Shown here: one piece after another, positions 1 to 64,000 of the stretch
Layout of the letters: the number at the start of each line of letters is the position of its first letter
How positions within the stretch are numbered: position 1 is the first letter of the stretch
Virus record (IMG/VR): IMGVR_UViG_3300012956_000018
Coordinates: 13,091 to 77,090 of that record
Strand: one strand, 5' to 3'
Length of the DNA stretch: 64,000 nt
Origin: a virus
Lineage: Duplodnaviria; Caudoviricetes
Position numbers and translations under genes: made by a program
The notes under the pieces: generated by a model
The model's database searches: none
What the model was told of the DNA's origin: nothing
Seen by the model: only the letters and a program-made list of their open reading frames with translations

Positions 1-541
1 GCAAGGAGAAGAAATATTAAGTGGAGGATCTAATGTTAATCCATTTAACGTATTTCTATTCCAGAATCTTATGGGATATGGAGGGCCATCATCTTTAGGA
101 TCATGTACTGGAGGATCTAGAATTAGTTCTTTCAATGCTATGACCCAAGATGCTCTGGCTCCTCTACTATATGCTACTAAGAAGGATACTATTATGGGAG
201 ATGAGTCCTATGAATGGGATCCTATAGCTCATAAAGTTAGAATAACAGCTCCAGCTGCTGGATCTGTAACTATGAGTCTTGCATATGGCTATAATGGTAT
301 TAGTGATGATATAAGTGATGTACCATTGTTAGGAGTAGCTTATAATTACTTAGATATTGTTGCTAATTTAGTTACTGAAGAATACTTGAAAGATCTCATT
401 ATGTCTAGAGGAACAGTTAGCCTAGCTAGCTCAGATTTTACAATAAACATTGACATAATGAAGGAGAGATATGACGATATTAAAGTCCAGAATAGAGAAA
501 ACTTAGAAAAGATAGTGTCCCCTTATATTTTAATGGCGTAG
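1..541 (+). CDS. Neck/head-tail adaptor-like protein, 5'-truncated by the window edge
   Basis: The frame of ORF 71..541 is open back to the window start. Its position ahead of head-completion/tail genes and its helical C-terminus suggest a T4 gp13-like protein (inference). Confidence 0.45.
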   Translation, partial: QGEEILSGGSNVNPFNVFLFQNLMGYGGPSSLGSCTGGSRISSFNAMTQDALAPLLYATKKDTIMGDESYEWDPIAHKVRITAPAAGSVTMSLAYGYNGISDDISDVPLLGVAYNYLDIVANLVTEEYLKDLIMSRGTVSLASSDFTINIDIMKERYDDIKVQNRENLEKIVSPYILMA

Positions 542-546
542 GATAT

Positions 547-807
547 ATGTTTAAATTTCTTCATCCATCTTCTTTAACTGCTGCAGCTCAGGTAATACTC
601 TCATTAGTATTTATAATAGGATACTTTTGGGTGTTGAATAAGGTATTGAGTGGCGATATTAAAGTCATAGAAGGATATACTGAAGTAGTCTCTGCATTAC
701 TAGGAGTAGTTACTGGTAGTGTGGTTACTATAGTAGCATTTTGGTTTTCTAGATCTAGAGAAACTAAAGTAGTATCAGATTCTACTTCAGAAGATTCTGC
801 CAAGTAA
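547..807 (+). CDS. Small two-TM membrane protein, holin candidate
   Basis: Two hydrophobic segments (AAAQVILSLVFIIGYFWVL; VVSALLGVVTGSVVTIVAFWF) followed by a charged tail; the FWFSRS ending resembles phage holin-like families. Confidence 0.55.
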   Translation: MFKFLHPSSLTAAAQVILSLVFIIGYFWVLNKVLSGDIKVIEGYTEVVSALLGVVTGSVVTIVAFWFSRSRETKVVSDSTSEDSAK

Positions 808-808
808 T

Positions 809-1114
809 ATGCCGAAATTATTATCAGTAATTGAATCTAAGTTATATACTATAAAAGATCTTCGACGTGCTGCATCAAGAGTAGGCGCTACAGTTGAAGA
901 TAATAGCACTAAGTATGAATTAGATTATCAAGTTATGTCGCCTCATGGTAAATTTTGGAAAGATTCGAATAGTGTTCACCTGGCTGTGTATACTTATAAA
1001 AATGATTTAAATCAAGTTAGCAGTACTATACAAGATGCTATAGAAAGAATAGAATTCGGTCTTTATGACCCTGGTAAGGAAGAGTATGAGTATCAAACTG
1101 GAGAGAAATACTGA
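809..1114 (+). CDS. Small hypothetical protein, MPKL family
   Basis: 101-aa ORF starting MPKLLSVIES, tightly packed with its neighbours. Confidence 0.75.
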   Translation: MPKLLSVIESKLYTIKDLRRAASRVGATVEDNSTKYELDYQVMSPHGKFWKDSNSVHLAVYTYKNDLNQVSSTIQDAIERIEFGLYDPGKEEYEYQTGEKY

Positions 1115-1356
1115 TGCCTAAGCTAACTAAATTAGTATCAGAATGTATATCTGAATCTCTACTGCCAAATATTAAATCATCTGTATCTGAAATGAATACG
1201 CTAGGTATTGATTGGGATAGATATACTTTTATATCTACCGACGGAAACAGTATAAAGATATCTATTGATGCAAAGAAACTGGTTAGAGATTATGGTAAAT
1301 TTGGATTCGACTCATACAAAGAACCGAGTGGATTTGTTACTATAGAGATTAATTGA
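1114..1356 (+). CDS. Small hypothetical protein, MPKL family
   Basis: 80-aa ORF starting MPKLTKLVSECISES; TGATG stop/start overlap. Confidence 0.75.
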   Translation: MPKLTKLVSECISESLLPNIKSSVSEMNTLGIDWDRYTFISTDGNSIKISIDAKKLVRDYGKFGFDSYKEPSGFVTIEIN

Positions 1357-1357
1357 T

Positions 1358-1693
1358 ATGCCTAAGCTTATAGATATTTGTGAATCTTTATATTATGATG
1401 TAGCTATATTATATTTTCGTAATCCTTACGATGCTGATAGTGCTGCGTCTATATTACACGGTTCAAAATTACTTAAAGGATCTTTAGTAAAGTTAAATAA
1501 ATCCACGGACAGAATAATATTTAATGATATATCTAGAGATATGTATTTGAAAGCTATACAACTATTATCTGCGAATAATATTCGATTCGATCAAGAGACC
1601 CCAGAAACTAGTGTGCCCGTTGGAACATCAGTTCGTAGTGGGTTCACTAATAATGTTAACAGGGCTCAGTATAAGTATAGAGTTGCTAAATGA
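1358..1693 (+). CDS. Small hypothetical protein, MPKL family
   Basis: 111-aa ORF starting MPKLIDICES. Confidence 0.75.
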   Translation: MPKLIDICESLYYDVAILYFRNPYDADSAASILHGSKLLKGSLVKLNKSTDRIIFNDISRDMYLKAIQLLSANNIRFDQETPETSVPVGTSVRSGFTNNVNRAQYKYRVAK

Positions 1694-1861
1694 AAGTGAT
1701 AAAGTATTCTGAAACGTTCTATAGGGCCGAGGTGCATTCGCACTCTCGATCTTATAGTCACGATAATAAGATACTAAATAGTGACTACATTATCTACTGT
1801 GTGTAAATAGTATAAAATTAATAAGATCTATTACTATAGAGATCAATTAGGAATTATATCT

Positions 1862-2043
1862 ATGCCTAAATTAATAAAACTGGAGTATTTAGTTTTGAAG
1901 TTCAAAGCTTAGGAGGGAGAATAGGAGGTAAGATTGGAGGAGCAGTAGCAGGAAAGACTTATCACAAGTGTCCTCAGTGTGGAGCAGAAGGCCGTGGGCC
2001 GTCTATGCTTAGATGGCATATGAGTAATTGCAAAAAGAAATAG
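1862..2043 (+). pseudogene. Frame-broken MPKL-family ORF carrying a homing-endonuclease-type C-terminal Zn-finger motif
   Basis: ATG1862 reads MPKLIK. A -1 shift at the A4 run (1876-1879) continues TGVFSFEVQSLGGRIGGKIGGAVAGKTYHKCPQCGAEGRGPSMLRWHMSNCKKK to TAG2041-2043. Not in the ORF track. Confidence 0.55.
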
Positions 2044-2048
2044 CTGCT

Positions 2049-2645
2049 ATGGAAAATTTTAAAACAGCTTTCGATAAGACTATGGCTCATGAAGAAGGAT
2101 ATGCAAACGATCCTGATGATTTAGGAGGGGAGACTATCCGTGGTATAGCTAGAGCCTATCATCCTAAGTGGCTAGGATGGGCTAAGATTGATCTTATTAA
2201 GGCTCATGGAAATACTACTGCTGAGCAAATTAATGCTATTGTAAAATCAGATCCTACACTAATTCATTTAATACTAGAATTTTATAGAGATGAGTTTTGG
2301 GATAAGATAAGAGGTGATGAATTACCTCTTGAACTATCTATGGAGATGTTCGATACTGCTGTAAACATGAGTCCATCTAGAGCTATAGAATTTCTTCAAG
2401 AAGGATTAAATCTCAGTAATCGTAATCAAAAAGATTACCCAGATATTCTAGTAGATAGTAAATTAGGACCTACTACTATGAATACATTAAAATTATATCA
2501 AACTAAGTCTCCTAGAGATATTCAGTTTCTTATCAATATAATGAACATCCTTCAAGGATGTTACTATATTAATAGGTATCGTCAGTCTCCTACTCAAGAA
2601 AAGTATCATGGCTGGTTCAATAGGGTAATAATCAAACATGCCTAA
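2049..2645 (+). CDS. Glycoside hydrolase family 108 lysozyme (endolysin) with C-terminal peptidoglycan-binding domain
   Basis: HEEGYANDPDDLGGETIRGI matches the GH108 motif (HEGGYvndP.DpGGeT.yGI); also FDTAVN and a C-terminal GWFNRV. Likely start is MENFKTAF at 2049 (the track gives 2028). Confidence 0.9.
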   Translation: MENFKTAFDKTMAHEEGYANDPDDLGGETIRGIARAYHPKWLGWAKIDLIKAHGNTTAEQINAIVKSDPTLIHLILEFYRDEFWDKIRGDELPLELSMEMFDTAVNMSPSRAIEFLQEGLNLSNRNQKDYPDILVDSKLGPTTMNTLKLYQTKSPRDIQFLINIMNILQGCYYINRYRQSPTQEKYHGWFNRVIIKHA

Positions 2646-2949
2646 ATTAATATCGATTAAAGATAGTATAGAATCTCAATGGCCGAATTTAGTAGCATTT
2701 GTACATGGAGCATTTCAAGCTAATAGCGGTGCTCCTAAATCTAAAGCTATAGATTTCCTAAATAATGAACTAAAGATTAATTCTAATATTAAAAATCTTT
2801 ACGATCTTGCAGATAAGTCTCTTGTTACTATATTCGGTACTATAAGTAATATTAAGATTGCTGGTATGGATGCTGATACCGGAGATAATAGTAGTCAAGG
2901 AAAAATTATTCCTGCATCTGCTATTAGTATACTAGATAATGCGTATTAG
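2638..2949 (+). CDS. Small hypothetical protein, MPKL family
   Basis: 103-aa ORF starting MPKLISIKDSIES. Confidence 0.75.
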   Translation: MPKLISIKDSIESQWPNLVAFVHGAFQANSGAPKSKAIDFLNNELKINSNIKNLYDLADKSLVTIFGTISNIKIAGMDADTGDNSSQGKIIPASAISILDNAY

Positions 2950-2951
2950 AT

Positions 2952-3152
2952 ATGCCTAAGCTTATTTCAGTTAAGGGGATGAAATTAACAGCAAATCGTG
3001 ACAACAATAGCAGATTTATTGCTATTGTATCATCTAAAGAAGAAGCTGCTAGTATTATAGATAATATGGAAGCGAGTGGTACTTGGCCTGAGGGATTTGA
3101 TGCTATTTTAGATAATATATGGCTGTATACTGATAAGTGGGAATCTCTTTGA
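2952..3152 (+). CDS. Small hypothetical protein, MPKL family
   Basis: 66-aa ORF starting MPKLISVKG. Confidence 0.7.
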   Translation: MPKLISVKGMKLTANRDNNSRFIAIVSSKEEAASIIDNMEASGTWPEGFDAILDNIWLYTDKWESL

Positions 3153-3355
3153 TGTCTAAGCTATTAAAACTAGACGGCATAGCTTTGCTGTATTTTACTA
3201 GCTTTGAAAGCTGGTCGGCTAAGGCTATCGAATTAGGCTATGATAGATTAGATAAAGATAAAAACGCTAAAGCTATAAATCCTGATACAGGCGAAATAGT
3301 AGGTGGATGGGACTCTAATTCTAAATTTTGGTGGATAAGAGATAAAGATGCCTAA
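3152..3355 (+). CDS. Small hypothetical protein, MPKL-like (MSKL)
   Basis: The TGATG overlap puts the start at 3152 (MSKLLKLDG) rather than 3137. Confidence 0.65.
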   Translation: MSKLLKLDGIALLYFTSFESWSAKAIELGYDRLDKDKNAKAINPDTGEIVGGWDSNSKFWWIRDKDA

Positions 3356-3581
3356 TCTTATAGATATTATTGAAACTGATGGGTTAGATCTTAATATGAT
3401 AGGCGTAGATAGCGATTTATTTGCTATAAGAATAAATAATATTAAATATAAATATAGACCCATAAATATGTCTCCTCAGGAATTAGCAGTAAAATTTTCA
3501 AAGATGTCAGTATTTAGTAAGGGCAAAGCCCTAGCGTGGTTAAAGAAGAACTCTGAATTAGCAGATAAGTCTGCTATTTGA
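3348..3581 (+). CDS. Small hypothetical protein, MPKL-like (MPNL)
   Basis: 77-aa ORF starting MPNLIDIIET. Confidence 0.7.
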   Translation: MPNLIDIIETDGLDLNMIGVDSDLFAIRINNIKYKYRPINMSPQELAVKFSKMSVFSKGKALAWLKKNSELADKSAI

Positions 3582-3599
3582 TATTTTAGGAGATACACT

Positions 3600-4127
3600 G
3601 TGTTTAATGTAGTAAATATTAAAAGTAAAATGAGAAAAGTAGGTTATACTGAGAAAGTGATAAGATCAGTATGTAGTATACTGGCTCTTGAATCGAATAC
3701 TCGATTACCCCACCACACTATGATTTTGGCATGCAGAAATGCTAGGATTAATGTTGATGAATTTAAGAATAAGATATTAGAATCTGATTTCAAAGTAGGC
3801 GATAAGGTAAGAGTGCCTAAAGATTTATCAGGTGAAGATAGAGATTTAATTGGAACTGTGATTAGTGCTGGGAATGCAGAAGTAAAGGTGCAATTACCTA
3901 CTGGCCAAGGACCGAGTTATCAAATAATTGTTATGGATACTGAAATCAGTAAAGAATCAGTACTAAAAGAAGATCATTTTCAGGTAGATGACAGAGTGAT
4001 GACTAAAGATGGTGATACCGGTAAAGTCACTAGTATTCTTAATTATGGTACTGATGATGAAGTATATATGATAAAGCTGGACAATGGTAGTATTAGAGAC
4101 TATAGACCTAGTGAGTTGGTACTTTAA
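3600..4127 (+). CDS. Head-associated protein with two SH3/KOW-like repeats
   Basis: Internal repeat DFKVGDKVRV...GTV.S / HFQVDDRVMT...GKVTS; GTG start with GGAG upstream. Confidence 0.55.
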   Translation: MFNVVNIKSKMRKVGYTEKVIRSVCSILALESNTRLPHHTMILACRNARINVDEFKNKILESDFKVGDKVRVPKDLSGEDRDLIGTVISAGNAEVKVQLPTGQGPSYQIIVMDTEISKESVLKEDHFQVDDRVMTKDGDTGKVTSILNYGTDDEVYMIKLDNGSIRDYRPSELVL

Positions 4128-4129
4128 CT

Positions 4130-4576
4130 ATGGCAACTATAGCTGAGCTTATTAGTTCTACTAATAGCTTTAAGCCTATACTATTTACTAATGCGAATAG
4201 TGTATATGTAGACCAACTCAATATTACCAGATCCAAGGGTACCAGAACTATTTTATTTACTGCTGTGACTAAAGATAGGCATTCGCCATCAGGAAGAACT
4301 GCTCAAATGCAATTTGTTCTACCTAAGGATGTAAAGATTGAAGATTATAGACCATCTATAAGTAAAGACAGAGTTTTAGTAAGATGTTCTAGTCCGTGGT
4401 ACAAGTACGCATTTGGTTATAATAATGCTAGAATAAAAGCTCAGTTCGGAAGAATTAGCGAATTTACTGTTTTAGGTACAGGGAGACCTGTTAACCCAAA
4501 GAATTATCCTGGATTAGATAAGCATTTAATAGCTATGACTAGAGCTCTTAAAGATGAGAGGTTAATAAGTGGATGA
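4130..4576 (+). CDS. SWIM-like phage protein with degenerate Zn ligands
   Basis: VLVRCSSPWYKYAF...PGLDKHL parallels the V.CxC.dF.Y...G.CKHL pattern. Confidence 0.5.
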   Translation: MATIAELISSTNSFKPILFTNANSVYVDQLNITRSKGTRTILFTAVTKDRHSPSGRTAQMQFVLPKDVKIEDYRPSISKDRVLVRCSSPWYKYAFGYNNARIKAQFGRISEFTVLGTGRPVNPKNYPGLDKHLIAMTRALKDERLISG

Positions 4577-5028
4577 CTGCTCAAGATAAATCTCATGATC
4601 ACTTTGAATGGTTTAGTAAGAGGGCTACTCTTATGAAGTTAGTAGGAGGTAGCGTAGTATCAATTATTCTGGCTACTGTAGCGATAAGCCAGTATTTTAT
4701 TACTAGAGCAGAAGCAGAAGATCAGTTTACTAAAACATCAGATCAAATACTGAAGCAGAGCCAGAGCCTAATTATTTATACTCGTCAGCAGTATTTGATT
4801 TCTGAAAGGAAGAATCTAGTAAATAGAATAGATGATCTTACTAGATGGCTTACTATTATGAATGCGACTCCTAATAATAAGCTATCTTCTACTGAGAAGA
4901 TGCAAATTGAATTCTATACTGATGAAGTATCTAGTAGTAAGAAAAAGATAGATACTATTGACGAAGAACTAGAAAAGTGGAATAGATCTGCTGCTCAACT
5001 AGAAAAGCAGATTAGTGTAGATAGATAA
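4573..5028 (+). CDS. Single-TM coiled-coil membrane protein
   Basis: TM segment LVGGSVVSIILATVAISQYFI followed by a long heptad-rich region. Confidence 0.6.
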   Translation: MTAQDKSHDHFEWFSKRATLMKLVGGSVVSIILATVAISQYFITRAEAEDQFTKTSDQILKQSQSLIIYTRQQYLISERKNLVNRIDDLTRWLTIMNATPNNKLSSTEKMQIEFYTDEVSSSKKKIDTIDEELEKWNRSAAQLEKQISVDR

Positions 5029-5095
5029 CAATACTCAAGATATTTATAGTTAAATGTTCGATTTTATCTGATTAACTTAAATAAGGTATACTAGC

Positions 5096-5623
5096 ATGTT
5101 ATACGGTGAAATTGTATTTGGAAATCCTGGCGTAGCAGTTTCTGGCGAGGCTCTTAGTACTAATTCAGGTGGTGCATCCACCGGAACCATCGATAATCTA
5201 CCAGTAGTTCCTGGTACTGTGGTGATTACTGATGGTACTAATACCTATGCCGATAATGGCCAGGGTGTACTGACTGGAGCTCCAGCTGGTACTGGTACTG
5301 TTAATTACAGCACTGGTGCTGTTACAATCACAGGCGGAGCTGCTACTGGTAATAACGTAGTAGCCTATCAGCGCTTCAGTGCTAACTCAGCTCAGAATCT
5401 ACCTAATTCTGTATCTCCTATGTTTGCTAGCTTTAGAGCTGAAGAGGCAGCTGGTGGTATCATTGTTGAAGTAGGCGAAAGTGGTGCTGATTACCGAGTA
5501 TTCTTCCAGCGTACCTTTGCTGCTTATGAAAATCTGAGTTTAGGACTATTACCTCAGAAGCTGATAAGAGTCTGGTCTTCAGCTAAGGGTCGCCTCAATG
5601 GTGTGATGGCTAACGCTCAGTAA
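5096..5623 (+). CDS. Virion structural (decoration-like) protein with an inserted Gly/Thr-rich beta domain
   Basis: Domain VVPGTVVI..DNGQG...GTVNYSTG is shared with the sheath gene insert. Confidence 0.55.
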   Translation: MLYGEIVFGNPGVAVSGEALSTNSGGASTGTIDNLPVVPGTVVITDGTNTYADNGQGVLTGAPAGTGTVNYSTGAVTITGGAATGNNVVAYQRFSANSAQNLPNSVSPMFASFRAEEAAGGIIVEVGESGADYRVFFQRTFAAYENLSLGLLPQKLIRVWSSAKGRLNGVMANAQ

Positions 5624-5651
5624 TCATTAGCCATAATCACAGAGGTGCAAC

Positions 5652-6338
5652 ATGAAGACTATTGAAATAAGAGATGCCAATTATGTAGTTGGCAAATCAG
5701 GTATGAGACTGTCGGCTAATAACGGAGCAACTGTAGTAGAGTTTTATCAAGGGGATGGTATTCGAATCTCAAATAAAGGAGGTTATCCTGTTATTGAGTT
5801 TAGGGTATCGGGTAAAGATCTTCAAGTCAAAGTGGAAACTAAGGCAGACTTGAAAAATCTGCTTGAACGAGTACACCACGAGACAGAGTTCAAAACTGAA
5901 TCTCTTGATCTTATGGAAGCCATAGCCAGAGATAGTAGAGATCTACCTACTGAGAAGTTGGTAGATGCATTTTCTGAATCTTTTAATCTTGATACAGGTA
6001 GACTTAATACCAGTATTAAAGTTACTAAGAGAGTAGCAGATCTTAATGTAGAATCTAAGGCTAAGCTGTTATCTTCTGCTAAGTGCATATTCTCTGAAGC
6101 TGATGAGTCTGCTCTTGTGTCTATTACTGATGCTGAAGATCAGGATCTTGCTGATGACGATGATAAGGACGAAGACGAAAATAAGCAAGAATCTAGCAGA
6201 CGTAAGATAAAAGAGAATGATGACGAAAATGACGACAATAAGGATGATGTGAAGGAAGATACTGATAAAGACGAAGATGATGACAATAAGGACGATGATA
6301 AAATGGAATCTCGTCGTAAAGTAAGAAAATCTAAGTAA
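5652..6338 (+). CDS. Prohead core/scaffold-like protein with Asp-rich tail
   Basis: Acidic low-complexity D/E/K region, repeated xES motifs and a basic C-terminus; located in the head module. Confidence 0.5.
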   Translation: MKTIEIRDANYVVGKSGMRLSANNGATVVEFYQGDGIRISNKGGYPVIEFRVSGKDLQVKVETKADLKNLLERVHHETEFKTESLDLMEAIARDSRDLPTEKLVDAFSESFNLDTGRLNTSIKVTKRVADLNVESKAKLLSSAKCIFSEADESALVSITDAEDQDLADDDDKDEDENKQESSRRKIKENDDENDDNKDDVKEDTDKDEDDDNKDDDKMESRRKVRKSK

Positions 6339-6423
6339 TTTATTATTTAATATAGTCACGTCGGTTAGGATAACTAGAAATGAGTGGCGGAATTATTTTC
6401 TTTAGATAAAAGCAGCTCTAGAT

Positions 6424-6630
6424 ATGCCATCAGTCTTAGTAAAATCCCTAGCTAAAAAATATTCTAAATCCATTGACGATGTAGAATCTAAGTGGAATAG
6501 AGCTAAAGCTATAGTATCTAATCAGTACGGCAATGTAGATGATCACTACGGAGCAGTAGTATCTATAGTCAAGAAGATGTTGAAAGGCGAATCTGTATTA
6601 ATCGGTATAAAGTATGCCAAGTCCAGTTAG
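6424..6630 (+). CDS. Small conserved myovirus head-module protein (ChaB-like helical fold)
   Basis: MPSVLVKSLAKK..KS..DVE.KW.RAK..V..QYG pattern. Confidence 0.55.
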   Translation: MPSVLVKSLAKKYSKSIDDVESKWNRAKAIVSNQYGNVDDHYGAVVSIVKKMLKGESVLIGIKYAKSS

Positions 6631-7057
6631 AATGTATGTTGAGAGATCGATACCTAGGTTGATAAAATATAGAGATGATTGGATAGATAAATCTGGACAG
6701 ATGGTATCTGTTATTAGGCCTGAGAGTATATCTACGAATGTGTACGGAGATACTACTGTAGTATCCTCTGAAAATATTCATAAAATACCTATGGTCATTA
6801 ATTGGCAAGAATATCGATTACTATTGTCTTTTAGTGATGCTTCAGAAGAAAATAATGTACCACTAGTAGCTATTGTTAGATTAATAGATAACTTGCCTAA
6901 GGGCACATTAGTAAAGATCGAAACATTCAGTGCTGATGCAATAAGTGACGAGAGCTTTCAATGGTTTAGAATAGTGAAGACAAATGCATATCATGAAATA
7001 TTACAACATGGTAAAAGAGTAACTATGGTAGTTCAAAGAGGAGTAACATTTAAATGA
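6614..7057 (+). CDS. Putative head-closure/neck protein
   Basis: Beta-rich 147 aa lying just before the tail-completion and sheath genes; assignment from position only. Confidence 0.4.
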   Translation: MPSPVRMYVERSIPRLIKYRDDWIDKSGQMVSVIRPESISTNVYGDTTVVSSENIHKIPMVINWQEYRLLLSFSDASEENNVPLVAIVRLIDNLPKGTLVKIETFSADAISDESFQWFRIVKTNAYHEILQHGKRVTMVVQRGVTFK

Positions 7058-7350
7058 CGACTACTGTAGCTAGTTTAGGGCCTATGACTACTCAAGCAGT
7101 ATCTTCTAACAAGATAAGGAAAGTAGGATCGAAGATAAATAAGAAAAAGAATAATATACTTGTGTCTACTAAAGAATATGTTTTAGTAGAATATTATAAC
7201 AATGATACAGATATGGAAGTAGTTAGAATAAAAGAAAATGGAGAATTTATTAGAATATCAGAATCTATTAAAAAGATAAAAGATTCTTCAGATGAATTAG
7301 TGAATTCTGCTAGAGTAAAGAAACTTATTGATATGGATACTGTAATGTAA
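7054..7350 (+). CDS. Hypothetical protein
   Basis: 98-aa ORF with ATGA overlap. Confidence 0.6.
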   Translation: MTTTVASLGPMTTQAVSSNKIRKVGSKINKKKNNILVSTKEYVLVEYYNNDTDMEVVRIKENGEFIRISESIKKIKDSSDELVNSARVKKLIDMDTVM

Positions 7351-8024
7351 TGTTAATAGACATAGATACTGCTGTAGTTACTCACGTTGCAGGAATGGTA
7401 GGCAGATTAAATAGTCTAAAGTATCCCTCAACTAGAGTTAAATTAGAATTAGTCGAAGATGAGAATACTCATCTACGATCTATTGAACTAGCTAGTAGAC
7501 AGAATAACCACGAGCCAGATACTGCTACAAGAAGATTTCCTTTTGTAATAGTATATAGAGGAAATTCTGTATCTAGAGTAAACTCGTCATCATCGTCAAA
7601 AGCTGCCATCAGAGATATTGTACTAAGAGAAGATACAATAACTGGCGAAGTAGCTTTAGCTGATGGTAAGCAGATATCTCTGGAATATGTAATATATCAG
7701 TACACCACGTCATTTGCAGAACTTACTGAGTTATTTGAATACTGGGCAGTCAATATCGGAGAACATCATACTGCTATGGATTTTAGATTTTCTGAGTCTC
7801 AACTGAATCCAGTACAGTTTAAAGGCAATATAGTATTCAAAGAGCCAGAATCAGTGAGGCCATCTGTATCAACAATAGAAGATCAAGGTACTGTATATAT
7901 TCAGAAATTCCCATTTACTCTTGATACAATAGTTCTGACAAATGTCAGGGATAGTAATGAATTAATACTCCAAGTACAATCTACTGTCTATGTTCTTAGA
8001 CCCGATGAAGTATTCCCAGTTTAA
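7350..8024 (+). CDS. Putative tail completion/terminator protein (T4 gp15-like)
   Basis: 224 aa immediately upstream of the sheath gene; RFPFVIVYR and FPFTLDT segments are typical of the tail-terminator fold. Confidence 0.5.
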   Translation: MLIDIDTAVVTHVAGMVGRLNSLKYPSTRVKLELVEDENTHLRSIELASRQNNHEPDTATRRFPFVIVYRGNSVSRVNSSSSSKAAIRDIVLREDTITGEVALADGKQISLEYVIYQYTTSFAELTELFEYWAVNIGEHHTAMDFRFSESQLNPVQFKGNIVFKEPESVRPSVSTIEDQGTVYIQKFPFTLDTIVLTNVRDSNELILQVQSTVYVLRPDEVFPV

Positions 8025-8046
8025 ATAGAATTCGGAGGATGGATAA

Positions 8047-9876
8047 ATGACTTTAAGCTATCCTGGACTAGAAGTCCTCGAGACTAACTTAGCCCAGCAA
8101 GTTATTGGACCTGCTAATATAGCAGCTGCTGTAGTAGGCGCTTCTAATCGTGGGCGTATTAACGAGAGAATTTTAGTAACAAATACTAAAGAGTTTCTAA
8201 ATAAGTTTGGCAATCCTGATGCTTCTCTTAGTTACATGCATTATGCAGCTCTGCAATACTTGAGGCAGGGCGATGAATTGTATGTTACTAGAGTAGCAAA
8301 TGCTGCATTGCATGGTGGAGTAGTAATTAATGGTACCGGTGGTAGTACTAATTCTTCTGCATTATCTTCTGGCGTAGTAGACCCGTCTACTTTTTCATTT
8401 TCAGGATTTGCTAATGGGGTATTCGCAGTATTCGCAGATAATCCAGGAGCTTGGGGTAATAGTATATCAGTTAGAATAACTAATGTAAATACTGCAGAAC
8501 TAACATTTGATATTCAAGTATATGAAACTGTTAGCGGTTCGTCAATACTAAGAGAAACTTATACTGTATCTAGGCAATTGAAAACCGATGGATTTGGTAG
8601 ACAATTATTCTTAGAGGATAAGATAAATAATAACTCGGATTATATACGAGTAAAGAATAATGCTAATTTATCTAACACAATACTACCAAGACATAATGTA
8701 GTATCTGATGTTATTGGTACTGGTAATGGTACGAATACTAATTTTACTATAACACTATCTCAACCTAACATTGTTCCTGGATCCGTTACTACTTCAGGTG
8801 GAGGAGAATCTTTTACTGATAATTTTGCCGGAGATATGATAGGATCTTCGGGTAGTACTGGTACTATTAATTATATTACTGGATCTATTTCTCTGATATT
8901 TAATACTCCTCCTGCTAACTTAGCGTCTATTACCGCATCATATGAATATGCTATTGTAGGAACATTTACTCAAGCGTCTAATGGCTCTACAATTACAGAT
9001 GCTCAGTTACTTAGCGGGTGGGATCTATATAATAATACTGAGGAAGTGGATGTCAGATTGCTTATTGATCCTGGCTATACTAGCTTAGCCGTAAAGCAGA
9101 GATTGGTACAGATTGCTGAGACTCGTAAAGATTCTCTGGCTATTATTCATGTACCTACCTCAGAACAAGAAGCATCAAGAGCTGTGATATGGAGAAGAAA
9201 CACATCTGGTATAAATAGTACTTATGCTGCTGCTTATACTTCAGACGTATTAGATTATGATCAGTATAACAGTGTCAACCTATATGTTCCAGTGACTGGA
9301 TATGTGGCTGCTCAGTTCGCTAAGAATTTTGAGAATAATACTGCTGGTAGCGTCCCTGCTGGTACTGATACTACTCTTAATGTACAGTCTCTATATCAGA
9401 CTTATGATTCAGGAGATCAGAGTATACTCTATACTAATCAAGTAAATTATATAAGAAGAAAGCCTGGTACTGGATTTTTAGTATGGGGCAACAGAACCCT
9501 GACTAGTCAAGTATCGCCTCTTAATAGAATTAATGTTAGAATGTTGTTAATTATTATTGAGAGAGGTATAAAGGATTCTCTAGATGATGTAATCTTTAAA
9601 CTGAATAATGAATTTACTAGATTACGTGTGTCTCAGAGGATATCTTCATTTCTGCAACAGTTTGCAGATAGTGGAGATTTAGATACTTCTATAGATAATG
9701 GATTCTTCGTTAAATGCGATGAAGATAATAATCCTCCTGCTGTGAGATAAGCTAATAGATTAGTTGTTGATGTTTATGTAAAGCCGACTTCTGCGGCTGA
9801 GTATATTACAGTTAACGTAATACTTACTGATCAAGGTGCTGATTTTAGTGAGTTAGTATCTAGCCGCACTGCTTAA
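8047..9876 (+). CDS. Contractile tail sheath protein (T4 gp18-like); interrupted by an in-frame TAA at 9748-9750
   Basis: N-terminal YPGLEVLE, VGASNRG, FGNP, WGNRTL and RINVRML motifs. The conserved sheath C-terminus (NRLVVDVYVKPTSAAEYI) follows the TAA in frame to TAA9874-9876. Confidence 0.93.
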
Positions 9877-9894
9877 TATTGGAGATAATTTAGT

Positions 9895-10389
9895 ATGATT
9901 ACACTGAATGATGTTCGTGGAGCATCTAATCCATTAAGAAGTTATAATTATGAATTCATCATCCCTACTATTCCAGTAGCTGGTAATACTGATGTAATGA
10001 GAATGCTAGTTACGTCAGCATCTATCCCAGGATTTTCAGTAGATACATTTGAATCTAATCACTTCGGATTTACTTTAAAGCATACAGGTAAGGGAGATTA
10101 TCCTAGAACTGTAGCTATAACCTATGAAGAAAATAACGATCTAACTATATATACTACTCTTAGAGCATGGAGAGAAATTTTATTCAATTCTATTCTAGGG
10201 ACTCAAATAGAAGCTAAGACCGTAGGTATATTAAAATTACTAGATCTTAATAGAAAGACAATCAGTCAAATAACATTTGCTGGTTTATTTCTTCAGTCTG
10301 TTAGTGATGTGCCATTAAGAGGAGACACCTCGTCTGCAGTATCTATATCTGCAACTTTTTCTTATGATATTCATGCAATGACACCATAA
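9895..10389 (+). CDS. Tail tube protein (T4 gp19-like)
   Basis: 164 aa directly after the sheath; SASIPG, LRAW, FP/FL..V.DV.L and V..SATFSYD tube pattern. Confidence 0.85.
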   Translation: MITLNDVRGASNPLRSYNYEFIIPTIPVAGNTDVMRMLVTSASIPGFSVDTFESNHFGFTLKHTGKGDYPRTVAITYEENNDLTIYTTLRAWREILFNSILGTQIEAKTVGILKLLDLNRKTISQITFAGLFLQSVSDVPLRGDTSSAVSISATFSYDIHAMTP

Positions 10390-10390
10390 A

Positions 10391-11014
10391 ATGTCAGACT
10401 CACCAATCGAAACAGTAGATGTAATAGCTAGAAGGCTAGGACAATTTGTACCTGATAATATATTTTCTCAATTTATAAGATCATTTAGCTTATTACGTAA
10501 TTATAGATGGAGGCTAGTATTTCCATTAGATTTTAATATAAGTCCATATGATATTGAATCAGTAACTGTTCCTATGAGAAATGTAGATAAGAGTAGTTGG
10601 GTTAGGGATGGTAAGACATCATATTATGCTACTGAGCCATCTGATATGGATGAAATGACAGTTACATTATATGAACATAGTGATGCTAGAGTAATAAAGC
10701 AGATATATGCATGGAAAGGATTGATACAGAATAGTGATGGTACTTTCAATTACCCATATGTATATCAGAGAGATTTAATATTACAGCTAGTAAGTCCTAT
10801 TAATATAGAGATGTTGAGTATTAAGATAAAAAATGCTTGGCCTTCTACTACTAGAATAGGCCAATTTTCTTATTCAGCATCTAGTGAAATAGTAAAAGTT
10901 ACTCAGTCATTTGTTGTTAATGATATATCGTTAGATAGTAAAGACGCCTCTATAAAGAGTGCAATAAGCTCATTACTTAGTAAGTTTAGTAATACATTTA
11001 GTAGATTAGGTTAA
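10391..11014 (+). CDS. Tube-like baseplate-tail tube initiator (gp54-like)
   Basis: Second tube fold (MTVTLYE, AWKGLI, NAWP..IGQFSYS..SEIVKVTQSF). Confidence 0.7.
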   Translation: MSDSPIETVDVIARRLGQFVPDNIFSQFIRSFSLLRNYRWRLVFPLDFNISPYDIESVTVPMRNVDKSSWVRDGKTSYYATEPSDMDEMTVTLYEHSDARVIKQIYAWKGLIQNSDGTFNYPYVYQRDLILQLVSPINIEMLSIKIKNAWPSTTRIGQFSYSASSEIVKVTQSFVVNDISLDSKDASIKSAISSLLSKFSNTFSRLG

Positions 11015-11033
11015 TTAGTTATGGAAGGTTATT

Positions 11034-11828
11034 ATGTCAGAAAAGAAGTCAACGGAGTTGTGGAGTTCTATATCTCTACCTTCAAAATTCAAGCCTTATA
11101 CTCAGAAAGAGTGCAAAATACGACCACTAAAAGTCGGTGAAGTACGTCAGATTCAATCATCTATAGATGGAACATCTGGTCTATCTATAGCTGAAATAAT
11201 AAGAGATGCTGTAAGCATTCCTGTATTAGATCTTACCCATGGCGATTTCTGGTTTGTATTAGCCTGGCTAAGAATTAATACTTATCGCAATTATCCATTG
11301 TCGCTAGAGTGGAAGTGCAAGAATAAGCACACTAATTCATTAGTAATAGATCTTACTAAGATAAATATAGTAGAATTGTCTAGCGAGTATTCCGAGCCAG
11401 TAATTTTGAAGACAGAGAATAGAAAATTGTCTCTAAGATTACCTAGAGTAGGAGATGAAATTCTAGCTAGAAAATACTTATCAGAAATTAATGATGATGG
11501 GGCATTTACTCAAGAAGATGTAGATCAAGCCTGCCAAGCACTACAGCTAGTAACAGGCCAATCATTATATCATAATCTAGAGGCCCTGAAAGAGATAGAA
11601 GCAGATCCCGATGGCCCAGAAATCATTGTAAAAATAGATTCTCTAAAGACTGTGTTTAGTCATGGGCTGCCTAGGCTATTATCTGATAAATGCAAGGAGT
11701 GTAAGTATCAGGCTTCTGATATTTACTTTCCCTTTCGATTCTCAGACCTTACTCCCAGGATTACCGTCATTAAAGATTTCAGAAGTGATTTATCATTTAG
11801 CGAAACATCTGAATTACCAAGTAAGTGA
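11034..11828 (+). CDS. Baseplate hub/tail assembly chaperone (T4 gp26-like)
   Basis: IRPLKVGE, LAWLRINTY, C..KH and C.EC motifs; lies directly upstream of the tape-measure-like gene. Confidence 0.7.
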   Translation: MSEKKSTELWSSISLPSKFKPYTQKECKIRPLKVGEVRQIQSSIDGTSGLSIAEIIRDAVSIPVLDLTHGDFWFVLAWLRINTYRNYPLSLEWKCKNKHTNSLVIDLTKINIVELSSEYSEPVILKTENRKLSLRLPRVGDEILARKYLSEINDDGAFTQEDVDQACQALQLVTGQSLYHNLEALKEIEADPDGPEIIVKIDSLKTVFSHGLPRLLSDKCKECKYQASDIYFPFRFSDLTPRITVIKDFRSDLSFSETSELPSK

Positions 11829-11910
11829 AGATCATGATTATTCTCTCACATACGAATTATTCGAAATACTAAACGATGACTTGAGAAATCCTGATGGACT
11901 ATCCAGATAA
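11754..11910 (+). CDS. gp51-like short chaperone, overlapping the gp26-like gene in the +1 frame (start uncertain)
   Basis: ISEVIYHLAKHLNYQVSE..YSLTYELFEIL in the ORF 11662..11910 frame; no convincing start of its own. Confidence 0.45.
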
Positions 11911-13345
11911 GAAGCCAATTAAAGAATCAGTAACCAGTATTGATCAGAAGTTAACACAACAAGAAATTCAACCTGAATCTACAAAAGCTACTCCTGAAGT
12001 AATATCTTCTTCATTAGGGGAATTATCAGAAGAAACACGAAATACTAACAAATCAATTAAGTCTCTAGTAACAGTAATAGAAGATAAGACTAAGACAGAT
12101 AATATAGAATCCCACAAGGATAGAGATTCTAGAGAAGAAGATAGAAGCTTATTTAAAAGAGCATTTGATGTAATAGACAGACAGTTATCTATAAAATCTT
12201 CATCATCTTCTCTAATAAATGAAGCTACGGGAGCAGTGGAGACACACGCAGTATCTAGTTTTGGAGCATCATTATTAGGCCCATTTGGAGCTTTACTTGG
12301 GCCTATCTTGGAAAAAGAAGGAATAGGTATAAAAGATGCATACTCTGGACTTAAGAATTTAGTACAAAATACTTCGACATTTATTAAGAAGATGTCGGAC
12401 AAGCAAGATAAGAATGATGTAGTCATCGACGAGCCAGTATCAAATACTCAATCGTCTACTAATCAAATAAACGTATTAAAAGAGCCTACTAAAACCATTG
12501 AAGATTCATCCAGTGATAAAGAATCAAAAGAAAAATCAAATCTTATTTTAGATAATATTCATACTGATATAAATAAGCAGACATCAGTTATATTCGAATC
12601 AATAAAAACTAATAAAGAGATTCAAGATAAAATAGTAATTAATGAAAAAGAGTCTTCAGCAAAACTGCAAAATATAATAGAAGAATTAAAAGATAGTAAG
12701 AAAGTATTATCTGATAAGATAACAGGAGTTAAGCATTCAGTTAATAGAGTATGGGAAAGACTGATGATGAACAGTATTTTCCAATTTCTTACGTCTCCTG
12801 TTGGATTAGCTTCTATGGCTATCTTAGGGGCATCAGCTCTAATGCCCTTTATATATGATAAAGTAAAAGAATGGTCTAGTAATATAACTGGTCAAATATC
12901 TAAGACGATCGATGAAAAAGTAGATAGTATCAAACAAGGATTTAAAGATGCAGTAAAGGATTTAAACCCATTTAAAGACAGGAAATCAGAAAGTAAGCAA
13001 GATAAAATAATAGAAAAAAGATCAACAGAATCATCACAATCTAGTACTAGCAACAAAAAGAGCAGTTTACCTTCTACACAGATTCCGTCAGTACCGAGTG
13101 CTAAATCGCCACCTTCGGCATCACTCATCGCTCCAGTACCGACTCCTGCTCCTATTATTCCTGAAATTAAAGATACAATAGATTATAATAAACTGGCTAG
13201 TATCATGGCTTCAAATAATAAGGCAAATACCACATATACTTCTCCACAGGCAGATAATACAAGACCTCAGTTATCTCCTACCGCTATGCCAACAAGACCT
13301 GATGACTTAGGATTAAATTTAGCTAATGCTGGAGTATTAGTATAA
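11894..13345 (+). CDS. Tape measure / baseplate hub protein (gp29-like)
   Basis: Helical coiled-coil, Gly/Ala-rich hydrophobic patches and a Ser/Pro-rich linker; canonical position. Confidence 0.65.
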   Translation: MDYPDKKPIKESVTSIDQKLTQQEIQPESTKATPEVISSSLGELSEETRNTNKSIKSLVTVIEDKTKTDNIESHKDRDSREEDRSLFKRAFDVIDRQLSIKSSSSSLINEATGAVETHAVSSFGASLLGPFGALLGPILEKEGIGIKDAYSGLKNLVQNTSTFIKKMSDKQDKNDVVIDEPVSNTQSSTNQINVLKEPTKTIEDSSSDKESKEKSNLILDNIHTDINKQTSVIFESIKTNKEIQDKIVINEKESSAKLQNIIEELKDSKKVLSDKITGVKHSVNRVWERLMMNSIFQFLTSPVGLASMAILGASALMPFIYDKVKEWSSNITGQISKTIDEKVDSIKQGFKDAVKDLNPFKDRKSESKQDKIIEKRSTESSQSSTSNKKSSLPSTQIPSVPSAKSPPSASLIAPVPTPAPIIPEIKDTIDYNKLASIMASNNKANTTYTSPQADNTRPQLSPTAMPTRPDDLGLNLANAGVLV

Positions 13346-14091
13346 TGAGTATAGAAAAATTAGGGCCATATGATATTATTGTGGAAATAAATAACGACCC
13401 TAGTCAAACTGTTGTAGGCAAATTACCAGTAAATTTTGATTTTGAAGTAGCTTCTTCTTGGTCATCTCCATTTGCATCTTTTGGTCATGGTACGTTTGGA
13501 AATATATTAGCTCTAGGAGGTATATCTTTAAAATTCCAAGCTGCATCTGTTCAAGTGTGGGAAGGTAGTGCTCCTATCAATATAAGATTACCTATAGAAT
13601 TCTTTGCTACAGGTAAGAAGAAACCTGGTATTAATGGAGTATCGAAATCAGGAGCTTGGGATGAAGTAGTTACTCCAATAATCAGATTAATGAAGCTAGC
13701 TGCACCTACTCTAAGAGATGCAAATGGAGCAGCCATGTATGATCCTCCTGGGCCTAATGTTGATTTTGGCAAATTAGCTGCTGATATTGTTAAGGAAATT
13801 GGCTTGGACTCTGCATCAGACTTTATTCGTAAGAGAACATCTACCGGTACTGGAGACGACATTGTTTTATATTTAGGTAAATTTGCTGTATTAGATAGAC
13901 TTATAGTAAAGAGTGTAATCCCTAGATGGAGTTCCGTTATGGATCCAGATGGAATTCCTATGAAAGCCTCTGCCGAAGTAACCTTCTCAACATGGATGAC
14001 TCCAGACAGAAATAAAATTGAGAAGTTCTTTAAATTCCCGTCATCGTCTAGTCAGATAAGTGAAGTAGTAACTACTGCGAGAAGAATATAA
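13345..14091 (+). CDS. Baseplate tube-cap protein (gp48-like)
   Basis: Follows the tape measure; tube-like C-terminus (G.P..ASAEVTFST). Confidence 0.6.
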   Translation: MSIEKLGPYDIIVEINNDPSQTVVGKLPVNFDFEVASSWSSPFASFGHGTFGNILALGGISLKFQAASVQVWEGSAPINIRLPIEFFATGKKKPGINGVSKSGAWDEVVTPIIRLMKLAAPTLRDANGAAMYDPPGPNVDFGKLAADIVKEIGLDSASDFIRKRTSTGTGDDIVLYLGKFAVLDRLIVKSVIPRWSSVMDPDGIPMKASAEVTFSTWMTPDRNKIEKFFKFPSSSSQISEVVTTARRI

Positions 14092-14462
14092 TGTCTCTAC
14101 CTAAATATAATAGAAGAGATTTCTTTAATAAGACCACAGTTAATGATAGACTAGAACTAGATTTATTATCATTTAAGTGGATAGATTTTTCTAGATACTA
14201 TAATAGAAGTAGAGTAAGAGTACATAAAGTGATGCAGCATGAAGAAGGAAGACTATGGCTGATATCTGAAAAGTATTATAATACCTATACTATGTATTGG
14301 CTGATAGCGCTAGTTAACGGTATTTTAAATCCAGCTAAAGATGTAGTAGCAGGATTAGATTTAACTATACCATCTATTGTAGATATAGACTCTTATTATC
14401 AATCTATTAGATCTGCTAGCAGAAAACAGTTATCAGTGCAAATTACTAAGCCTGTGATATGA
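14091..14462 (+). CDS. Baseplate wedge protein, LysM-like (gp53-like)
   Basis: RLWLISEKYYNT..MYWLIALVNGILNP...G..LTIP LysM-type pattern. Confidence 0.8.
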   Translation: MSLPKYNRRDFFNKTTVNDRLELDLLSFKWIDFSRYYNRSRVRVHKVMQHEEGRLWLISEKYYNTYTMYWLIALVNGILNPAKDVVAGLDLTIPSIVDIDSYYQSIRSASRKQLSVQITKPVI

Positions 14463-15643
14463 GTATTTCTGGTCAATATAATATTTCGCTAAAGATTAAT
14501 GAGGAAAAATATGATCTACTTCTATCTAGTGTCAGACACTTAGCTATATTTGAAAACGCTAGTGATTTGCTACCTACTTTAGAAATGCAGCTAGTAGATC
14601 CAATTTATGATAGAAATTTAATACCAATATATGATGGATCTATCATAGAAATATCTCTGACTCCTACAGTAGATCAAAGTCAAGAAAATAAATCTTCTGG
14701 TATGGAAGAGGGATCTGATACCTGGATGTCATTTAGAGTATTTAAATGTGAAATAGTTACTGAATCAAATGTAGATATATTAAATATTTTGGCTTATTAT
14801 AATTCTCCTGAATATTTTTCAATAGCCGCATTTGATTATTATGAAGGATCATCATCTTCAGTAGCTGAGAAAATAGCTACTAAATGTAATTTAAAGTTTG
14901 ATGGGGATACTTCTAATGATACTCAGATATGGTACCAAGCAGGGCAGACATCTGGCGCATTTCTTCATGAAGTAGCTCGTCATGCTTGGAAAGATAATAA
15001 TTCTTGTTTTGTAAATTGTGTAACTAAAGACGGAGTATTAAAATTCTTTAATTTAGGAGACAGAATTAAATCATCACCGGTATGGGATTTCATTAATACT
15101 AATGTGATGTTTATACCTCTTAAAGATAAAGAAGTAGCTGTAACGTCCATGTTGTCTTCTCCTAATTCTGGTACTTTAAATAGATGGAGAGGATACGGAG
15201 TAGTCTCTGGTAATGAGAATTTTATTAGTGGGGAGTATAATTCTGTACATGTAGATAATATTCAGAAATCTACCGAGAAATTGGCTATTAATAAAGATTT
15301 AGCTAAACCTACGCGATATGAAGTCGGACCTATAGATATAGGAAATACTCATAAGAATTACTTTAAGTCATATAATCAGAATATCAGATTGTTGTCTACA
15401 TTTTCAGATACTATTAAAGTAATTACTAATAGGCCTAAAAAGATTGCTTTATTAGATAGAGTAATGTTTAAAGAACAGAAAGATACTCCTGGATCACTAA
15501 GAATGAATTATTCAGGAGAATATTTTGTTACTCATATAGGCACTTTCCTAATTAATGGAGCTATTACTATTAATTATGGGCTAACTAAAGAAGGTGTCAA
15601 TACTGTTTCTAGTGATTCTGGAGATAGGACTGATTTACTATGA
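14459..15643 (+). CDS. Baseplate hub protein (gp27/gpD-like)
   Basis: 394 aa between the gp53-like and spike genes; YSGEYFVTHI C-terminal motif. Confidence 0.7.
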   Translation: MSISGQYNISLKINEEKYDLLLSSVRHLAIFENASDLLPTLEMQLVDPIYDRNLIPIYDGSIIEISLTPTVDQSQENKSSGMEEGSDTWMSFRVFKCEIVTESNVDILNILAYYNSPEYFSIAAFDYYEGSSSSVAEKIATKCNLKFDGDTSNDTQIWYQAGQTSGAFLHEVARHAWKDNNSCFVNCVTKDGVLKFFNLGDRIKSSPVWDFINTNVMFIPLKDKEVAVTSMLSSPNSGTLNRWRGYGVVSGNENFISGEYNSVHVDNIQKSTEKLAINKDLAKPTRYEVGPIDIGNTHKNYFKSYNQNIRLLSTFSDTIKVITNRPKKIALLDRVMFKEQKDTPGSLRMNYSGEYFVTHIGTFLINGAITINYGLTKEGVNTVSSDSGDRTDLL

Positions 15644-16356
15644 GTTTTGTTAGTGCTCCAAGAGATATATTCTCTAGAAAACTGTATGATAAATATATAG
15701 CGGAAGTTGTTGATAATAATGATCCAAAGCAGTTAGGAAGAATTCGTGTAAAGATACTAGAACTTCACGGAACTAAGATACCTAACGACAAACTACCTTG
15801 GGCATCTCCTATATATCCATCTGGCCATGGATCAAAATCTGGATACGGATCTTTAGTCCTGCCTGAAGTAGGTTCTAGAGTATTTGTAGAATTATATAAA
15901 GGAGATATTTACAGTCTATTTTATGTAGGAGCTCCTAGAGAGTTTAATCGTCAAGTATCTTCTCAGCTTTTAGCTAATTATCCATATAATTATGGCTATC
16001 AAGATCCTAAAGGTAATAGGTTAAGAATAAACTTACAAGATAATTCTGTAGAAATCACTCTAGCCAACGGTACAGTCGTTAATATAAATACAGACGGCAA
16101 TATTTCACTTACTACTCCAGGTACTGTAACAACTAATACTGGAGATCAAGATCACACTGCTTCTCAGTTTACATTTAATGGCCCTGTTCAGATAAATGGT
16201 ACTCTGAATGTTTCAGATAATATAACTGGGGCAGCTGAAGTAGCCGATTTAGATGGAACAATGACTGAGATGAGGACAACTTATAATTCTCATACTCACG
16301 GAGGAGTTGATAGTGGATCTTCTAACACCAACTCACCTAATCAGGGGATGACATGA
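15640..16356 (+). CDS. Baseplate central spike (gp5/gpV-like OB domain plus beta-helix with HxH apex)
   Basis: VVDNNDPKQLGRIRV, LPWA, PEVGSRVFV..GD OB-domain motifs; C-terminal NSHTHGGV. Confidence 0.9.
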   Translation: MSFVSAPRDIFSRKLYDKYIAEVVDNNDPKQLGRIRVKILELHGTKIPNDKLPWASPIYPSGHGSKSGYGSLVLPEVGSRVFVELYKGDIYSLFYVGAPREFNRQVSSQLLANYPYNYGYQDPKGNRLRINLQDNSVEITLANGTVVNINTDGNISLTTPGTVTTNTGDQDHTASQFTFNGPVQINGTLNVSDNITGAAEVADLDGTMTEMRTTYNSHTHGGVDSGSSNTNSPNQGMT

Positions 16357-16538
16357 CTTCGAGTAATTATACTGCTGGGCATATTGCATATTGGGATTCT
16401 AAATTTCCTATACCGGATGGATTTATCAAATGTCAGATTCCTAGAGTTGTTGATTCTCTAGCTTCTAGTATTGGCCAAAATAAGCTACCAAAGGATACGA
16501 TAGCTATTATTAAAACTTCTCCTGATAAGAAATTATGA
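16353..16538 (+). CDS. Hypothetical protein resembling a tail-collar fragment
   Basis: AGHIAYWDSKFPIPDGFIKC resembles the collar motif (G.I..W....P.GW..C). Confidence 0.4.
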   Translation: MTSSNYTAGHIAYWDSKFPIPDGFIKCQIPRVVDSLASSIGQNKLPKDTIAIIKTSPDKKL

Positions 16539-16539
16539 C

Positions 16540-16758
16540 ATGTACTCTACTATAGAAGAACTACAAAAGAAATTTAGATCTGTTAATATTGATATGATTA
16601 TAGGAGATGAAGTAGGATTCAGAAGAGCACTTATTTACGGCAAGGAAGCTACATGGTCAGATTGTGGCCCTAGTTGGAGATATGCAATATATAAAGGGAA
16701 AGTATGGGCATGTAAAGGAGTACAGAACATCAAGTATAAACGGAAAAGAGTAGCTTAG
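16540..16758 (+). CDS. Hypothetical protein
   Basis: 72-aa ORF, tightly packed. Confidence 0.55.
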   Translation: MYSTIEELQKKFRSVNIDMIIGDEVGFRRALIYGKEATWSDCGPSWRYAIYKGKVWACKGVQNIKYKRKRVA

Positions 16759-16759
16759 T

Positions 16760-16939
16760 ATGATTAAGAAAGATAGCTATATTCAAAAGTTAATATCATC
16801 CATAAAAAATACTTTCTCGGACAATAGTACAGACTTGTCCTTCCTAAAGAAGACGTCATGTCAACCGAATATAGATAGAGCTCGTGAGAAGCTGTATAAG
16901 CCGTTTAAGGATAAGCCCGGCCAGCCCCCGAGGGGCTGA
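16760..16939 (+). CDS. Hypothetical 59-aa protein (not in the ORF track)
   Basis: ATG16760 one base after the previous stop; MIKKDSYIQK...PGQPPRG then TGA. Confidence 0.45.
   Translation: MIKKDSYIQKLISSIKNTFSDNSTDLSFLKKTSCQPNIDRAREKLYKPFKDKPGQPPRG
16922..16938. terminator. GC-rich hairpin (7-bp stem), possible terminator or processing site
   Basis: CAGCCCC-CGA-GGGGCTG; no U-tract follows. Confidence 0.3.
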
Positions 16940-17009
16940 TGTCTAAGCACCGTAGGAAACTTGTTAGAGTGTTTAAGAGCGTATTACCCTCTGCTTCGGA
17001 ACCTTACTT

Positions 17010-17405
17010 ATGGCGAATTCTACTGTATTGTTTTCAGATATAAACCCTGAATTTAGGAATAAGAGCGCGAAACCTGAGCTCTTATTTGGAGAAGATTCAG
17101 TAAATAATTCTATAAGAAATATTTTAATGATCTCTCAGAACGAGAGATTCATGTTTAGTGAATTTGGATCGAAAATACAAGATTATATATTTCAACCTAT
17201 GGGCCCAGGTATAGAGTTGAGACTGTTAAACCATATTATTAAAATAATTAATAGATGGGATCCTCGAGTGATTATTGATGAAAGTAGATCTTCAATAACA
17301 GGATATCCTAATAAGAACAGTTGGGAAATTATGTTAGTATATAGTATAGCCAATACCAGTTTAATTGGTATTTATCAAGATATAATAAAGAGTAGAGAAC
17401 TATGA
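17010..17405 (+). CDS. Baseplate wedge protein gp25/gpW-like
   Basis: SIRNILM...ER....EFGS.I...IFQP and IINRWDPRV motifs. Confidence 0.9.
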   Translation: MANSTVLFSDINPEFRNKSAKPELLFGEDSVNNSIRNILMISQNERFMFSEFGSKIQDYIFQPMGPGIELRLLNHIIKIINRWDPRVIIDESRSSITGYPNKNSWEIMLVYSIANTSLIGIYQDIIKSREL

Positions 17406-18832
17406 CAGTACAACTATCAGCTGATAGACCGGATTATGAAGATATTCTTCAACAATTATCTACAAATGTTCAATCTAGATCCGACGCATGGAGAGATTTA
17501 TTAAATTCGTCTACCGGTACTATACTACTAGATCTATTAGCTGGTATAGGATCATTTTCTCAATTTAATATTGAAAGAGCAGTTCAAGAAGTATCTGGTT
17601 TTGATAGTGCTGTACTGCCTACCTCTGTGTATACCTTAGCTCTGATGCTAGGAGTATCTCCTAAGAGAAGAGTCTCAGCCAGAACTAGAGTTACTTTAAG
17701 TATCGAAGCTCCATATCCTAGTTCAGTAACTATACCTGCATATAATCAATTCGATATAGATGGTGTGGTATTTTATAATCCAGAAGATATTACCATAGCT
17801 GCTGGAGCTACAGGAGTGTCTGATGTACTTCTTTCTCAAGGACAGATTATAACAAGAAGTAGTGTTGGAACAGGAGCTACTAATCAACAAATATCCGTAT
17901 CTTCAGGATTTGTAGCGGATGAGAATTTCTTCAGAGTAACTGTAGATAATTCTGCATATATTAGGGAAAGAGTTTCTCTAGCAAAATATGGATCCTTAGA
18001 TAATGCCTTCTTAGAGAGAACTCAACCTGATGGTACTATCAAGATAATATTTGGTAATGGACTATTCGGTACAGTACCAGGTCCTAGTCAGCTTATACAA
18101 ATTATTTATGCTGATTCTATAGGTAAAGATGCCAACACAGCACAAACTAATCTTCCTGTAAAGTTATCAAGTGTTGTTAATACAGTGTTTGGTCAATTAA
18201 CTGTAGTAGGGTTTAATACAGATGCTATTTCAGGTGGGGCTGATCAAGAGTCAGTAGATGAATTAAGATTCACTGCTCCTAGATTATTTGCTTCAGCTGA
18301 AAGATGTATCACTAGGCAGGATTGGAAAGCTATCTCTTTACAATTTCCTTCAGTAGACATAGCTGACATAAATGTGTGGGCTGAATTTGAAGATTTTACT
18401 GGAGAGAATAGTCGCATGAATGTGGTGAGGCTAGTTATTCTACCTGAGTCTGGTGGAGTATTTAGCTCTCAGAATTATTCAGATTTCTTGACATTTATTT
18501 CTACATATAAACATGTTACTACAGCAATAAAAATATTAGATCCTATACAAGTTAATGTAGGAATTACTGCTAATATTTATTACAAGTTAGGATACGATCC
18601 TAATGGAGTACAAAACGCTGTACAATCAGCTATTAGCGATCTGTTTTCTCTTAAAATAGGGTCATTGGGCAGAGCTTACTATTTATCTGAGATATATCAA
18701 GCTATTCAGTCAGTAGACGGAGTAGATTTTGTTGAATTACTAGGCCCTACTAGTGACTTGATATTAGATAAAAGAGAATATGCCAATTTAAATAGTACTA
18801 CCATAAACATGATAACAAGCACTAGATCATGA
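17402..18832 (+). CDS. Baseplate wedge protein (T4 gp6 / P2 gpJ-like)
   Basis: DYEDILQQL, FGNGLFG.VP, GGADQESVDELRF.AP, RCITRQD and V.GVD.V motifs. Confidence 0.9.
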   Translation: MTVQLSADRPDYEDILQQLSTNVQSRSDAWRDLLNSSTGTILLDLLAGIGSFSQFNIERAVQEVSGFDSAVLPTSVYTLALMLGVSPKRRVSARTRVTLSIEAPYPSSVTIPAYNQFDIDGVVFYNPEDITIAAGATGVSDVLLSQGQIITRSSVGTGATNQQISVSSGFVADENFFRVTVDNSAYIRERVSLAKYGSLDNAFLERTQPDGTIKIIFGNGLFGTVPGPSQLIQIIYADSIGKDANTAQTNLPVKLSSVVNTVFGQLTVVGFNTDAISGGADQESVDELRFTAPRLFASAERCITRQDWKAISLQFPSVDIADINVWAEFEDFTGENSRMNVVRLVILPESGGVFSSQNYSDFLTFISTYKHVTTAIKILDPIQVNVGITANIYYKLGYDPNGVQNAVQSAISDLFSLKIGSLGRAYYLSEIYQAIQSVDGVDFVELLGPTSDLILDKREYANLNSTTINMITSTRS

Positions 18833-20709
18833 CAGTAAAATTAACTGATCTTCTCCCTGAAATTTATCAGGACGTACCTTGGATAAAGGCATATATTGAA
18901 TCTGCAGAGGAGATAGTATATGATCAAGTAAGAGAGTTATGTAATAAAATTATAGAATTAAGAAGTCCGGATAAAGCTGAGTCTGAATTTCTTGGCAGTT
19001 TGATGAGATTGCTAGGATTCTTTGTTCCATTTGCTCATATTAATGAAATGGACAGACGAAGACTCATAGCTGATTTACCCTTCTTTTATGAGACTTCAGG
19101 AACTAGCTATTTTATAAAGTTCTTATCTTATAATATAGGAGCCAAGGTAGAGATATTTAATCTATATTCTAATAGAACAGCAATTAATCTACCTCTTATA
19201 ATATCATCTGGATCAGCATCTTTTAATAATCTAGCTGGCCCAGCGCCATTTAGTCCAGGATTATCTTCAGTGCCTGAAGGTACTTATAATTCAGAAAACG
19301 ATGTAATATCAAAAGGTATGTTAGGAGATTTAGTATTTTATGCTAATCAGAATTCTTCAGGCAATACTTTAAATGGATCTATAAGAATAACCGGAACATC
19401 ATTTAGACATGTTGATGGCTCTGCAAGAAATATATCATCTCCCTTACAACTGAACACCCAGTATTTCTCTCTAGATGGTAGAATAGGGAAATTTTACTTG
19501 ATGTGGACAGATACTCTGCCTAATACGAGATTTGTGGCGGGTGGAGCTAACTGGTGGATAGATAATAATGGATCTAATATAAATATCATACCAGTTTATT
19601 TTAAAGAATCTACTAGTACTTGGGTAGCTATTCCTGGATCGATACCTGCTGTAGGATTACCGTTTCAAGAAGAAGAGTTTACTCCATTAATTACCGATAT
19701 GATTATTGGAAAAGGAGATAGAATAGGTATTTCTTCTGCAGGAATAACTAATATAATACCGATATTATCATTTAATTCTATATCTACTTCTTCTGAAGTA
19801 TTTACTGATTCAGGAGAATATTATGATTTATTGGTACAGAATTTTAATACTAATATAATTAATTGGAATGACGCCACTACAGGCGCAAATAATTCTACTG
19901 GATTTGATTTTGATTCTAGAAAATTAAAATTAACTCTACTAGATAATACATCAGGTAATCATCCTGAAATAAGATATTCATTTTCTACTATAGTAGGAGC
20001 CGCTTATGTAGTAGAAACTTATATAGCTGAAGGTACTTCATTAAGATTAAATGTGGGGACATCAGCAGGAGGAACTCAGTACGGATCAGTAGATAGAGTA
20101 GTCCAAGCTCATTATGCTAGAATACTATTTACTGCTACATCTGCTACAGCCCACGTAAGTATCTTAATACCGGCATCTGCTACTGTAGATAGATCTACTT
20201 ATGTAGAGCAAATTAGAATATCAAGAGCAGGCAGATTATTTAGTAATCAAGGAGGAGAGGGAGTATTTGACTATATTTCAGGGTATTACAATTTAACATT
20301 CAATACTGCTCCTGTTACTGGAACTCTAGTAAATATCTCCGGTATTACCAGAATTTATCAAAATCTAGTTCCACTATCAGAAATACCCATAGGTCAAGAT
20401 TTAGTAGAAAATGGTGGTAGTTGGTATTTAACTAATCTAGTTGGTGTAGATTACGATATATTAAAATTTCCAAATCTCAAAGCCCTTGCCGATATATTCT
20501 ACAGAATAGCGCCAGCTCCATTGGTATTATTTACTATCCAAACTGGTATAGTAGACAGTACCGAAGTAAATGTAGCATCAGAACTATTTGATATAGAAGT
20601 AATATTAAGTAGTAATTCAGGTCAATCTTATATCATCCCAACATCTGGAAGAATTGGTGCTATTGATGAATCTTATATCGATCAAGTTGCAATTAATGCT
20701 TCAGAATAA
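18829..20709 (+). CDS. Baseplate wedge protein (gp7/gpI-like) with a large inserted beta-rich region
   Basis: N-terminal LLPEIY, L.LLGF and GT..FIKFL; C-terminal FYRIAP; central insertion. Confidence 0.7.
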   Translation: MTVKLTDLLPEIYQDVPWIKAYIESAEEIVYDQVRELCNKIIELRSPDKAESEFLGSLMRLLGFFVPFAHINEMDRRRLIADLPFFYETSGTSYFIKFLSYNIGAKVEIFNLYSNRTAINLPLIISSGSASFNNLAGPAPFSPGLSSVPEGTYNSENDVISKGMLGDLVFYANQNSSGNTLNGSIRITGTSFRHVDGSARNISSPLQLNTQYFSLDGRIGKFYLMWTDTLPNTRFVAGGANWWIDNNGSNINIIPVYFKESTSTWVAIPGSIPAVGLPFQEEEFTPLITDMIIGKGDRIGISSAGITNIIPILSFNSISTSSEVFTDSGEYYDLLVQNFNTNIINWNDATTGANNSTGFDFDSRKLKLTLLDNTSGNHPEIRYSFSTIVGAAYVVETYIAEGTSLRLNVGTSAGGTQYGSVDRVVQAHYARILFTATSATAHVSILIPASATVDRSTYVEQIRISRAGRLFSNQGGEGVFDYISGYYNLTFNTAPVTGTLVNISGITRIYQNLVPLSEIPIGQDLVENGGSWYLTNLVGVDYDILKFPNLKALADIFYRIAPAPLVLFTIQTGIVDSTEVNVASELFDIEVILSSNSGQSYIIPTSGRIGAIDESYIDQVAINASE

Positions 20710-20723
20710 GTAGGTGAGTTCTA

Positions 20724-23700
20724 ATGGCTCAAGTCACTAAGTTATTATTCGCGAATAATGCAGATGTTCAATTAGGAGCAGCAGTAGCCCCTAGTGATAC
20801 TGTAATAGTATTGGCTTCAGGAACCGGATCTAAATTCCCTCTTCCGGGAGCTAATGAAGCATTCATAATTACTATAGAAGATACTATTACTAAAGCATAT
20901 GAAATATGTTTATGTACTAGTAGATCTGGTGATATATGTACTGTTACAAGACATCAGGAAGCTACATCAGCTCAGTCTTGGTCAGCTGTAACAGCAAGAG
21001 TATCTCATAGAGCTACAGCGTTTAGCTACAATTCATTTATCCAGAATCCTAACGGCGATGGTATCGATATATATGCAAATTCTAGTCTAATAGCATCGCA
21101 ATTAGGCCTTAATATTATAGCTGGATCTGGAGTTTCGATTAGTGCAACTAATAATTTAGTAGATAATAGAGTAGATTTAACGATAACATCTCAAGCACTG
21201 ACATCCCCATTTGTTGTATCTGGCACTACTCCTATAGTGAGATTAAATGAAACTGATGGTGGTACAGATGAGAAGAATTGGGATATATATGCTAGTTCTG
21301 AGATATTTAGACTAGCTCTAGTGAATGACGCGGCTGCGATATCTAGTGATTTCTTTAGCGTATCAAGAGTAGGTAATGATATATCTACTATATCTATTAC
21401 TGCTCTAAGTGCTCAAAATACTATATTAAATTTATCAGCAGATACTATTAATGATATTTCTAGTAGTATAAATCTTGGCTTATCTGACGAGACACCTAAT
21501 GGTATTGTATTAATTCAAAATAATCCTGCTGAATTAAGATTTCTTGATGTTGGCGGTACTACTGATAATGACCTATGGAGAATATTCGGGGATAATGCTA
21601 CGCTATCATTATCAGCACTTAGCTCCGACGCCTCAGCATCCAGAAACATATTATCTGCAGTAAGATCTGGAACTGCCTTGACAGCTGTGGAATATGGCAA
21701 CGGTACTGATAATCCTACTCATAGCTTTAATGGAGATATCATTACTAATCTGCTGACCGGCAGAATTCGTAAGTCTGTAAATACTGGTCGTACTGTCTTA
21801 TGTGGCGGCAGTGATTTTAATTCAGCATTTGGAGCAGTATTAGTATTAGAAGGTCAAGATTATGGTGGCTCTGGATTAGGCGGTACTGCGAATTTCATGT
21901 TAAATACAGGTAAGTCATTACGTGTAAATAGTAGTGATGTGTTTACTGTAGCAAATGCTGGTGCATTAATAAATGGATTAACTGCAGATGCCACTCCAAA
22001 TGCAGCTACAGATTATGTAATGACTTATCAGGCTTCTTCTGGTCTAGCTAGAAGAGTACTATTAACTAATCTAGGGTCTGGAGGAGGAGGATCTTATGAT
22101 CCTGCTGCTAATTATACTTTAACAGGTATCAATACTTTTACTCCTCGCTTAAGAATAAATGATACTAGCAGTACTGCTAATAGAAGATTGTATCAAGTAG
22201 TAGCTACTTCAGATACTTTACAAGTTCAGGGTCTACTAGACGACACAAATCCAGATGTTACTTTCTTAGTCTTAGACAGAAATTACTTATCTGGAGGATC
22301 TGCAGCTATAAGAACTACTATTCCTATTAAAGCAGGAACAGTTTCATCTTCTCTGGCATCTCTTAATATTTCATCAGACACTAATTTATCTGTAGTAGGC
22401 ACTTCAGCGGGAGGAATATTAAACTCCATCAGAATACCAGGAGGAGTGTCTCCTACTGCGATACAAAATACTAATATAGTTGGTGAATTAAGATTTTTAG
22501 GTCAATATGATACTACTGCTGGGAATTATGCTTCTGGAGCATCTATTGTATCGGTTGCTACTGAAAATTGGTCTGGTAGCGCTAGAGGTAGTAGAATAGA
22601 TGTTAATGTAATAGGTAATGGCACTACTTCTCTATCTAATATACTCAACATCACATCATCTCAAATATCAGTAAATGGTAACATAAAACAAATCAGTGTA
22701 AACCCACGAATAATACTAGAAGAAACAGGAGCAGGATCCGATCTTACTACGTGGGATATGCACTTAGATGCTGGAGTGTTGAGTCTTAGAACAAGAACGG
22801 ATGCTGATGCTGCAGGCAGGGATATTTTAATTATTACAAGAGGAGCCACTACTGCAGTTTCTGCTATTCAGTATGGTAATCCTACTGATGATCCTACTCA
22901 TACATTCTATGGCCCTATTATACCAACAGGTAGCGACGGTATTATAAGGCATAATAATAATAGTGAACGTACTATAATATCTGGTGGCTTGACTACTGCT
23001 AATACTTCTGGTGCTGTTATTGAGTTAGAAGGTATTGACTACAGTGGCTCTGGAGCTGGCGGTAATTTACGCATCTCTCTGAATACTGGAAAGAATGCAT
23101 ATATTAACGGTAGTATTGTACTTCACGAAGGTAATATCAGCACCGTAGGAGCCGTCCCAGCTACCAGAACTATATCTTCAGGTACTGGACTGACTGGAGG
23201 AGGAGATTTATCTGCTAATCGTACTATCTCAATAGTAACTAATGCTATTACTAATTCTTTAATAAGACAGTCTTCGGGTCTCAGCGTAATAGGTAGATCA
23301 ACTAATAGTACTGGAGATGTTGCTGATATAATAGCAACAGCTGATGGAGATATTTTACGAAGATCTGGAACTACTCTAGGATTCGGATCTATCTCAGCTA
23401 CTTCTATAGGATCTGGGGTATTGGCTATTGCTAGAGGGGGTACTGGCTTAGGTTCGTATGCTCAAGGCGACATTATTTATGCCAGTGCTGCCAACACTCT
23501 ATCATCTTTAGCTAGAGATACTAATGCTACTAGATATCTATCTAATACAGGAACTTCAAATAATCCAGCATGGGCTCAAGTTAACTTAGTCAATGGAGTT
23601 ACTGGTAATTTATCTGTTACTAATTTAAATTCTGGGACGTCAGCATCTTCTTCCACTTTCTGGAGAGGAGACGGTACATGGGCTATTCCGTCAGGAGCAT

Positions 23701-25373
23701 CCCCTGCTGATCCTACTGGTAGTATTGGCCTAGTGGCGGTTAATGGTGTAGCTACTAGCTTTATGAGAAGCGATGCTTCTCCTGCCTTAAATCAAAATAT
23801 AGCTCCTACATGGACGGGTATTCATACTTTCGCATCGTCCTCAGGATCCCATCAAGTAGTAATTTCAGGTACATTGGCTAGAATTAGATTTATAGAATCT
23901 GATGCTACTGCTAATAATGGAATTTGGGGAATTACCGCTAATACTGAGCAGTTTGAAATAGGAGCATTTAGTGATGATTTAGCTACAAATGTAGCAGCGC
24001 TACGTATTGATAGAACAGCAACATCCATAGATTCTGTTAATATATTAGCTTCACAAGTACAAGTCAATGGACAAGACGTAAGAGATGCTGCTATAATTAC
24101 ATCTGGAACATTCGGTATTCCTAGAGGAGGTACAGGTAATAGTACTTACACTCTTGGAGATATTCTGTATGCGTCTGGCACTACTACTCTTACTAGATTG
24201 TCAGGAAATACTGCTGCATCTAGAAGATTCTTACGTCAAACTGGCACAGGTTCAGCATCAGCAGCACCAGTTTGGGATACCTTAACTTCTAATGATGTAG
24301 GCTTAGGTAATGTAGAAAATACTGCACTCAGTGCATGGCCTGGGTCATCTAGTATTATTACGTTAGGAACAGTGACTACAGGGACATGGAATGCATCAAC
24401 TATTGCTACTACTAGAGGCGGTACTGGTCTGACTGCCTATAGCACAGGAGATTTAATATATGCATCAGCTACTAATACTTTATCTAGATTAGCATTTACA
24501 GGCACAGCAACTAGATATTTAGCTAATACTGGTGCTGGTAGTACTCCTGAATGGAATCAGATAAATCTAGCCAATGGAGTTACTGGGACTTTGGCAGATG
24601 GTAGCTTATCTAGCAATGTGGCATTAAAGAATGCTGCCGCTACTATTAGTGGGTTATATAATTTTACTACTGCACCTACTATATCTAGTAATACCATTTG
24701 GCATTCAGGTAACGACGGAGCATCCTCGGGATTAGATGCTGACTTACTAGACGGCCAACATGGTTCGTATTATCAGAATGCTAGTAATATTAATGCAGGT
24801 ACTGTAGCTGCAGCTAGGCTAGGCTCTGGTACTCCTAGTATAGATACATTACTAGCTGGTAATAGTACATGGGTGAATGCTCCAGTATACTATTCTAATG
24901 GATGGATAGCTGCTAGAGTAATTCAAAATACTGGAGTAGATGGAGCTCCTACTGATGGCATGTATATAGGTTATGGTAATTCTGGCGGTACTACTGCTCT
25001 TACTAGAATATTCGGAGGAGGGTCCACCAGTGCTAGTGTTACTGTAGATGTTAGTGGTAATTTAGTAGCATCTGGTAATGTCACTGCGTCTTCTGATGAA
25101 AGACTGAAAGATAATATTGAAAATATCAAGAATGCCCTATCAAAAATCAAGAATCTGAGAGGTATTACTTATGATAGAAATGATATTAATATTAGGCAAT
25201 CTGGATTGATTGCTCAGGATGTTGAGAAAGTATTACCTGAATTAGTAAGTACTAATGAATCTGGATATCTATCTATTGCATATGGTAATATGGCTGGATT
25301 ATTCGTAGAAGCCATTAAAGAATTAGAATCTAGATTGTCTGATATTGAAGTTTCACTAGTAGGGAGATGGTAA
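20724..25373 (+). CDS. Long tail fibre with C-terminal intramolecular chaperone (peptidase S74)
   Basis: N-terminal LFANNA fibre-attachment pattern; internal repeats; SDERLKDNIENI..AL.KI..LRGITY and GLIAQDVEKVLPELV. Confidence 0.92.
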   Translation: MAQVTKLLFANNADVQLGAAVAPSDTVIVLASGTGSKFPLPGANEAFIITIEDTITKAYEICLCTSRSGDICTVTRHQEATSAQSWSAVTARVSHRATAFSYNSFIQNPNGDGIDIYANSSLIASQLGLNIIAGSGVSISATNNLVDNRVDLTITSQALTSPFVVSGTTPIVRLNETDGGTDEKNWDIYASSEIFRLALVNDAAAISSDFFSVSRVGNDISTISITALSAQNTILNLSADTINDISSSINLGLSDETPNGIVLIQNNPAELRFLDVGGTTDNDLWRIFGDNATLSLSALSSDASASRNILSAVRSGTALTAVEYGNGTDNPTHSFNGDIITNLLTGRIRKSVNTGRTVLCGGSDFNSAFGAVLVLEGQDYGGSGLGGTANFMLNTGKSLRVNSSDVFTVANAGALINGLTADATPNAATDYVMTYQASSGLARRVLLTNLGSGGGGSYDPAANYTLTGINTFTPRLRINDTSSTANRRLYQVVATSDTLQVQGLLDDTNPDVTFLVLDRNYLSGGSAAIRTTIPIKAGTVSSSLASLNISSDTNLSVVGTSAGGILNSIRIPGGVSPTAIQNTNIVGELRFLGQYDTTAGNYASGASIVSVATENWSGSARGSRIDVNVIGNGTTSLSNILNITSSQISVNGNIKQISVNPRIILEETGAGSDLTTWDMHLDAGVLSLRTRTDADAAGRDILIITRGATTAVSAIQYGNPTDDPTHTFYGPIIPTGSDGIIRHNNNSERTIISGGLTTANTSGAVIELEGIDYSGSGAGGNLRISLNTGKNAYINGSIVLHEGNISTVGAVPATRTISSGTGLTGGGDLSANRTISIVTNAITNSLIRQSSGLSVIGRSTNSTGDVADIIATADGDILRRSGTTLGFGSISATSIGSGVLAIARGGTGLGSYAQGDIIYASAANTLSSLARDTNATRYLSNTGTSNNPAWAQVNLVNGVTGNLSVTNLNSGTSASSSTFWRGDGTWAIPSGASPADPTGSIGLVAVNGVATSFMRSDASPALNQNIAPTWTGIHTFASSSGSHQVVISGTLARIRFIESDATANNGIWGITANTEQFEIGAFSDDLATNVAALRIDRTATSIDSVNILASQVQVNGQDVRDAAIITSGTFGIPRGGTGNSTYTLGDILYASGTTTLTRLSGNTAASRRFLRQTGTGSASAAPVWDTLTSNDVGLGNVENTALSAWPGSSSIITLGTVTTGTWNASTIATTRGGTGLTAYSTGDLIYASATNTLSRLAFTGTATRYLANTGAGSTPEWNQINLANGVTGTLADGSLSSNVALKNAAATISGLYNFTTAPTISSNTIWHSGNDGASSGLDADLLDGQHGSYYQNASNINAGTVAAARLGSGTPSIDTLLAGNSTWVNAPVYYSNGWIAARVIQNTGVDGAPTDGMYIGYGNSGGTTALTRIFGGGSTSASVTVDVSGNLVASGNVTASSDERLKDNIENIKNALSKIKNLRGITYDRNDINIRQSGLIAQDVEKVLPELVSTNESGYLSIAYGNMAGLFVEAIKELESRLSDIEVSLVGRW

Positions 25374-25374
25374 T

Positions 25375-25998
25375 ATGACTCTCCAATCATCAGGACCAAT
25401 ATCTCTTCAAAATTTGCAAGATGAATTTGGAGGATCTGCTCCTATATCTCTTAGTGAATATTATAGAGGTGGAGGACTGGTACCTAATACTGGGATTAAT
25501 GTTAATGTACCTATATCTGGCTCTATTTCTCTTCAGAATTTTTATAGTGCTAGCGTGTCTCCTGAATATACTCAGATATCTGTGTCATTAACTTCTGGAT
25601 TATTAGATTCCGTCGTAGATTATTATGGATTTGTTTGTAATGTAAATACCGGAGTAGTACTGGCGGGCAGTATTTCTCCTAGTATATATCAAGGCCACAC
25701 TATATTCGAAATATCCCATCAAAATACAGGTAGTGGATGGAATTTCGAAATAGCTTTTAATAATGCATCTGGTGCTCCGGGGTATGTTTCTTCTTTATTA
25801 AAGAAGATTGAATTTGTAGATAATACTTCTACTAATAGAATATTTAGAACAGCTTATGACTCTCCCACAGGAACACCAGGGACTAGTGTAGTAGGCAATA
25901 CTAGATTAATTTCTTGGTTAGGAGCAGGCGGTGGAGTGCCTCAAGGATCTAGTATGTTCAATACTGGCAGTAATTACACAATTAATTTATTTTATTAA
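25375..25998 (+). CDS. Tail fibre-associated (tip/adhesin-like) protein
   Basis: MTLQSSGPISL..LQ.EFGGS.PISLSEYYRGG N-terminus, commonly found after S74-type fibres. Confidence 0.75.
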   Translation: MTLQSSGPISLQNLQDEFGGSAPISLSEYYRGGGLVPNTGINVNVPISGSISLQNFYSASVSPEYTQISVSLTSGLLDSVVDYYGFVCNVNTGVVLAGSISPSIYQGHTIFEISHQNTGSGWNFEIAFNNASGAPGYVSSLLKKIEFVDNTSTNRIFRTAYDSPTGTPGTSVVGNTRLISWLGAGGGVPQGSSMFNTGSNYTINLFY

Positions 25999-26050
25999 GC
26001 ACTATATTCAACAAGATGACTAAAGATAAGGTAGTAAGGAAGATAAATAA

Positions 26051-28039
26051 ATGGCAACAGTAGTAACAAATGTCGGTATTACCGCTATTAATAATGCGAG
26101 TACCGGCGGTCCTAGAATCAATGTAACTCAATTTAGAGTGGGAAGTGCTTTCGGATATACTCCTACTACTAATATGACTACATTACAAGGCACCTCACTG
26201 TACACAGGGCCTATTACTAATTACACTGTGTTACCTGGTGACATGGTTGAGTATGAGTGTATACTAGATCAAGCAGTAGGACCATTTAACTTTGGTGAAA
26301 TAGGTTTATATCTAGATACTGGAGAGTTATTTTCATTAACATCACTTACTCAATTAAGATTTAAATCTGCACAGAATTTAGGAACTAATGAATTAGGTAA
26401 TCGATTTATTATAAGAATACAAGTAGCTATTCAAAATGCTCCATATGTTCTAAATTTCCAAAATATTGCTATATCTAGCAGGTTGCCATGGGCTGAAGAT
26501 TGGCGTAATGCTACTTATGTGAATGCTACTACAGCTACTGTGAGCACAGATGTATCTTCACTATTTCATGTAGGCAGAGCAGTTAAAGCATCATTCGGAT
26601 CCAGTTATTCATATAGCTATATTAGCTCAGTATCTTTTGGATCAGGTACTACTACTATAGTATTACAAGATCCCATTCTTACAGCTTCGTTGACTGCTCT
26701 AGATTACGGCATAATGGAAGCTAGTCAGCCTAATGCTGAAGCTTATATAAGAAGAGCTATCAGAACTATTGGTACTTATGGCGTATGGATAGATAATGCT
26801 GAACCTATATTAACAATAAGAGATTTGGATGCTGGTACTAATTCTAAAGTGTATAGGTACGTAACATCTAATACTTCACTATCCTTACGATTATATGATG
26901 ATGCCATTTCATCATTTACTGATGTTATGGTATTAAACAGAGTAGGACTTAATCTAGCTAGTATAATATTCCCCAATGGTCAAATAGGAATAGGAGGTAC
27001 TCCTTCAGTAGGCGTAGGATTAGATATCTATTCTAGTGCTCAATTTAGGTCTGCTATATCTATATCTGGATCGATAAACGCTAGTTTACCATCTGGCACT
27101 ACTAATGACTGGTCGCCCTCAGGATTATCTGGAGCATCTATAATTAGAGTAGATACTAATTCTTCAGGATCTAGCCTCAGTGGAGCAGCATTTACTGGCA
27201 ACAGACAAATCAAGATCATAAATCTTGGCCCAGGTCTATTGAATTTGCTTCCAGAAAATTCAGGGTCTTCTGCTAGTAACAGATTTTCTCTAGTCAACAA
27301 TGCAATACTTAGAATAGCAGCAGGAGGTTCAGTAACTATATGGGCGGATCCTACATCTTCTAGATGGAGAGCTGATAGTTATGGAGCTGATTTTGCTCCT
27401 GGTATGATAGTAGAGTGGTATGGATTATCTTCTAACGTGCCTGCTGGATGGGCTATTTGTGATGGTACTAATGGTACTCCTGATAGCCGAGGTAGAGTAG
27501 CTATTGGAGCAGGTGGATCTTACACGTTAGGAGAGTTAGGAGGGTCAGTAACAGTATCAGGGACTACTCAAACAGCAGGTTCTCATAGTCATACTATTAA
27601 TCCTGCTGGAAGTCATACTCATTCTGCCGGAGGAGGAGATCACACTCATACCACAGATCCTACAATATTAAGTGGAGCAAATTTGCCTCAGCATAATCAT
27701 GCTGTATATGTTAAGACTGCTAATGATTCTGATGACGAAGTTAGTGGATTAGCTAGATCAGATGCTAGAGCGTTTGTGTTTAATAGAGATAATGCAGTGG
27801 GGCCATTTGGCTATACTCTAACTAATAATCAAGGTACTTCGTTAATAGATAATGCTGGCGTGGCTAGCCCTAGTGGTCATAATCATACTATACCCTCTAG
27901 TGGTAGTCATACTCATACTACTGATAATCAAGGATCTCACTCACATTCAGAGAGTATCGACCCAGGCCACACTCACAATTTAAATCCAGTCTCTACTCTC
28001 CAACCATATTATGCAGTATTTAAAATTATGAAGTTATAA
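26051..28039 (+). CDS. Second tail fibre with collar domain and HxH needle
   Basis: N-terminal fibre anchor (TNVG...GPFNFGEIGLY); collar (PGMIVEWYG..VPAGWAICDGTNGTPD.RGR); eight H-x-H motifs; ends PYYAVFKIMKL. Confidence 0.9.
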   Translation: MATVVTNVGITAINNASTGGPRINVTQFRVGSAFGYTPTTNMTTLQGTSLYTGPITNYTVLPGDMVEYECILDQAVGPFNFGEIGLYLDTGELFSLTSLTQLRFKSAQNLGTNELGNRFIIRIQVAIQNAPYVLNFQNIAISSRLPWAEDWRNATYVNATTATVSTDVSSLFHVGRAVKASFGSSYSYSYISSVSFGSGTTTIVLQDPILTASLTALDYGIMEASQPNAEAYIRRAIRTIGTYGVWIDNAEPILTIRDLDAGTNSKVYRYVTSNTSLSLRLYDDAISSFTDVMVLNRVGLNLASIIFPNGQIGIGGTPSVGVGLDIYSSAQFRSAISISGSINASLPSGTTNDWSPSGLSGASIIRVDTNSSGSSLSGAAFTGNRQIKIINLGPGLLNLLPENSGSSASNRFSLVNNAILRIAAGGSVTIWADPTSSRWRADSYGADFAPGMIVEWYGLSSNVPAGWAICDGTNGTPDSRGRVAIGAGGSYTLGELGGSVTVSGTTQTAGSHSHTINPAGSHTHSAGGGDHTHTTDPTILSGANLPQHNHAVYVKTANDSDDEVSGLARSDARAFVFNRDNAVGPFGYTLTNNQGTSLIDNAGVASPSGHNHTIPSSGSHTHTTDNQGSHSHSESIDPGHTHNLNPVSTLQPYYAVFKIMKL

Positions 28040-28056
28040 TGTCAGTAAGGAGTCAT

Positions 28057-28203
28057 ATGAAAATTATTCTACTTTTTATTCTAGTTGGTTATTTTATTGT
28101 TGAACATAATTCAGTAATTAATTCTGTAAGATATGTAGATTTAATAAAATTATTTGGTTATTCGATAATTTTAATTTCTTCTGTGATATACTTAGTAAGG
28201 TAG
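28057..28203 (+). CDS. 48-aa two-TM membrane protein (not in the ORF track); holin/antiholin candidate
   Basis: AAGGAG RBS then MKIILLFILVGYFIVEHNSVINSVRYVDLIKLFGYSIILISSVIYLVR, TAG at 28201-28203. Confidence 0.65.
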   Translation: MKIILLFILVGYFIVEHNSVINSVRYVDLIKLFGYSIILISSVIYLVR

Positions 28204-28205
28204 TT

Positions 28206-28619
28206 ATGAAAATCAAATTATCAATTATGTTAGATAGTATTGAAAGTATTAAACATATTTCTCAGCAGAAGTATCCTGCTAAGATTAGTTGGATACTGGC
28301 AAAAGTCATTCGTAAGATGGATATATATTATAAAGAATTTATTAATACCAGAGACAGTTTAATAAAGAAGTATGGCGAAGTAGATGAATCTGGTAAGATG
28401 ATGGGGGTCAAAGAAGAATATAAGAATCAGTATTTTGGAGAGATACTAGAATTAATGAAACAAGATGTTGATATTCCTATTAATCCTATGAAATTCGAAG
28501 ATATTATTAATGACGAGGTCAAGCTAGAACCTCAGTATCTAGTAAATATAGATTGGTTATTTGGTGAAGATAATACACACTATATTACTGAGGTGGAAGA
28601 GAATGCTCAAGCTAGCTAA
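28206..28619 (+). CDS. Hypothetical phage protein (helical; often found after fibre genes)
   Basis: 137-aa ORF; K..W.LAK..R......R..LI.KYG pattern. Confidence 0.65.
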   Translation: MKIKLSIMLDSIESIKHISQQKYPAKISWILAKVIRKMDIYYKEFINTRDSLIKKYGEVDESGKMMGVKEEYKNQYFGEILELMKQDVDIPINPMKFEDIINDEVKLEPQYLVNIDWLFGEDNTHYITEVEENAQAS

Positions 28620-29199
28620 AAGACCTCTTCCAAGACACTGTATTCCTAGCGAGAATAATGGCCAATTAAAGACCATGATAGATGTGTCAGGGATAGTGAT
28701 TAGAAGTTTCAATGTAGCTAGAGTATACCCGAATAATAAATTTGATACTGAGTCTTGTATAAATCTTATTATTGATCTGAATCTAGCAGGCCCAGACAGA
28801 GGCTTGATAATGCAAAAAGATCATCATAGAAGATATTATACATCTCCGCACTATCTTATAGATAGAGACGGAATGATCTTTGAACTCATACCTCCTCCAG
28901 TAAGATCTTGGCACTCTGGACCATCGTCTTTTAATGGAAAAGATTATTGTAATAATTGGATGATAGGAGTATGGATTATAGGGGATTCTAGCCAAGATTT
29001 TACAGAACATCAGTATTTAAGTTTAAGTAATCTATGCAAAGAATTTATGTCAGCATATAGATTCTCTATTTCTAATATAGCTACTCATAAAGAAGTATCC
29101 TTATCTAATGGATCTTCAATTGATTATATGCTGACATTTAGTAAGCCGAAGTTATATCAATACATAGATGTGCCTGATATGATGGTTGCTGTGAGGTAG
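28603..29199 (+). CDS. AmpD/Amidase_2-like N-acetylmuramoyl-L-alanine amidase, probably catalytically degenerate
   Basis: SPHYLIDRDG, SWHSG.SSFNG..CNNWMIG, FT..QY.SL and THKEVS motifs; start MLKLAK at 28603 with GAGG upstream. Confidence 0.75.
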   Translation: MLKLAKRPLPRHCIPSENNGQLKTMIDVSGIVIRSFNVARVYPNNKFDTESCINLIIDLNLAGPDRGLIMQKDHHRRYYTSPHYLIDRDGMIFELIPPPVRSWHSGPSSFNGKDYCNNWMIGVWIIGDSSQDFTEHQYLSLSNLCKEFMSAYRFSISNIATHKEVSLSNGSSIDYMLTFSKPKLYQYIDVPDMMVAVR

Positions 29200-29205
29200 T
29201 ATGCA

Positions 29206-29586
29206 ATGCCATGGTTAAAATTTGCTCCGTATATAATTATCGCTGTTCTATTATCTATTATAGGAGGCATGAAGTACTATTATAGTAATAAGATTGAAAA
29301 TCTGAGTAATAATGTTGCTACTGAGAGGGCAAATGTTAAAATATTGTCTAAAGACTTGGAATCATGTAAGTCTTCAGTAAAGGAACAAAATAAATCTATA
29401 GATGAATGGAAGGCTAAATCTGAAGATGCTCAGATAGCTTTAGATAAAGCAATAAAAGATGCTAGTGATATAAGAAAAGCTAGCGATAAGAGGATTAGAG
29501 ATATATTATCTAGGCCTCTTGCTACTGATTGTAGTTCTGCAATTAAAGAGTTGAGGGATTCTGCTAGAGAGGATAGTGTATGGTAA
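29206..29586 (+). CDS. i-spanin (Rz-like)
   Basis: N-terminal TM segment followed by a periplasmic coiled coil. Confidence 0.8.
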   Translation: MPWLKFAPYIIIAVLLSIIGGMKYYYSNKIENLSNNVATERANVKILSKDLESCKSSVKEQNKSIDEWKAKSEDAQIALDKAIKDASDIRKASDKRIRDILSRPLATDCSSAIKELRDSAREDSVW

Positions 29587-29897
29587 AGTATATTTTTATT
29601 ATATTACCATTTTTATTAGCAGGATGTGCTGATAAGAGCAAGTTAATTGAAAGTAGCCCAACTACTACTGCTAAAGTAGTAGTGCCTATTCAATGCCCAA
29701 AGCCATCAGAATTAAATAGACCTGATTTAGAAGTACTTTCTTTAATAAATGAATCATCAAGCGATGGCGAAGTAGTTAGAGCATATAGAGTGGCCTTAAC
29801 TGATATAAAAGGATATGCTAAGGAATTAGAGAAGATTCTCCAAGGGTATAAAGAAGCATGCTCTAAGACGACTTCTCAGGAGAATAATCATCAATAA
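29580..29897 (+). CDS. o-spanin lipoprotein (Rz1-like)
   Basis: Signal peptide with LLAGC lipobox, Pro-rich segment (VPIQCPKP); overlaps the end of the i-spanin. Confidence 0.8.
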   Translation: MVKYIFIILPFLLAGCADKSKLIESSPTTTAKVVVPIQCPKPSELNRPDLEVLSLINESSSDGEVVRAYRVALTDIKGYAKELEKILQGYKEACSKTTSQENNHQ

Positions 29898-30156
29898 TCG
29901 TTTTATTGTCTATTCTTTTGTGATCTAATTGATCTTGCATAATAAAGCTATGTTGAGGAAATATTATATTTGCAAATATTTCTTGCAAAGCGTGAGCCTC
30001 TCCTAGAGTTATATTATATATACTGTTTGTATTACTTGAGTAGGCTACTACAACAATTGAATCTATAGTATTATTTTCGTTAAATTCTGCTAGTTTATCT
30101 ATAGATGTAGATATCTGTTTTAATAAATCGTTTCTAGAAATCATATTTGTTCCCAC
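29863..30156 (-). CDS. Hypothetical protein
   Basis: 97-aa ORF overlapping the terminase stop; converges on the spanins. Confidence 0.55.
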   Translation of the reverse strand: MGTNMISRNDLLKQISTSIDKLAEFNENNTIDSIVVVAYSSNTNSIYNITLGEAHALQEIFANIIFPQHSFIMQDQLDHKRIDNKTIIDDYSPEKSS

Positions 30157-33100
30157 TCCGGTATATCTGCTGTAGATATATTCTTATTATATAGTTTATC
30201 TGGGGATACGAATAAATATACTGGTTCGTCGTCTGGGTTCATAAGTGCACTATGTGCCGCTCCTGCCAATGAATCTGACATATCTTTTCTGATATGCGTC
30301 ATTATGGCACCTTTACTATCCTTCTGAATATTCTTTAATTGATTTCTCAATAATGGGCTCTTCCCTGTAGCTAGAGCATTATGAGCTACAAGATTTGATA
30401 ACTGCCCATATGGTATAGGAGTTCTATCTACAGATATTAATTTGGGCTTGTATTTATCTGGTTTATGCATTATTCTTTCTATATCCCACTTCTGTCTCAT
30501 TTGGGATGATTGAAATTGATCAGCAGATAATCCAGCAATTTGTACATTACATATTCTTGCTAATTCAATAATAAATTGTTCGATGGCATCAAGACTTATT
30601 CTATCAGGAGAAATAATTCTAAGAACTAGATCAGTAACTAGCATCACCACTCTATTACCAGAAGAATCTACAATATATTCTTTATGGAGAATAGTTAGCC
30701 CGGCTTCTGCAGTTTCTGCAAGATCACAATTATGTACTACTACTCCTGCATCTAATGCAAAATTATGATCATTATAAGGAGTATCTATCGATAAATCAAA
30801 TACCTCTGTATCTTCGTTTATATATTCTATATTTACTATTTTATGATTATTGGGCAGTAGTGATAATAAATTTTCGACTGACCCGACTCTTGCAATAGCA
30901 GTATCCCAAGAAGGAAATCCTTTATAGTCTCTGTTTCTGTTCCAGTTATCTTCATTAATGTTAATATTATTAACAGCTAATTTCATTAAATAATTCTTAA
31001 TTAATCCTAATTGTCTTTTATTACCCATCGTCGGATCAGAATTTATCATCTTTGACATAGCCTTACCACCAAGTCTTTGAATTTCTTTTAAATGATTATC
31101 GTATACTCCTCTTTTATATGCACTTTTTACACTATTTATATGATTTTCGGATCCATTATATCTCTTCAGAAACGCAGATCCATTTGCAGATTGAATTGGA
31201 GATATAAATTTTCTCCACTCTTCGCTATTTTCTCCATGCCAATTTTGTAACATATTTTTCTTGCCATTTATTTTACCATTTTCTGAATTTACTCTAGACA
31301 TAAGTGAAGTAAATTCAGAAGTTTTCCACCTACTAGCAAATCCGCATTTATCAGCATGTTCAGAATGAAGAGTTATATGAGATTTATTACCGATAAAGAC
31401 TAAATTATCAGGGTTATTATTCTTCTTATTAAAATCTTTATGATGTCTTACATAAAATTTATCAGCATCCACCAAATCTAGCTTCTCTAGTAGAGTATCA
31501 GATATTTTATGAGTATATATTAGTTCATTATTACGATTGTCTTTTATAACTTCATATCCAGCACTATCTGTATAACAGTATAATGGCATCAAGCTATCTT
31601 CAGGAGTAAGATATTGAGCTTCTTTATATGATCCATCTCTAAGCATGAATCTGTGATTAGGAGTACATTTAATAACTTCGTTGTTATCCAATGTCAATCT
31701 AATTATTCTCCCAACCATTCCAGTAGAAAATACTCTCGATATTCTTCCTGGCACCCACCCTTTACTACTATTCCATGTATAAGCCCAGTTTTGTATACTA
31801 TTCTCTTGATCTTCCAAAAGCTCTTCAAATGTCTTAGAAGTTCCATTTAATAATTTAATCTTTGTATCTTTAGTAAAGCAGTGAATATAACGCAATGCAT
31901 TAGGGTATCTAGTAAACTGTTTTCCTCCTGGAAAATCTACGAATATACCTGAAGGTATTTTATTCAATACAGATGTTCTATCATTAATACTAATACTTAA
32001 AGTAAGTTCTGGAGTTAAGAATGAATATTCAATACCAGAAGTATCTGGAAATAAGTATTCTCCTCCAAGTTCTTGGATACCCGCTAGATCTCTAATTGCT
32101 CTACTAATATCTGCTTCAAAGGATTTTCTATACTCACCCTCCGGTACTTTTATTAGTAAACAATTTTCCGGTAACTTGACTTTATCTTCGTCCGCCAGTT
32201 TACATTCTTCTTCAGATAATATCCTATGTGGGTGGCTCTGAGTTCCTCTCATAACCCAGAAGTGACCTTTTTCATATGGATATTTGTATTTTACTTCCCA
32301 TATGGGATATGCTAGTATCTTACTATGAGGATCATCTGGCTTAATGCGTTTTAGGTAGTCTGACATGATGCCTATACTGCTCTTAGCAGATGACATCATA
32401 GTAAGAAATATAAATCTAGACCCCATAAATCTAGATCTAACTCTCTCTTTCAGAGCATTATATGTCTCTACAGCATCTTCAGGACCTGATATTCTGAATT
32501 CTGATTCGTCTAGGCTTGCTCCGAATGCTGAAATACCTAATGCATGAGTGACTCTAGATCCTGACATTACCATCACATTATTAGGAAATAATACTGTCCC
32601 TCCACCATCTACAAATGGTATTCTACCTACCCCCTTATAATCATTAAAATAGTTAATATTTTTAACTTGTTCAAATATGGTTGCTTCTTTATCTTTCATG
32701 AGATTGACAAATGGAGCAACTACAGCTAGAGCAGATTTTTCTAATGTAGTAGAAAATAGTTGTAATACTAATAATGTCATAGGAGCTACGCCTAGAGCTA
32801 TCTGAGGTTGCTTCAATGACAATATTCTTATAAGATTATATAAATGCCCAATATTTGTGAAAGAAGTCTTGCCCGTGCCTATTGCTCCAGTCACAATTAG
32901 CTCATATCTAGTATTTCCAGGAGAGAAGTGTTCAATTAATTCATCCCTCCATTTAGGAAACAGAAAATCAGAATTAAGACCTATATAATTCTTAGTTAAA
33001 TATTCTTTTATTGTTGGTATCTTCCTGGTATAAAAGAATCTCCACATATCTTCTATATAATTATCAATACCCAACTGAAACATATATAGAGATGCACTTT

Positions 33101-33227
33101 TTAATCTGTTAGGTAGCTCATTAAATCTGGGGTTATTTTGTGATATATTCCTCTCTAGGAGAGCATATTCTTTACTATTTATAAATTGCTCAATCTTTTT
33201 GGATAGTTCTTGTCTATTTATAGTCAT
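30141..33227 (-). CDS. terL: Terminase large subunit containing an intein
   Basis: Walker A TGAIGTGKT, Walker B LDESE, RNase H-like nuclease (H-[intein]-CDLA, ADQFQS, KDMSDSLAG). Confidence 0.9.
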   Translation of the reverse strand: MTINRQELSKKIEQFINSKEYALLERNISQNNPRFNELPNRLKSASLYMFQLGIDNYIEDMWRFFYTRKIPTIKEYLTKNYIGLNSDFLFPKWRDELIEHFSPGNTRYELIVTGAIGTGKTSFTNIGHLYNLIRILSLKQPQIALGVAPMTLLVLQLFSTTLEKSALAVVAPFVNLMKDKEATIFEQVKNINYFNDYKGVGRIPFVDGGGTVLFPNNVMVMSGSRVTHALGISAFGASLDESEFRISGPEDAVETYNALKERVRSRFMGSRFIFLTMMSSAKSSIGIMSDYLKRIKPDDPHSKILAYPIWEVKYKYPYEKGHFWVMRGTQSHPHRILSEEECKLADEDKVKLPENCLLIKVPEGEYRKSFEADISRAIRDLAGIQELGGEYLFPDTSGIEYSFLTPELTLSISINDRTSVLNKIPSGIFVDFPGGKQFTRYPNALRYIHCFTKDTKIKLLNGTSKTFEELLEDQENSIQNWAYTWNSSKGWVPGRISRVFSTGMVGRIIRLTLDNNEVIKCTPNHRFMLRDGSYKEAQYLTPEDSLMPLYCYTDSAGYEVIKDNRNNELIYTHKISDTLLEKLDLVDADKFYVRHHKDFNKKNNNPDNLVFIGNKSHITLHSEHADKCGFASRWKTSEFTSLMSRVNSENGKINGKKNMLQNWHGENSEEWRKFISPIQSANGSAFLKRYNGSENHINSVKSAYKRGVYDNHLKEIQRLGGKAMSKMINSDPTMGNKRQLGLIKNYLMKLAVNNININEDNWNRNRDYKGFPSWDTAIARVGSVENLLSLLPNNHKIVNIEYINEDTEVFDLSIDTPYNDHNFALDAGVVVHNCDLAETAEAGLTILHKEYIVDSSGNRVVMLVTDLVLRIISPDRISLDAIEQFIIELARICNVQIAGLSADQFQSSQMRQKWDIERIMHKPDKYKPKLISVDRTPIPYGQLSNLVAHNALATGKSPLLRNQLKNIQKDSKGAIMTHIRKDMSDSLAGAAHSALMNPDDEPVYLFVSPDKLYNKNISTADIPEWEQI
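30729..31880 (-). mobile_element. Intein (384 aa) with HNH homing endonuclease in TerL
   Basis: Begins CFTKDTKI, block B CTPNHRF, HNH RHHKDFNKKNNNPDNL, ends VVVHN followed by Cys+1. Confidence 0.93.
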
Positions 33228-33751
33228 TCTTCGTTATCTAGATAGTCTTTAGGAGATTGTTCTTTATTATGAGTCAGCACTTCAGTGATCTCTAATATAG
33301 TATCCATTAAAGCAACTGCTTCTCTGCTTAGAGATGTGGATTTATCTGAAGGATCTGTATTATCTGACGAAGAAGTACTACCCCCCATAAATAGATTAAA
33401 TACTCCTAAAGATCCTGACGATTTTTCAGAGGATTTGCCGGATTCTGACATAATCATCAAATCTTTACTAGTCTGCTCATCAAGTGTTTGAATTATCTGT
33501 AGTAACATTCTAGGAGATTCGATTGTACTAATACTCAGTGCCAGTCTGTCTATTGCTAGTTTCTTAGTAGTTTCAATAGTATTGGAGTTTTCTAATCTAT
33601 TTTTGATAAACTGTGACGCCAACTCTTTTAACTGTGAGGATCTATTAAAAGCCTCTTGTGTTGGTGATATATCTAGACTCTTAGCTTCTTCTACTAAAGA
33701 TGTCTTATCAGAAGAATTTGTTCTTACTTTTATGAATTTAGGAATAGTCAT
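33224..33751 (-). CDS. Putative terminase small subunit / helical protein
   Basis: 175 aa, helical, coupled directly upstream of terL; assignment from position only. Confidence 0.4.
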   Translation of the reverse strand: MTIPKFIKVRTNSSDKTSLVEEAKSLDISPTQEAFNRSSQLKELASQFIKNRLENSNTIETTKKLAIDRLALSISTIESPRMLLQIIQTLDEQTSKDLMIMSESGKSSEKSSGSLGVFNLFMGGSTSSSDNTDPSDKSTSLSREAVALMDTILEITEVLTHNKEQSPKDYLDNEE

Positions 33752-34140
33752 ATTGAAGTTAGGAATTTAGGTAGAGACATATTATCTCTATTTATCTTTT
33801 CAAGCCATTCTTGAATTCTCGCTTGAATAGTGTTCAATTTACTTTTATCGATTTTCAATTTCTCTTGTATAGATGGCCAGGGCATTTCATGACATGTTCT
33901 ATAATAGGCAGCTAGAGCACAGTGCATATCTAAAGAAAATTCACTCACAGTTGGTATCTTTAATGTTCTACCTCCAAATGTGTGGAGAAATGTTATTATT
34001 TGGTCAGGATGCATAAAGTAAGTAACTTCAGGAATAATAGAATCTGGATTTCTTGATATCAAGAACGATAGAGCACAATAAAAGAAATCAGCTCTTTCTG
34101 ATAGATGATCAGCTAGAGTTTCTTCATTAATATTGTGCAT
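33748..34140 (-). CDS. Mor-like transcription activator candidate
   Basis: FLHTFGGRTLKIP resembles the Mor family GG..vyiP motif; C-terminal HTH-like WPSIQEKLKI. Confidence 0.4.
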   Translation of the reverse strand: MHNINEETLADHLSERADFFYCALSFLISRNPDSIIPEVTYFMHPDQIITFLHTFGGRTLKIPTVSEFSLDMHCALAAYYRTCHEMPWPSIQEKLKIDKSKLNTIQARIQEWLEKINRDNMSLPKFLTSI

Positions 34141-34732
34141 TAATATGCCTAGTCATTTTAATAATTTCATTAGTTATTAAATATGACAATAGTCTAATCA
34201 TCCCATGATACTTACTAGGAACAAGTCTTAAATAATCTACACCTTGAGAATAGTTTAGTATTATTAATTTAGTAATATTTTTCTTATATCCTACCATAGG
34301 AATTGAATTTAATATTTTTGTAATATTTTTAGAACAGTGAGACATTCTAGAAGTAACTTCTACCAAATATGAACTGTACATATTATTTGAATTATATACA
34401 ATATTTAATCCTTCTTGTTCTATATCTTCTATAGACTGATGCTGAGAATATACGTTTAGCTTCAACCAGTCTGCTGTAGTATTTCTAGTAGACTGCTTTA
34501 TATATTTGCCCCACGCCCATACCTCAAATGATTTATGTAAATTTATTATTATACTAGAAGCTACATCGTGAGATATATCATCAACAGCACTGTGTGGTAG
34601 AGATGGATAATCCGTTCTAATAAATATTGAAGATAGATTTACAATCTTTGTATATAAAGACTTCTGAATTTTTAAATCTTCAGATTGCTGATAATTATTC
34701 ACTAAAATCTTAATCTGATCTTCTAAAGTCAT
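34127..34732 (-). CDS. Hypothetical protein, possibly a divergent sigma-factor-like protein
   Basis: N-terminal helical region (LVNNYQ...DDISHDV...FEVWAWGKYI..TRN) loosely recalls sigma region 2. Confidence 0.3.
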   Translation of the reverse strand: MTLEDQIKILVNNYQQSEDLKIQKSLYTKIVNLSSIFIRTDYPSLPHSAVDDISHDVASSIIINLHKSFEVWAWGKYIKQSTRNTTADWLKLNVYSQHQSIEDIEQEGLNIVYNSNNMYSSYLVEVTSRMSHCSKNITKILNSIPMVGYKKNITKLIILNYSQGVDYLRLVPSKYHGMIRLLSYLITNEIIKMTRHINAQY

Positions 34733-34991
34733 CAGAGTCTATCGTATCTAAAATAAATTGATTCAAATCATCTTCAGTTAAATTTAAATTAAGTATCTGG
34801 CTTACCATAGAGCCAGTCTTTGCAACAATTAATTCGTTATTTGATATTATCAAAGTACCTATAGGAGTAGTAGCAGATCCGGAATATGCTATTTGTATTA
34901 ATATATATTTAATATATTCATCTATAATCTGCTTTACTGTATTTATATCTTTATTAGTAGATTTTGATATTTGGCTTAGGCATGGATCCAT
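34710..34991 (-). CDS. Degenerate HU/IHF-like protein
   Basis: LSQISKST...V..IIDEY..I...G...PIGTL helical-then-beta HU pattern. Confidence 0.45.
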   Translation of the reverse strand: MDPCLSQISKSTNKDINTVKQIIDEYIKYILIQIAYSGSATTPIGTLIISNNELIVAKTGSMVSQILNLNLTEDDLNQFILDTIDSDDFRRSD

Positions 34992-34993
34992 AA

Positions 34994-36322
34994 TTAGCCA
35001 CTCATACCATCAATAATTAAATCCCCTTTTGTATCTCTAGCTTTCCAAGTGGCTAGTATTTGATCGTATTTTTCCTGACTAATTTCTTCTATTTTACCAT
35101 AATGATATTTAAATTGTAATCTAAATGTCTTACTATCCTGACCTCTTCTAACCTTAGCTATGTGACTTGTTCCGATTAACCTACATTCAGGGTTTCTCCC
35201 TATTAAAAACATCATATCAACATGCATCTGCTTCTTTGAAGATTCATTAGGCGCTTCTTTAGGAAGATACTCAGTCCCCCAATATGCTGGCTTAATCTGT
35301 GAGGCTATCATTGTTGCATGACTACTCTTACCAAATCCTTTTAGCTGAGAATAAGTAGTTCCGCCTTCTTTATACATACTATCTGTAGATTCTTGCAAAT
35401 TGGCATCGTAATCTATTATTAACATATCAAACTTAAATTGACGTCTTAATACTTTTAATTTAGATATCAATTCATATATAGTAATAGAATCAGATGGATA
35501 TGCTTGTATCTTTAAATTCTTAAATCTACTTCTTATATCTGGTGTATAGAATTTCTCGTATTCCGATGCTATATTTTCTACTAATTCATCCCGACTCCAA
35601 CACGCAATATACTGTACTCCAGCATCAAATACTTCCATATCACCTAAAAATACATGAGCTACTTTAAATCCTTGATCTACAAAGTAAGCTCCCTCATTAA
35701 TCATATACGTAGTCTTACCTACTCCAGTTTCTGCTCCCACTAAAATAACATCCCCATATTTAAATCCCTTGTACGTTAAGTTCTTATTTATTACTGAATA
35801 TTTAGATCTCATAATTACTCCTCCAGGAGGAAGAGATTCTTCTTGAGATCTAGCTAGTACTTCAGGATTACTTAAATCTAGAAATTCTTCTCTAGATATA
35901 GAGAATTGAGCAGCATCTACTAACTGATTATAATGTTGAGGATCGCCTATCTTGCTTGAATCCTTAGAATTAACTACATTATAAATGACTCTAGTTAATT
36001 TACATTCTCTAATAAAATCTTCTATAATCTTTATTCTTATATTTATTTCATCTTCTGAAGAATATTCCCTAGTAGCTCCCTTGAGTATATTTAAGCAATC
36101 GATTACTGATAATTCAGTAACATTAGGAATCTTATGTAGCTCTATAGAGAATGTAGCAGCATCTGGTATAACATTATCGAATATTTTATTGGATATAGCT
36201 ATATAGAAATACTTAGCTTCGTCTACTCTAAAGAACTCTGATTTCAGATACGGTATTACTGATTCTCTAATCTTAGGATGAACTAGTAATTGTACTATTG
36301 AATATTCTTTAATTTGGGACAT
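34994..36322 (-). CDS. dnaB: Replicative DNA helicase (DnaB/gp41-like)
   Basis: GAETGVGKTT Walker A, MLIIDYD Walker B, IASQI, KKQMHVD and AKVRRG. Confidence 0.88.
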   Translation of the reverse strand: MSQIKEYSIVQLLVHPKIRESVIPYLKSEFFRVDEAKYFYIAISNKIFDNVIPDAATFSIELHKIPNVTELSVIDCLNILKGATREYSSEDEINIRIKIIEDFIRECKLTRVIYNVVNSKDSSKIGDPQHYNQLVDAAQFSISREEFLDLSNPEVLARSQEESLPPGGVIMRSKYSVINKNLTYKGFKYGDVILVGAETGVGKTTYMINEGAYFVDQGFKVAHVFLGDMEVFDAGVQYIACWSRDELVENIASEYEKFYTPDIRSRFKNLKIQAYPSDSITIYELISKLKVLRRQFKFDMLIIDYDANLQESTDSMYKEGGTTYSQLKGFGKSSHATMIASQIKPAYWGTEYLPKEAPNESSKKQMHVDMMFLIGRNPECRLIGTSHIAKVRRGQDSKTFRLQFKYHYGKIEEISQEKYDQILATWKARDTKGDLIIDGMSG

Positions 36323-36328
36323 TACTTA

Positions 36329-36910
36329 TTAGCCATATAACAATATGTGGATTCTTATTGACTGAGGGCTAGATGTTGGTATAGATACTTTCTCCACATA
36401 ATTTGAGAACGACTGAGAATCATCTAAATGACTAGATAATCTTTCAAATATACCATCTTCAATGACTTTGGTCAGATTAGTTATGTCATAAGCTCTATAT
36501 ACTTTTAAATTATTCACATCATTATATATTGTTGTTTCATGTAAATAGTATATATATGCTATTTTAATTATTTTAATATTCTTTGCTACTTCCTCTGGTA
36601 CATTTATCTTGGACCAAGATCTTCCTGATTTTATTGGTGAGGATAAGTGATTAGATATATTATTAGCAAATTCATAAGCTTCAGGAGATTTATACATTCT
36701 TCCTATTTTACGATTTATGCGATATACATCTCCTGCTGTGATAAGTGTATTATCCTTTATAGTAGACCATATACACTCGGCATATCTTAATTTTAAATCT
36801 TTATTTATTACTTCAATAGGTGGGTGAAGTATGCTAGGAATTTCTGACCATATTCTAGGTAGAGAATCTATAATAGGATATAATATATCATGATATATAA
36901 CATCACTCAT
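36329..36910 (-). CDS. Hypothetical protein
   Basis: 193-aa ORF coupled to the polymerase stop. Confidence 0.65.
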   Translation of the reverse strand: MSDVIYHDILYPIIDSLPRIWSEIPSILHPPIEVINKDLKLRYAECIWSTIKDNTLITAGDVYRINRKIGRMYKSPEAYEFANNISNHLSSPIKSGRSWSKINVPEEVAKNIKIIKIAYIYYLHETTIYNDVNNLKVYRAYDITNLTKVIEDGIFERLSSHLDDSQSFSNYVEKVSIPTSSPQSIRIHILLYG

Positions 36911-38855
36911 TAATAAATGTTCCTGTCAGTATTCCTGATTTTTTAATAATTGTAGATCCTATTTCCCTAGAATAAGATCTCTTTACTAGAAATAATTCAC
37001 TAAATGATGTATAGTATTCTTCTTGATCTGTTATAGTAATATTAATGTCTTTGCATATGCGATTTAGGGAAGAAACTAGAGCGGTTATGGAAGACTCCTC
37101 ACCTTCAATTTTGGCATCAATAGAGTAGGATCCGTCTTTATTAAGGACAATTGGACGAGTATTGTTATTGCCCACAAAACTCACTAACCTATTGCCTGCT
37201 GTACCTATTTCAAAATCAATCTTAGCTGGGAAATTCCATTCCTTCTGAGCCTGGTCCTCTGCTATTATAGGAATTTGATAACATACTGGGATAGCATGTT
37301 TAATATGCGTATCGATATCCCCAGCATCATGAGTAAAGCAATAAGGTTTAGCTATATAATTATTATCTTGAATGAATCTTGATATTCTGGCTATAGATAC
37401 GCCAGCTATTTGCGAGGCTCCATTTTGAACTGGGTAATTGCCACTTTGACGCTTGGCTTCTGCAATGGAGTACTCTTGAGACCTATCAAACGGAATAATG
37501 ATAGTATCGCCCCATAGAGTAGTGACTTCTCCTTTGGTAAGTACTTCTTCATGACGTGCTTTCCTCCATTCATCTATACGAGGAAACATTCCAAAGAATC
37601 TCTCGAAGAAATCTGTAGCTGCTGCTAAATTGCCATTCATAAATGAGTCAGCAAATGCCTGGTAACTCTGGCCGTAAATCGCTCCGAATGATGCTAATTT
37701 AGCAAATTTTCTCTCTTGATCAGTTACTTCATTTTCATTCTTGTTCCATATTTTAGATGCTACATACTTATGAATATCTTTACCATCTTTATACGCTTGT
37801 AATAATCCCTCATCCTGACACAATAATGCCAAAACTCTAATCTCTATTTGTGAATAGTCGAAATGGATTAATACACCATCTTCATAATATCTACTCTTTT
37901 GAATATTTCGTATTTCTGAATTGGCGGGGATTACATGAGCTGTTGATGTCCATCTTTTGGTTATTGCTGTATTAGCTCTGAATTCTGGACAGAATAAGTA
38001 ATCTTCACTAATATCTATATTTTCTTTATATGGAGATAGTCTTCTTACTAATCTGGAGTTTTGCATATCCAATCGTGAGACTACTTTAACCGACGACCTT
38101 CCAGGTGTCCCCCATATGTAGGTATTCTTGGCTTTTTGTATTTTCTTGAATAGTCTGTAATAAAGAATAGTTTCTGCTTCTTGAGTATAAGTTTTAGAAT
38201 TATCTATATCTACTCCCATGTAGGTTATAATAGATATAAATAGCTCATGAAGAATTTCGTGGCTAGTTCCTTCTAATACATAATTAGAATATTTTGAAAT
38301 TAAATTTAGTTCGCTGTTTGTAAATATATTATCTTTATATAAGCTAGGGATACTATCTCTAATGGTATCTAAAACTTCAAGTTTACTATTTCTTTTGATT
38401 ATTGGATTTGATTCTTCTGAAGATGTTTCTGCTATCAACTGAAGCATCATAGATAAATTAGGATAATCACTATTTTCTGAATTTGATAAGATTTCTGATT
38501 TTAGCTTATTTAACATTAAGCACATCTTGAGTCTTTTTGTTATTAAGATAGACTCGAATTTTGCTCTAGCATTCTTGTCTGATGCTTCAGGATTAAAAAT
38601 CGATTTTAGTACATTTATATCTGTAGTAGCTTGAATATTTATTATATCTTGAGTAGATATATTAAGAATATTGATTACATGAGGAAGAAGCAGTAATTTC
38701 TTTAATACTTCAATAGCTAGATCTGTATAAATAAAATCTAGTTTAGTAGCTTCTTCATCATCCCATCGTATACCATTTAATTGTAGTTCGTACGATAGAT
38801 AATTATGTTCGTTGAAGTATGAAGCAGTCTTAAGCAGATCTTTTTGTAAGCTCAT
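36903..38855 (-). CDS. polA: Family A DNA polymerase, polymerase portion
   Basis: Motif A DYSQIEIR, motif B RKFAKLASFGAIYG, NYPVQ, motif C THDA. Confidence 0.92.
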   Translation of the reverse strand: MSLQKDLLKTASYFNEHNYLSYELQLNGIRWDDEEATKLDFIYTDLAIEVLKKLLLLPHVINILNISTQDIINIQATTDINVLKSIFNPEASDKNARAKFESILITKRLKMCLMLNKLKSEILSNSENSDYPNLSMMLQLIAETSSEESNPIIKRNSKLEVLDTIRDSIPSLYKDNIFTNSELNLISKYSNYVLEGTSHEILHELFISIITYMGVDIDNSKTYTQEAETILYYRLFKKIQKAKNTYIWGTPGRSSVKVVSRLDMQNSRLVRRLSPYKENIDISEDYLFCPEFRANTAITKRWTSTAHVIPANSEIRNIQKSRYYEDGVLIHFDYSQIEIRVLALLCQDEGLLQAYKDGKDIHKYVASKIWNKNENEVTDQERKFAKLASFGAIYGQSYQAFADSFMNGNLAAATDFFERFFGMFPRIDEWRKARHEEVLTKGEVTTLWGDTIIIPFDRSQEYSIAEAKRQSGNYPVQNGASQIAGVSIARISRFIQDNNYIAKPYCFTHDAGDIDTHIKHAIPVCYQIPIIAEDQAQKEWNFPAKIDFEIGTAGNRLVSFVGNNNTRPIVLNKDGSYSIDAKIEGEESSITALVSSLNRICKDINITITDQEEYYTSFSELFLVKRSYSREIGSTIIKKSGILTGTFINE

Positions 38856-40302
38856 ATATTGTTAGTTCGTGCAGTCTTCTAGTATTCCAAGAATCTCGGC
38901 AGCAATATTCTCCTACTAACTCTGCCGGACTTTGAGTAAATTTAGCTTCAGTGCTTCCTATTTCATGAGATTCTTGTAGAATCTTGAGCAAGTTAATCCA
39001 TGTTCTATCTTCTGGTATATTATATAGATATGCAGTGTCTTTTATATACTTTAGAGAAGTAATCAAACTGGTATCTTTGTCGTTTATATGATTATATTTT
39101 CTTTTAATATTTTTTAATTCTTCTACTGATAATGACGTAACATTTATGCTCGAATCTTCTTCACATGCTAAAGATTCTTGATCTTCGTACTTTTTAATAA
39201 CATTATTAAATCCATCAGATTCGATAATTTGCATATAATAGTTCTGATATTTAACTCCCTTTCTCCATCTGGGTTTAGTTAAATTAATAACGTTGGTTAA
39301 ATTAATAAGCCACTCATTATGATAATCTGTCCATCTTCTTTCATTTAAATAGAGGGCAGATATCTCCTTAAGTCCGCCAGTCCAGTTTAATACTCTACAG
39401 TACTGCATAGTATCCTGTAATCTAAGCAATTCTATATTAAATATATTAAAAGAAGCTGGTACTTCGTAACATAAATTAAATACTGCTACTTTATTCTGAT
39501 TTCTACCAAGAAATTCTTTTATTTTTAATTTTATACTATCTTCTATAATACCATCATAGTTATCAAAATGTTTAAATGCCATATATGCAGCATAGCCACT
39601 CCTAGCAAATGATATGCCGGCAATATGAAAATCTTTGCTCAGAGTTTCTAGTGAAGATCCTTCTATATCATACCCGATTAATTCAGCATCTTCAAACTTA
39701 TTTAAGAATTCATCTATTTTATCTGGATAATAGATGTCGAATTTCATCTCTTCAGTATTCTGATCTTTTAGAATACTGGGGCTTGCTGCAATTATTGCTT
39801 CTTTTATCTGAGAGAGCCACTTGTTATATTGATGTCCACTAGATCCACCCTGCCTTAGTATATAAGAAGGATGCCAGCATACTCTGATAGGTATATCTTC
39901 AAATTTGAAAGTATGATTAGAAGCGAATGCTCCTACTGACCAATCAAATATATCAGTAAGAGCCGAAGCTGCTGTACCACCTAAACAGAGAATTGATTTA
40001 GGATTACATAATCTGATATCTTGTTTAACTATCTCTCTATATTCTAGTATTTCTTCTTGAGAAGGAGTTCTATTAGATTTATTATCGTCTTCAAGAGGTC
40101 TATATGGTACTGTATTAAATAGCCTAACTTTATCTAACGTCAATCCCAGTTCTTCTAAAGCTGATCTAAATAGTTGCCCTGATCTTCCTATCAAGGGTCT
40201 TAGCTGTGAGTCTTCTTCTTGACCAGGTGCTTCTGCTACAACATATATAAGAGGATTATCACTGCCTTCAGGAGGAACAAATCTATCACTAAGACTAGCC
40301 AT
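38830..40302 (-). CDS. Family-4 UDG-like domain fused to a 3'-5' exonuclease (N-terminal portion of an SPO1-type PolA)
   Basis: AEAPGQEED...PLIGRSG and WHPSYILR (UDG-4); YDIEG, FN..YE and YCCRDS (ExoI-III). Confidence 0.88.
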   Translation of the reverse strand: MASLSDRFVPPEGSDNPLIYVVAEAPGQEEDSQLRPLIGRSGQLFRSALEELGLTLDKVRLFNTVPYRPLEDDNKSNRTPSQEEILEYREIVKQDIRLCNPKSILCLGGTAASALTDIFDWSVGAFASNHTFKFEDIPIRVCWHPSYILRQGGSSGHQYNKWLSQIKEAIIAASPSILKDQNTEEMKFDIYYPDKIDEFLNKFEDAELIGYDIEGSSLETLSKDFHIAGISFARSGYAAYMAFKHFDNYDGIIEDSIKLKIKEFLGRNQNKVAVFNLCYEVPASFNIFNIELLRLQDTMQYCRVLNWTGGLKEISALYLNERRWTDYHNEWLINLTNVINLTKPRWRKGVKYQNYYMQIIESDGFNNVIKKYEDQESLACEEDSSINVTSLSVEELKNIKRKYNHINDKDTSLITSLKYIKDTAYLYNIPEDRTWINLLKILQESHEIGSTEAKFTQSPAELVGEYCCRDSWNTRRLHELTIYELTKRSA

Positions 40303-40735
40303 AAGACTTTTCTACTATTTTAAATGCTGATTTTAATTGCCATTCTAGAGATTCAAGATAATTTGCTAACTCATTTATTTGAGTATAGATATCTTGGGCA
40401 TTTACTGCCCTATTATCTCTATAAATCAATTCACTTCTCTCTCCTTGGGCTCTATATCCTTCATTCTTTAGCTCTTCAATTTCTTCAGCAATGATGGAAC
40501 ATCTAGTCATCCATCTTCTGTTAGCTTCTACTCTTAATTGAGATTTAAGGTGAGATAACTTCTTTTGATACTGAAGATTTTGTATTGCATATTGATGAGA
40601 TTGAGCTCTTAAATCAGCCATAGGGATGCCTCTTTCTATAATAGATTCAGCATCCTTAATAATAGAAGACTCAGTCTCCGATAACAACTCAGTATACAAA
40701 TCTCTTAAAGAAATACTACTTGATAGCTCCGACAT
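40295..40735 (-). CDS. Helical protein, possibly a UvsY-like recombination mediator
   Basis: 146 aa coiled-coil ending YLES..WQLKS; size and pattern resemble UvsY (inference). Confidence 0.4.
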   Translation of the reverse strand: MSELSSSISLRDLYTELLSETESSIIKDAESIIERGIPMADLRAQSHQYAIQNLQYQKKLSHLKSQLRVEANRRWMTRCSIIAEEIEELKNEGYRAQGERSELIYRDNRAVNAQDIYTQINELANYLESLEWQLKSAFKIVEKSYG

Positions 40736-42032
40736 TCAGTTCCTTAAAATAGTAATATTCGGTCTTTGAAAGTTTATCTTTAACAATATCTATCTTATCA
40801 CTTATTAATTTGATTGGAAATTCTTTAGAACTGAGAGACTTTATAGACTTATTTATACAGTAATCAAATTCATCTTGTGATAATAATAACTTATCTTTGA
40901 TAATAGATAATTCAGTATCACTTATTAGCAACTTAGCTAACTGAGGCCGTATTTCGTGGAATTTCAGTTCTAACTTTAGTTTCTTGAATTGCGATTCTAT
41001 GCTCCCAGAATACCCAGCCATTCCGGCAGAGATGGACGTTTCTAGCCACTCTCTCACTCCTATTGTTCTAGCTATTTTACCGTCAGATACAACACATAAG
41101 TGATGTATGTTTCTTGTTACTGAAGACTTTATTATTGATAATAATTCTTCGTCGCTAATCTTTCTAATTCTTTCGTATCTATGAATAATTATTCTTGTGT
41201 TAGTTTTGGATTCATCTCGTATAAATACTAATTTCTCTTCTAATTCTCTAGCTAGTGCTCTTTTAATTCTATTATAATTTATTCTATCAGGATTTCCTGT
41301 AATAACTATACCATATTTGCCTTCTACAGGATCCCATTCATTGTTGACATTGGCCCCTACTGTAACATTACAGTGACCCTTATCATTCAAATTTATTATA
41401 TCTTCTTCTGTATATGTTATCCATCCCCCGCCTGTAGCTGAAGGATACAATAGAGGTCTAGATCCCTTGCCAGTTAAGTACCATTCAATATACTGTACTA
41501 AAGACTTTGTAGTGATAGCTGGAATATTACATGTAATACCTATACCTATTCCAGAAGTACCAGATAGTAGTGCATATGGTATGCAGTATGGTAAATATTC
41601 AGGCTCTTGGTAACTTAGATCATTTTCAAATTTAGGAGCATAGTCTTTGTACTTTAAATACTCATTTCCTAATTCGCTAAGCTTTAAACTGGTGTATCTA
41701 GCAGCAGCGGCTCCTACACTAGTAAATCCCTTATGGTATCCCCAATTACCTTTGCCCAGTAAGAGAGAGTGATGTTTATTTACCAACGTTTCAATAGCCG
41801 CATTAGTAGATGCATCTCCATGAGGATGATACTTGGCCAAAGTATTGCCGGATACTGATGCAGTTTTTACCATATCACTAGCAGCACCACTGTCTTTAGC
41901 TGCTAATAATATCCTTCTTTGAACAATCTTTAATCCATCATTAATATGAGGTAGTGATCTTACTGAGTTAACATATTGACCGTAATTTAAATACGCATTC
42001 TGTACTAACTTTAAAGCTGATTCAGTTTTCAT
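40716..42032 (-). CDS. gyrA: Type IIA topoisomerase subunit A (GyrA/ParC/gp52-like), lacking the beta-pinwheel CTD
   Basis: RSLPHINDGLKIVQRRIL, KYHPHGDAS, AAARYT (catalytic Tyr). Confidence 0.92.
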   Translation of the reverse strand: MKTESALKLVQNAYLNYGQYVNSVRSLPHINDGLKIVQRRILLAAKDSGAASDMVKTASVSGNTLAKYHPHGDASTNAAIETLVNKHHSLLLGKGNWGYHKGFTSVGAAAARYTSLKLSELGNEYLKYKDYAPKFENDLSYQEPEYLPYCIPYALLSGTSGIGIGITCNIPAITTKSLVQYIEWYLTGKGSRPLLYPSATGGGWITYTEEDIINLNDKGHCNVTVGANVNNEWDPVEGKYGIVITGNPDRINYNRIKRALARELEEKLVFIRDESKTNTRIIIHRYERIRKISDEELLSIIKSSVTRNIHHLCVVSDGKIARTIGVREWLETSISAGMAGYSGSIESQFKKLKLELKFHEIRPQLAKLLISDTELSIIKDKLLLSQDEFDYCINKSIKSLSSKEFPIKLISDKIDIVKDKLSKTEYYYFKELNVGAIK

Positions 42033-42040
42033 AACTCATA

Positions 42041-42204
42041 TTATAGGAGGAATATCGTAATATAGATTATTGCTATTGTACAGATTAGTAATATTACTAC
42101 TTCTTTAGGATAATACTTAATTTCTTTCTCTTTTATCAAAATGATTATAGTCGTTACAGTATACAATAGTAAAAGGATACAATTATTGACTTAACTATTA
42201 ACAT
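42041..42204 (-). pseudogene. Frame-broken 54-aa two-TM membrane protein
   Basis: ATG at 42204 to TAA at 42041 spans 164 nt; one extra T in the T4 run (42171-42174) gives MLIVKSIIVSFLLLYTVTTIIILIKEKEIKYYPKEVVILLICTIAIIYITIFLL. Confidence 0.4.
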
Positions 42205-42242
42205 AAAAGGCTCTGTATAGAGTTTTATAGGCTTTGGAATAT

Positions 42243-42281
42243 TGGGCCTCGGGCCTTGCCCGGCCTTATGTTAAGAAGCGC
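42243..42281. repeat. 39-bp GC-rich direct repeat, copy 1
   Basis: TGGGCCTCGGGCCTTGCCCGGCCTTATGTTAAGAAGCGC, identical to 56655-56693. Confidence 0.95.
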
Positions 42282-42333
42282 CTAAGGAGCTTAGAACACG
42301 TCTATACGAACTAGCAAAAACTATCGGAACCCG

Positions 42334-42540
42334 CTAACCTAGAGCTGTATTTACATAATTCTTAATAATCTTCAGAGCTTCATATTTATCTGATAATGGT
42401 ATATTTAATTCAGTTAGTGCACTATCAGTTAATTGACCTATCATATTATAAGAATCTCCTTCAAATTCTTCTTCACACATAGATTCTAAGTCTAGATATT
42501 CTAACCATGTTTCGATATCTTTTTCAAGCTCTCTATTCAT
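42334..42540 (-). CDS. Hypothetical acidic protein
   Basis: 68-aa ORF. Confidence 0.6.
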   Translation of the reverse strand: MNRELEKDIETWLEYLDLESMCEEEFEGDSYNMIGQLTDSALTELNIPLSDKYEALKIIKNYVNTALG

Positions 42541-42551
42541 ATATTATAACC

Positions 42552-42773
42552 TTAATAAGCAATATTTTCTATAGGAACAGACATAGTATTATATTTATAT
42601 AGTTGTATTACATCTCCTCGTAATTTTAAATGCATATCAGCATTATTAATGCAATCTGTTCGAGATTCGAATTCTAATTCACTAATTTTTAAATTGTTAC
42701 TATTGAATACTTTCCATCTCCATAGATCAGATACAGAGTCTTTGAATACCACTATAACATTTCTATCTGCCAT
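42552..42773 (-). CDS. Hypothetical protein
   Basis: 73-aa ORF; WRWKV..N..I.E..FESR..CI.NA pattern. Confidence 0.6.
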   Translation of the reverse strand: MADRNVIVVFKDSVSDLWRWKVFNSNNLKISELEFESRTDCINNADMHLKLRGDVIQLYKYNTMSVPIENIAY

Positions 42774-42776
42774 ATA

Positions 42777-44585
42777 TCACCTAATTAGGCCAGCTTCTGT
42801 TAATATCCGTCTCTTACCTTCAGCTGTACCTATAATATTAAATACATCTTTTATAGTCTCTCTATTTACAGTTATTTGAATAAGTCTACGATGATCTTCA
42901 TTAAATGTTACCTTAGCTAGTTGATGAGGATCCATTGATCCTAATCCCTTATAATGTTCATAAGACCATCTGCTATCTAAGTCTTGCTTATTATAAACAG
43001 GTCTAAATACTCCTCGTTTATCTACTTGGCCGTAAATAGGCATTTCAGCAGCATATACGTAGCCAAGTTCTACTACCTCTGGTGATACGTAGCACAGACA
43101 CCCTATTAGCAAAGCTAGAATATTTTGACCATCATAATCGCTATCGGTAGCTAATATGATTTTCTCATACCTGCACTTTTCAGCATTTTGCTTGAAGAAT
43201 GCTCCTGCTCCTATAGCATTAATAAGTGATCGTATTTCAATATTCTTAATTATATATTCTATAGGCTGATCTACTACATTAAGTATTTTCCCTCTTAATG
43301 GTAGTATTGCGTGTTTGCTGATATCCCTTGTAGCTATAAGAGATCCGCCAGCACTGTCTCCTTCAATAACAAATAGTTCAGTACCTTCTCTACTCTTTGA
43401 ATTGCAATCAATAAGTTTAGTAGATCCGCTTGATCTTCGTTCCACTACACCATCATTTACTTGACCATGCTCAATAACAGTATCTAGTAATTTCTTTGAA
43501 GACAGTTCATTTAACGCTCTTCTATATTCTAAAAATCTTGAAATTAGTTTATCTTTATGAGGAGAAGTGCTCAGCCACTTAGTTATAGCTTTTCTGATAT
43601 TTTCTTTTAAATTAACTATAGAATCTTTTCTAATAGATAAGCATTCTTTAGTCTGTGAAGTATATGCTGGAGATTTGAGTTTACAATTAACAAATAATCT
43701 TAGTCCACAGTGCACATCAAATCTTTCAAGTATAGTGCCCTGTATAAATGGTGCCCATGCATCATATATAGCATATATGATTTCATTTATATGAGTACCC
43801 CTATCTACTTGTAGTAAGTTTACTGATCCTTTATATGAAGGTATTTCTGTTTCATCTGTATACCCAATAATTATATCAATCTCCTCCCCATCCACAGTTC
43901 CAGAACTTATATGCTGGAATGGAATAGAAGACCCGCCTCCAGTTAGATCTTCATCAGAATACCTAGATATTACTCTATCTTGATATTTGAATACAATATC
44001 AGGCAGTAGAGTAGCTGCTAGCTTTAATTTATCTACTATTACAGATTCTCTAATAACAGTAGATTCAAAGAATTTAGGATTAGGAGAGAATTCTACTAAT
44101 GACCCGCTATGAATTATAGGATCGTTGATATTTGGTATACAGTTATCTAGTGTACTCTGATAAGTACCATTCTCAAACAAATATGTTCTAAATTTACTAT
44201 TTCTAGCAGTAGAGATACATAGATATGAAGATAGAGCGTTAACTGCTACTAGTCCTACTCCATGTAATCCAGATGATGTAACATATCCATCACCGCCAAA
44301 TTTTCCACCACTATGTAATTTAGTAGCAGATGCTATTACCGCATCTTCTCCAGTATTAGATTTATAAGGGAATCCTCTACCATGATCAATTACTGAGAGT
44401 GATGATTTATTCTTATTTAATAATACAGACACTAATTTAGTATGGCCGCCTATCGCTTCATCAATAGCATTATCTATTACTTCTACAGCTAGATGAGTAG
44501 GATGTTCAGTAGATCCAATATACATTCCAGGACGAAGCTGGATAGCTTCTATGTTTTCTAATACTCTAATTGTATCGTATGTCAT
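42777..44585 (-). CDS. gyrB: Type IIA topoisomerase subunit B (GyrB/ParE-like)
   Basis: IQLRPGMYIG, EVIDNAIDE, DHGRG, LHSGGKF, SGLHGVG, IEGDSAGG, PLRGKILN, TDSDYDG and YKGLG. Confidence 0.95.
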   Translation of the reverse strand: MTYDTIRVLENIEAIQLRPGMYIGSTEHPTHLAVEVIDNAIDEAIGGHTKLVSVLLNKNKSSLSVIDHGRGFPYKSNTGEDAVIASATKLHSGGKFGGDGYVTSSGLHGVGLVAVNALSSYLCISTARNSKFRTYLFENGTYQSTLDNCIPNINDPIIHSGSLVEFSPNPKFFESTVIRESVIVDKLKLAATLLPDIVFKYQDRVISRYSDEDLTGGGSSIPFQHISSGTVDGEEIDIIIGYTDETEIPSYKGSVNLLQVDRGTHINEIIYAIYDAWAPFIQGTILERFDVHCGLRLFVNCKLKSPAYTSQTKECLSIRKDSIVNLKENIRKAITKWLSTSPHKDKLISRFLEYRRALNELSSKKLLDTVIEHGQVNDGVVERRSSGSTKLIDCNSKSREGTELFVIEGDSAGGSLIATRDISKHAILPLRGKILNVVDQPIEYIIKNIEIRSLINAIGAGAFFKQNAEKCRYEKIILATDSDYDGQNILALLIGCLCYVSPEVVELGYVYAAEMPIYGQVDKRGVFRPVYNKQDLDSRWSYEHYKGLGSMDPHQLAKVTFNEDHRRLIQITVNRETIKDVFNIIGTAEGKRRILTEAGLIR

Positions 44586-44865
44586 TATTTAAGACTTTTT
44601 CATTAGAACATCTATTCCAATAGTGAGCTATTAACTCAATATCCCAATCTACTACTCTATAATACCCAAATTCAAGTGCTATTATTAATCTATAATATTT
44701 AATATTAAGTATAGGATTATCATAAGATAAAATAAAGCACTCATCCAAACTCCTCTTAGAAATATAGGGGTCTTGAGTACTTATAAATGGTAATTTATCA
44801 ACTTCGAATAAAGAATGATTCCATTCTTCTGGATATTCGTTATCTACTTCTAGTAGTAAGATCAT
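44566..44865 (-). CDS. Hypothetical protein
   Basis: 99-aa ORF in the operon. Confidence 0.55.
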   Translation of the reverse strand: MILLLEVDNEYPEEWNHSLFEVDKLPFISTQDPYISKRSLDECFILSYDNPILNIKYYRLIIALEFGYYRVVDWDIELIAHYWNRCSNEKVLNNDIRYN

Positions 44866-45288
44866 CTATGGGCATGGCTTGGAGTTGTTGAATGGTCTGA
44901 CTCCTATTTGATGATTATGTAAAACAGCAGATCCAGTACCAACGAAACTAAATAAATTCCATACTATATTTACTGCTTCCCATGCATTACTAGGATCGCC
45001 ATTTTCATCAAATGTCATTCTTGATCTAATCATTTCTGATATTTTGGCATGGCCCCATCCATATAAAACGCCAACAGCAAGTACTTCACTCTCACTTGGG
45101 TGTTTACCTATGAGTGCCTTAGTCATCCAATTGCTTTCTTCATAACACTCAGGAAATTTGGCTACCTGCAGTGTTTGTACTATATCGATAGCATTCATAG
45201 TTTGCCATGCTACTTCAGTGCCTGTCATTTCTCTAACATTTACACAGCCCGACAGTAATATTGATAATAATATAATTGAATATTTCAT
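44866..45288 (-). CDS. Putative lipoprotein
   Basis: MKYSIILLSILLSGC lipobox; QTLQ...YEESN..L.GKHPS pattern. Confidence 0.65.
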   Translation of the reverse strand: MKYSIILLSILLSGCVNVREMTGTEVAWQTMNAIDIVQTLQVAKFPECYEESNWMTKALIGKHPSESEVLAVGVLYGWGHAKISEMIRSRMTFDENGDPSNAWEAVNIVWNLFSFVGTGSAVLHNHQIGVRPFNNSKPCP

Positions 45289-45289
45289 A

Positions 45290-45502
45290 TTAATCAGCTA
45301 ACTTTCTATTTGGGAAATTTCTCATTTTTAATGCACACATAAATGCTTCAGTTAATTTTTCTATTGGGGCAGTCTCTATATTTTCCATAATCCAAAACAT
45401 TATAGTCTTAGGTGAACTTTTATCTTGAGATATAAGAGTAAATCTCTCCAATCCCTTACTATCTGCAGTGATTCTACATGAATCAGTAGCTTCTGTTGAC
45501 AT
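45290..45502 (-). CDS. Hypothetical protein
   Basis: 70-aa ORF. Confidence 0.6.
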   Translation of the reverse strand: MSTEATDSCRITADSKGLERFTLISQDKSSPKTIMFWIMENIETAPIEKLTEAFMCALKMRNFPNRKLAD

Positions 45503-45503
45503 A

Positions 45504-45686
45504 TTACTTCCTAAATATATTTAATACTTTATCTATGAATGATACATCTTTCTCTTTTATCTTAACTGATTCATCATTCACTGTAACTATCTTATCTTTG
45601 TCAACATGATGTTCTTTATGATTATTTCGTCTATTTCTAGGGTCGGTGATTCGTCTATATGGTGATCTTACTCTGCTGCGATTCAT
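45504..45686 (-). CDS. Hypothetical basic protein
   Basis: 60-aa Arg-rich ORF. Confidence 0.5.
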   Translation of the reverse strand: MNRSRVRSPYRRITDPRNRRNNHKEHHVDKDKIVTVNDESVKIKEKDVSFIDKVLNIFRK

Positions 45687-45700
45687 ACTTTTGCTCCTAA

Positions 45701-46687
45701 TTATTCAGTACTATTTAGCAGATCTTTTCTAAATTTGCTATTAATATTAGACTCTACTATATTACTGATAAATGTTCTGGCCTTATTTAATTCTAGATCA
45801 TATAATACTTGATGAAGAGCATCTTCAGATAGTTGATCAGGATCTAATATTGATGCTAGCCCTACATTTCTTTTTATGGTATTGCTATATTCAGTAGGCA
45901 ACATACGAAGATCTACTAAGTCAATATTGTTCATGATTTGTTCCCTGTTGTTATAAGAATTTTGCCATGCTAATAAATGACTTTTCTCTACTTCTGACCA
46001 TCCACTATTATCAAATACAGATTTAGCTATTTTAGGAGCGGTACCCCATCCACACTTAGGAGTACCTGGTATATTATCCGATCCGTCTCCTACTATAGCT
46101 TTACTAAGTATAAATTGATCTCTCCAAATATTCTTATCTAATTTATAATTTTCAATAATGTCATCTTCTGTATAATACTTATCTTGAATAGGATTATATA
46201 TGTCAACATCAGAAGAAGCTAGTTGATGAAAATCTCCATCAGTACTTACTATGATCTTTTTTGATGAAGTTTTTACATTCATGCATATCCACGCTATTAT
46301 ATCGTCAGCCTCTACTCCATATATTTGTATTGATATAGCATGAGATAGAGGTAATACCTTATTATGTAACATTCTCCTACTATAATAGAATGTTTGTTCT
46401 TCAGTATCTAGAGTAGACTCATCTACTTCATTTATATAATCTGGGTCTTTATGAGAATGAGATCTGGCCTTATAGTCCGGGTAAAGCTGCAGTCTATATG
46501 TACTACAGCCCAAGTCCCAGCATAATATCATTCCATGGGTATTTTTCCATTTTTTAGCTAAAGAATTCATAGATTGTAAAAATCCATGAATTAACCCTAC
46601 TCTAATACCTTTAGAATTAACTAAATTATATATAGAGCTAACACTCAGTTGCCTATACAGCAAATTAGATGCATCAATAAGTAACAT
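45701..46687 (-). CDS. 5'-3' exonuclease / flap endonuclease (T4 RNase H-like)
   Basis: LLIDASNL, FP/YPDYKA.R, EADDIIA, STDGDFHQL and GDGSDNIPG. Confidence 0.92.
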   Translation of the reverse strand: MLLIDASNLLYRQLSVSSIYNLVNSKGIRVGLIHGFLQSMNSLAKKWKNTHGMILCWDLGCSTYRLQLYPDYKARSHSHKDPDYINEVDESTLDTEEQTFYYSRRMLHNKVLPLSHAISIQIYGVEADDIIAWICMNVKTSSKKIIVSTDGDFHQLASSDVDIYNPIQDKYYTEDDIIENYKLDKNIWRDQFILSKAIVGDGSDNIPGTPKCGWGTAPKIAKSVFDNSGWSEVEKSHLLAWQNSYNNREQIMNNIDLVDLRMLPTEYSNTIKRNVGLASILDPDQLSEDALHQVLYDLELNKARTFISNIVESNINSKFRKDLLNSTE

Positions 46688-46880
46688 ATTTCTTCTTCAA
46701 CCAGAAATATATATCGCCGAGAATCAATACTGGCCAGGCGAATACTGATAACAAGACTATACAAATTGTTACTATAATCTTAATAAACTTATCAGTTTTA
46801 ATTCCTGGAGATTTGAATATCCAAGATAAAGTATAAATGATTCCTAACAGTATATAGCAGTATATTAAAGTATTATTCAC
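46674..46880 (-). CDS. Small two-TM membrane protein
   Basis: Two hydrophobic segments ending AWPVLILGD. Confidence 0.6.
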   Translation of the reverse strand: MNNTLIYCYILLGIIYTLSWIFKSPGIKTDKFIKIIVTICIVLLSVFAWPVLILGDIYFWLKKKYVTY

Positions 46881-48777
46881 TTATCTCACCTGCCTTAGGC
46901 ATTTTTGATTCTATTTCCTCATATTCCCAATTAACTAATTGAAATTTACTTCTAAAATACTTGATTAATTCAGAGTACGCTTCTGATAGAAATTCCTTAT
47001 CTTTAAGTGCATCTGCCCATCTATAGCTTTTGTTAGATATTAACTTGTCTTTTAATGAATACCATCCAGAGCCAGAATTAATTATATCCAATGCTCCGGC
47101 TATAGTAAGTAATTCTTCGTCAGGAGATAATTTACCACCTAGAGTATCATAAATAAATATATTTACTCCCGACACAGATGGCATAAATTTAGATTTATCT
47201 ACTCTAATAACAGAATTAGTGCCTTCTTTAAAATATTCATTCTGACCTATCTTTTTGCCGCCTGAAAAATAAATGCTATAATGGATATTATGATCTTTAG
47301 CGTACCCTCCAGTAGATCCTTCTCCTGAAGTATATCTACCTATTTCCATTCTGGCTTGATTAATAAGTATCAGACTAGTATTTTTATTATCCCACATTAA
47401 TCCTAATATTTTATTTAGATGCTGTCCTAATACTCTAGGTTTAGCCATCATTCCTGCTGCAAATTCAATAGCTTGTCTATCTTTACTTATAGCATCTTGC
47501 ATGGCATTCCACTCTGCTTGTACTCCTGATGCAGTAATAGAATCCCATATTCCTAAGATATATACATCTTTATCTTTAAAAGATGACACATACTTAGAAA
47601 ATACTGAAAATGCTTGCTCTACAGTAATAGCAGGTCCTATAGCTACTCTTGAATCACCATTCTCTATTACTTCAGATTTAGTATCTGTACCATATCTAAT
47701 TCCTGGGGATATATTGAAGACTCGTCTTAGCCTAAGATCATCAGCTGATTTTTCAGCATCTAAGATAATAAGACGAGCTTTATTTCCATAATCTTCTAAA
47801 AACATTTCTGCCGTCTGATATGCCGTAGTAGATTTTCCTGAATTATGAACAAATACTCCGGTATTATTTCCTAAATCAATGCAGAAATTATTATAGTTTT
47901 CAACAGATATATCATAAACATATTCTTCAATATCCAAATATTCTATATTAATAATTTTGTGGTTATTGCCTTTTCTAGGAGGATTATCTGAAGTATTTCT
48001 TTTTATACATAATTGTCTAGATTTTCCTTTCCAAGCCAGTCCTTCTTCAGTATTTTTCCATATTCTATGCCCTTCCCACATTCCTTTCTTTGAAATATTC
48101 TCTATACCATGCAATTTTGCATGTTCAGATTTATTAGTAATTAGTAGATTTAGTGGTCTATTATCATTATGATTATTATTTGTATGATGTATCTCAATAT
48201 TCTTAGGTAAGAATTTTCTTTCCTCTCTTGATAAATAATGAAATGCTACCATATATGGTACAGAATCATAATCTTCTCTACTTGAGCCATAGGATGTAGC
48301 TTGAATTTCTTCAGAATCTCTGTATTTTGAATACATAGCCATTAAGCTATCTCCAATTTTAAGATTCTTAGCTTCCACATAACTGCCATCAAACATCATC
48401 CATTTGTGGTCATCAGTACATATTACTGGTTGGCTGGCTTTCTGATTGTAGATAGATTTACCATATCTACGTTTACCATTATCTAAAGTAATTTTAATCA
48501 ATTTATTACTTAATTTCTTATTAGCAAATCTAGCTTTACCTGGTACTATCTGATTTCTTGCAAGATCATAAGAATACACCCAGAATTCTTCTGATCCTTC
48601 AAGTTCCTTAATTAACTTAGATGTACCATCTAAGCACTTAATTAGAGTATCGCCATGCAAACATTTAGGTCCTCCCCACAACTCAATCATTGTACCCCAA
48701 TTAAATCCTCCTGCTCCTACAGCATTGATAGTATTAATAGGAGTTCTTATTTTATGATAATGAATACCGTTAATCAT
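46873..48777 (-). CDS. recA: RecA/UvsX-like recombinase containing an intein
   Basis: GTMIELWGGPK-[intein]-SGKSTTA, LDAEKS, WDSI, LINQAR, GGYAKDH and VDKSKF. Confidence 0.9.
   Translation of the reverse strand: MINGIHYHKIRTPINTINAVGAGGFNWGTMIELWGGPKCLHGDTLIKCLDGTSKLIKELEGSEEFWVYSYDLARNQIVPGKARFANKKLSNKLIKITLDNGKRRYGKSIYNQKASQPVICTDDHKWMMFDGSYVEAKNLKIGDSLMAMYSKYRDSEEIQATSYGSSREDYDSVPYMVAFHYLSREERKFLPKNIEIHHTNNNHNDNRPLNLLITNKSEHAKLHGIENISKKGMWEGHRIWKNTEEGLAWKGKSRQLCIKRNTSDNPPRKGNNHKIINIEYLDIEEYVYDISVENYNNFCIDLGNNTGVFVHNSGKSTTAYQTAEMFLEDYGNKARLIILDAEKSADDLRLRRVFNISPGIRYGTDTKSEVIENGDSRVAIGPAITVEQAFSVFSKYVSSFKDKDVYILGIWDSITASGVQAEWNAMQDAISKDRQAIEFAAGMMAKPRVLGQHLNKILGLMWDNKNTSLILINQARMEIGRYTSGEGSTGGYAKDHNIHYSIYFSGGKKIGQNEYFKEGTNSVIRVDKSKFMPSVSGVNIFIYDTLGGKLSPDEELLTIAGALDIINSGSGWYSLKDKLISNKSYRWADALKDKEFLSEAYSELIKYFRSKFQLVNWEYEEIESKMPKAGEISE
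47842..48663 (-). mobile_element. Intein (274 aa) with HNH endonuclease in the RecA P-loop
   Basis: Begins CLHGDTLI, CTDDHKW, HNH EIHHTNNNHNDNRPLNL, ends GVFVHN followed by Ser+1. Confidence 0.93.
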
Positions 48778-48959
48778 AGTTTAATATCTTTAGATAGGAG
48801 TTCAACTCCGATTAGAGTTGACGAACAATACGGATTATTATCTTTTAATATATCAGATATAATTTCATCTTCAATATCATGAGTTTCGAAAGAAGTTCCT
48901 GTTACTATTCCTTCTGGACACGTATATACTTTCTTAAATATCAGTCTAACATTACTCAT
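48774..48959 (-). CDS. Hypothetical protein
   Basis: 61-aa ORF with ATGA overlaps. Confidence 0.55.
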   Translation of the reverse strand: MSNVRLIFKKVYTCPEGIVTGTSFETHDIEDEIISDILKDNNPYCSSTLIGVELLSKDIKL

Positions 48960-49984
48960 ACTGATACTTTAGCCTTAGCACAATCTGATCTGTTCTTGCA
49001 CATCAGACAAGTAGGGTTCATGGCTGGTGGGGGAGATCCAAAGTGAAATTCACCTGGTGAATACCCGTATCCTGCTATCTTCTTAATAATACCAGAGCAC
49101 TTCTCTTCAGTAGATCCAGTAGCTGCTTGAGTTACAGAGGGGCTGGCTTGCATAGCTACCGATGCTGTCTCTTTGGTATTAACCGAAGAAGTTTCAGGGC
49201 CACTTAGAGCATTAGCTGCACTTGTATTGGATTCAGGATCTTCATTTTGATGCTTATTAGCAATGATCTGAGATATATGCTTCTTTAATATCTGCAAATC
49301 TTCATCAGTAATAAATTTATCTTTTTTGAGATATACATCATCTAGATTAGATGGCATATCCTTAGGAATCTCTGGCAGAGCATATTTCTTATGATGAAAT
49401 CCAATACTACATTTACGACCATTTTCATAATAAGAGTGTAATTTAATACCTAATTGCTCACCAGAGCTACTGAATAATTCTGCTGCATCGTTAGGAGACA
49501 TATCTGCTAGCAGATCATCAAATGCCACCATCTGACGATAATTCAGAACTAATACCATAGTAGTATTAGTTTTTACATACTCATCTGCTGGCCCTTCATA
49601 TATATGTGCTTTAATAAGAGCTTCTTGCTTAGATCCATATTTATATGCATCTTTATAATTTATATCGTATAATCTTGAAGCTTCTTTACATACTCTACAA
49701 TTATCTCCTTCACATGATACATATACATATCTATCTTTATTGTTATCATCTTTCAATTTAAGTCTATGAGAAAAGAATTTACGCATTAATCTAATGCGCT
49801 TTTTGCCATCTGCAGACTCATAAGATTCTGGGAAGAATCTGGCTACAAATGTACCATCTGACAAATAGGCGATAGGGAATTTATCATCCTTATCACCTCT
49901 TTCTAATCTCTCTTGCCTGGAATTAATAGAATCGCTGATCAATCCAGCATATGCTTCTACAATTTCATTTTGATCTGTTGACAT
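48956..49984 (-). CDS. Single-stranded DNA-binding protein (gp32-like)
   Basis: FVARFFP, H...YVSCEGDNCRVC Zn site; adjacent to recA. Confidence 0.7.
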   Translation of the reverse strand: MSTDQNEIVEAYAGLISDSINSRQERLERGDKDDKFPIAYLSDGTFVARFFPESYESADGKKRIRLMRKFFSHRLKLKDDNNKDRYVYVSCEGDNCRVCKEASRLYDINYKDAYKYGSKQEALIKAHIYEGPADEYVKTNTTMVLVLNYRQMVAFDDLLADMSPNDAAELFSSSGEQLGIKLHSYYENGRKCSIGFHHKKYALPEIPKDMPSNLDDVYLKKDKFITDEDLQILKKHISQIIANKHQNEDPESNTSAANALSGPETSSVNTKETASVAMQASPSVTQAATGSTEEKCSGIIKKIAGYGYSPGEFHFGSPPPAMNPTCLMCKNRSDCAKAKVSV

Positions 49985-50001
49985 ATAATCCTCAAAATTA
50001 A

Positions 50002-51072
50002 TTAAACCGGGCCAAACTCAAACGGTTGACTAACAATATTCACTCTTATGTCTTTAGTTATCTCTGAATTTAATAATTTTAAATAGCTATCTGTTGACTT
50101 GCCTAAGTATTCTTTATTATTTATTGTTGCTTGATATCCATTTCTAGGCCTACCTGTTCCTATTAGATTCTTAGTCTTAAAATATTTATAGAATTCACAC
50201 AATGAATGCTCAATACATCTCTTAGTAAGATAAGGTAATTGAAGATATTGAAATGTAATGTAAGGAAATCCTATAGTATTTTTATTATAATAATCAAATT
50301 GATGTTCAAATAAATGATTTAATATATTTATATACTTATCATAAGTATTACTTGATGGTCCTGGGCTGATGATATCTAGTGCATATGAGCATCCTGGTCC
50401 TATATTTACAAAACTATCCTCATCGAATTGTTTTAATATACTTGTATATATTAAATCACAGAATATTTCGTATGCTACAAAATCTCCAATACCTGGAGCG
50501 CACCCCTTAATTATATCAAACGCCTCCTTACCAGTATTAGTATTACGTAATTTATTTACGTAAGATTCTCTATTCTTGTGAGTCTCCAAAAATCCTTTCA
50601 TAAATCTGTTAGATTTACTATCTTTAGCATAGTATGGTATTCCTGGGTAGTCGTCCACCTTCCAAGATTTAATGCTATTGACCATATGCGCATTAGTGAA
50701 TAATCCCATTTTCTGCTCTTGATCGTATAACAGATGCTGGAGATAGTCTATTACTTCTGGTGTATTGTTGTCATTTAGAATATTAAATGCTGGCTTTATA
50801 GATTCTAGAGTTTCTATTTTATTATAGAATCTGTGAAATACTATTAATAAGAATTTTGTATTATCATCTTGTATCTTGGATAGTATTTCATTGTGAAGAT
50901 ATAAAGATCCTCTATCTAACATTCTATATACATTTGTGAATTTAAAATTCAGAAATATATCATCATTAGTCCAGGGAGGATTTTGTTTAAGTATATATCT
51001 CTTATACCATATTAGATGCCGATCATATATAAATTGCCAAAATTCATCTGCCCTCTGTTCATTCAGCATCAT
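50002..51072 (-). CDS. 5-hmdU DNA kinase-like (aGPT-Pplase family) helical protein
   Basis: FW.FIYDRHLIWYKR....PPWT.D.IF..FKFTNVYR.LDRG, GIGDFVAYEI.CDL, GPG and IEHSLCEF.KY. Confidence 0.82.
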   Translation of the reverse strand: MMLNEQRADEFWQFIYDRHLIWYKRYILKQNPPWTNDDIFLNFKFTNVYRMLDRGSLYLHNEILSKIQDDNTKFLLIVFHRFYNKIETLESIKPAFNILNDNNTPEVIDYLQHLLYDQEQKMGLFTNAHMVNSIKSWKVDDYPGIPYYAKDSKSNRFMKGFLETHKNRESYVNKLRNTNTGKEAFDIIKGCAPGIGDFVAYEIFCDLIYTSILKQFDEDSFVNIGPGCSYALDIISPGPSSNTYDKYINILNHLFEHQFDYYNKNTIGFPYITFQYLQLPYLTKRCIEHSLCEFYKYFKTKNLIGTGRPRNGYQATINNKEYLGKSTDSYLKLLNSEITKDIRVNIVSQPFEFGPV

Positions 51073-52117
51073 TTACCAATCCTTGTAAATTCATTATCAA
51101 AGATTCTGGATATTCGAATGTATTTAACAAGTTTTTCATATTATTATTGAAGTGATCGTCTTTAGTTTTAGTAAGTATCCAACCGAACGTAGAATTCAAT
51201 TTAGGCCTTATTTTAATATTATCATTAAATGAAGATATTTTCTTACTAAGATCTTTGTCGTATGAATATGGAAATTGATCTTTATTATTAACAATATCTG
51301 CTATTTCATAAATAACATTTAAATCATCTAATAAAACATGTAATGGTGAATGTTCGAAGCTAGGCTCAGTTGGATTATCAGATCTAGCAAGTTTATAATT
51401 GCAATTTCTGATCTTCTGAGCTCTGTCAAAATGTCTATCATAAATATGAAGACTTGTTCTATGTGTTACTAGTGAGCCTATCTTCATTCCTAAAGATCCT
51501 GCCATTATATCAAGTAACATAGACCATTCAAATTGATTTATCATGTCTCCCCATATAAGATCATTACTTCTGATACTTACATGAAGATATAAATATCCAT
51601 TCCTATGAATAAAGTGCAGCCAATTATTACATGGGATATCTTTTGTTTTCCCCATAGCATTTACGTCTTTTACTGGGTCCCATATAGTTATAACTGCTTG
51701 CCTTGTATTAGGATCTTTTGATAATGTGTTATATATAAACTGTAACTGATCTATACTATGCACCACACCAGATTCTTCGCACCCTGTAGCATGTCTAAGC
51801 CGCCCACCATACCCAGCTCTCCAATTAAGGCCATTATCACTGAAATCACTAGCTCTAGGTAAGTAGTGAGATAGCCATCCAATATCTCTTTTCCCTACCA
51901 ATACCCATAATGTCTCAGCAAGCAGCGCATATATATTATGTTTTCTTTCGAAATTTAAAGAATATCTATGCTTTGGATAATTTATTATTGATGTGGTAAA
52001 TAATAATTCTTTAGTATTACCAATAATATTACCATCTTCTAAGACACATTCACATGCTAGTGATAGCCACTCATCATATGTATTTTCATGAATAGCGGTA
52101 GAATTACTTATTTCCAT
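51059..52117 (-). CDS. Thymidylate synthase homologue, probably dUMP hydroxymethylase
   Basis: GYGGRL, DPNTRQAV..IWDP, DIPCNN (catalytic Cys), RSNDLIWGDMIN with Asn at the position equivalent to E. coli ThyA N177. Confidence 0.82.
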   Translation of the reverse strand: MEISNSTAIHENTYDEWLSLACECVLEDGNIIGNTKELLFTTSIINYPKHRYSLNFERKHNIYALLAETLWVLVGKRDIGWLSHYLPRASDFSDNGLNWRAGYGGRLRHATGCEESGVVHSIDQLQFIYNTLSKDPNTRQAVITIWDPVKDVNAMGKTKDIPCNNWLHFIHRNGYLYLHVSIRSNDLIWGDMINQFEWSMLLDIMAGSLGMKIGSLVTHRTSLHIYDRHFDRAQKIRNCNYKLARSDNPTEPSFEHSPLHVLLDDLNVIYEIADIVNNKDQFPYSYDKDLSKKISSFNDNIKIRPKLNSTFGWILTKTKDDHFNNNMKNLLNTFEYPESLIMNLQGLVNDAE

Positions 52118-52713
52118 AACTGCCTATCTAATAATGTGTAGTATAATCTATTTACTCTTTCTTCTATACTAGGTACTTTAATATTAAGACTGTCTTTAGG
52201 AGTATAGTATCTATATGAATCTGTATATTTATCTAATAAGCTATCTAGAATATATTGATATCCCATATGCCAAGAATCATTTAATACTCGTTTACCATTG
52301 TCTAGTCTCATCAACTCTGATGAGTAGTCATATTTTACTACAAAATCTACTGAACATAAATTAGCTATTGATATATCAAATAATTCTTTATTTAATTCAA
52401 CATCATGATTCCATGCTGAACATTGTATTATATAGTATACATATGAATCAATACTCAATCTGTCAGTAACCCATGGTCCAGGAGTTTCACTCATGATGGT
52501 AAATCTATCTTTAATCAAGGATTCATGAAATTTTATTCCTTCTCTAGGATAGTTTACACAATACCTTAATATATCATAGTGATTATATAGACTGTGTTCT
52601 TTCATATACCTAGAAGTAGGTATTTCTAAGTAGTTTATACCAAACTTGTCAGCAAATGCCTTAGCTACAGAGGTCTTCCCTGATGCAGCTGGCCCTGTAA
52701 TACCTATCTTCAT
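52108..52713 (-). CDS. P-loop nucleotide monophosphate kinase
   Basis: ITGPAASGKTS, VTDRLSIDSYVY and RLDNGKR. Confidence 0.8.
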   Translation of the reverse strand: MKIGITGPAASGKTSVAKAFADKFGINYLEIPTSRYMKEHSLYNHYDILRYCVNYPREGIKFHESLIKDRFTIMSETPGPWVTDRLSIDSYVYYIIQCSAWNHDVELNKELFDISIANLCSVDFVVKYDYSSELMRLDNGKRVLNDSWHMGYQYILDSLLDKYTDSYRYYTPKDSLNIKVPSIEERVNRLYYTLLDRQLWK

Positions 52714-53297
52714 GATATACCAACCTCATCTAGCATAGATTGATGAATACATCTTGCTTTATGTTTAAATTCAGTATCTTGTAACTTTGAAAATGCAGTA
52801 ATTGCCATATTAGTGGCAGCAGATATCAAATCTGCATCTCTATTACCTAGTGCATACTCATTACAAACATCATATGTCCAATCAAGAATATCCGCTAATT
52901 TCACTATTTCCTTTATATGAGTAAATGCAGTATCCTTCAATTTTGATGCTATAGGATATTCTTTAGATAAGTAATATTTACCGACACTATCTACAATCTT
53001 CTTTAAATCTGGGTTTGGATGTCGTTTAACATCATGTCTTATATCCCCAGTAAATACTTCTTCTAAGTCATGAACTGATGCATATAGCAAAATGAGTTTT
53101 ACTAAGCTATCATATTCGTGATCTAATAATTTGTCTTCTAGTAATAGCAGACACCAATGAATTACTCTAAAATGATGTTCAGCCACATTAGGTTTGTCAT
53201 GAAGAAAATGGCCGGACCATCTAGATATATATCTAGATTTATTTACTGTATTTATAGATAATAATTCTATATTATCTTTAGATTCTTGTGAGCTCAT
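52710..53297 (-). CDS. HD-domain 5'-deoxynucleotidase (YfbR-like)
   Basis: RW...NVAEHHF, HDLEEVFTGDI and VKLADILD. Confidence 0.88.
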   Translation of the reverse strand: MSSQESKDNIELLSINTVNKSRYISRWSGHFLHDKPNVAEHHFRVIHWCLLLLEDKLLDHEYDSLVKLILLYASVHDLEEVFTGDIRHDVKRHPNPDLKKIVDSVGKYYLSKEYPIASKLKDTAFTHIKEIVKLADILDWTYDVCNEYALGNRDADLISAATNMAITAFSKLQDTEFKHKARCIHQSMLDEVGIS

Positions 53298-54420
53298 TTA
53301 ACACTTGTCTACCAATATTGTGAAATTCATGATCTAGTAGAATATTATTCGCTTCTTGTCTAATTTCTTCTAAATTATTATCACTACTTAACAAGATATC
53401 TGCTACTTCCTTGCCCGATCCGGCCACTAAGCAATTGACTCCATGTCTCATCAATCCAGAATCAGTACGTATCCAATCTTTATTTAAAACACATATCGAT
53501 CCAGCATCAAATGCTTCTAAGAATGTATACTGAGTTCCATCCCCATCATTTTTTATGGTACTCATATCCACCATAAACCTAGCAGTATTACACATCTCAG
53601 CACCAGCTCCAAATTCTAATGGAAATCCTCTCATTCCTTGTTTCCATTCTAAATATGCTCTAGGAGCTAGGAATTTATAGTGAGAATATAGTCTATTGTT
53701 TTCTGATCCTACTATACTAATAATTTTATTAATAGGTACAGAGCTCATTTTCTCTACTAATTTTTCGTGTTCTATACAGAATTGTTCATACTGAGTATCC
53801 GATGGAGGCAGTTTAGTATGCTTTGTATCACTAAATTCCTCACAGACATCCTCATAGCTCTTATTCCAATATTTAGCTGCTAGATATCTATTGGCATCTA
53901 ATACCATATGGATATTTTTATCGTAATCTATTCTAGATGTACATACTGCTAGAGCTGGTCTTTCTAATTTTGATAAACTTTGTTCTGATGAATATTTCCT
54001 AACATATGGATGCTTGATAAAAATGCTGCCTGGAATTAGATTTCTGACCCTTTCTCTGATAACTATAGGCGATTTGATGCTCTTTATATCATATTTTGCA
54101 TGTTTTAGTTCATTTGGATCATGAATTACTATTCTAGCATTATATGTATTAATAAGCAATGCCACATCATCAGCACAGTGCTTATCACTGGCTACAATAA
54201 GATTAATACTATCCTTACACTGATCTGGCAAATCAACATTCTTGATGTAAGACATAGGCAGACCATATTGAAAGCTCTTATTTCTATTAGTCCTACCCAT
54301 ACCAGCTTTAAGTATCTCTACTTCGCATCCAGTAGATTTTAGAGCATGATATAAATGAGCTGTATATACTGCCCATCCACCTGTGTTCTTACCACATTCG
54401 TAGAATAAATTTATCTTCAT
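53278..54420 (-). CDS. Divergent GT-B glycosyltransferase-like protein
   Basis: GGWAVYTAHL, IHDPNE, SRIDYDKN, GTQYTFLEAFDAG (E-x7-E-like region) and HGVNC. Confidence 0.75.
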   Translation of the reverse strand: MKINLFYECGKNTGGWAVYTAHLYHALKSTGCEVEILKAGMGRTNRNKSFQYGLPMSYIKNVDLPDQCKDSINLIVASDKHCADDVALLINTYNARIVIHDPNELKHAKYDIKSIKSPIVIRERVRNLIPGSIFIKHPYVRKYSSEQSLSKLERPALAVCTSRIDYDKNIHMVLDANRYLAAKYWNKSYEDVCEEFSDTKHTKLPPSDTQYEQFCIEHEKLVEKMSSVPINKIISIVGSENNRLYSHYKFLAPRAYLEWKQGMRGFPLEFGAGAEMCNTARFMVDMSTIKNDGDGTQYTFLEAFDAGSICVLNKDWIRTDSGLMRHGVNCLVAGSGKEVADILLSSDNNLEEIRQEANNILLDHEFHNIGRQVLNELTRI

Positions 54421-55538
54421 TTAATATACTCTAATAAATTTTCAATATACTTTTTACTAGTATAAGTAGATTGAAAATGTTGGTGTATAAATTGTCTATC
54501 TAAAGACCTAGCTCTTTTACATGCAGTGCGATATGCATCTATAGCCGAATTATATCTCTTGCGGTAAGTATATGCCGAATAGCCAGTTTTGTCTTCAATA
54601 ATAAATTCCTGAGCCCCGTGTGGAGTATTAGATATCAGAGTTATGGCTGGTATTCCTAATTTCTGTGATTCAAATAGTGATAAAGGATATGATTCATCAT
54701 TATTAGCATTTAAGCATGCTATGCTACTTGTCATGATAGAATAGAGATCAGGAGGATACATAGGTCCTATATAATGAATATTATTTTTAGTATATTGACT
54801 ATCAGTAGTATTGGAAAGCCACGGCTTAATTTTAGCGTCGTACCATGAATCTTCACTTCCAGTATTTTGCTGTTTATTGCCTATAATAATTAATTCTTCA
54901 TCCCAATCTTTAAACACATCAACAAGAAAATCCACATGCTTATCTGGGGCTATTCTGCCTACATAAACATAGTATGAAGGTGTATTTAATAGTTGAAAAT
55001 CCCCAACACTTATATAATTAGGACTCAAGACTCCGGAAATAGCGTCTGGCAATACTGCATTGATACTATTTTTGCAGAATTCTGATACTGCTAGCACATG
55101 ATAGTTATTCCTACTTCTAGCAATATCTAGAAGTGATTTTTGATAATCATACGAATTCCTAAAATATAAAATAACATGAGTCATTTTGATAATAGAGCAA
55201 TTGAATGAACTTGCTATTTTCTTATTTAAAGGTAAATTAGTAAAATTATCAATAACTAAATCAAATTTATGAGATTTACTCAAATGTTCGATAGCAGATT
55301 GAGTCTCGCCAGTAGAATATCTACTGCCTAAATTGTTCTTTACTATGTATTCTTTACTAAAATCACCATGTATTACAGTATCGCCTATTATCTCTGAATC
55401 CTTACTACACAATAAAAATACTGAATGCCCTTCAGATGTTAGTAATTTATACATATCTGAAGCATATTTTTCTATACCACCTACTGCCCCACTATTAAGG
55501 AGTGGGAAATATACATTGCTAGTTACAAGAATTTTCAT
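54417..55538 (-). CDS. GT4-family glycosyltransferase
   Basis: GGIEKY, VSEFCK, YVGRIAPDKH and ESYPLSLFESQKLGIPAI. Confidence 0.88.
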   Translation of the reverse strand: MKILVTSNVYFPLLNSGAVGGIEKYASDMYKLLTSEGHSVFLLCSKDSEIIGDTVIHGDFSKEYIVKNNLGSRYSTGETQSAIEHLSKSHKFDLVIDNFTNLPLNKKIASSFNCSIIKMTHVILYFRNSYDYQKSLLDIARSRNNYHVLAVSEFCKNSINAVLPDAISGVLSPNYISVGDFQLLNTPSYYVYVGRIAPDKHVDFLVDVFKDWDEELIIIGNKQQNTGSEDSWYDAKIKPWLSNTTDSQYTKNNIHYIGPMYPPDLYSIMTSSIACLNANNDESYPLSLFESQKLGIPAITLISNTPHGAQEFIIEDKTGYSAYTYRKRYNSAIDAYRTACKRARSLDRQFIHQHFQSTYTSKKYIENLLEYIK

Positions 55539-55756
55539 AACTTATTACCTAAAATTCTCCATAGCTTATTACCATGTTCTTTTCTTCCTTCTATTTCTAT
55601 ATTATGCTTCTTTAGTAACTTATATAAATGAGATCTATTAATTTTAAGTTGCTTAGATACTGCCACTATTACCCATTTATTATGGTTACAGACTTCAATT
55701 AAATACTCTCTAGTCTGTTTATATATAAATTCTTTATAAGGAAGAAATTCAGACAT
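55535..55756 (-). CDS. Fis-like HTH protein
   Basis: REYLIEV...N.W.I..VSKQLKINRSHLYKLLKKH matches the Fis/NtrC HTH; likely start MSEFLP at 55756. Confidence 0.75.
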   Translation of the reverse strand: MSEFLPYKEFIYKQTREYLIEVCNHNKWVIVAVSKQLKINRSHLYKLLKKHNIEIEGRKEHGNKLWRILGNKL

Positions 55757-56621
55757 CTGACAAAATAGATATATAATTGTCAAATAATTTAAGAATATGC
55801 TCACTATCTAGTTGTTTTTGATTAGATTCTATACTAGGATGATACCTTATATTATTTACTTTTCCACCTATAGTTACTCCTACAGGTGGATTAATCATAT
55901 CATATTTAATATGATGTTTATTACATAGTGTTATTAGAAATGGAATAACTTCTATATCAGTTATTGGAGCAATATTATATGTTCCAAATATACTATTTTC
56001 TATAGATTTCACTATAGCAGTTAATATCCAATCTACTGGATAGAAAGATCGCATCATACCTGGTAGATTATGTATATGAAATATATCATTAAATACTTCA
56101 GCCCTAGCCATAGACCAAAATACATTAGGATATCCAGAAGTTAGTTTATTGATAATCTCTCTGTGATATTCATATGCCCCTACTGGATTAGCAAATCTAA
56201 GAATAGTATGATTATCAGTATATCTTTTAGTTATATATTCACCAACTAGTTTAGTATCTCCATAAACCATTTGAGGATTAATTTCCCCGTTATCATCATA
56301 TATAGCATAGGATGATGCATATATAACTGACTTAAATTCATTAGATTTCAGCAATTCATGATATTTTGAACAGTTATTATTATAATAATAGTGTGATATC
56401 TCTTCTCCTTCAGTAGTAGATGCTGCAGCTGCTAGATGAATAAGTACATCATATCTCTTATTTGTAATATTACAAATATCATCTTGTATTAAATCTACTC
56501 TAGGCTTTATTGTTGAATCAAAATCTACACAGGTAATGTTTATATCGCGTAAATAATTCTTTATATTATGATATACGACTCTGCCTATATATCCTTCAGA
56601 TCCAGTAATCATAATTTTCAT
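55749..56621 (-). CDS. NAD-dependent NDP-sugar epimerase/dehydratase (extended SDR)
   Basis: TGSEGYIG, VLIHLAA, YASS, YGDTK (YxxxK) and LRFANPVG. Confidence 0.9.
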   Translation of the reverse strand: MKIMITGSEGYIGRVVYHNIKNYLRDINITCVDFDSTIKPRVDLIQDDICNITNKRYDVLIHLAAAASTTEGEEISHYYYNNNCSKYHELLKSNEFKSVIYASSYAIYDDNGEINPQMVYGDTKLVGEYITKRYTDNHTILRFANPVGAYEYHREIINKLTSGYPNVFWSMARAEVFNDIFHIHNLPGMMRSFYPVDWILTAIVKSIENSIFGTYNIAPITDIEVIPFLITLCNKHHIKYDMINPPVGVTIGGKVNNIRYHPSIESNQKQLDSEHILKLFDNYISILSDV

Positions 56622-56654
56622 ACAAATCTCTTAAATCTTATAGCGTTGTAATAA

Positions 56655-56693
56655 TGGGCCTCGGGCCTTGCCCGGCCTTATGTTAAGAAGCGC
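56655..56693. repeat. 39-bp GC-rich direct repeat, copy 2
   Basis: Identical to 42243-42281; overlaps the stop codon of the GT at 56683. Confidence 0.95.
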
Positions 56694-57864
56694 TTATAGC
56701 GCCCATGCCACGTGTATCAACTGGTATATTTTCTCTGGCGATGTTGATAGAAAATAGCTTATCTGCTAAATTAATTATAGAATTTGAATATTTTTTAGCA
56801 GAATATTTTATCGAAAAATCTTCTTTTATTTTAGAATTATCTAATTTATTGCACAAATATGCTGCATGTAAGAATTTGTCTTTTATACTCGTAAATCTAT
56901 TTCTATAAGAATCAATATTATATCCATTAAATCCATCTTCTATAAAATCACATAATCCTGAACGTATTTTCTTATAATGAGATATTACTGGAGTACCAAC
57001 ACTTAGTGCTTCTAGAGATGAATATCCTATGGATTCTCCTACTGCTGGAGACACATATACTGAATGCCTAGATAGTTCTTTGTATAGTAGTTCATGAGAT
57101 ATATTACTTGTAATAATATTTATATTGCTAGAAGAATTAATAATAGGCAAAATAATATCACTAAACCATTTAGACTCTATTATAGGAAATTTCGACGGTT
57201 CTCCTATTATAGTAAGATTAAATTCAGTATTCTTAAATATATTTACTAGATTTTCTATTTCTTTATCTCTGGATATCCTGCCCGTATATATTACAGAATT
57301 ACTATATCTACTATCGCTTATATCAGTAGATACTGGAACATAAGACGGGACAATAGTACAATCTACTACATCGGATAATACTGAATTAATATTATCTTTA
57401 ACAAATGAAGAAACAGCAGCTACTTTAAAATTACTGTGTTTAGATTTAATGTCTAAAATATACTTATAAAATAAACTATCATATTTCCATATAATATATG
57501 AGTGAGCAAAGTATATTGTAGGATAATCAAGACTAGCTATGTATCTCAATGCTCTAATACTGCCAGTACTAGATAATATTAAATCTGGATTCAGACTCTT
57601 AATATCTGTAAGGTATTTATGATAATTTTCTGTTGGATTGAAGTACTTTATAGTAGGATCATATAGAAGCTTACTGTACTTACTAGCAGCAGGCCAAGGT
57701 ATAAATCTATCTTTTATAACAGAATCCGAAGGTCCAGATAAATATACATCATGGCCGCTATGAACTAGGGCTTTATATGTATTTATAGTAAATGTTTCCA
57801 TTCCACTTTTGTAATTATCAAACTCTAGTGGATTAAAAACATTGCCCATTATTAATATTTTCAT
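56683..57864 (-). CDS. GT4-family glycosyltransferase
   Basis: SGMETF, VSSFVK, YTGRISRDKE and ESIGYSSLEALSVGTPVI; paralogous to 54417..55538. Confidence 0.88.
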   Translation of the reverse strand: MKILIMGNVFNPLEFDNYKSGMETFTINTYKALVHSGHDVYLSGPSDSVIKDRFIPWPAASKYSKLLYDPTIKYFNPTENYHKYLTDIKSLNPDLILSSTGSIRALRYIASLDYPTIYFAHSYIIWKYDSLFYKYILDIKSKHSNFKVAAVSSFVKDNINSVLSDVVDCTIVPSYVPVSTDISDSRYSNSVIYTGRISRDKEIENLVNIFKNTEFNLTIIGEPSKFPIIESKWFSDIILPIINSSSNINIITSNISHELLYKELSRHSVYVSPAVGESIGYSSLEALSVGTPVISHYKKIRSGLCDFIEDGFNGYNIDSYRNRFTSIKDKFLHAAYLCNKLDNSKIKEDFSIKYSAKKYSNSIINLADKLFSINIARENIPVDTRGMGAISAS

Positions 57865-58490
57865 ACAGTAGCATTCTTAGTTAGAGATATTAACATCTCT
57901 CTCTTAAGATAATCGTGATCTAATCTTACGTAAGGAGTAATATGAAACATTAATTTAACTATTTCAGCAGGATCCCAATATGCTACTGATCCCCTCTCGT
58001 CTACTGGCTGTATAGAGGATGATAGAGTAAATACTGTTCCAATATTAGAACTATTATACATCTTGGTAATTTTTTCTACTACTGAGTCTAAATTATGATC
58101 GTAATTTAGTGCCCCAATATTAGCTACTATATCCATATTGCCTAAATCTATCATATTAAAGTAGTCACCGCAGATAATAGTAACTCTCTCATCAGTAGTT
58201 ATGTCTTTATCTATTAAATCAATAACATTTTGTGCTATATCTACTCCTGTATAGTGATCTATTTCAATTAATTTTTCTAATTCAGAAAACAAATCACAAA
58301 ATCCACATCCTATATCTAAAATAGTGGATTTTAAACTGTGAGACCTTATCATATCATGAATGATTTCTGATGCCTTGATAGATCTAATTATTTTAGATTG
58401 TTCACTTCCATAATTGAGTGACTTAGAATTCTTGCCATGCTTAGCTGCTAAATCATTAAACAGAGACTTTTCAAATTCACTATTGTTCAT
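57861..58490 (-). CDS. Class I SAM-dependent methyltransferase
   Basis: ILDIGCGFCDL, YTGVDI, ICGDY and VANIGALN. Confidence 0.88.
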   Translation of the reverse strand: MNNSEFEKSLFNDLAAKHGKNSKSLNYGSEQSKIIRSIKASEIIHDMIRSHSLKSTILDIGCGFCDLFSELEKLIEIDHYTGVDIAQNVIDLIDKDITTDERVTIICGDYFNMIDLGNMDIVANIGALNYDHNLDSVVEKITKMYNSSNIGTVFTLSSSIQPVDERGSVAYWDPAEIVKLMFHITPYVRLDHDYLKREMLISLTKNATV

Positions 58491-59167
58491 TATTGAATCC
58501 TACTGATTTCGTTGATATACTGACTAGGATCAGATTCCCTACAAATGATTTCTAAAATACTGCCACCATAATTTATAAGAGATATATCTTGATATGATAT
58601 AAATATATCATCTGGCAATTTTGAAGAATCTATGTACTTCTTACCATCAGACCCAGATAAATACACATTTCCCCCTTGATTTTTAGTGATATTTATTAAT
58701 CTACTTGTTGGGTCTTCTTGTGTAATAGAGGAATCTACTACTAATTTAGAAGAATCCATTTCTAAGATATGTAGTAAACAATAAATAGCAGATATTGATA
58801 ATGCTGAAAACTTGCCTGTTAATACATGTTCTGGTGGATTATTTAGAAAGGATATTAGGGGGAATAATCGCTTAGCATATGGATACTTTTTTACTGAGTA
58901 ATTATGCCTAATAGTTTCAGATAATTTCTTCAGAGTTTTATTTAGATCTACTACATATAAATTCTGTATAATATTGATATTATGCTTTAATGTAACTGGA
59001 CACGATAGCCATTTATCTGCTTTTTCTCCTATTCTAGTTCTAGTCAAAAATCCTCTATTTGGTGGCTGTATACCATCAAATATTACGAATTTATCAGATA
59101 AATTATACTTGGCAAAGAATCCGGACCATGGTAAGAAGTTAGGTTGATGTACTGCTACTATTGTCAT
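58490..59167 (-). CDS. WbqC-like protein
   Basis: VHQPNFLPWSGFF.K, FVIFD, R..I...WL..PV and YLSG..GK.Y. Confidence 0.88.
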   Translation of the reverse strand: MTIVAVHQPNFLPWSGFFAKYNLSDKFVIFDGIQPPNRGFLTRTRIGEKADKWLSCPVTLKHNINIIQNLYVVDLNKTLKKLSETIRHNYSVKKYPYAKRLFPLISFLNNPPEHVLTGKFSALSISAIYCLLHILEMDSSKLVVDSSITQEDPTSRLINITKNQGGNVYLSGSDGKKYIDSSKLPDDIFISYQDISLINYGGSILEIICRESDPSQYINEISRIQ

Positions 59168-59817
59168 ATTCTTATCCTACTAATTTCATATACTTCAGCA
59201 TATCCATGAAATCTTCCATGAGTCCAGGCGTCAGCTTTACTGATTTCCATTATTCTCTCTAGCCATATATCACTACCATATTTATCTATCTGTGATTTAT
59301 GATATTTTAATGAATCTATTTTCAGAGAGATATGAGACTTGTCTAGAGGCACTATAAGATTAGGAGTAAATACTCCTAAACTCATAGTACTGGGAGCAGT
59401 GGGCTTAAAGAATATTAAATTGTTTATCAATCTAGAGGACGCACATACTGCTCTACATACTGCATTGTGATCTTGATGAGAATCAGATGGATGATGAGTA
59501 ATAATAGTATTTATATTATTATTTTTTACTAAATTATCTATATCTTTTATCATCTCAGTTAGAAATAAGTAAAGTTGTGTATCTTGATAATCTTTATGGT
59601 AAATTTTATTATGAGAATGCGTCTCATCACTTGAATTTAGCAGAATATTTAATGCTTGCTGTGATTCAATAAATCTATAAGAGAGATTATGAGTCATAAT
59701 CATTATTGATGGAGAGTTATTTTCTCTACTAATCTTAGAAATCAGTCCTCCAGCATTAATTTCTGCATCATCTGGATGTGCCGTTACGATTAACACATTA
59801 CCTAGACTTATATTCAT
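59164..59817 (-). CDS. PIG-L/LmbE-family N-acetyl-sugar deacetylase
   Basis: AHPDDAEINAGG, THHPSDSHQDH and YHKSQ. Confidence 0.9.
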   Translation of the reverse strand: MNISLGNVLIVTAHPDDAEINAGGLISKISRENNSPSIMIMTHNLSYRFIESQQALNILLNSSDETHSHNKIYHKDYQDTQLYLFLTEMIKDIDNLVKNNNINTIITHHPSDSHQDHNAVCRAVCASSRLINNLIFFKPTAPSTMSLGVFTPNLIVPLDKSHISLKIDSLKYHKSQIDKYGSDIWLERIMEISKADAWTHGRFHGYAEVYEISRIRI

Positions 59818-60800
59818 ATACTATTTTCCATATTTAGTGTTTTAATTAGAGATCTCCACTGATAAAGTTTTGATGTGTATTTACTACTATTATAATTATA
59901 TATTTTCCACAACAAATTACCATAATCTGGAGATTGGTACTTATATGTATTAGTGTCAAAGCAGATTCTAATGCCCTCATCACTTAATTCATTAGGATCT
60001 TTAGACCATGGCAACAAAGTCACATAAACATCCCTGCCAGTCTTTAGTAGCATATTTGCTGCTTTAATGGTTGGGCCGAGTGTTCCACCATCATACATTA
60101 CATAGATATTATCTACACTGTTAAGAGACTTTATCTGATTTAATTGATCTAATTTTAATGATTTTCCATATGTAGCTAATCCAGCGCATCCAGGTATTCT
60201 AGAAGCGGATATAGCAGAAAATACACCCTCAGTTATAATAATAGATTTATTATCCCCTATAAAACCTATTCCGTATACTGGTTTGGATGTCGATACAGGA
60301 TTTCTATATTTAATATAAGAATCTTGTTTAATATCTCTTATCTGATAGTAATCCGTGTATTTACCAGTCATAACATTAGGAATCACCACACCTAGTATAG
60401 GAAAATCTGTGGCTAGTAAATTATACCTATCTATTAACTGATCATTTATATTTCTGTTTATTAGATATTCATATACTTGAGGTATTTCTGATACTGGCTT
60501 AGTCCACGATAGATCAAATAGACTAGTGCTGTCTGTGGAATCTTCAGCTTGAGTGGGGGATAGTATACTTAGCCACTCTTCAGCTAATTCACTAATATCA
60601 GGTATTTCAGTATTAAATACTAGTGAGTCGCACTTGAAGCAGTGGCCCACTCTCTTTTTCTTATTATAATATAACTTACCAGAAGTATCTGGCTTGCCAA
60701 TAACTGTGATACAATATGGGCATAAATATACTTCTTCTAAGCCACTAGAAGATGTACCAAGACTCTTACCTAAGTCTTTGAATTTACCTATAACTCTCAT
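59814..60800 (-). CDS. DNA primase (Zn finger + Toprim)
   Basis: CPYC...HCFKC, YL.NR, ITEGVFSAI, YDGG and LPWSKDPNE. Confidence 0.88.
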   Translation of the reverse strand: MRVIGKFKDLGKSLGTSSSGLEEVYLCPYCITVIGKPDTSGKLYYNKKKRVGHCFKCDSLVFNTEIPDISELAEEWLSILSPTQAEDSTDSTSLFDLSWTKPVSEIPQVYEYLINRNINDQLIDRYNLLATDFPILGVVIPNVMTGKYTDYYQIRDIKQDSYIKYRNPVSTSKPVYGIGFIGDNKSIIITEGVFSAISASRIPGCAGLATYGKSLKLDQLNQIKSLNSVDNIYVMYDGGTLGPTIKAANMLLKTGRDVYVTLLPWSKDPNELSDEGIRICFDTNTYKYQSPDYGNLLWKIYNYNSSKYTSKLYQWRSLIKTLNMENSI

Positions 60801-61090
60801 GAATTTAATAGTCTAAGTAAAGCTGAAGCACTATAAAATTTCGCTGATTTGCTTATTTTAGATATTTCTGTAGTTTTATTATTAATATTATATACAGGCT
60901 TCTCGTACCCTCCAGATATTGAGAATTTACCAAATTTACTTATCTCTACATCAATACCCTCGGATAGATTTCCTGCTATTTCAGATATAAATTCATTTAC
61001 TACTTCTTCTATTTTATATTCAGGTAAATCTATAGATTTAGCTATTTCTTTAATTATATCTCTCTTCAGTATCTTCGATTTCTTCTTCAA
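60797..61090 (-). CDS. HU/IHF-like DNA-binding protein
   Basis: KRDIIKEIAK, VEISKFGKFS, YNINNKT and KFYSASAL. Confidence 0.85.
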   Translation of the reverse strand: MKKKSKILKRDIIKEIAKSIDLPEYKIEEVVNEFISEIAGNLSEGIDVEISKFGKFSISGGYEKPVYNINNKTTEISKISKSAKFYSASALLRLLNS

Positions 61091-61238
61091 ATGAATATTC
61101 TTTCTTTAAATTTTGATTATTGATTTCTTGTGGTATATCTGAATAACTATACTGAAAATAGTTTCCGCATATTAGGCATTTGAAATAGAATTTATCTAAG
61201 TCTTCTAATTCAAAACTACCACACTCAGGGCAATCCAT
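61050..61238 (-). CDS. Small Zn-ribbon protein
   Basis: CPECGS...FKCLICG. Confidence 0.6.
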   Translation of the reverse strand: MDCPECGSFELEDLDKFYFKCLICGNYFQYSYSDIPQEINNQNLKKEYSFEEEIEDTEERYN

Positions 61239-63060
61239 AGATTTTGCGCATATCGAATTCGCTAATTACAGCTATATTCATAGATTTTGCTGCTTTAGAT
61301 TTCGAAGATTGGCTAGATGGATCAGATTGAACAAGATACTTAACTTGAGGAGAAATTCCGTCCAATACACCAACTCCAACACTACTTAATTCCTTTACAA
61401 TTTCACTACGTTTCTTACTCATAGATCCAGTAAGTACAACATATTCTTTAATAAGAATTTCTTCTGGTCTGCTTTCTACCTTTACTAATCTATTTTCAAA
61501 TAGATTATATATTTTAACAATAAAATTCCAATTATTTCTAATAGATTCAGCAGAATGACTTGGAGCATTTATTGCTCTAATGAAATTATCTCTTGCATAT
61601 AATCCTACATCTAAATCATTCTTATCGATAAGATCCAGATAATTTGCAGCTCTATTACTAAGAGATTCTCCTACATTTCTTAATCCAAGAGAATATAGAA
61701 ACCACTTACTATCTAGAGTACGATCTTTGTTAAATAGCGGAATAATAGATTCTACTTGAGGAGAAGTAAATCTCTGATTATTTTCTTTATAATTAAAGAG
61801 ACGTCCTCTCATTACTCCTGTACTTACTTCAGGATCAAGATTAAGAATATTATAAATATCTATAAATGCTGAGATATTAAATGCTTTTCGTAATTTATCT
61901 ACATCTACCGCGCCTTCAGTAGTGAAATAAGTACTTAAGAATCTATTGATTCTCTGTTCTAGTTCTTTATGATCATTCTTTACAAATAGTCGACATCCAT
62001 CCCAATAAGTAGGATGTTCATCCCATATAGAAGGGATCTCTGGCGAAGAACGTGAGACTATTTTCGTGATATAGGGAATAATTTCATTAGCCTTTGTAAC
62101 TTCCACCAGAGATCCAGGACCAATACCTTCGTCTCTCACATATCCTGCATTGAATGCACTAATAGAGTCCCCAACAGAAGTACCATATAAAGTGAATCTC
62201 TCTTCCAACTCAACTACAGGCACTAATTGCAGAGTATCACTCAGATTCCAGTGTACTTTCTTTACTGTACCTACAACTCTATCAGTCTTACCTTTATAGG
62301 CTATTTTATTATTGGTATCAAATACTGGAAAGAGTACTAGGCCGTCTACTTGATAGGGATATTCTTGAGATTTAAATTTATTATAGAGATTTGATAAGTC
62401 ATCATCATTCAATTGCAAATCTACGCTATGATGATCTACTACTCTCCCATAAAATCCATCATGGAAATCATGAGAAATGAACTCTACTAAATTAAGATTA
62501 TCAAATGACTTAGAATTAATTATTCCTGCAGCTGCATTTCTAGGATTTGCATATCCTGCTAAATTAGTGAATGATGACTTTGAAATCACCAATTCACCTC
62601 TTACCACAGTATTAAATGGTCCTCTCATTAATTCTGCGGAGCTATGAAGATGAATAATCTTTTGAGTAATATCTACTCCGTAGATTCCATCTCCTCTAGT
62701 ACATGCCAAGATAAGATAGCCATTATCATCATACTGTAATAGCGCACTAAGCCCATCAAGCTTCGGAGTGATAACTATCTGAGTAGTGTTATTTAATGCA
62801 TTATTAATGTCAATTGAATTAAAGTATTTATCTAGTGAATGTTTGATTTCACATGGCAATTTGATTTTATCGCCGTATACTTTATGACCCCACCCTACAA
62901 CACTGAGGAGAGAATTTGTAGGATTAAGCAGTTTCAATTCATCTACCCACATATCAAACTGCTCATCTGATACAGTAGCTTCTCCTAAGTAGTATTGTTG
63001 GGCTGCATTAGTTATTAGAGCCTCGAGATCATAAATTCTCTGAGATTTAATTATTGCCAT
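61225..63060 (-). CDS. ligA: NAD-dependent DNA ligase
   Basis: YYLG...SDEQFD, PKLDGLS, TRGDG.YG.D, RGE, NPRNAAAG, DGLV, ANEIIP, SLGL..VG, C-terminal BRCT. Confidence 0.93.
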   Translation of the reverse strand: MAIIKSQRIYDLEALITNAAQQYYLGEATVSDEQFDMWVDELKLLNPTNSLLSVVGWGHKVYGDKIKLPCEIKHSLDKYFNSIDINNALNNTTQIVITPKLDGLSALLQYDDNGYLILACTRGDGIYGVDITQKIIHLHSSAELMRGPFNTVVRGELVISKSSFTNLAGYANPRNAAAGIINSKSFDNLNLVEFISHDFHDGFYGRVVDHHSVDLQLNDDDLSNLYNKFKSQEYPYQVDGLVLFPVFDTNNKIAYKGKTDRVVGTVKKVHWNLSDTLQLVPVVELEERFTLYGTSVGDSISAFNAGYVRDEGIGPGSLVEVTKANEIIPYITKIVSRSSPEIPSIWDEHPTYWDGCRLFVKNDHKELEQRINRFLSTYFTTEGAVDVDKLRKAFNISAFIDIYNILNLDPEVSTGVMRGRLFNYKENNQRFTSPQVESIIPLFNKDRTLDSKWFLYSLGLRNVGESLSNRAANYLDLIDKNDLDVGLYARDNFIRAINAPSHSAESIRNNWNFIVKIYNLFENRLVKVESRPEEILIKEYVVLTGSMSKKRSEIVKELSSVGVGVLDGISPQVKYLVQSDPSSQSSKSKAAKSMNIAVISEFDMRKIYGLP

Positions 63061-63130
63061 AGACTTATATAAGCTTCGTTTTCGCTCACAAGATAGAGCG
63101 TGTTAAAATCATAAATCACTGCTAAATACT

Positions 63131-63366
63131 AACTAAAAAGCCTCATATAGATGCACTATCGTGCTATATAAACATCTGAACATGTTTATATTCTATCGTT
63201 AGCAACTAGATTATTTAGTAAATATAGTAACTCCACTGTCACTTTCACCTATTTCTAGGATCCCCGTGATAGCGCCATGTCTTCGCTGGCTCAGCTTCTT
63301 TGCCACTCTATTTCTAAATATCTACCGGTATCCGATCCTGATACCAGGATGAGGCTAAACTTAGTT
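63131..63366 (-). ncRNA. Candidate structured non-coding RNA (unclassified)
   Basis: Ends pair (AACTAA/TTAGTT and AGCCTCAT/ATGAGGCT). Internal hairpins ATCCTG-GTAT-CAGGAT, CCTA-GAAA-TAGG, TATAAACAT/ATGTTTATA and GCAC/GTGC. Intergenic, no ORF. Confidence 0.5.
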
Positions 63367-63370
63367 ACAC

Positions 63371-63919
63371 TTATGCTGCTATGCTAGTCTTGTCTACTTT
63401 CTTCCACTCTGTTAATCTAGGTAATTCAGATGTAGCATATTTCTTAATCATAGCCTCTACTTTATCCCAATTAGGTATACTATGGCTAGATTGTTCTACA
63501 TCTAGATAAGATTTACCTCTGAGAAAGCAATATGCTAACAAAGTTGCTCTTGCCTCGATTCTCACCGTCCAGGTTCTGTGTAAATATAGCTTTTCTCTTA
63601 GTTCATTATCAAATGTTCGTAATTCTTCTTTCCTAATAATCCTAGCCTCTTCTGCTAGAGATTTCAGTTTTACTTTCAAGAACTTGATTTCGTGTCTCAT
63701 ATCAATTCCTTCATCATAAGATTTAAATTCATAGTATTTTAAATACTTATAATGATGGAGGACCTCTAATTGAACATTCACCTCATGACCAGTCTCCTCT
63801 GAATAGTTATGAATAATAGGAAATCTACAATCATAGCATTCAAATGTATAAGAATAGTGATTATCTTCTTTAAGATAATACTTGCTGCCACATTCACAAG
63901 TTACTAAATACACACTCAC
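63371..63919 (-). CDS. Hypothetical protein (N-terminal Cys pairs; C-terminal conserved phage domain, possible internal start MRHEIK)
   Basis: CECG and C.DC pairs; LKVKLKSLAEEARIIRKEE...ARATLLAY.FLRG. Confidence 0.65.
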   Translation of the reverse strand: MSVYLVTCECGSKYYLKEDNHYSYTFECYDCRFPIIHNYSEETGHEVNVQLEVLHHYKYLKYYEFKSYDEGIDMRHEIKFLKVKLKSLAEEARIIRKEELRTFDNELREKLYLHRTWTVRIEARATLLAYCFLRGKSYLDVEQSSHSIPNWDKVEAMIKKYATSELPRLTEWKKVDKTSIAA

Positions 63920-63933
63920 CCTCTTAAAATCAA

Positions 63934-63999
63934 TAGGCTACCAGGGAATCGAACCCTGAGCTATTAGGATTGAAAGCCATAAGCTGACCATCGTAGCCC
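63934..63999 (-). tRNA. Atypical 66-nt tRNA-like element, anticodon TTC (Glu), D-arm absent
   Basis: Acceptor GGGCTAC/GTAGCCT, T-arm CAGGG-TTCGATT-CCCTG, loop CTTTCAA; only GATGGTC in place of a D-arm; no encoded CCA. Confidence 0.6.
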
Positions 64000-64000
64000 A

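Follow-up and report, generated by a model that had tools for sequence, protein, structure and literature searches.

Eight small co-directional ORFs on the plus strand, between positions 809 and 3581 of the window (the whole 64,000-nt stretch of phage DNA analysed here), begin with a common N-terminal M-[PS]-[KN]-L, extended as the leader motif M-P-K-L-[IL]-x-[ILV]. All features described at this locus lie on the plus strand. The inserted block opens with an 86-aa two-helix membrane protein without the leader (547..807), which is holin-like as judged from its sequence only. The first leader gene, p809 (809..1114), encodes 101 aa starting MPKLLSVIE/S (the slash marks the predicted cut), with a predicted mature product of 92 aa, and has a positive codon-usage score in this frame only. 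It is followed by p1114 (1114..1356; 80 aa), which is likewise supported by codon usage, begins MPKLTKLVSECISES and carries the leader MPKLTKLVSECISE/S, and by p1358 (1358..1693; 111 aa; MPKLIDICE/S), whose mature part is basic (pI 9.6). A 168-nt non-coding gap (1694..1861; fold z -2.4) then splits the array, and its final 24 nt repeat sequence upstream of the 1358 start (1331-1354 versus 1825-1848, 88%). Beyond the gap lies a frame-broken leader gene (1862..2043), in which a 16-aa ORF, MPKLIKLEYLVLKFKA (1862-1912; MPKLIKLE), gives way to a startless coding frame in -1 at 1870-2043. This second frame has a positive codon-usage score, and its product is basic and C2HC zinc-finger-like, with a weak zf-C2H2 match under the cut-off (E 0.0066); the frame probably slipped, or an indel arose, at an A4 run (1876-1879). 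The initial annotation had listed eight small ORFs with starts at 809, 1114, 1358, 1862, 2638, 2952, 3152 and 3348. All eight do share the leader, although only seven are intact.

An endolysin without the leader (GH108 and PG_binding_3; 2049..2645) is embedded in the array, and its stop is overlapped by the start of p2638 (2638..2949; 103 aa; overlap ATGCCTAA), which begins MPKLISIKDSIES and has the leader MPKLISIKDSIE/S. The last three genes are p2952 (2952..3152; 66 aa; MPKLISVKG...), p3152 (3152..3355; 67 aa; MSKLLKL...) and p3348 (3348..3581; 77 aa; MPNLIDIIE/T; mature part basic, pI 9.6), and a terminator-like hairpin with a T-run (3559..3585) closes the array. Codon usage backs the leader ORFs as real genes. 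The T4 late promoter TATAAATA shows no enrichment across the window (27 occurrences versus 22.6 expected), and sigma-70-like sites occur there at chance level.

The leader is confined to the array and to one further gene. Elsewhere in the 77,090-bp record, M[PS][KN]L heads none of the ORFs longer than 51 aa, and the minus-strand replication and nucleotide block has zero such starts, which spares the initial annotation a finding that would have counted against it. A six-frame search with M.[KN]L[ILT].[ILV] gave 11 matches, namely the eight ORF starts, one site in the head-protease polyprotein and two out-of-frame scraps. Across the nine leader copies, Leu at position 4 and Ile, Val or Leu at position 7 are present in 9/9, and all 9/9 carry T at nucleotide 20, the second base of codon 7, while neighbouring bases vary. 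Conservation is 0.89 at second and 0.61 at third codon positions versus 0.51 in the 15 nt upstream, and begins exactly at the ATG. As conservation tracks codon structure, the leader is conserved as a peptide. The earlier view that the peptide rather than the DNA is conserved is borne out in this sense, but some leader pairs are close in DNA too (1358 versus 3348, 87% over 30 nt; 1358 versus 2952, 94% over 16 nt). Searching IMG/VR with a degenerate leader DNA pattern returned 20 loci, all lone chance-like matches and none of them an array.

The leaders commonly end in a Glu followed by Ser or Thr. An E[ST] dipeptide lies within residues 5-20 in 6/7 leader proteins versus 8/84 other proteins (Fisher 3e-5, post hoc), and five leaders end in VIE/S, ISE/S, ICE/S or IIE/T, so that V/I-x-E or I-E followed by S/T is found at residues 9-14 in 5/8. 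The xES ending originally proposed for the motif accordingly holds for four leaders, with IET in one more, and is absent or badly placed in three: p2952 has its first Glu only at residue 30, the FES of p3152 sits within the polyprotein-homologous module and not in the leader, and the 1862 leader has LE-Y in place of the site.

Behind the leader, the proteins are mutually unrelated, as the initial annotation had stated. Pairwise local alignments of the bodies gave z ≤2.6, and Pfam and PHROG searches at lax thresholds with all leader proteins yielded no match above noise. Neither p1358 nor p809 had a relative among 5.8 billion proteins; in the ESM Atlas the best score for p1358 (0.82) was within noise, and comparison of the bodies with known anti-restriction proteins found no similarity. 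The body of p3152 is a free copy of a ~55-aa module of the polyprotein (E 0.0015, the best non-self match among 220 ORFs, at a modest 12.6 bits), a similarity reached by 0/2000 shuffles. Its AlphaFold2 model has a pLDDT of 84 overall and of only 56 for residues 1-10, and a Foldseek search of this model against the PDB gave nothing with E <0.3.

The ninth leader copy, MRKLISIES, lies at Met1111 of the 1399-aa polyprotein, where it opens the helical scaffold-like C-terminal part. This copy also resembles the leaders in DNA (ATGCGTAAGCTGATTTC...), and the in-frame Met1111 could act as a putative internal start. At the N-terminus of the polyprotein is a Peptidase_S77 domain (PF03420; 27.1 bits, cut-off 27), followed by four copies of the ~55-aa module and three SH3/KOW-like modules before the scaffold-like part. 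A 175-aa protein at 3600 was considered as kin of these SH3/KOW-like modules and rejected, since its match was the best non-self one but not significant (E 0.14). A 4-sequence profile of the protease matches T4 gp21 (5JBL; E 3.9e-6), which was reached by this profile only, as phmmer with the protease domain alone found no match in the PDB. Ser148 and His91 are invariant among four relatives. By its sequence, then, the protease is of the gp21 prohead type, and the capsid protein belongs to Pfam Gp23 (PF07068; E 2.7e-26). In polyprotein residues 196-1125, Glu is followed by Ser or Ala at 36% versus 15% elsewhere (p 1.4e-4). Sites with a hydrophobic residue before E[SA] are 3.5-fold enriched and fall at the module boundaries (207, 266, 323/328, 387, 535, 593, 655 and 710/717). 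From these boundaries we predicted the phage's own site logo, and the leader ends have the same shape, hydrophobic-x-E before S/T as compared with S/A. The capsid propeptide contains LVTE-S, DVIE-T and LNE-A, and those of relatives retain [IL]xE-G and xE-[SAG] sites. The capsid maturation site is predicted from the relatives only, because alignment to T4 gp23 structures missed the propeptide.

The array occupies a slot between two conserved late genes (homologues of o271 and o148), downstream of the head genes and away from the protease gene. This locus varies between related phages: the slot holds no gene in L012, one in L010, five in L045 and 12 in the present phage. None of the relatives found has an MPKL-tagged array. 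Queries with flanking proteins (the 271-aa one, the sheath and the 148-aa one) yielded at most distant loci in IMG/VR and JGI metagenomes, and MPKL starts were absent from them; no near-identical DNA was found in cultured phages. The phage itself, which is T4-like, is uncultured and known solely from a metagenome contig. In a T4-like contig (L042), the p3152-type module forms a gene of its own (109 aa), with Peptidase_S77 on one side and a T4_CASP scaffold on the other, upstream of Gp23. Leader families of L013 and L045 were considered as clean parallels and set aside, being paralogue families, one of them with conserved upstream DNA.

This arrangement has a close counterpart in the internal proteins of T4, which have nothing in common but a 10-19-aa capsid-targeting sequence (CTS), with residues 4 and 7 needed for targeting and 8 and 10 for processing by gp21, which cleaves after L/I-X-E (PMC9026906). 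Likewise, more than 30 unrelated internal-protein variants occupy variable loci (PMC3012670, PMC2839356). In both systems a short N-terminal peptide is the sole shared part of small unrelated proteins, the tagged genes sit in variable loci, positions 4 and 7 are hydrophobic, and a gp21-family protease and a gp23-family shell occur together; a hydrophobic-x-E cleavage motif, with the Glu at 9-14, is predicted here for five of the eight leaders. The two leaders differ in sequence, as the T4 CTS, MKTYQEFIAE, shows by inspection no similarity to the one described here and only the pattern is common, with hydrophobic residues at 4 and 7 and Glu at 9-10 (PMC8442874). The predicted P1' is Ser/Thr here, and Ala is found there in T4, and five of the seven predicted mature products are acidic (pI 4.7-5.5), whereas T4 internal proteins are highly basic (PMC8442874). 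Unlike in T4, moreover, the protease is fused into a cargo and scaffold polyprotein that itself bears a leader copy, and lysis genes are interspersed in the array.

As MPKL... heads both eight small genes and the scaffold part of the head protease, a "load into head, then trim" tag is the most likely explanation. We therefore think that the leader, followed usually within 2-7 residues by hydrophobic-x-Glu/Ser or Thr, is probably this phage's counterpart of the T4 CTS, a targeting and processing propeptide with a sequence of its own. The initial annotation had spoken of a new targeting signal; new is the sequence, and the principle is that of T4. Late in infection, the leader would bind the tagged small proteins to the assembling prohead core, built by the polyprotein whose scaffold-like part starts with MRKLISIES. 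Once the gp23-type shell closes, the gp21-type serine protease would cut after Glu and remove the leader, leaving proteins of 60-100 residues with the DNA inside the head. Attachment to the core, proteolysis, packaging and a possible ejection afterwards are putative steps that we infer. The suggested T4-like cut after Glu agrees with the protease and capsid families, the boundary-like leader ends, the leader copy on the scaffold and the module homology of p3152, but three leaders are without a well-placed Glu site. The array appears to grow by transfer of the leader onto new bodies.

Could the leader instead be a generic tag for virion assembly or the protease, docking proteins at the neck, tail or outer capsid, or would it only flag them, without packaging, so that the head protease can activate or remove them? 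The position of the array, between late genes of unknown role and not adjoining the protease, would suit such a tag, as would the acidity of most products. We nonetheless consider it unlikely, as the sole other copy of the leader heads the scaffold-like segment of the polyprotein with the prohead protease, the p3152 body recurs as a module in this polyprotein as well as in a T4-like head-core operon, and a gp21-type protease acts within the prohead (PMC9026906).

Equally, the first ~30 nt might be a recombination patch that captures or duplicates ORFs in a hyperplastic slot, the peptide being a functionless by-product of cassette shuffling. The DNA-level closeness of leader pairs, the 24-nt repeat upstream of two leader starts and the changing gene content of the slot point in this direction, and short homology patches suffice for exchange in T4-type phages (PMC2839356). 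Yet variation is concentrated at synonymous sites, and positions 4, 5 and 7 stay hydrophobic although their codons differ, something that DNA patching alone would not call for; conservation also starts right at the ATG, and the Glu-Ser/Thr site follows at variable distance. A purely mechanical origin is for these reasons quite unlikely, and shuffling is compatible with function, as at the T-even internal-protein loci.

Seven of the eight leader genes are without a Shine-Dalgarno-like sequence, with start codons that touch or overlap the stop of the gene before (TGATG, TAATATG and the p2638 overlap given above). AUGCCUAAR-YUN-AU might then be an RNA-level signal, a translational operator or initiation enhancer for stop-start coupled genes that acts through a RegA-like repressor or re-initiation. 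This is very unlikely, as the crude test behind this count also finds no such sequence in ~60% of all the phage's genes, third codon positions vary freely while second ones do not, and the polyprotein copy is not at a gene start. An Rfam scan of positions 1-8000 was empty, as was a tRNA scan.

Alternatively, the leader might be the N-terminal strand, and best-conserved part, of a single fold in a diverged paralogue family. The products are all small (66-111 aa), several have a strand-helix pattern after the leader when read by eye, and residues 1-25 of p809 align with the scaffold start (E 0.017). However, the similarity of p809 to the scaffold past the leader is marginal (p about 0.035), the bodies lack pairwise similarity, p3152 has distinct homologues of its own without a leader, and the leader is the sole low-confidence part of its model; common descent is thus highly improbable. 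Least credible of all is a recognition sequence for a modifying enzyme, as in RiPPs, since the bodies are folded domains rather than short core peptides and the genes next to the array encode a membrane protein, an endolysin and an SH3-like-repeat protein, with no radical-SAM or other peptide-modifying enzyme adjoining it; such an enzyme may lie farther off, since annotation covered part of the record's genes.

Within the targeting-propeptide reading, a more specific form, to which we give a minor chance, equates the leader with the peptide by which the scaffold itself assembles: cargo would imitate the start of the scaffold domain (MRKLISIES) and co-assemble with it, the same domains would reach the capsid along two routes, within the polyprotein or from free genes that bear the leader, and at least some cargo would be ejected and shield hmU-glycan-modified DNA from modification-dependent nucleases. 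To our knowledge, the mechanism of CTS-type targeting in T4 is still undefined, and scaffold mimicry, if true, would supply a concrete one. As tag, scaffold and polyprotein modules are linked in one genome, the leader's binding partner is directly testable (leader versus scaffold N-terminus). Should the tag function as we suggest, loading cargo by a CTS-type peptide would be no peculiarity of T-even phages but a portable principle, re-invented by distant gp21/gp23 phages with leader sequences of their own.

Nested or fused protease-scaffold genes are known from lambda (C/Nu3) and P2 (gpO), which likewise join an N-terminal protease and a C-terminal helical scaffold-like part in one reading frame. 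The present polyprotein is far longer, with the four-copy module and the three SH3/KOW-like modules as extra mid-protein segments. In phiKZ-like giant phages, inner-head and ejection proteins (SPN3US gp53/gp54, phiKZ gp93) have long N-terminal propeptides; a protease related to gp21 trims the head proteins of these phages after Glu (A/S-x-E) once they have been targeted, and paralogues have identical N-termini with diverging bodies (PMC5694885). Those propeptides are mostly >100 residues long and on paralogous or large proteins, whereas here a tag of 9-14 residues is on unrelated small ORFs.

The initial annotation had predicted hypermodified DNA at 50-60 kb, and an hmU-kinase/glycosyltransferase module is indeed present at 50-59 kb. 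T4 internal proteins are ejected along with the DNA, and at least some counter host defences, as IPI does with GmrSD. That the leader proteins are injected, are effectors and protect hmU-type modified DNA is speculation. If the targeting reading is true, the seven orphan proteins would be probable first-wave proteins delivered with the hypermodified genome, and the array would offer a small set of candidates for new counter-defence functions as well as a new short tag with which foreign proteins could be packaged. For the predicted protease (polyprotein residues 1-210), MPKLIDICESLYY is a candidate leader substrate peptide.

The initial annotation had described eight ORFs with a common N-terminal peptide, and these are all co-directional, lie between 809 and 3581 and start with M-[PS]-[KN]-L. 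The full motif, M-P-K-L-[IL]-x-[ILV], is longer than first described, and the extended pattern matched 11 times in six frames: at the eight ORF starts, in two out-of-frame scraps and once inside a 1399-aa polyprotein. No comparable ORF start was found elsewhere in the 77 kb, and the minus-strand replication/nucleotide block likewise had none, in agreement with the earlier expectation that replication genes lack the motif. Conservation in codons 2-7 was 0.89 at second positions and 0.61 at third positions, compared with 0.51 in upstream DNA, where no conservation was seen before the leader starts. All nine leader copies have T in the middle of codon 7, with variable bases on either side. As second positions are kept and third positions are near the upstream level, this pattern reads as a signature of selection on the peptide, not on DNA or RNA, which upholds the original view that the peptide is what is conserved. 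The codon-usage score was positive in the own frame only for all seven full leader ORFs. Glu followed by Ser or Thr occurs inside residues 5-20 in 6/7 leader proteins versus 8/84 others (Fisher 3e-5, post hoc). Five leaders end at residues 9-14 with VIE|S, ISE|S, ICE|S, SIE|S or IIE|T; a good Glu site is missing from three.

The linear 77,090-bp IMG/VR virus record, of which bases 13091-77090 form the window, has an estimated completeness of 70% and a G+C content of 33%. Its structural genes, including tail sheath, tubes and baseplate hub with lysozyme, occupy the plus strand up to ~30 kb, and a Pfam Gp23 capsid protein and the polyprotein (L005:1066-5265, in coordinates of the source record) are encoded directly upstream of the window. 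The prohead protease at the head of the polyprotein, its first ~200 residues, is a Peptidase_S77 domain (T4 gp21 family). A profile of this domain built from four relatives matched the T4 gp21 structure 5JBL at E 3.9e-6, and both the Ser in GVSxRG and the His in DxHP were invariant in it. Judged by its Gp23 capsid protein and gp21-type protease, the phage belongs, distantly, to the T4 head-assembly lineage; on long contigs, the closest matches to its capsid protein reach only ~53% identity. Other parts of the polyprotein are four ~55-aa modules, three SH3/KOW-like modules, a His-rich part, an acidic linker and a helical scaffold-like end, and relatives' versions measure 633-1098 aa with different inserts.

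T4 gp21 cleaves after L/I-X-E (PMC9026906), and the cleavage-site shape of this phage can be inferred from its polyprotein. In residues 196-1125, Ser or Ala comes directly after 36% of Glu residues, versus 15% for other proteins (p 1.4e-4). This stretch also shows a 3.5-fold enrichment of hydrophobic-(x)-E|S/A sites, which coincide with the edges of repeated modules (207, 266, 323/328, 387, 535, 593, 655 and 710/717). The capsid propeptide contains LVTE-S, DVIE-T and LNE-A, and relatives' capsid proteins retain [IL]xE-G and xE-[SAG] at aligned positions. The leader ends seem to match this putative site logo. A ninth leader copy, MRKLISIESELSQ, runs from Met1111 of the polyprotein, and its DNA, ATGCGTAAGCTGATTTCTATAGAATCT, is near that of the array leaders. 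Met1111 starts the helical scaffold-like C-terminal part, itself conserved in relatives (contig L012 has LRVIMSKEA at the aligned position), and could also serve for internal initiation, the arrangement seen in nested protease/scaffold genes. A 280-aa protein 1.4-2.2 kb before the window (L005:10844-11686) consists of ~11 tandem ~25-residue repeats, each with an [LI]xE motif (NLSE, NLTE, SIAE, NITE and others); it could be a multi-cut head-protease substrate or a decoration protein.

A further link is the leader protein starting at 3152, p3152, whose body aligns to the ~55-aa module of the polyprotein. When the genome's 220 ORFs were compared with a profile of the four modules, p3152 was the top non-self match (E 0.0015), with a score reached by 0/2000 shuffles. 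Searching 1.84 billion representatives by profile added only seven proteins that carry the module. One, of 109 aa, lies on a T4-like contig (L042:4848-5177) between genes for a gp21-type Peptidase_S77 and a T4_CASP (gp22-type) scaffold, immediately before Gp23; a VME-S site directly precedes its module. Other carriers are multi-module proteins of large uncultured phages (L034, L035, L037, L038; P0028-P0034). Their N-termini, MK[ST][FIL]x[EQ][IL][RK] with one exception (MFKKIGIIEQE), resemble the T4 capsid-targeting sequence (CTS) MKTYQEFIAE (PMC8442874), and two further large ORFs of L037 begin in the same way. In an AF2 model of p3152 (pLDDT 84) only the first ten residues had low confidence (56), so the leader is modelled as an appendage to the fold, which had no match in the PDB.

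In T-even phages, >30 unrelated internal proteins have only a 10-19-aa CTS in common, which needs residues 4 and 7 for targeting and 8 and 10 for processing and can package foreign proteins (PMC9026906, PMC3012670, PMC2839356, PMC7697877). Like the CTS, the leader is hydrophobic at positions 4 and 7 in 9/9 copies and has Glu at 9-14 in five leaders. In contrast to the CTS, with which it shares no sequence similarity, it heads products predicted to be mostly acidic when mature, whereas T4 internal proteins are highly basic (PMC8442874). We filed it as a candidate that would work like a CTS yet is not a CTS member by sequence. This CTS-like reading is the best supported and somewhat probable: the targeting role first proposed gains from the protease family, site logo, scaffold copy and module link, and is weakened by the three leaders without a good site and the acidic products. 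Distinctive here is that a leader array is tied, within one genome, to a protease-scaffold polyprotein.

Alternatively, the leader might lead to another virion destination or serve processing only. It might also be a recombination patch. An RNA operator would have to be squared with the codon-position pattern, and diverged paralogues with bodies that proved as dissimilar to each other as initially noted and that had no relatives in Pfam or PHROGs nor, for the leader proteins starting at 809 and 1358, among 5.8 billion proteins. Lastly, the leader could be a tag for a modifying enzyme. The scaffold copy, site logo and module link are jointly explained by none of these five rivals.

The idea that injected effectors protect modified DNA is speculation whose sole basis is the modification genes at 50-59 kb. 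A minus-strand run at 50002-59167 encodes a 5-hmdU DNA kinase (PF18723, E 3.6e-47), a thymidylate-synthase homologue, a YfbR-like nucleotidase, two GT4 glycosyltransferases, an epimerase, a methyltransferase and a WbqC-like protein, likely a thymidine hypermodification pathway.

The array occupies a variable slot between genes for a 271-aa and a 148-aa protein, whose homologues are adjacent in L012 but have one gene between them in L010 and five in L045. Here the order is a two-helix membrane protein, three leader genes, a 168-nt gap, a broken leader gene, a GH108 endolysin without leader, four leader genes, a terminator-like hairpin and a 175-aa protein. The broken ORF (1862-2043) stops after 16 codons, and coding signal continues to 2043 in a startless -1 frame encoding a basic C2HC zinc-finger-like peptide; the A4 run at 1876-1879, where the slip or indel probably lies, suggests an assembly indel, pseudogene or programmed slippage. 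Likeness between leader pairs at the DNA level reaches 87% over 30 nt, and two of the leader starts have a 24-nt repeat upstream, which points to leader-mediated duplication or capture of genes, the process proposed for T-even internal-protein loci (PMC2839356). A 31-nt direct repeat (81%; 762-792 and 1125-1155, same reading frame) joins the C-terminal tail of the two-helix membrane protein (86 aa; tail TKVVSDSTSE) to the extended leader of p1114 (TKLVSECISE). None of the relatives examined carries the leader. In the 197-kb relative L013, the S77 protease gene is surrounded by five paralogues (12385-14424 and 19423-20839) with a common ~40-residue N-terminal region, KY..YIEAL.DKDV.KK.KSFKKVN...PTF.NV. 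In L045, whose capsid protein is 54% identical, three or four ORFs (6891, 13154, 17401 and 19074) start MRTYRRSRTERLRRSR.LRREA with a conserved upstream element, 'agagagagagagaca', and two are paralogous in body too. Within the window, a 144-nt gap (9750-9895) follows the sheath ORF.

Follow-up and report, generated by a model that had tools for sequence, protein, structure and literature searches.

A probable thymidine-hypermodification operon with glycan-tailoring genes in an SP-15-like myovirus

The DNA analysed here (the window, 64,000 nt) comprises positions 13,091-77,090 of the IMG/VR record IMGVR_UViG_3300012956_000018 (Caudoviricetes), a 77-kb record that is ~70% complete, which sets the scope of every record-wide absence given below. 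Between 50002 and 59817 lie 12 ORFs, all on the minus strand; this co-oriented run had been noticed in a preliminary description, and most of its genes have Pfam matches. Listed in the direction of transcription, the features are:

59164..59817, minus strand: PIG-L/LmbE-family zinc de-N-acetylase, 217 aa (PF02585, 56 bits)
58490..59167, minus strand: WbqC-family protein, 225 aa (PF08889, 97 bits)
57861..58490, minus strand: class I SAM-dependent methyltransferase (MT), 209 aa (Methyltransf_25/11/31/12)
56683..57864, minus strand: GT4a, GT-B glycosyltransferase, 393 aa (Glycos_transf_1 and Glyco_transf_4)
56655..56693, minus strand: GC-rich hairpin element, 39 nt, in the operon's single intergenic gap
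55749..56621, minus strand: NAD-dependent SDR epimerase/reductase, 290 aa (PF01370, 55 bits, and RmlD_sub_bind)
55535..55804, minus strand: small ORF, 89 aa (HTH_8, 19.9 bits, below the cut-off of 22)
54417..55538, minus strand: GT4b, GT-B glycosyltransferase, 373 aa (Glycos_transf_1)
53278..54420, minus strand: GTx, divergent retaining-type GT-B enzyme, 380 aa (AF2 model and fold searches)
52710..53297, minus strand: YfbR-like HD 5'-deoxynucleotidase, 195 aa (PF12917, 62 bits)
52108..52713, minus strand: P-loop kinase, 201 aa (Walker A GPAASGKT)
51059..52117, minus strand: TS-fold enzyme, 352 aa (PF00303, 80 bits)
50002..51072, minus strand: HMUDK_hel/aGPT-Pplase1-type helical protein, 356 aa (PF18723, 161 bits)

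The 12 co-oriented genes are real and translationally coupled. Neighbouring ORFs share between 1 and 56 nt, in most cases 1-20, the sole exception being a 61-nt gap (56622-56682) that contains the hairpin repeat, of which a second exact copy lies at 42243-42281 (two matches against zero expected); because no T-run follows it, the hairpin is not a classical terminator. The largest overlap, 56 nt, joins the 89-aa ORF to the 3' end of the epimerase gene; this ORF has no PHROG match, and its sub-threshold HTH_8 score does not sustain its former designation as a Fis-HTH gene. Upstream, the start of the PIG-L ORF overlaps by 4 nt the stop of a primase, recognized as such from the outset and supported by a Toprim match and 35% identity to phiXF1 gp78, while the downstream neighbour, earlier called SSB, is a 342-aa ORF that matches no family. 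The corresponding slot between primase and orf342 in phiXF1, the nearest cultured relative, is occupied by other nucleotide-modifying genes.

Two further ORFs of the window place the phage among its relatives:

38830-40302, minus strand: UDG and 3'-5' exonuclease ORF (Pfam UDG, DNA_pol_A_exo1)
36903-38855, minus strand: PolA ORF (Pfam DNA_pol_A)

Judged by their domains, these ORFs (36903..40302) are a split form of the SP-15-like UDG-fused replicative polymerase, with phiXF1, RHph phages, IME392, EP_H11, RP13, LIS04, phiLo and SP-15 as best cultured relatives, and the polymerase assigns the phage to the myoviruses of the SP-15/YerA41/Carin-5/RP13 group. Oligosaccharide-bearing thymidine has already been shown by mass spectrometry in members of this group: in Carin-5, ~75% of T carries an 88-Da linker, phosphate, two Hex, one HexNAc and a 216-Da residue (PMC12686479), and ~70% of T is modified in YerA41 (PMC13697223); RP13 DNA resisted commercial polymerases. 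Gene content follows the same lines, as RP13 and the operon have in common PIG-L (40% identity to RP13 ORF106), WbqC, GT4, TS (35%, ORF86), kinase, HD and HMUDK_hel. In the E. coli phage EP_H11, furthermore, HMUDK_hel, kinase, TS and HD share a strand with MT, PIG-L and a GT-like gene over ~9.5 kb, a stretch broken only by a BCCT transporter gene and by two ORFs that match no Pfam family.

At the nucleotide level, the TS homologue is 33% identical to PaMx11 gp51 and 40% to a YungSlug homologue, and its closest solved structure is the CMP hydroxymethylase MilA; the PCN Cys is present and Asn occupies the position of the MilA Asp, features consistent with a dUMP 5-hydroxymethylase. Similarity of the 201-aa P-loop protein to CMP/adenylate kinases is confined to the P-loop region, the protein neither matches PF18748 nor resembles PaMx11 gp49, and its relatives adjoin dUTPase/ThyX or TS/HD; a dNMP kinase for modified dUMP is more likely than a DNA kinase. 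The YfbR-like HD family adjoins TS in PaMx11, Ab1-TPeters, EP_H11 and RP13, and the enzyme may drain competing dTMP/dUMP.

The last ORF of the run (50002-51072) had been described as 5-hmdU DNA kinase-like. It consists of the helical HMUDK_hel/aGPT-Pplase1 domain only, has neither P-loop (Walker A) nor kinase domain and is therefore not a kinase, being a homologue of PaMx11 gp50 and RP13 ORF120 rather than of the proven kinase PaMx11 gp49. Within the 77-kb record we found no 5-HMUDK, amino acid:DNA transferase (AADT), dUTPase or dCMP deaminase, and neither a PF18748 kinase nor a PF18724 amino acid:DNA transferase. Across 26 HMUDK_hel sequences C292, E293 and K296 are invariant, and the motif IEHSLCEF aligns, weakly (hhalign probability 1.4%), with E243..C247 of AADT, which uses a catalytic metal-binding Glu and a nucleophilic Cys (PMC11472151). 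The invariant E-x3-C motif, reported here for the first time, has a spacing like that of the AADT catalytic Glu/Cys and suggests that HMUDK_hel is a Cys-dependent enzyme acting on 5-substituted uracil in DNA.

GTx has no match in Pfam, NCBIfam or PHROG, and yet an AF2 model (pLDDT 90.8), together with fold searches, confirms its earlier reading as a divergent GT-B enzyme. T4 AGT (1xv5) is among its closest structural neighbours (Z 24.8, rmsd 3.5 over 318 residues), tied with other, non-DNA GT4-like enzymes (Z differences <1), and GTx does not match the AGT family PF11440. Its relatives number 550, and all five contexts sampled contain HMUDK_hel and/or TS. HMUDK_hel is present in 26 of 80 IMG/VR GTx loci, always on the same strand, within 1.5 kb in 24/26 and directly adjacent in 16/26, and TS is present in 25; not one of 48 control loci shows such an arrangement (Fisher p 1.4e-6, for loci that are not phylogenetically independent and a control set that differs from random phage DNA). 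In metaviromes the GTx family is closely tied to HMUDK_hel and TS, and GTx is the strongest candidate for the enzyme that transfers the sugar nearest the DNA. The identification of this Pfam-less protein as a GT-B enzyme and its linkage to HMUDK_hel are new, whereas the general association of GT-B enzymes with ThyS had been reported at metagenome scale (Pyle et al. bioRxiv 2023.12.21.572611). PIG-L, WbqC and GT4 occur in 0/80 GTx loci.

Among the tailoring genes, PIG-L has the motifs HPDD and HQDH and can be aligned to diacetylchitobiose deacetylase. The AF2 model of WbqC (pLDDT 90) finds its best PDB match in BshC (4wbd, Z 12.0 over 209/225 residues), followed by class I LysRS (Z 10.3), GluRS and MshC, a fold likeness also new in this analysis; on this modelled fold, WbqC may be an ATP-dependent amino acid ligase acting on a freed sugar amine. 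Of 48 viral loci with WbqC in IMG/VR, 33 have PIG-L next to it, and this pairing, together with the BshC/aaRS-like fold, places the proposed de-N-acetylation followed by aminoacylation on a better footing than before. TS, HMUDK_hel and GTx occur in none of these 48 loci, the sampled contexts being NDP-sugar clusters of the ordinary type that contain Glf, PseB-like, DegT, GT2 and UDP-GlcNAc 2-epimerase genes, so the tailoring genes alone are not DNA-specific; the PIG-L/MT/WbqC trio also occurs together in another IMG/VR locus (L052). GT4a shows 25% identity both to RP13 ORF112 and to the GT pair of Ab1-TPeters, and GT4a and GT4b are paralogues (27% identity, E 5e-35). The SDR protein gives weak GalE/heptose-epimerase/RmlD matches and may adjust a host nucleotide-sugar donor.

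Taken as a whole, the block is probably an operon for thymidine hypermodification in an SP-15-like myovirus, in which GTx and HMUDK_hel install a first sugar and a tailored glycan follows, a reading that draws on what the genes are, how their products fold, which motifs are conserved and which genes are linked. Judging by the families of the proteins and by neighbourhoods that recur, the TS-fold enzyme would make 5-hydroxymethyl-dUMP, the 201-aa kinase would phosphorylate it on the way to the triphosphate, the HD nucleotidase would remove competing dTMP/dUMP, and the UDG-fused polymerase would incorporate the modified base and excise plain uracil. On DNA, the AGT-like GTx together with the Cys-bearing HMUDK_hel/Pplase1 protein would place the first sugar on the 5-substituent; the GT4 paralogues would lengthen the glycan from host UDP-sugars, with donors adjusted by the epimerase; PIG-L would de-N-acetylate a HexNAc; WbqC would acylate the freed amine with an amino acid; and the product would then be methylated. 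Given the fold of WbqC, GT4, PIG-L and WbqC would copy bacillithiol/mycothiol logic, in the order GT4, deacetylase, ligase. The hmU pathway with tailored glycan proposed earlier stands in that the block resembles a route of thymidine hypermodification leading to a tailored glycan, but it does not stand as regards the kinase or the novelty of the system as a kind, oligosaccharide hypermodification of thymidine being known in SP-15, YerA41 and Carin-5. The direct hmU-O-glycan linkage is putative: in the relatives that have been measured, a C5-type linker and phosphate are used, for neither of which an enzyme is evident in the operon. Comparison, through the SP-15-like polymerase, the RP13/EP_H11 gene sets and the GTx linkage, backs DNA as the probable target of the block, and DNA may also be the target of the tailoring enzymes GT4, PIG-L and WbqC.

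It is unlikely, but deserves weight, that function is split, such that DNA is modified by an hmU core of TS, kinase, HD, HMUDK_hel and perhaps GTx, while PIG-L, WbqC, MT, both GT4 enzymes and the epimerase build a glycan elsewhere, be it on virion proteins, on the host envelope or as part of a soluble metabolite resembling bacillithiol; a target other than DNA for part of the cluster had already been raised in the preliminary description. The partition of the WbqC and GTx loci described above and the classical nucleotide-sugar contexts of WbqC argue for such a division, as does the fact that GT4, PIG-L and a BshC-like protein are exactly the bacterial soluble-thiol enzyme set. However, the sub-block is translationally coupled to the primase with no classical terminator before the hmU genes, PIG-L, MT and GT recur within the HMUDK_hel/kinase/TS/HD clusters of RP13 and EP_H11, flippase, lipid-carrier and secretion genes are absent, and Vibrio phages keep PIG-L-WbqC-GT beside a ParB-like gene in a replication/packaging module. 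We regard as more doubtful still a route in which the P-loop protein phosphorylates hmU in DNA and HMUDK_hel/Pplase1 exchanges the phosphate for a soluble amino sugar, with the PIG-L-exposed amine as nucleophile, yielding an N-linked glycosamine on the 5-methylene in parallel with Pplase2 transfer of glycine, serine, putrescine and diaminopropane. The Pplase superfamily does move amine-bearing small molecules to 5-PmdU via a Cys-C6 adduct, HMUDK_hel keeps the E-x3-C motif and is fused to a kinase in SP10 gp186, and the window, RP13 and EP_H11 each have PIG-L, kinase and HMUDK_hel together; yet the kinase family accompanies dUTPase/ThyX in RHph_X66 without similarity to proven 5-HMUDKs, no small P-loop kinase is conserved across 27 core GTx/HMUDK_hel loci, M6 gp55 (a putative PaMx11 gp50-family member) is dispensable in vitro, and three GT-B enzymes and WbqC are left without a clear order. 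That there is no hypermodification at all, with an ordinary TS, a salvage kinase and HD, and sugar genes as auxiliary metabolic genes, is highly improbable. In its favour, TS enzymes too have the Asn specific for uracil and the catalytic Cys, and the contig came out of a metagenome assembly, whereas the DNA of RP13, YerA41 and Carin-5 was refractory to standard library preparation; against it, HMUDK_hel has no known role beyond modifications derived from hmU, the TS homologue falls with MilA and enzymes of the PaMx11 gp51 type and not with ThyA, and the UDG-fused polymerase is of the T-modified group.

The preferred reading, a thymidine-hypermodification operon, has its nearest parallels in the SP-15-like phages, in which oligosaccharide-hypermodified thymidine is measured (SP-15, YerA41, Carin-5) or inferred (RP13, EP_H11, IME392). 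These share with the operon phage a UDG-fused A-family polymerase, TS homologue, HD and GT/deacetylase genes in the replication module; RP13 and EP_H11, the closest gene-set relatives, additionally share PIG-L, MT, GT4, kinase and HMUDK_hel. The operon phage differs in its polymerase split into two ORFs and in the added GTx family and second GT4, while the glycan genes of Carin-5, which encode a cytidylyltransferase, glycerol-3-P dehydrogenase, polysaccharide deacetylase and other GTs, are not homologous to those of the operon. PaMx11/M6/ViI-type systems share the TS homologue, YfbR-like HD and HMUDK_hel (PaMx11 gp51, gp52 and gp50), but the operon lacks their PF18748 kinase, PF18724 transferase, PLP, FAD, acetyltransferase and radical SAM genes and has sugar enzymes instead. 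As in T4 alpha-glucosyltransferase/5hmC pathways, a GT-B enzyme stands beside a pyrimidine-hydroxymethylating enzyme, and T4 AGT is a tied-top structural neighbour of GTx without sequence-level AGT membership; unlike 5hmC pathways, the operon has a uracil-derived base (Asn at the specificity site) and HMUDK_hel as an extra partner. With GTs in sequence and an epimerase as partner, the operon fits the subclass I/II logic set out by Pyle et al., where deacetylase/ligase/methylase tailoring is not described. For that tailoring the parallel is bacillithiol/mycothiol synthesis (BshA/MshA, BshB/MshB, BshC/MshC), which employs the three enzyme classes of the operon, a GT4, a PIG-L protein with zinc motifs and a protein of BshC/class I aaRS-like fold; WbqC is half as large as BshC and resembles it at the level of fold, not of sequence, and the acceptors there are malate or inositol phosphate, whereas that of the operon would be a DNA base.

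The block at 50002-59817 is filled by 12 ORFs, all on the minus strand, in which neighbours overlap by 1-56 nt (mostly 1-20) and the sole intergenic gap measures 61 nt (56622-56682). From its upstream end, the operon reads as follows.

59164-59817, minus: PIG-L deacetylase
58490-59167, minus: WbqC-like protein
57861-58490, minus: class I SAM methyltransferase (MT)
56683-57864, minus: first GT4 glycosyltransferase
between the two GT4 genes, minus: SDR epimerase/reductase, then the ORF labelled Fis-type HTH
54417-55538, minus: second GT4 glycosyltransferase
53278-54420, minus: divergent GT-B glycosyltransferase of 380 aa (GTx)
52710-53297, minus: YfbR-like HD 5'-deoxynucleotidase (HD)
52108-52713, minus: 201-aa P-loop kinase
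51059-52117, minus: TS homologue
50002-51072, minus: HMUDK_hel (PF18723)

Pfam upheld the labels of the preliminary description for PIG-L, WbqC, the methyltransferase, both GT4 enzymes, the epimerase/reductase, the HD nucleotidase, the P-loop protein, the TS homologue and HMUDK_hel; the Fis-type HTH match scores under the Pfam cut-off. No family matches the 380-aa ORF; its AF2 model adopts a GT-B fold, in agreement with the label it had been given. A Toprim primase flanks the operon upstream and a 342-aa ORF downstream, for which the proposed identity as SSB was not confirmed, since this ORF belongs to no known family (Pfam, NCBIfam and PHROG gave no match, and neither did the SSB region of Carin-5). 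None of 50,697 phage records matched the block in a megablast search. A promoter and terminator scan of the operon gave little information, with promoter-like sites rarer than in shuffles and no internal minus-strand terminator. An exact 39-nt GC-rich hairpin occurs twice on the minus strand, at 56655-56693 in the operon's only gap and at 42243-42281 in the gap upstream of gyrA; no T-run follows either copy, and the element may mark a site of RNA processing or regulation.

The TS homologue, 33% identical to PaMx11 gp51, carries a PCN motif with the catalytic Cys, and also the uracil-specifying Asn, which aligns with an Asp in the CMP hydroxymethylase MilA. We infer a hydroxymethyl rather than a methyl product only because the enzyme groups with MilA and with proteins of the PaMx11 gp51 type and has HMUDK_hel as its neighbour. 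The adjacent 201-aa P-loop protein has matches at the P-loop level only in PDB and NCBIfam, no BLASTP similarity to PaMx11 gp49, and no partner but itself in a word-indexed protein search. Its relatives lie beside ThyX and dUTPase in RHph_X66 and beside TS and HD in EP_H11, Ab1-TPeters and RP13, and these neighbours favour a dNMP kinase acting on a modified nucleotide, consistent with the NMP kinase first proposed; for the same reason, a split-off kinase half of the 5-hmdU DNA kinase (5-HMUDK) is less likely. Neither dUTPase (PF00692) nor dCMP deaminase (PF00383) was found in the 77,090-bp source record, of which the window spans bases 13,091-77,090 and the estimated completeness is ~70%.

The ORF at 50002-51072 had been described as 5-hmdU DNA kinase-like, a description that calls for correction. 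The helical domain PF18723 is its only Pfam match (161.5 bits, the curated cut-off being 25, covering profile positions 3-274 of 281 and residues 7-300), the Walker A motif GxxxxGK[ST] is absent from its translation, and its PaMx11 counterpart is gp50 (E 2e-24), not gp49, the neighbouring protein that is the proven 5-hmdU DNA kinase (PMC8989533). Neither PF18748 (5-HMUDK kinase) nor PF18724 (amino acid:DNA transferase) occurs in the whole 77-kb record. A neighbourhood resembling PaMx11 gp50-52 is present, with the TS homologue overlapping the start of HMUDK_hel by 14 nt and HD two genes upstream. The PF18723 clade previously bore the name aGPT-Pplase (PMC13697223). In SP10 gp186 an HMUDK_hel-type domain is fused to a kinase, and M6 gp55, taken by analogy to be of the same family as PaMx11 gp50, was dispensable in vitro.

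Across an alignment of 26 HMUDK_hel sequences, C292, E293 and K296 are invariant, and the segment IEHSLCEF aligns weakly in hhalign with V-E243-T244-I-L-C247 of PaMx11 gp46 (E 0.036, probability 1.4%), a result that serves solely as a motif coincidence. In gp46, metal is bound by Glu243 and C6 of the base is attacked by Cys247 (PMC11472151); a relative, 15599 Pplase2, depends on Cys and metal. The invariant Cys and Glu, together with this weak alignment to a metal-Glu/nucleophile-Cys motif, suggest that HMUDK_hel may be more than a passive helical domain and act catalytically on 5-substituted uracil. Its profile had no match in the PDB, and a related-locus search seeded with the protein alone returned no relatives.

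For GTx, an AF2 model built from 60 relatives (pLDDT 90.8) was compared with known structures. T4 DNA alpha-glucosyltransferase (AGT, 1xv5) ranked first (Z 24.8, rmsd 3.5, 318 residues) in a near-tie with 6eji, 9v0l, TarM and HepE, GT4-like enzymes lying less than 1 Z away; Foldseek placed AGT 16th, and the AGT profile PF11440 did not hit the record at E <= 10. Exhaustive HMMER searching recovered 550 representatives at E <= 1e-3, and tblastn against cultured phages recovered none. In all five contexts sampled, the neighbours of GTx include HMUDK_hel, a TS homologue with HD, or both, and a radical SAM/SPASM enzyme is often present too. Linkage was then scored with home-made HMMs in the best 80 of 283 IMG/VR matches, with 48 viral loci as controls. 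HMUDK_hel was present in 26 of these 80 loci (same strand in 26/26, directly adjacent in 16, within 1.5 kb in 24), the TS homologue in 25, HD in 16 and a radical SAM enzyme in 22, compared with none of the four in any control locus (Fisher p 1.4e-6, for non-independent loci and a non-random control set). A small P-loop kinase is not conserved across the 27 core GTx loci. Based on this linkage to HMUDK_hel and TS genes, and not on fold, we read GTx as the DNA-proximal sugar transferase. The cassette of HMUDK_hel, AGT-like GT-B, radical SAM/SPASM enzyme, TS and HD, often with PolA, is itself widespread in uncultured phages (loci L067-L146, e.g. L067:8469-12800 and L085:8141-14900), lacks a conserved small P-loop kinase, and is probably another undescribed thymidine modification.

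The upstream half of the operon holds the tailoring trio of PIG-L, WbqC and GT4. PIG-L keeps the metal-binding motifs AHPDD and HQDH and weakly matches BshB1/BshB2. WbqC matches PF08889 at 97 bits (cut-off 21.3), its Atlas neighbours are WbqC throughout, and WbqC-GNAT fusion proteins were found; sequence and profile searches against the PDB gave no match, the word-indexed protein search a single relative, and a literature search nothing on WbqC function that would bear out the glycine-transfer role mentioned in the preliminary description. Foldseek with the WbqC AF2 model (pLDDT 90) likewise found nothing at E <= 0.001. An exhaustive structural aligner, the only method in which this match was seen, ranked the bacillithiol ligase BshC first (Z 12.0, 209/225 residues, rmsd 3.3), followed by class I LysRS (Z 10.3), GluRS (8.3) and MshC (6.5). 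Bacillithiol and mycothiol synthesis proceed in the order GT4, PIG-L, BshC-like ligase, and the operon encodes the same classes, the ligase likeness being at the level of fold. This correspondence lends independent, fold-level support to the earlier idea of a glycan that would be de-N-acetylated and aminoacylated.

PIG-L adjoins WbqC in 33/48 viral WbqC loci, and on other viral contigs the trio belongs to conventional NDP-sugar clusters that lack TS and HMUDK_hel. Conversely, it occurs in none of the 80 best GTx loci (of 283), and the two halves of the operon are joined only in the window, in RP13 and partly in EP_H11. Several further loci illustrate the range of settings. One IMG/VR nucleotide-sugar cluster borne by a phage (L029:6045-13491) combines WbqC and PIG-L with Glf, a PseB-like dehydratase, a DegT aminotransferase and GT2; another (L052:7883-15733) holds GT2, PIG-L, MT, WbqC, a TylF-type MT, a GT1-like enzyme and UDP-GlcNAc 2-epimerase. 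In Vibrio phage V-YDF132 (11327-17322), PIG-L and WbqC are followed by three unknown ORFs, a 513-aa glycosyltransferase, a ParB-like protein and then terminase, so the pairing also exists in a different phage lineage.

Taken together, a bacillithiol-like conjugate on phage DNA is a possible, though on balance doubtful, reading: hmU would receive HexNAc from the AGT-like GT-B with a kinase-independent, Cys-dependent HMUDK_hel/Pplase1, and the sugar would then be deacetylated, aminoacylated by a miniature BshC/aaRS-like WbqC, methylated and finally lengthened by the two GT4 enzymes. If true, the aminoacyl-amino-sugar oligosaccharide at thymine positions would be a base so far undescribed, and the WbqC family and HMUDK_hel clade would each gain a first function. 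Measurements have shown sugar-bearing thymidine in SP-15, YerA41 and Carin-5, and we know of no enzyme that builds it; the operon supplies an ordered candidate pathway in compact form. With it come three assignments open to test: a family of AGT-like GT-B enzymes whose genes are linked to those for HMUDK_hel and TS, WbqC as a BshC-like ligase whose step follows that of PIG-L, and HMUDK_hel as a Cys enzyme able to act without the DNA kinase. EP_H11 and IME392, both phages of E. coli, carry some of these genes, and the chemistry is thus testable in a tractable host. Such hypermodified bases stop restriction enzymes and commercial polymerases, a property that bears on phage-host conflict, on the under-sampling of such phages in sequence data and on DNA-labelling enzymology.

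The phage is a myovirus (tail sheath and baseplate genes are present), and sequence comparison assigns it to the SP-15-like UDG-fused polymerase group defined in PMC13697223. An ORF with UDG and 3'-5' exonuclease (38830-40302) is followed by PolA (36903-38855), both on the minus strand, with best cultured matches to Xanthomonas phage phiXF1 (36%), Rhizobium RHph phages, IME392, Ab1-TPeters, EP_H11, RP13, LIS04, phiLo and SP-15. The two ORFs lie in different frames with a 26-nt overlap, whereas the single 1100-aa gene of phiXF1 aligns contiguously across the junction; the polymerase may truly be split, may be joined by programmed frameshifting or may owe the break to misassembly. Two inteins were also observed: one with an HNH-type endonuclease (residues ~459-833) in a 1028-aa ORF occupying the place of the phiXF1 terminase large subunit (30141-33227, minus), and one with an HNH_3 match (residues ~53-312) in a RecA-like gene (46873-48777, minus).

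Gene order is the same as in phiXF1 (ligase, HU, primase, island, orf342, RecA, exonuclease, gyrB, gyrA, polymerase, DnaB, terminase). The phiXF1 island (23668-32119) instead encodes DUF3109, NADAR, a nucleoside 2-deoxyribosyltransferase-like protein and six further ORFs to which no family could be assigned (five of them scanned, the sixth being a short ORF), and a YfbR-like HD gene sits upstream of the primase. The phiXF1 island may be another, distinct system for nucleotide or DNA modification, and this difference in content marks the primase-orf342 slot as a variable nucleotide/DNA-modification island.

RP13, the DNA of which cannot be copied by commercial polymerases (PMC13697223), has homologues of PIG-L (40%), WbqC, GT4, TS (35%), the P-loop kinase, HD, HMUDK_hel, primase, DnaB and PolA. 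EP_H11 encodes on a single strand, in order, MT, a Pfam-less ORF, a BCCT transporter, PIG-L, a second Pfam-less ORF, a weak GT-like ORF, HMUDK_hel, kinase, TS, HD, a short unscanned ORF, primase, helicase and polymerase. Within this putative thymidine-modification cluster (L065, 1902-11440), the betaine/carnitine/choline transporter (308 bits) stands between MT and PIG-L, a placement that may hint at an imported quaternary amine as a supply for the modification. Ab1-TPeters has the order kinase-TS-HD-primase, with a GT4 pair at a separate site.

Of the set dCTP deaminase, dUTPase and TS homologue, by which SP-15-like phages may be recognised (PMC13697223), the 77-kb, ~70% complete record yielded TS, with no match to PF00692 or PF00383. 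SP-15 DNA contains dihydroxypentyluracil that is glucosylated and phosphoglucuronated, ~70% of T is modified in YerA41 (PMC13697223), and ~75% of T in Carin-5 is a 1073-Da nucleoside comprising an 88-Da linker, phosphate, 2 hexoses, 1 HexNAc and a 216-Da residue (PMC12686479). These measured relatives use a linker and phosphate, whereas no enzyme for either is evident in the phage studied here; Carin-5 has PolA, HD, TS, ligase and DnaB in common with it, but unrelated glycan genes. One literature search on glycosylated hmU found nothing relevant. Oligosaccharide thymidine hypermodification and GT-B/ThyS linkage at metagenome scale were already known. The operon unites an hmU core, an HMUDK_hel-linked AGT-like glycosyltransferase and a bacillithiol-like amino-sugar tailoring set, and it is this combination that is new.
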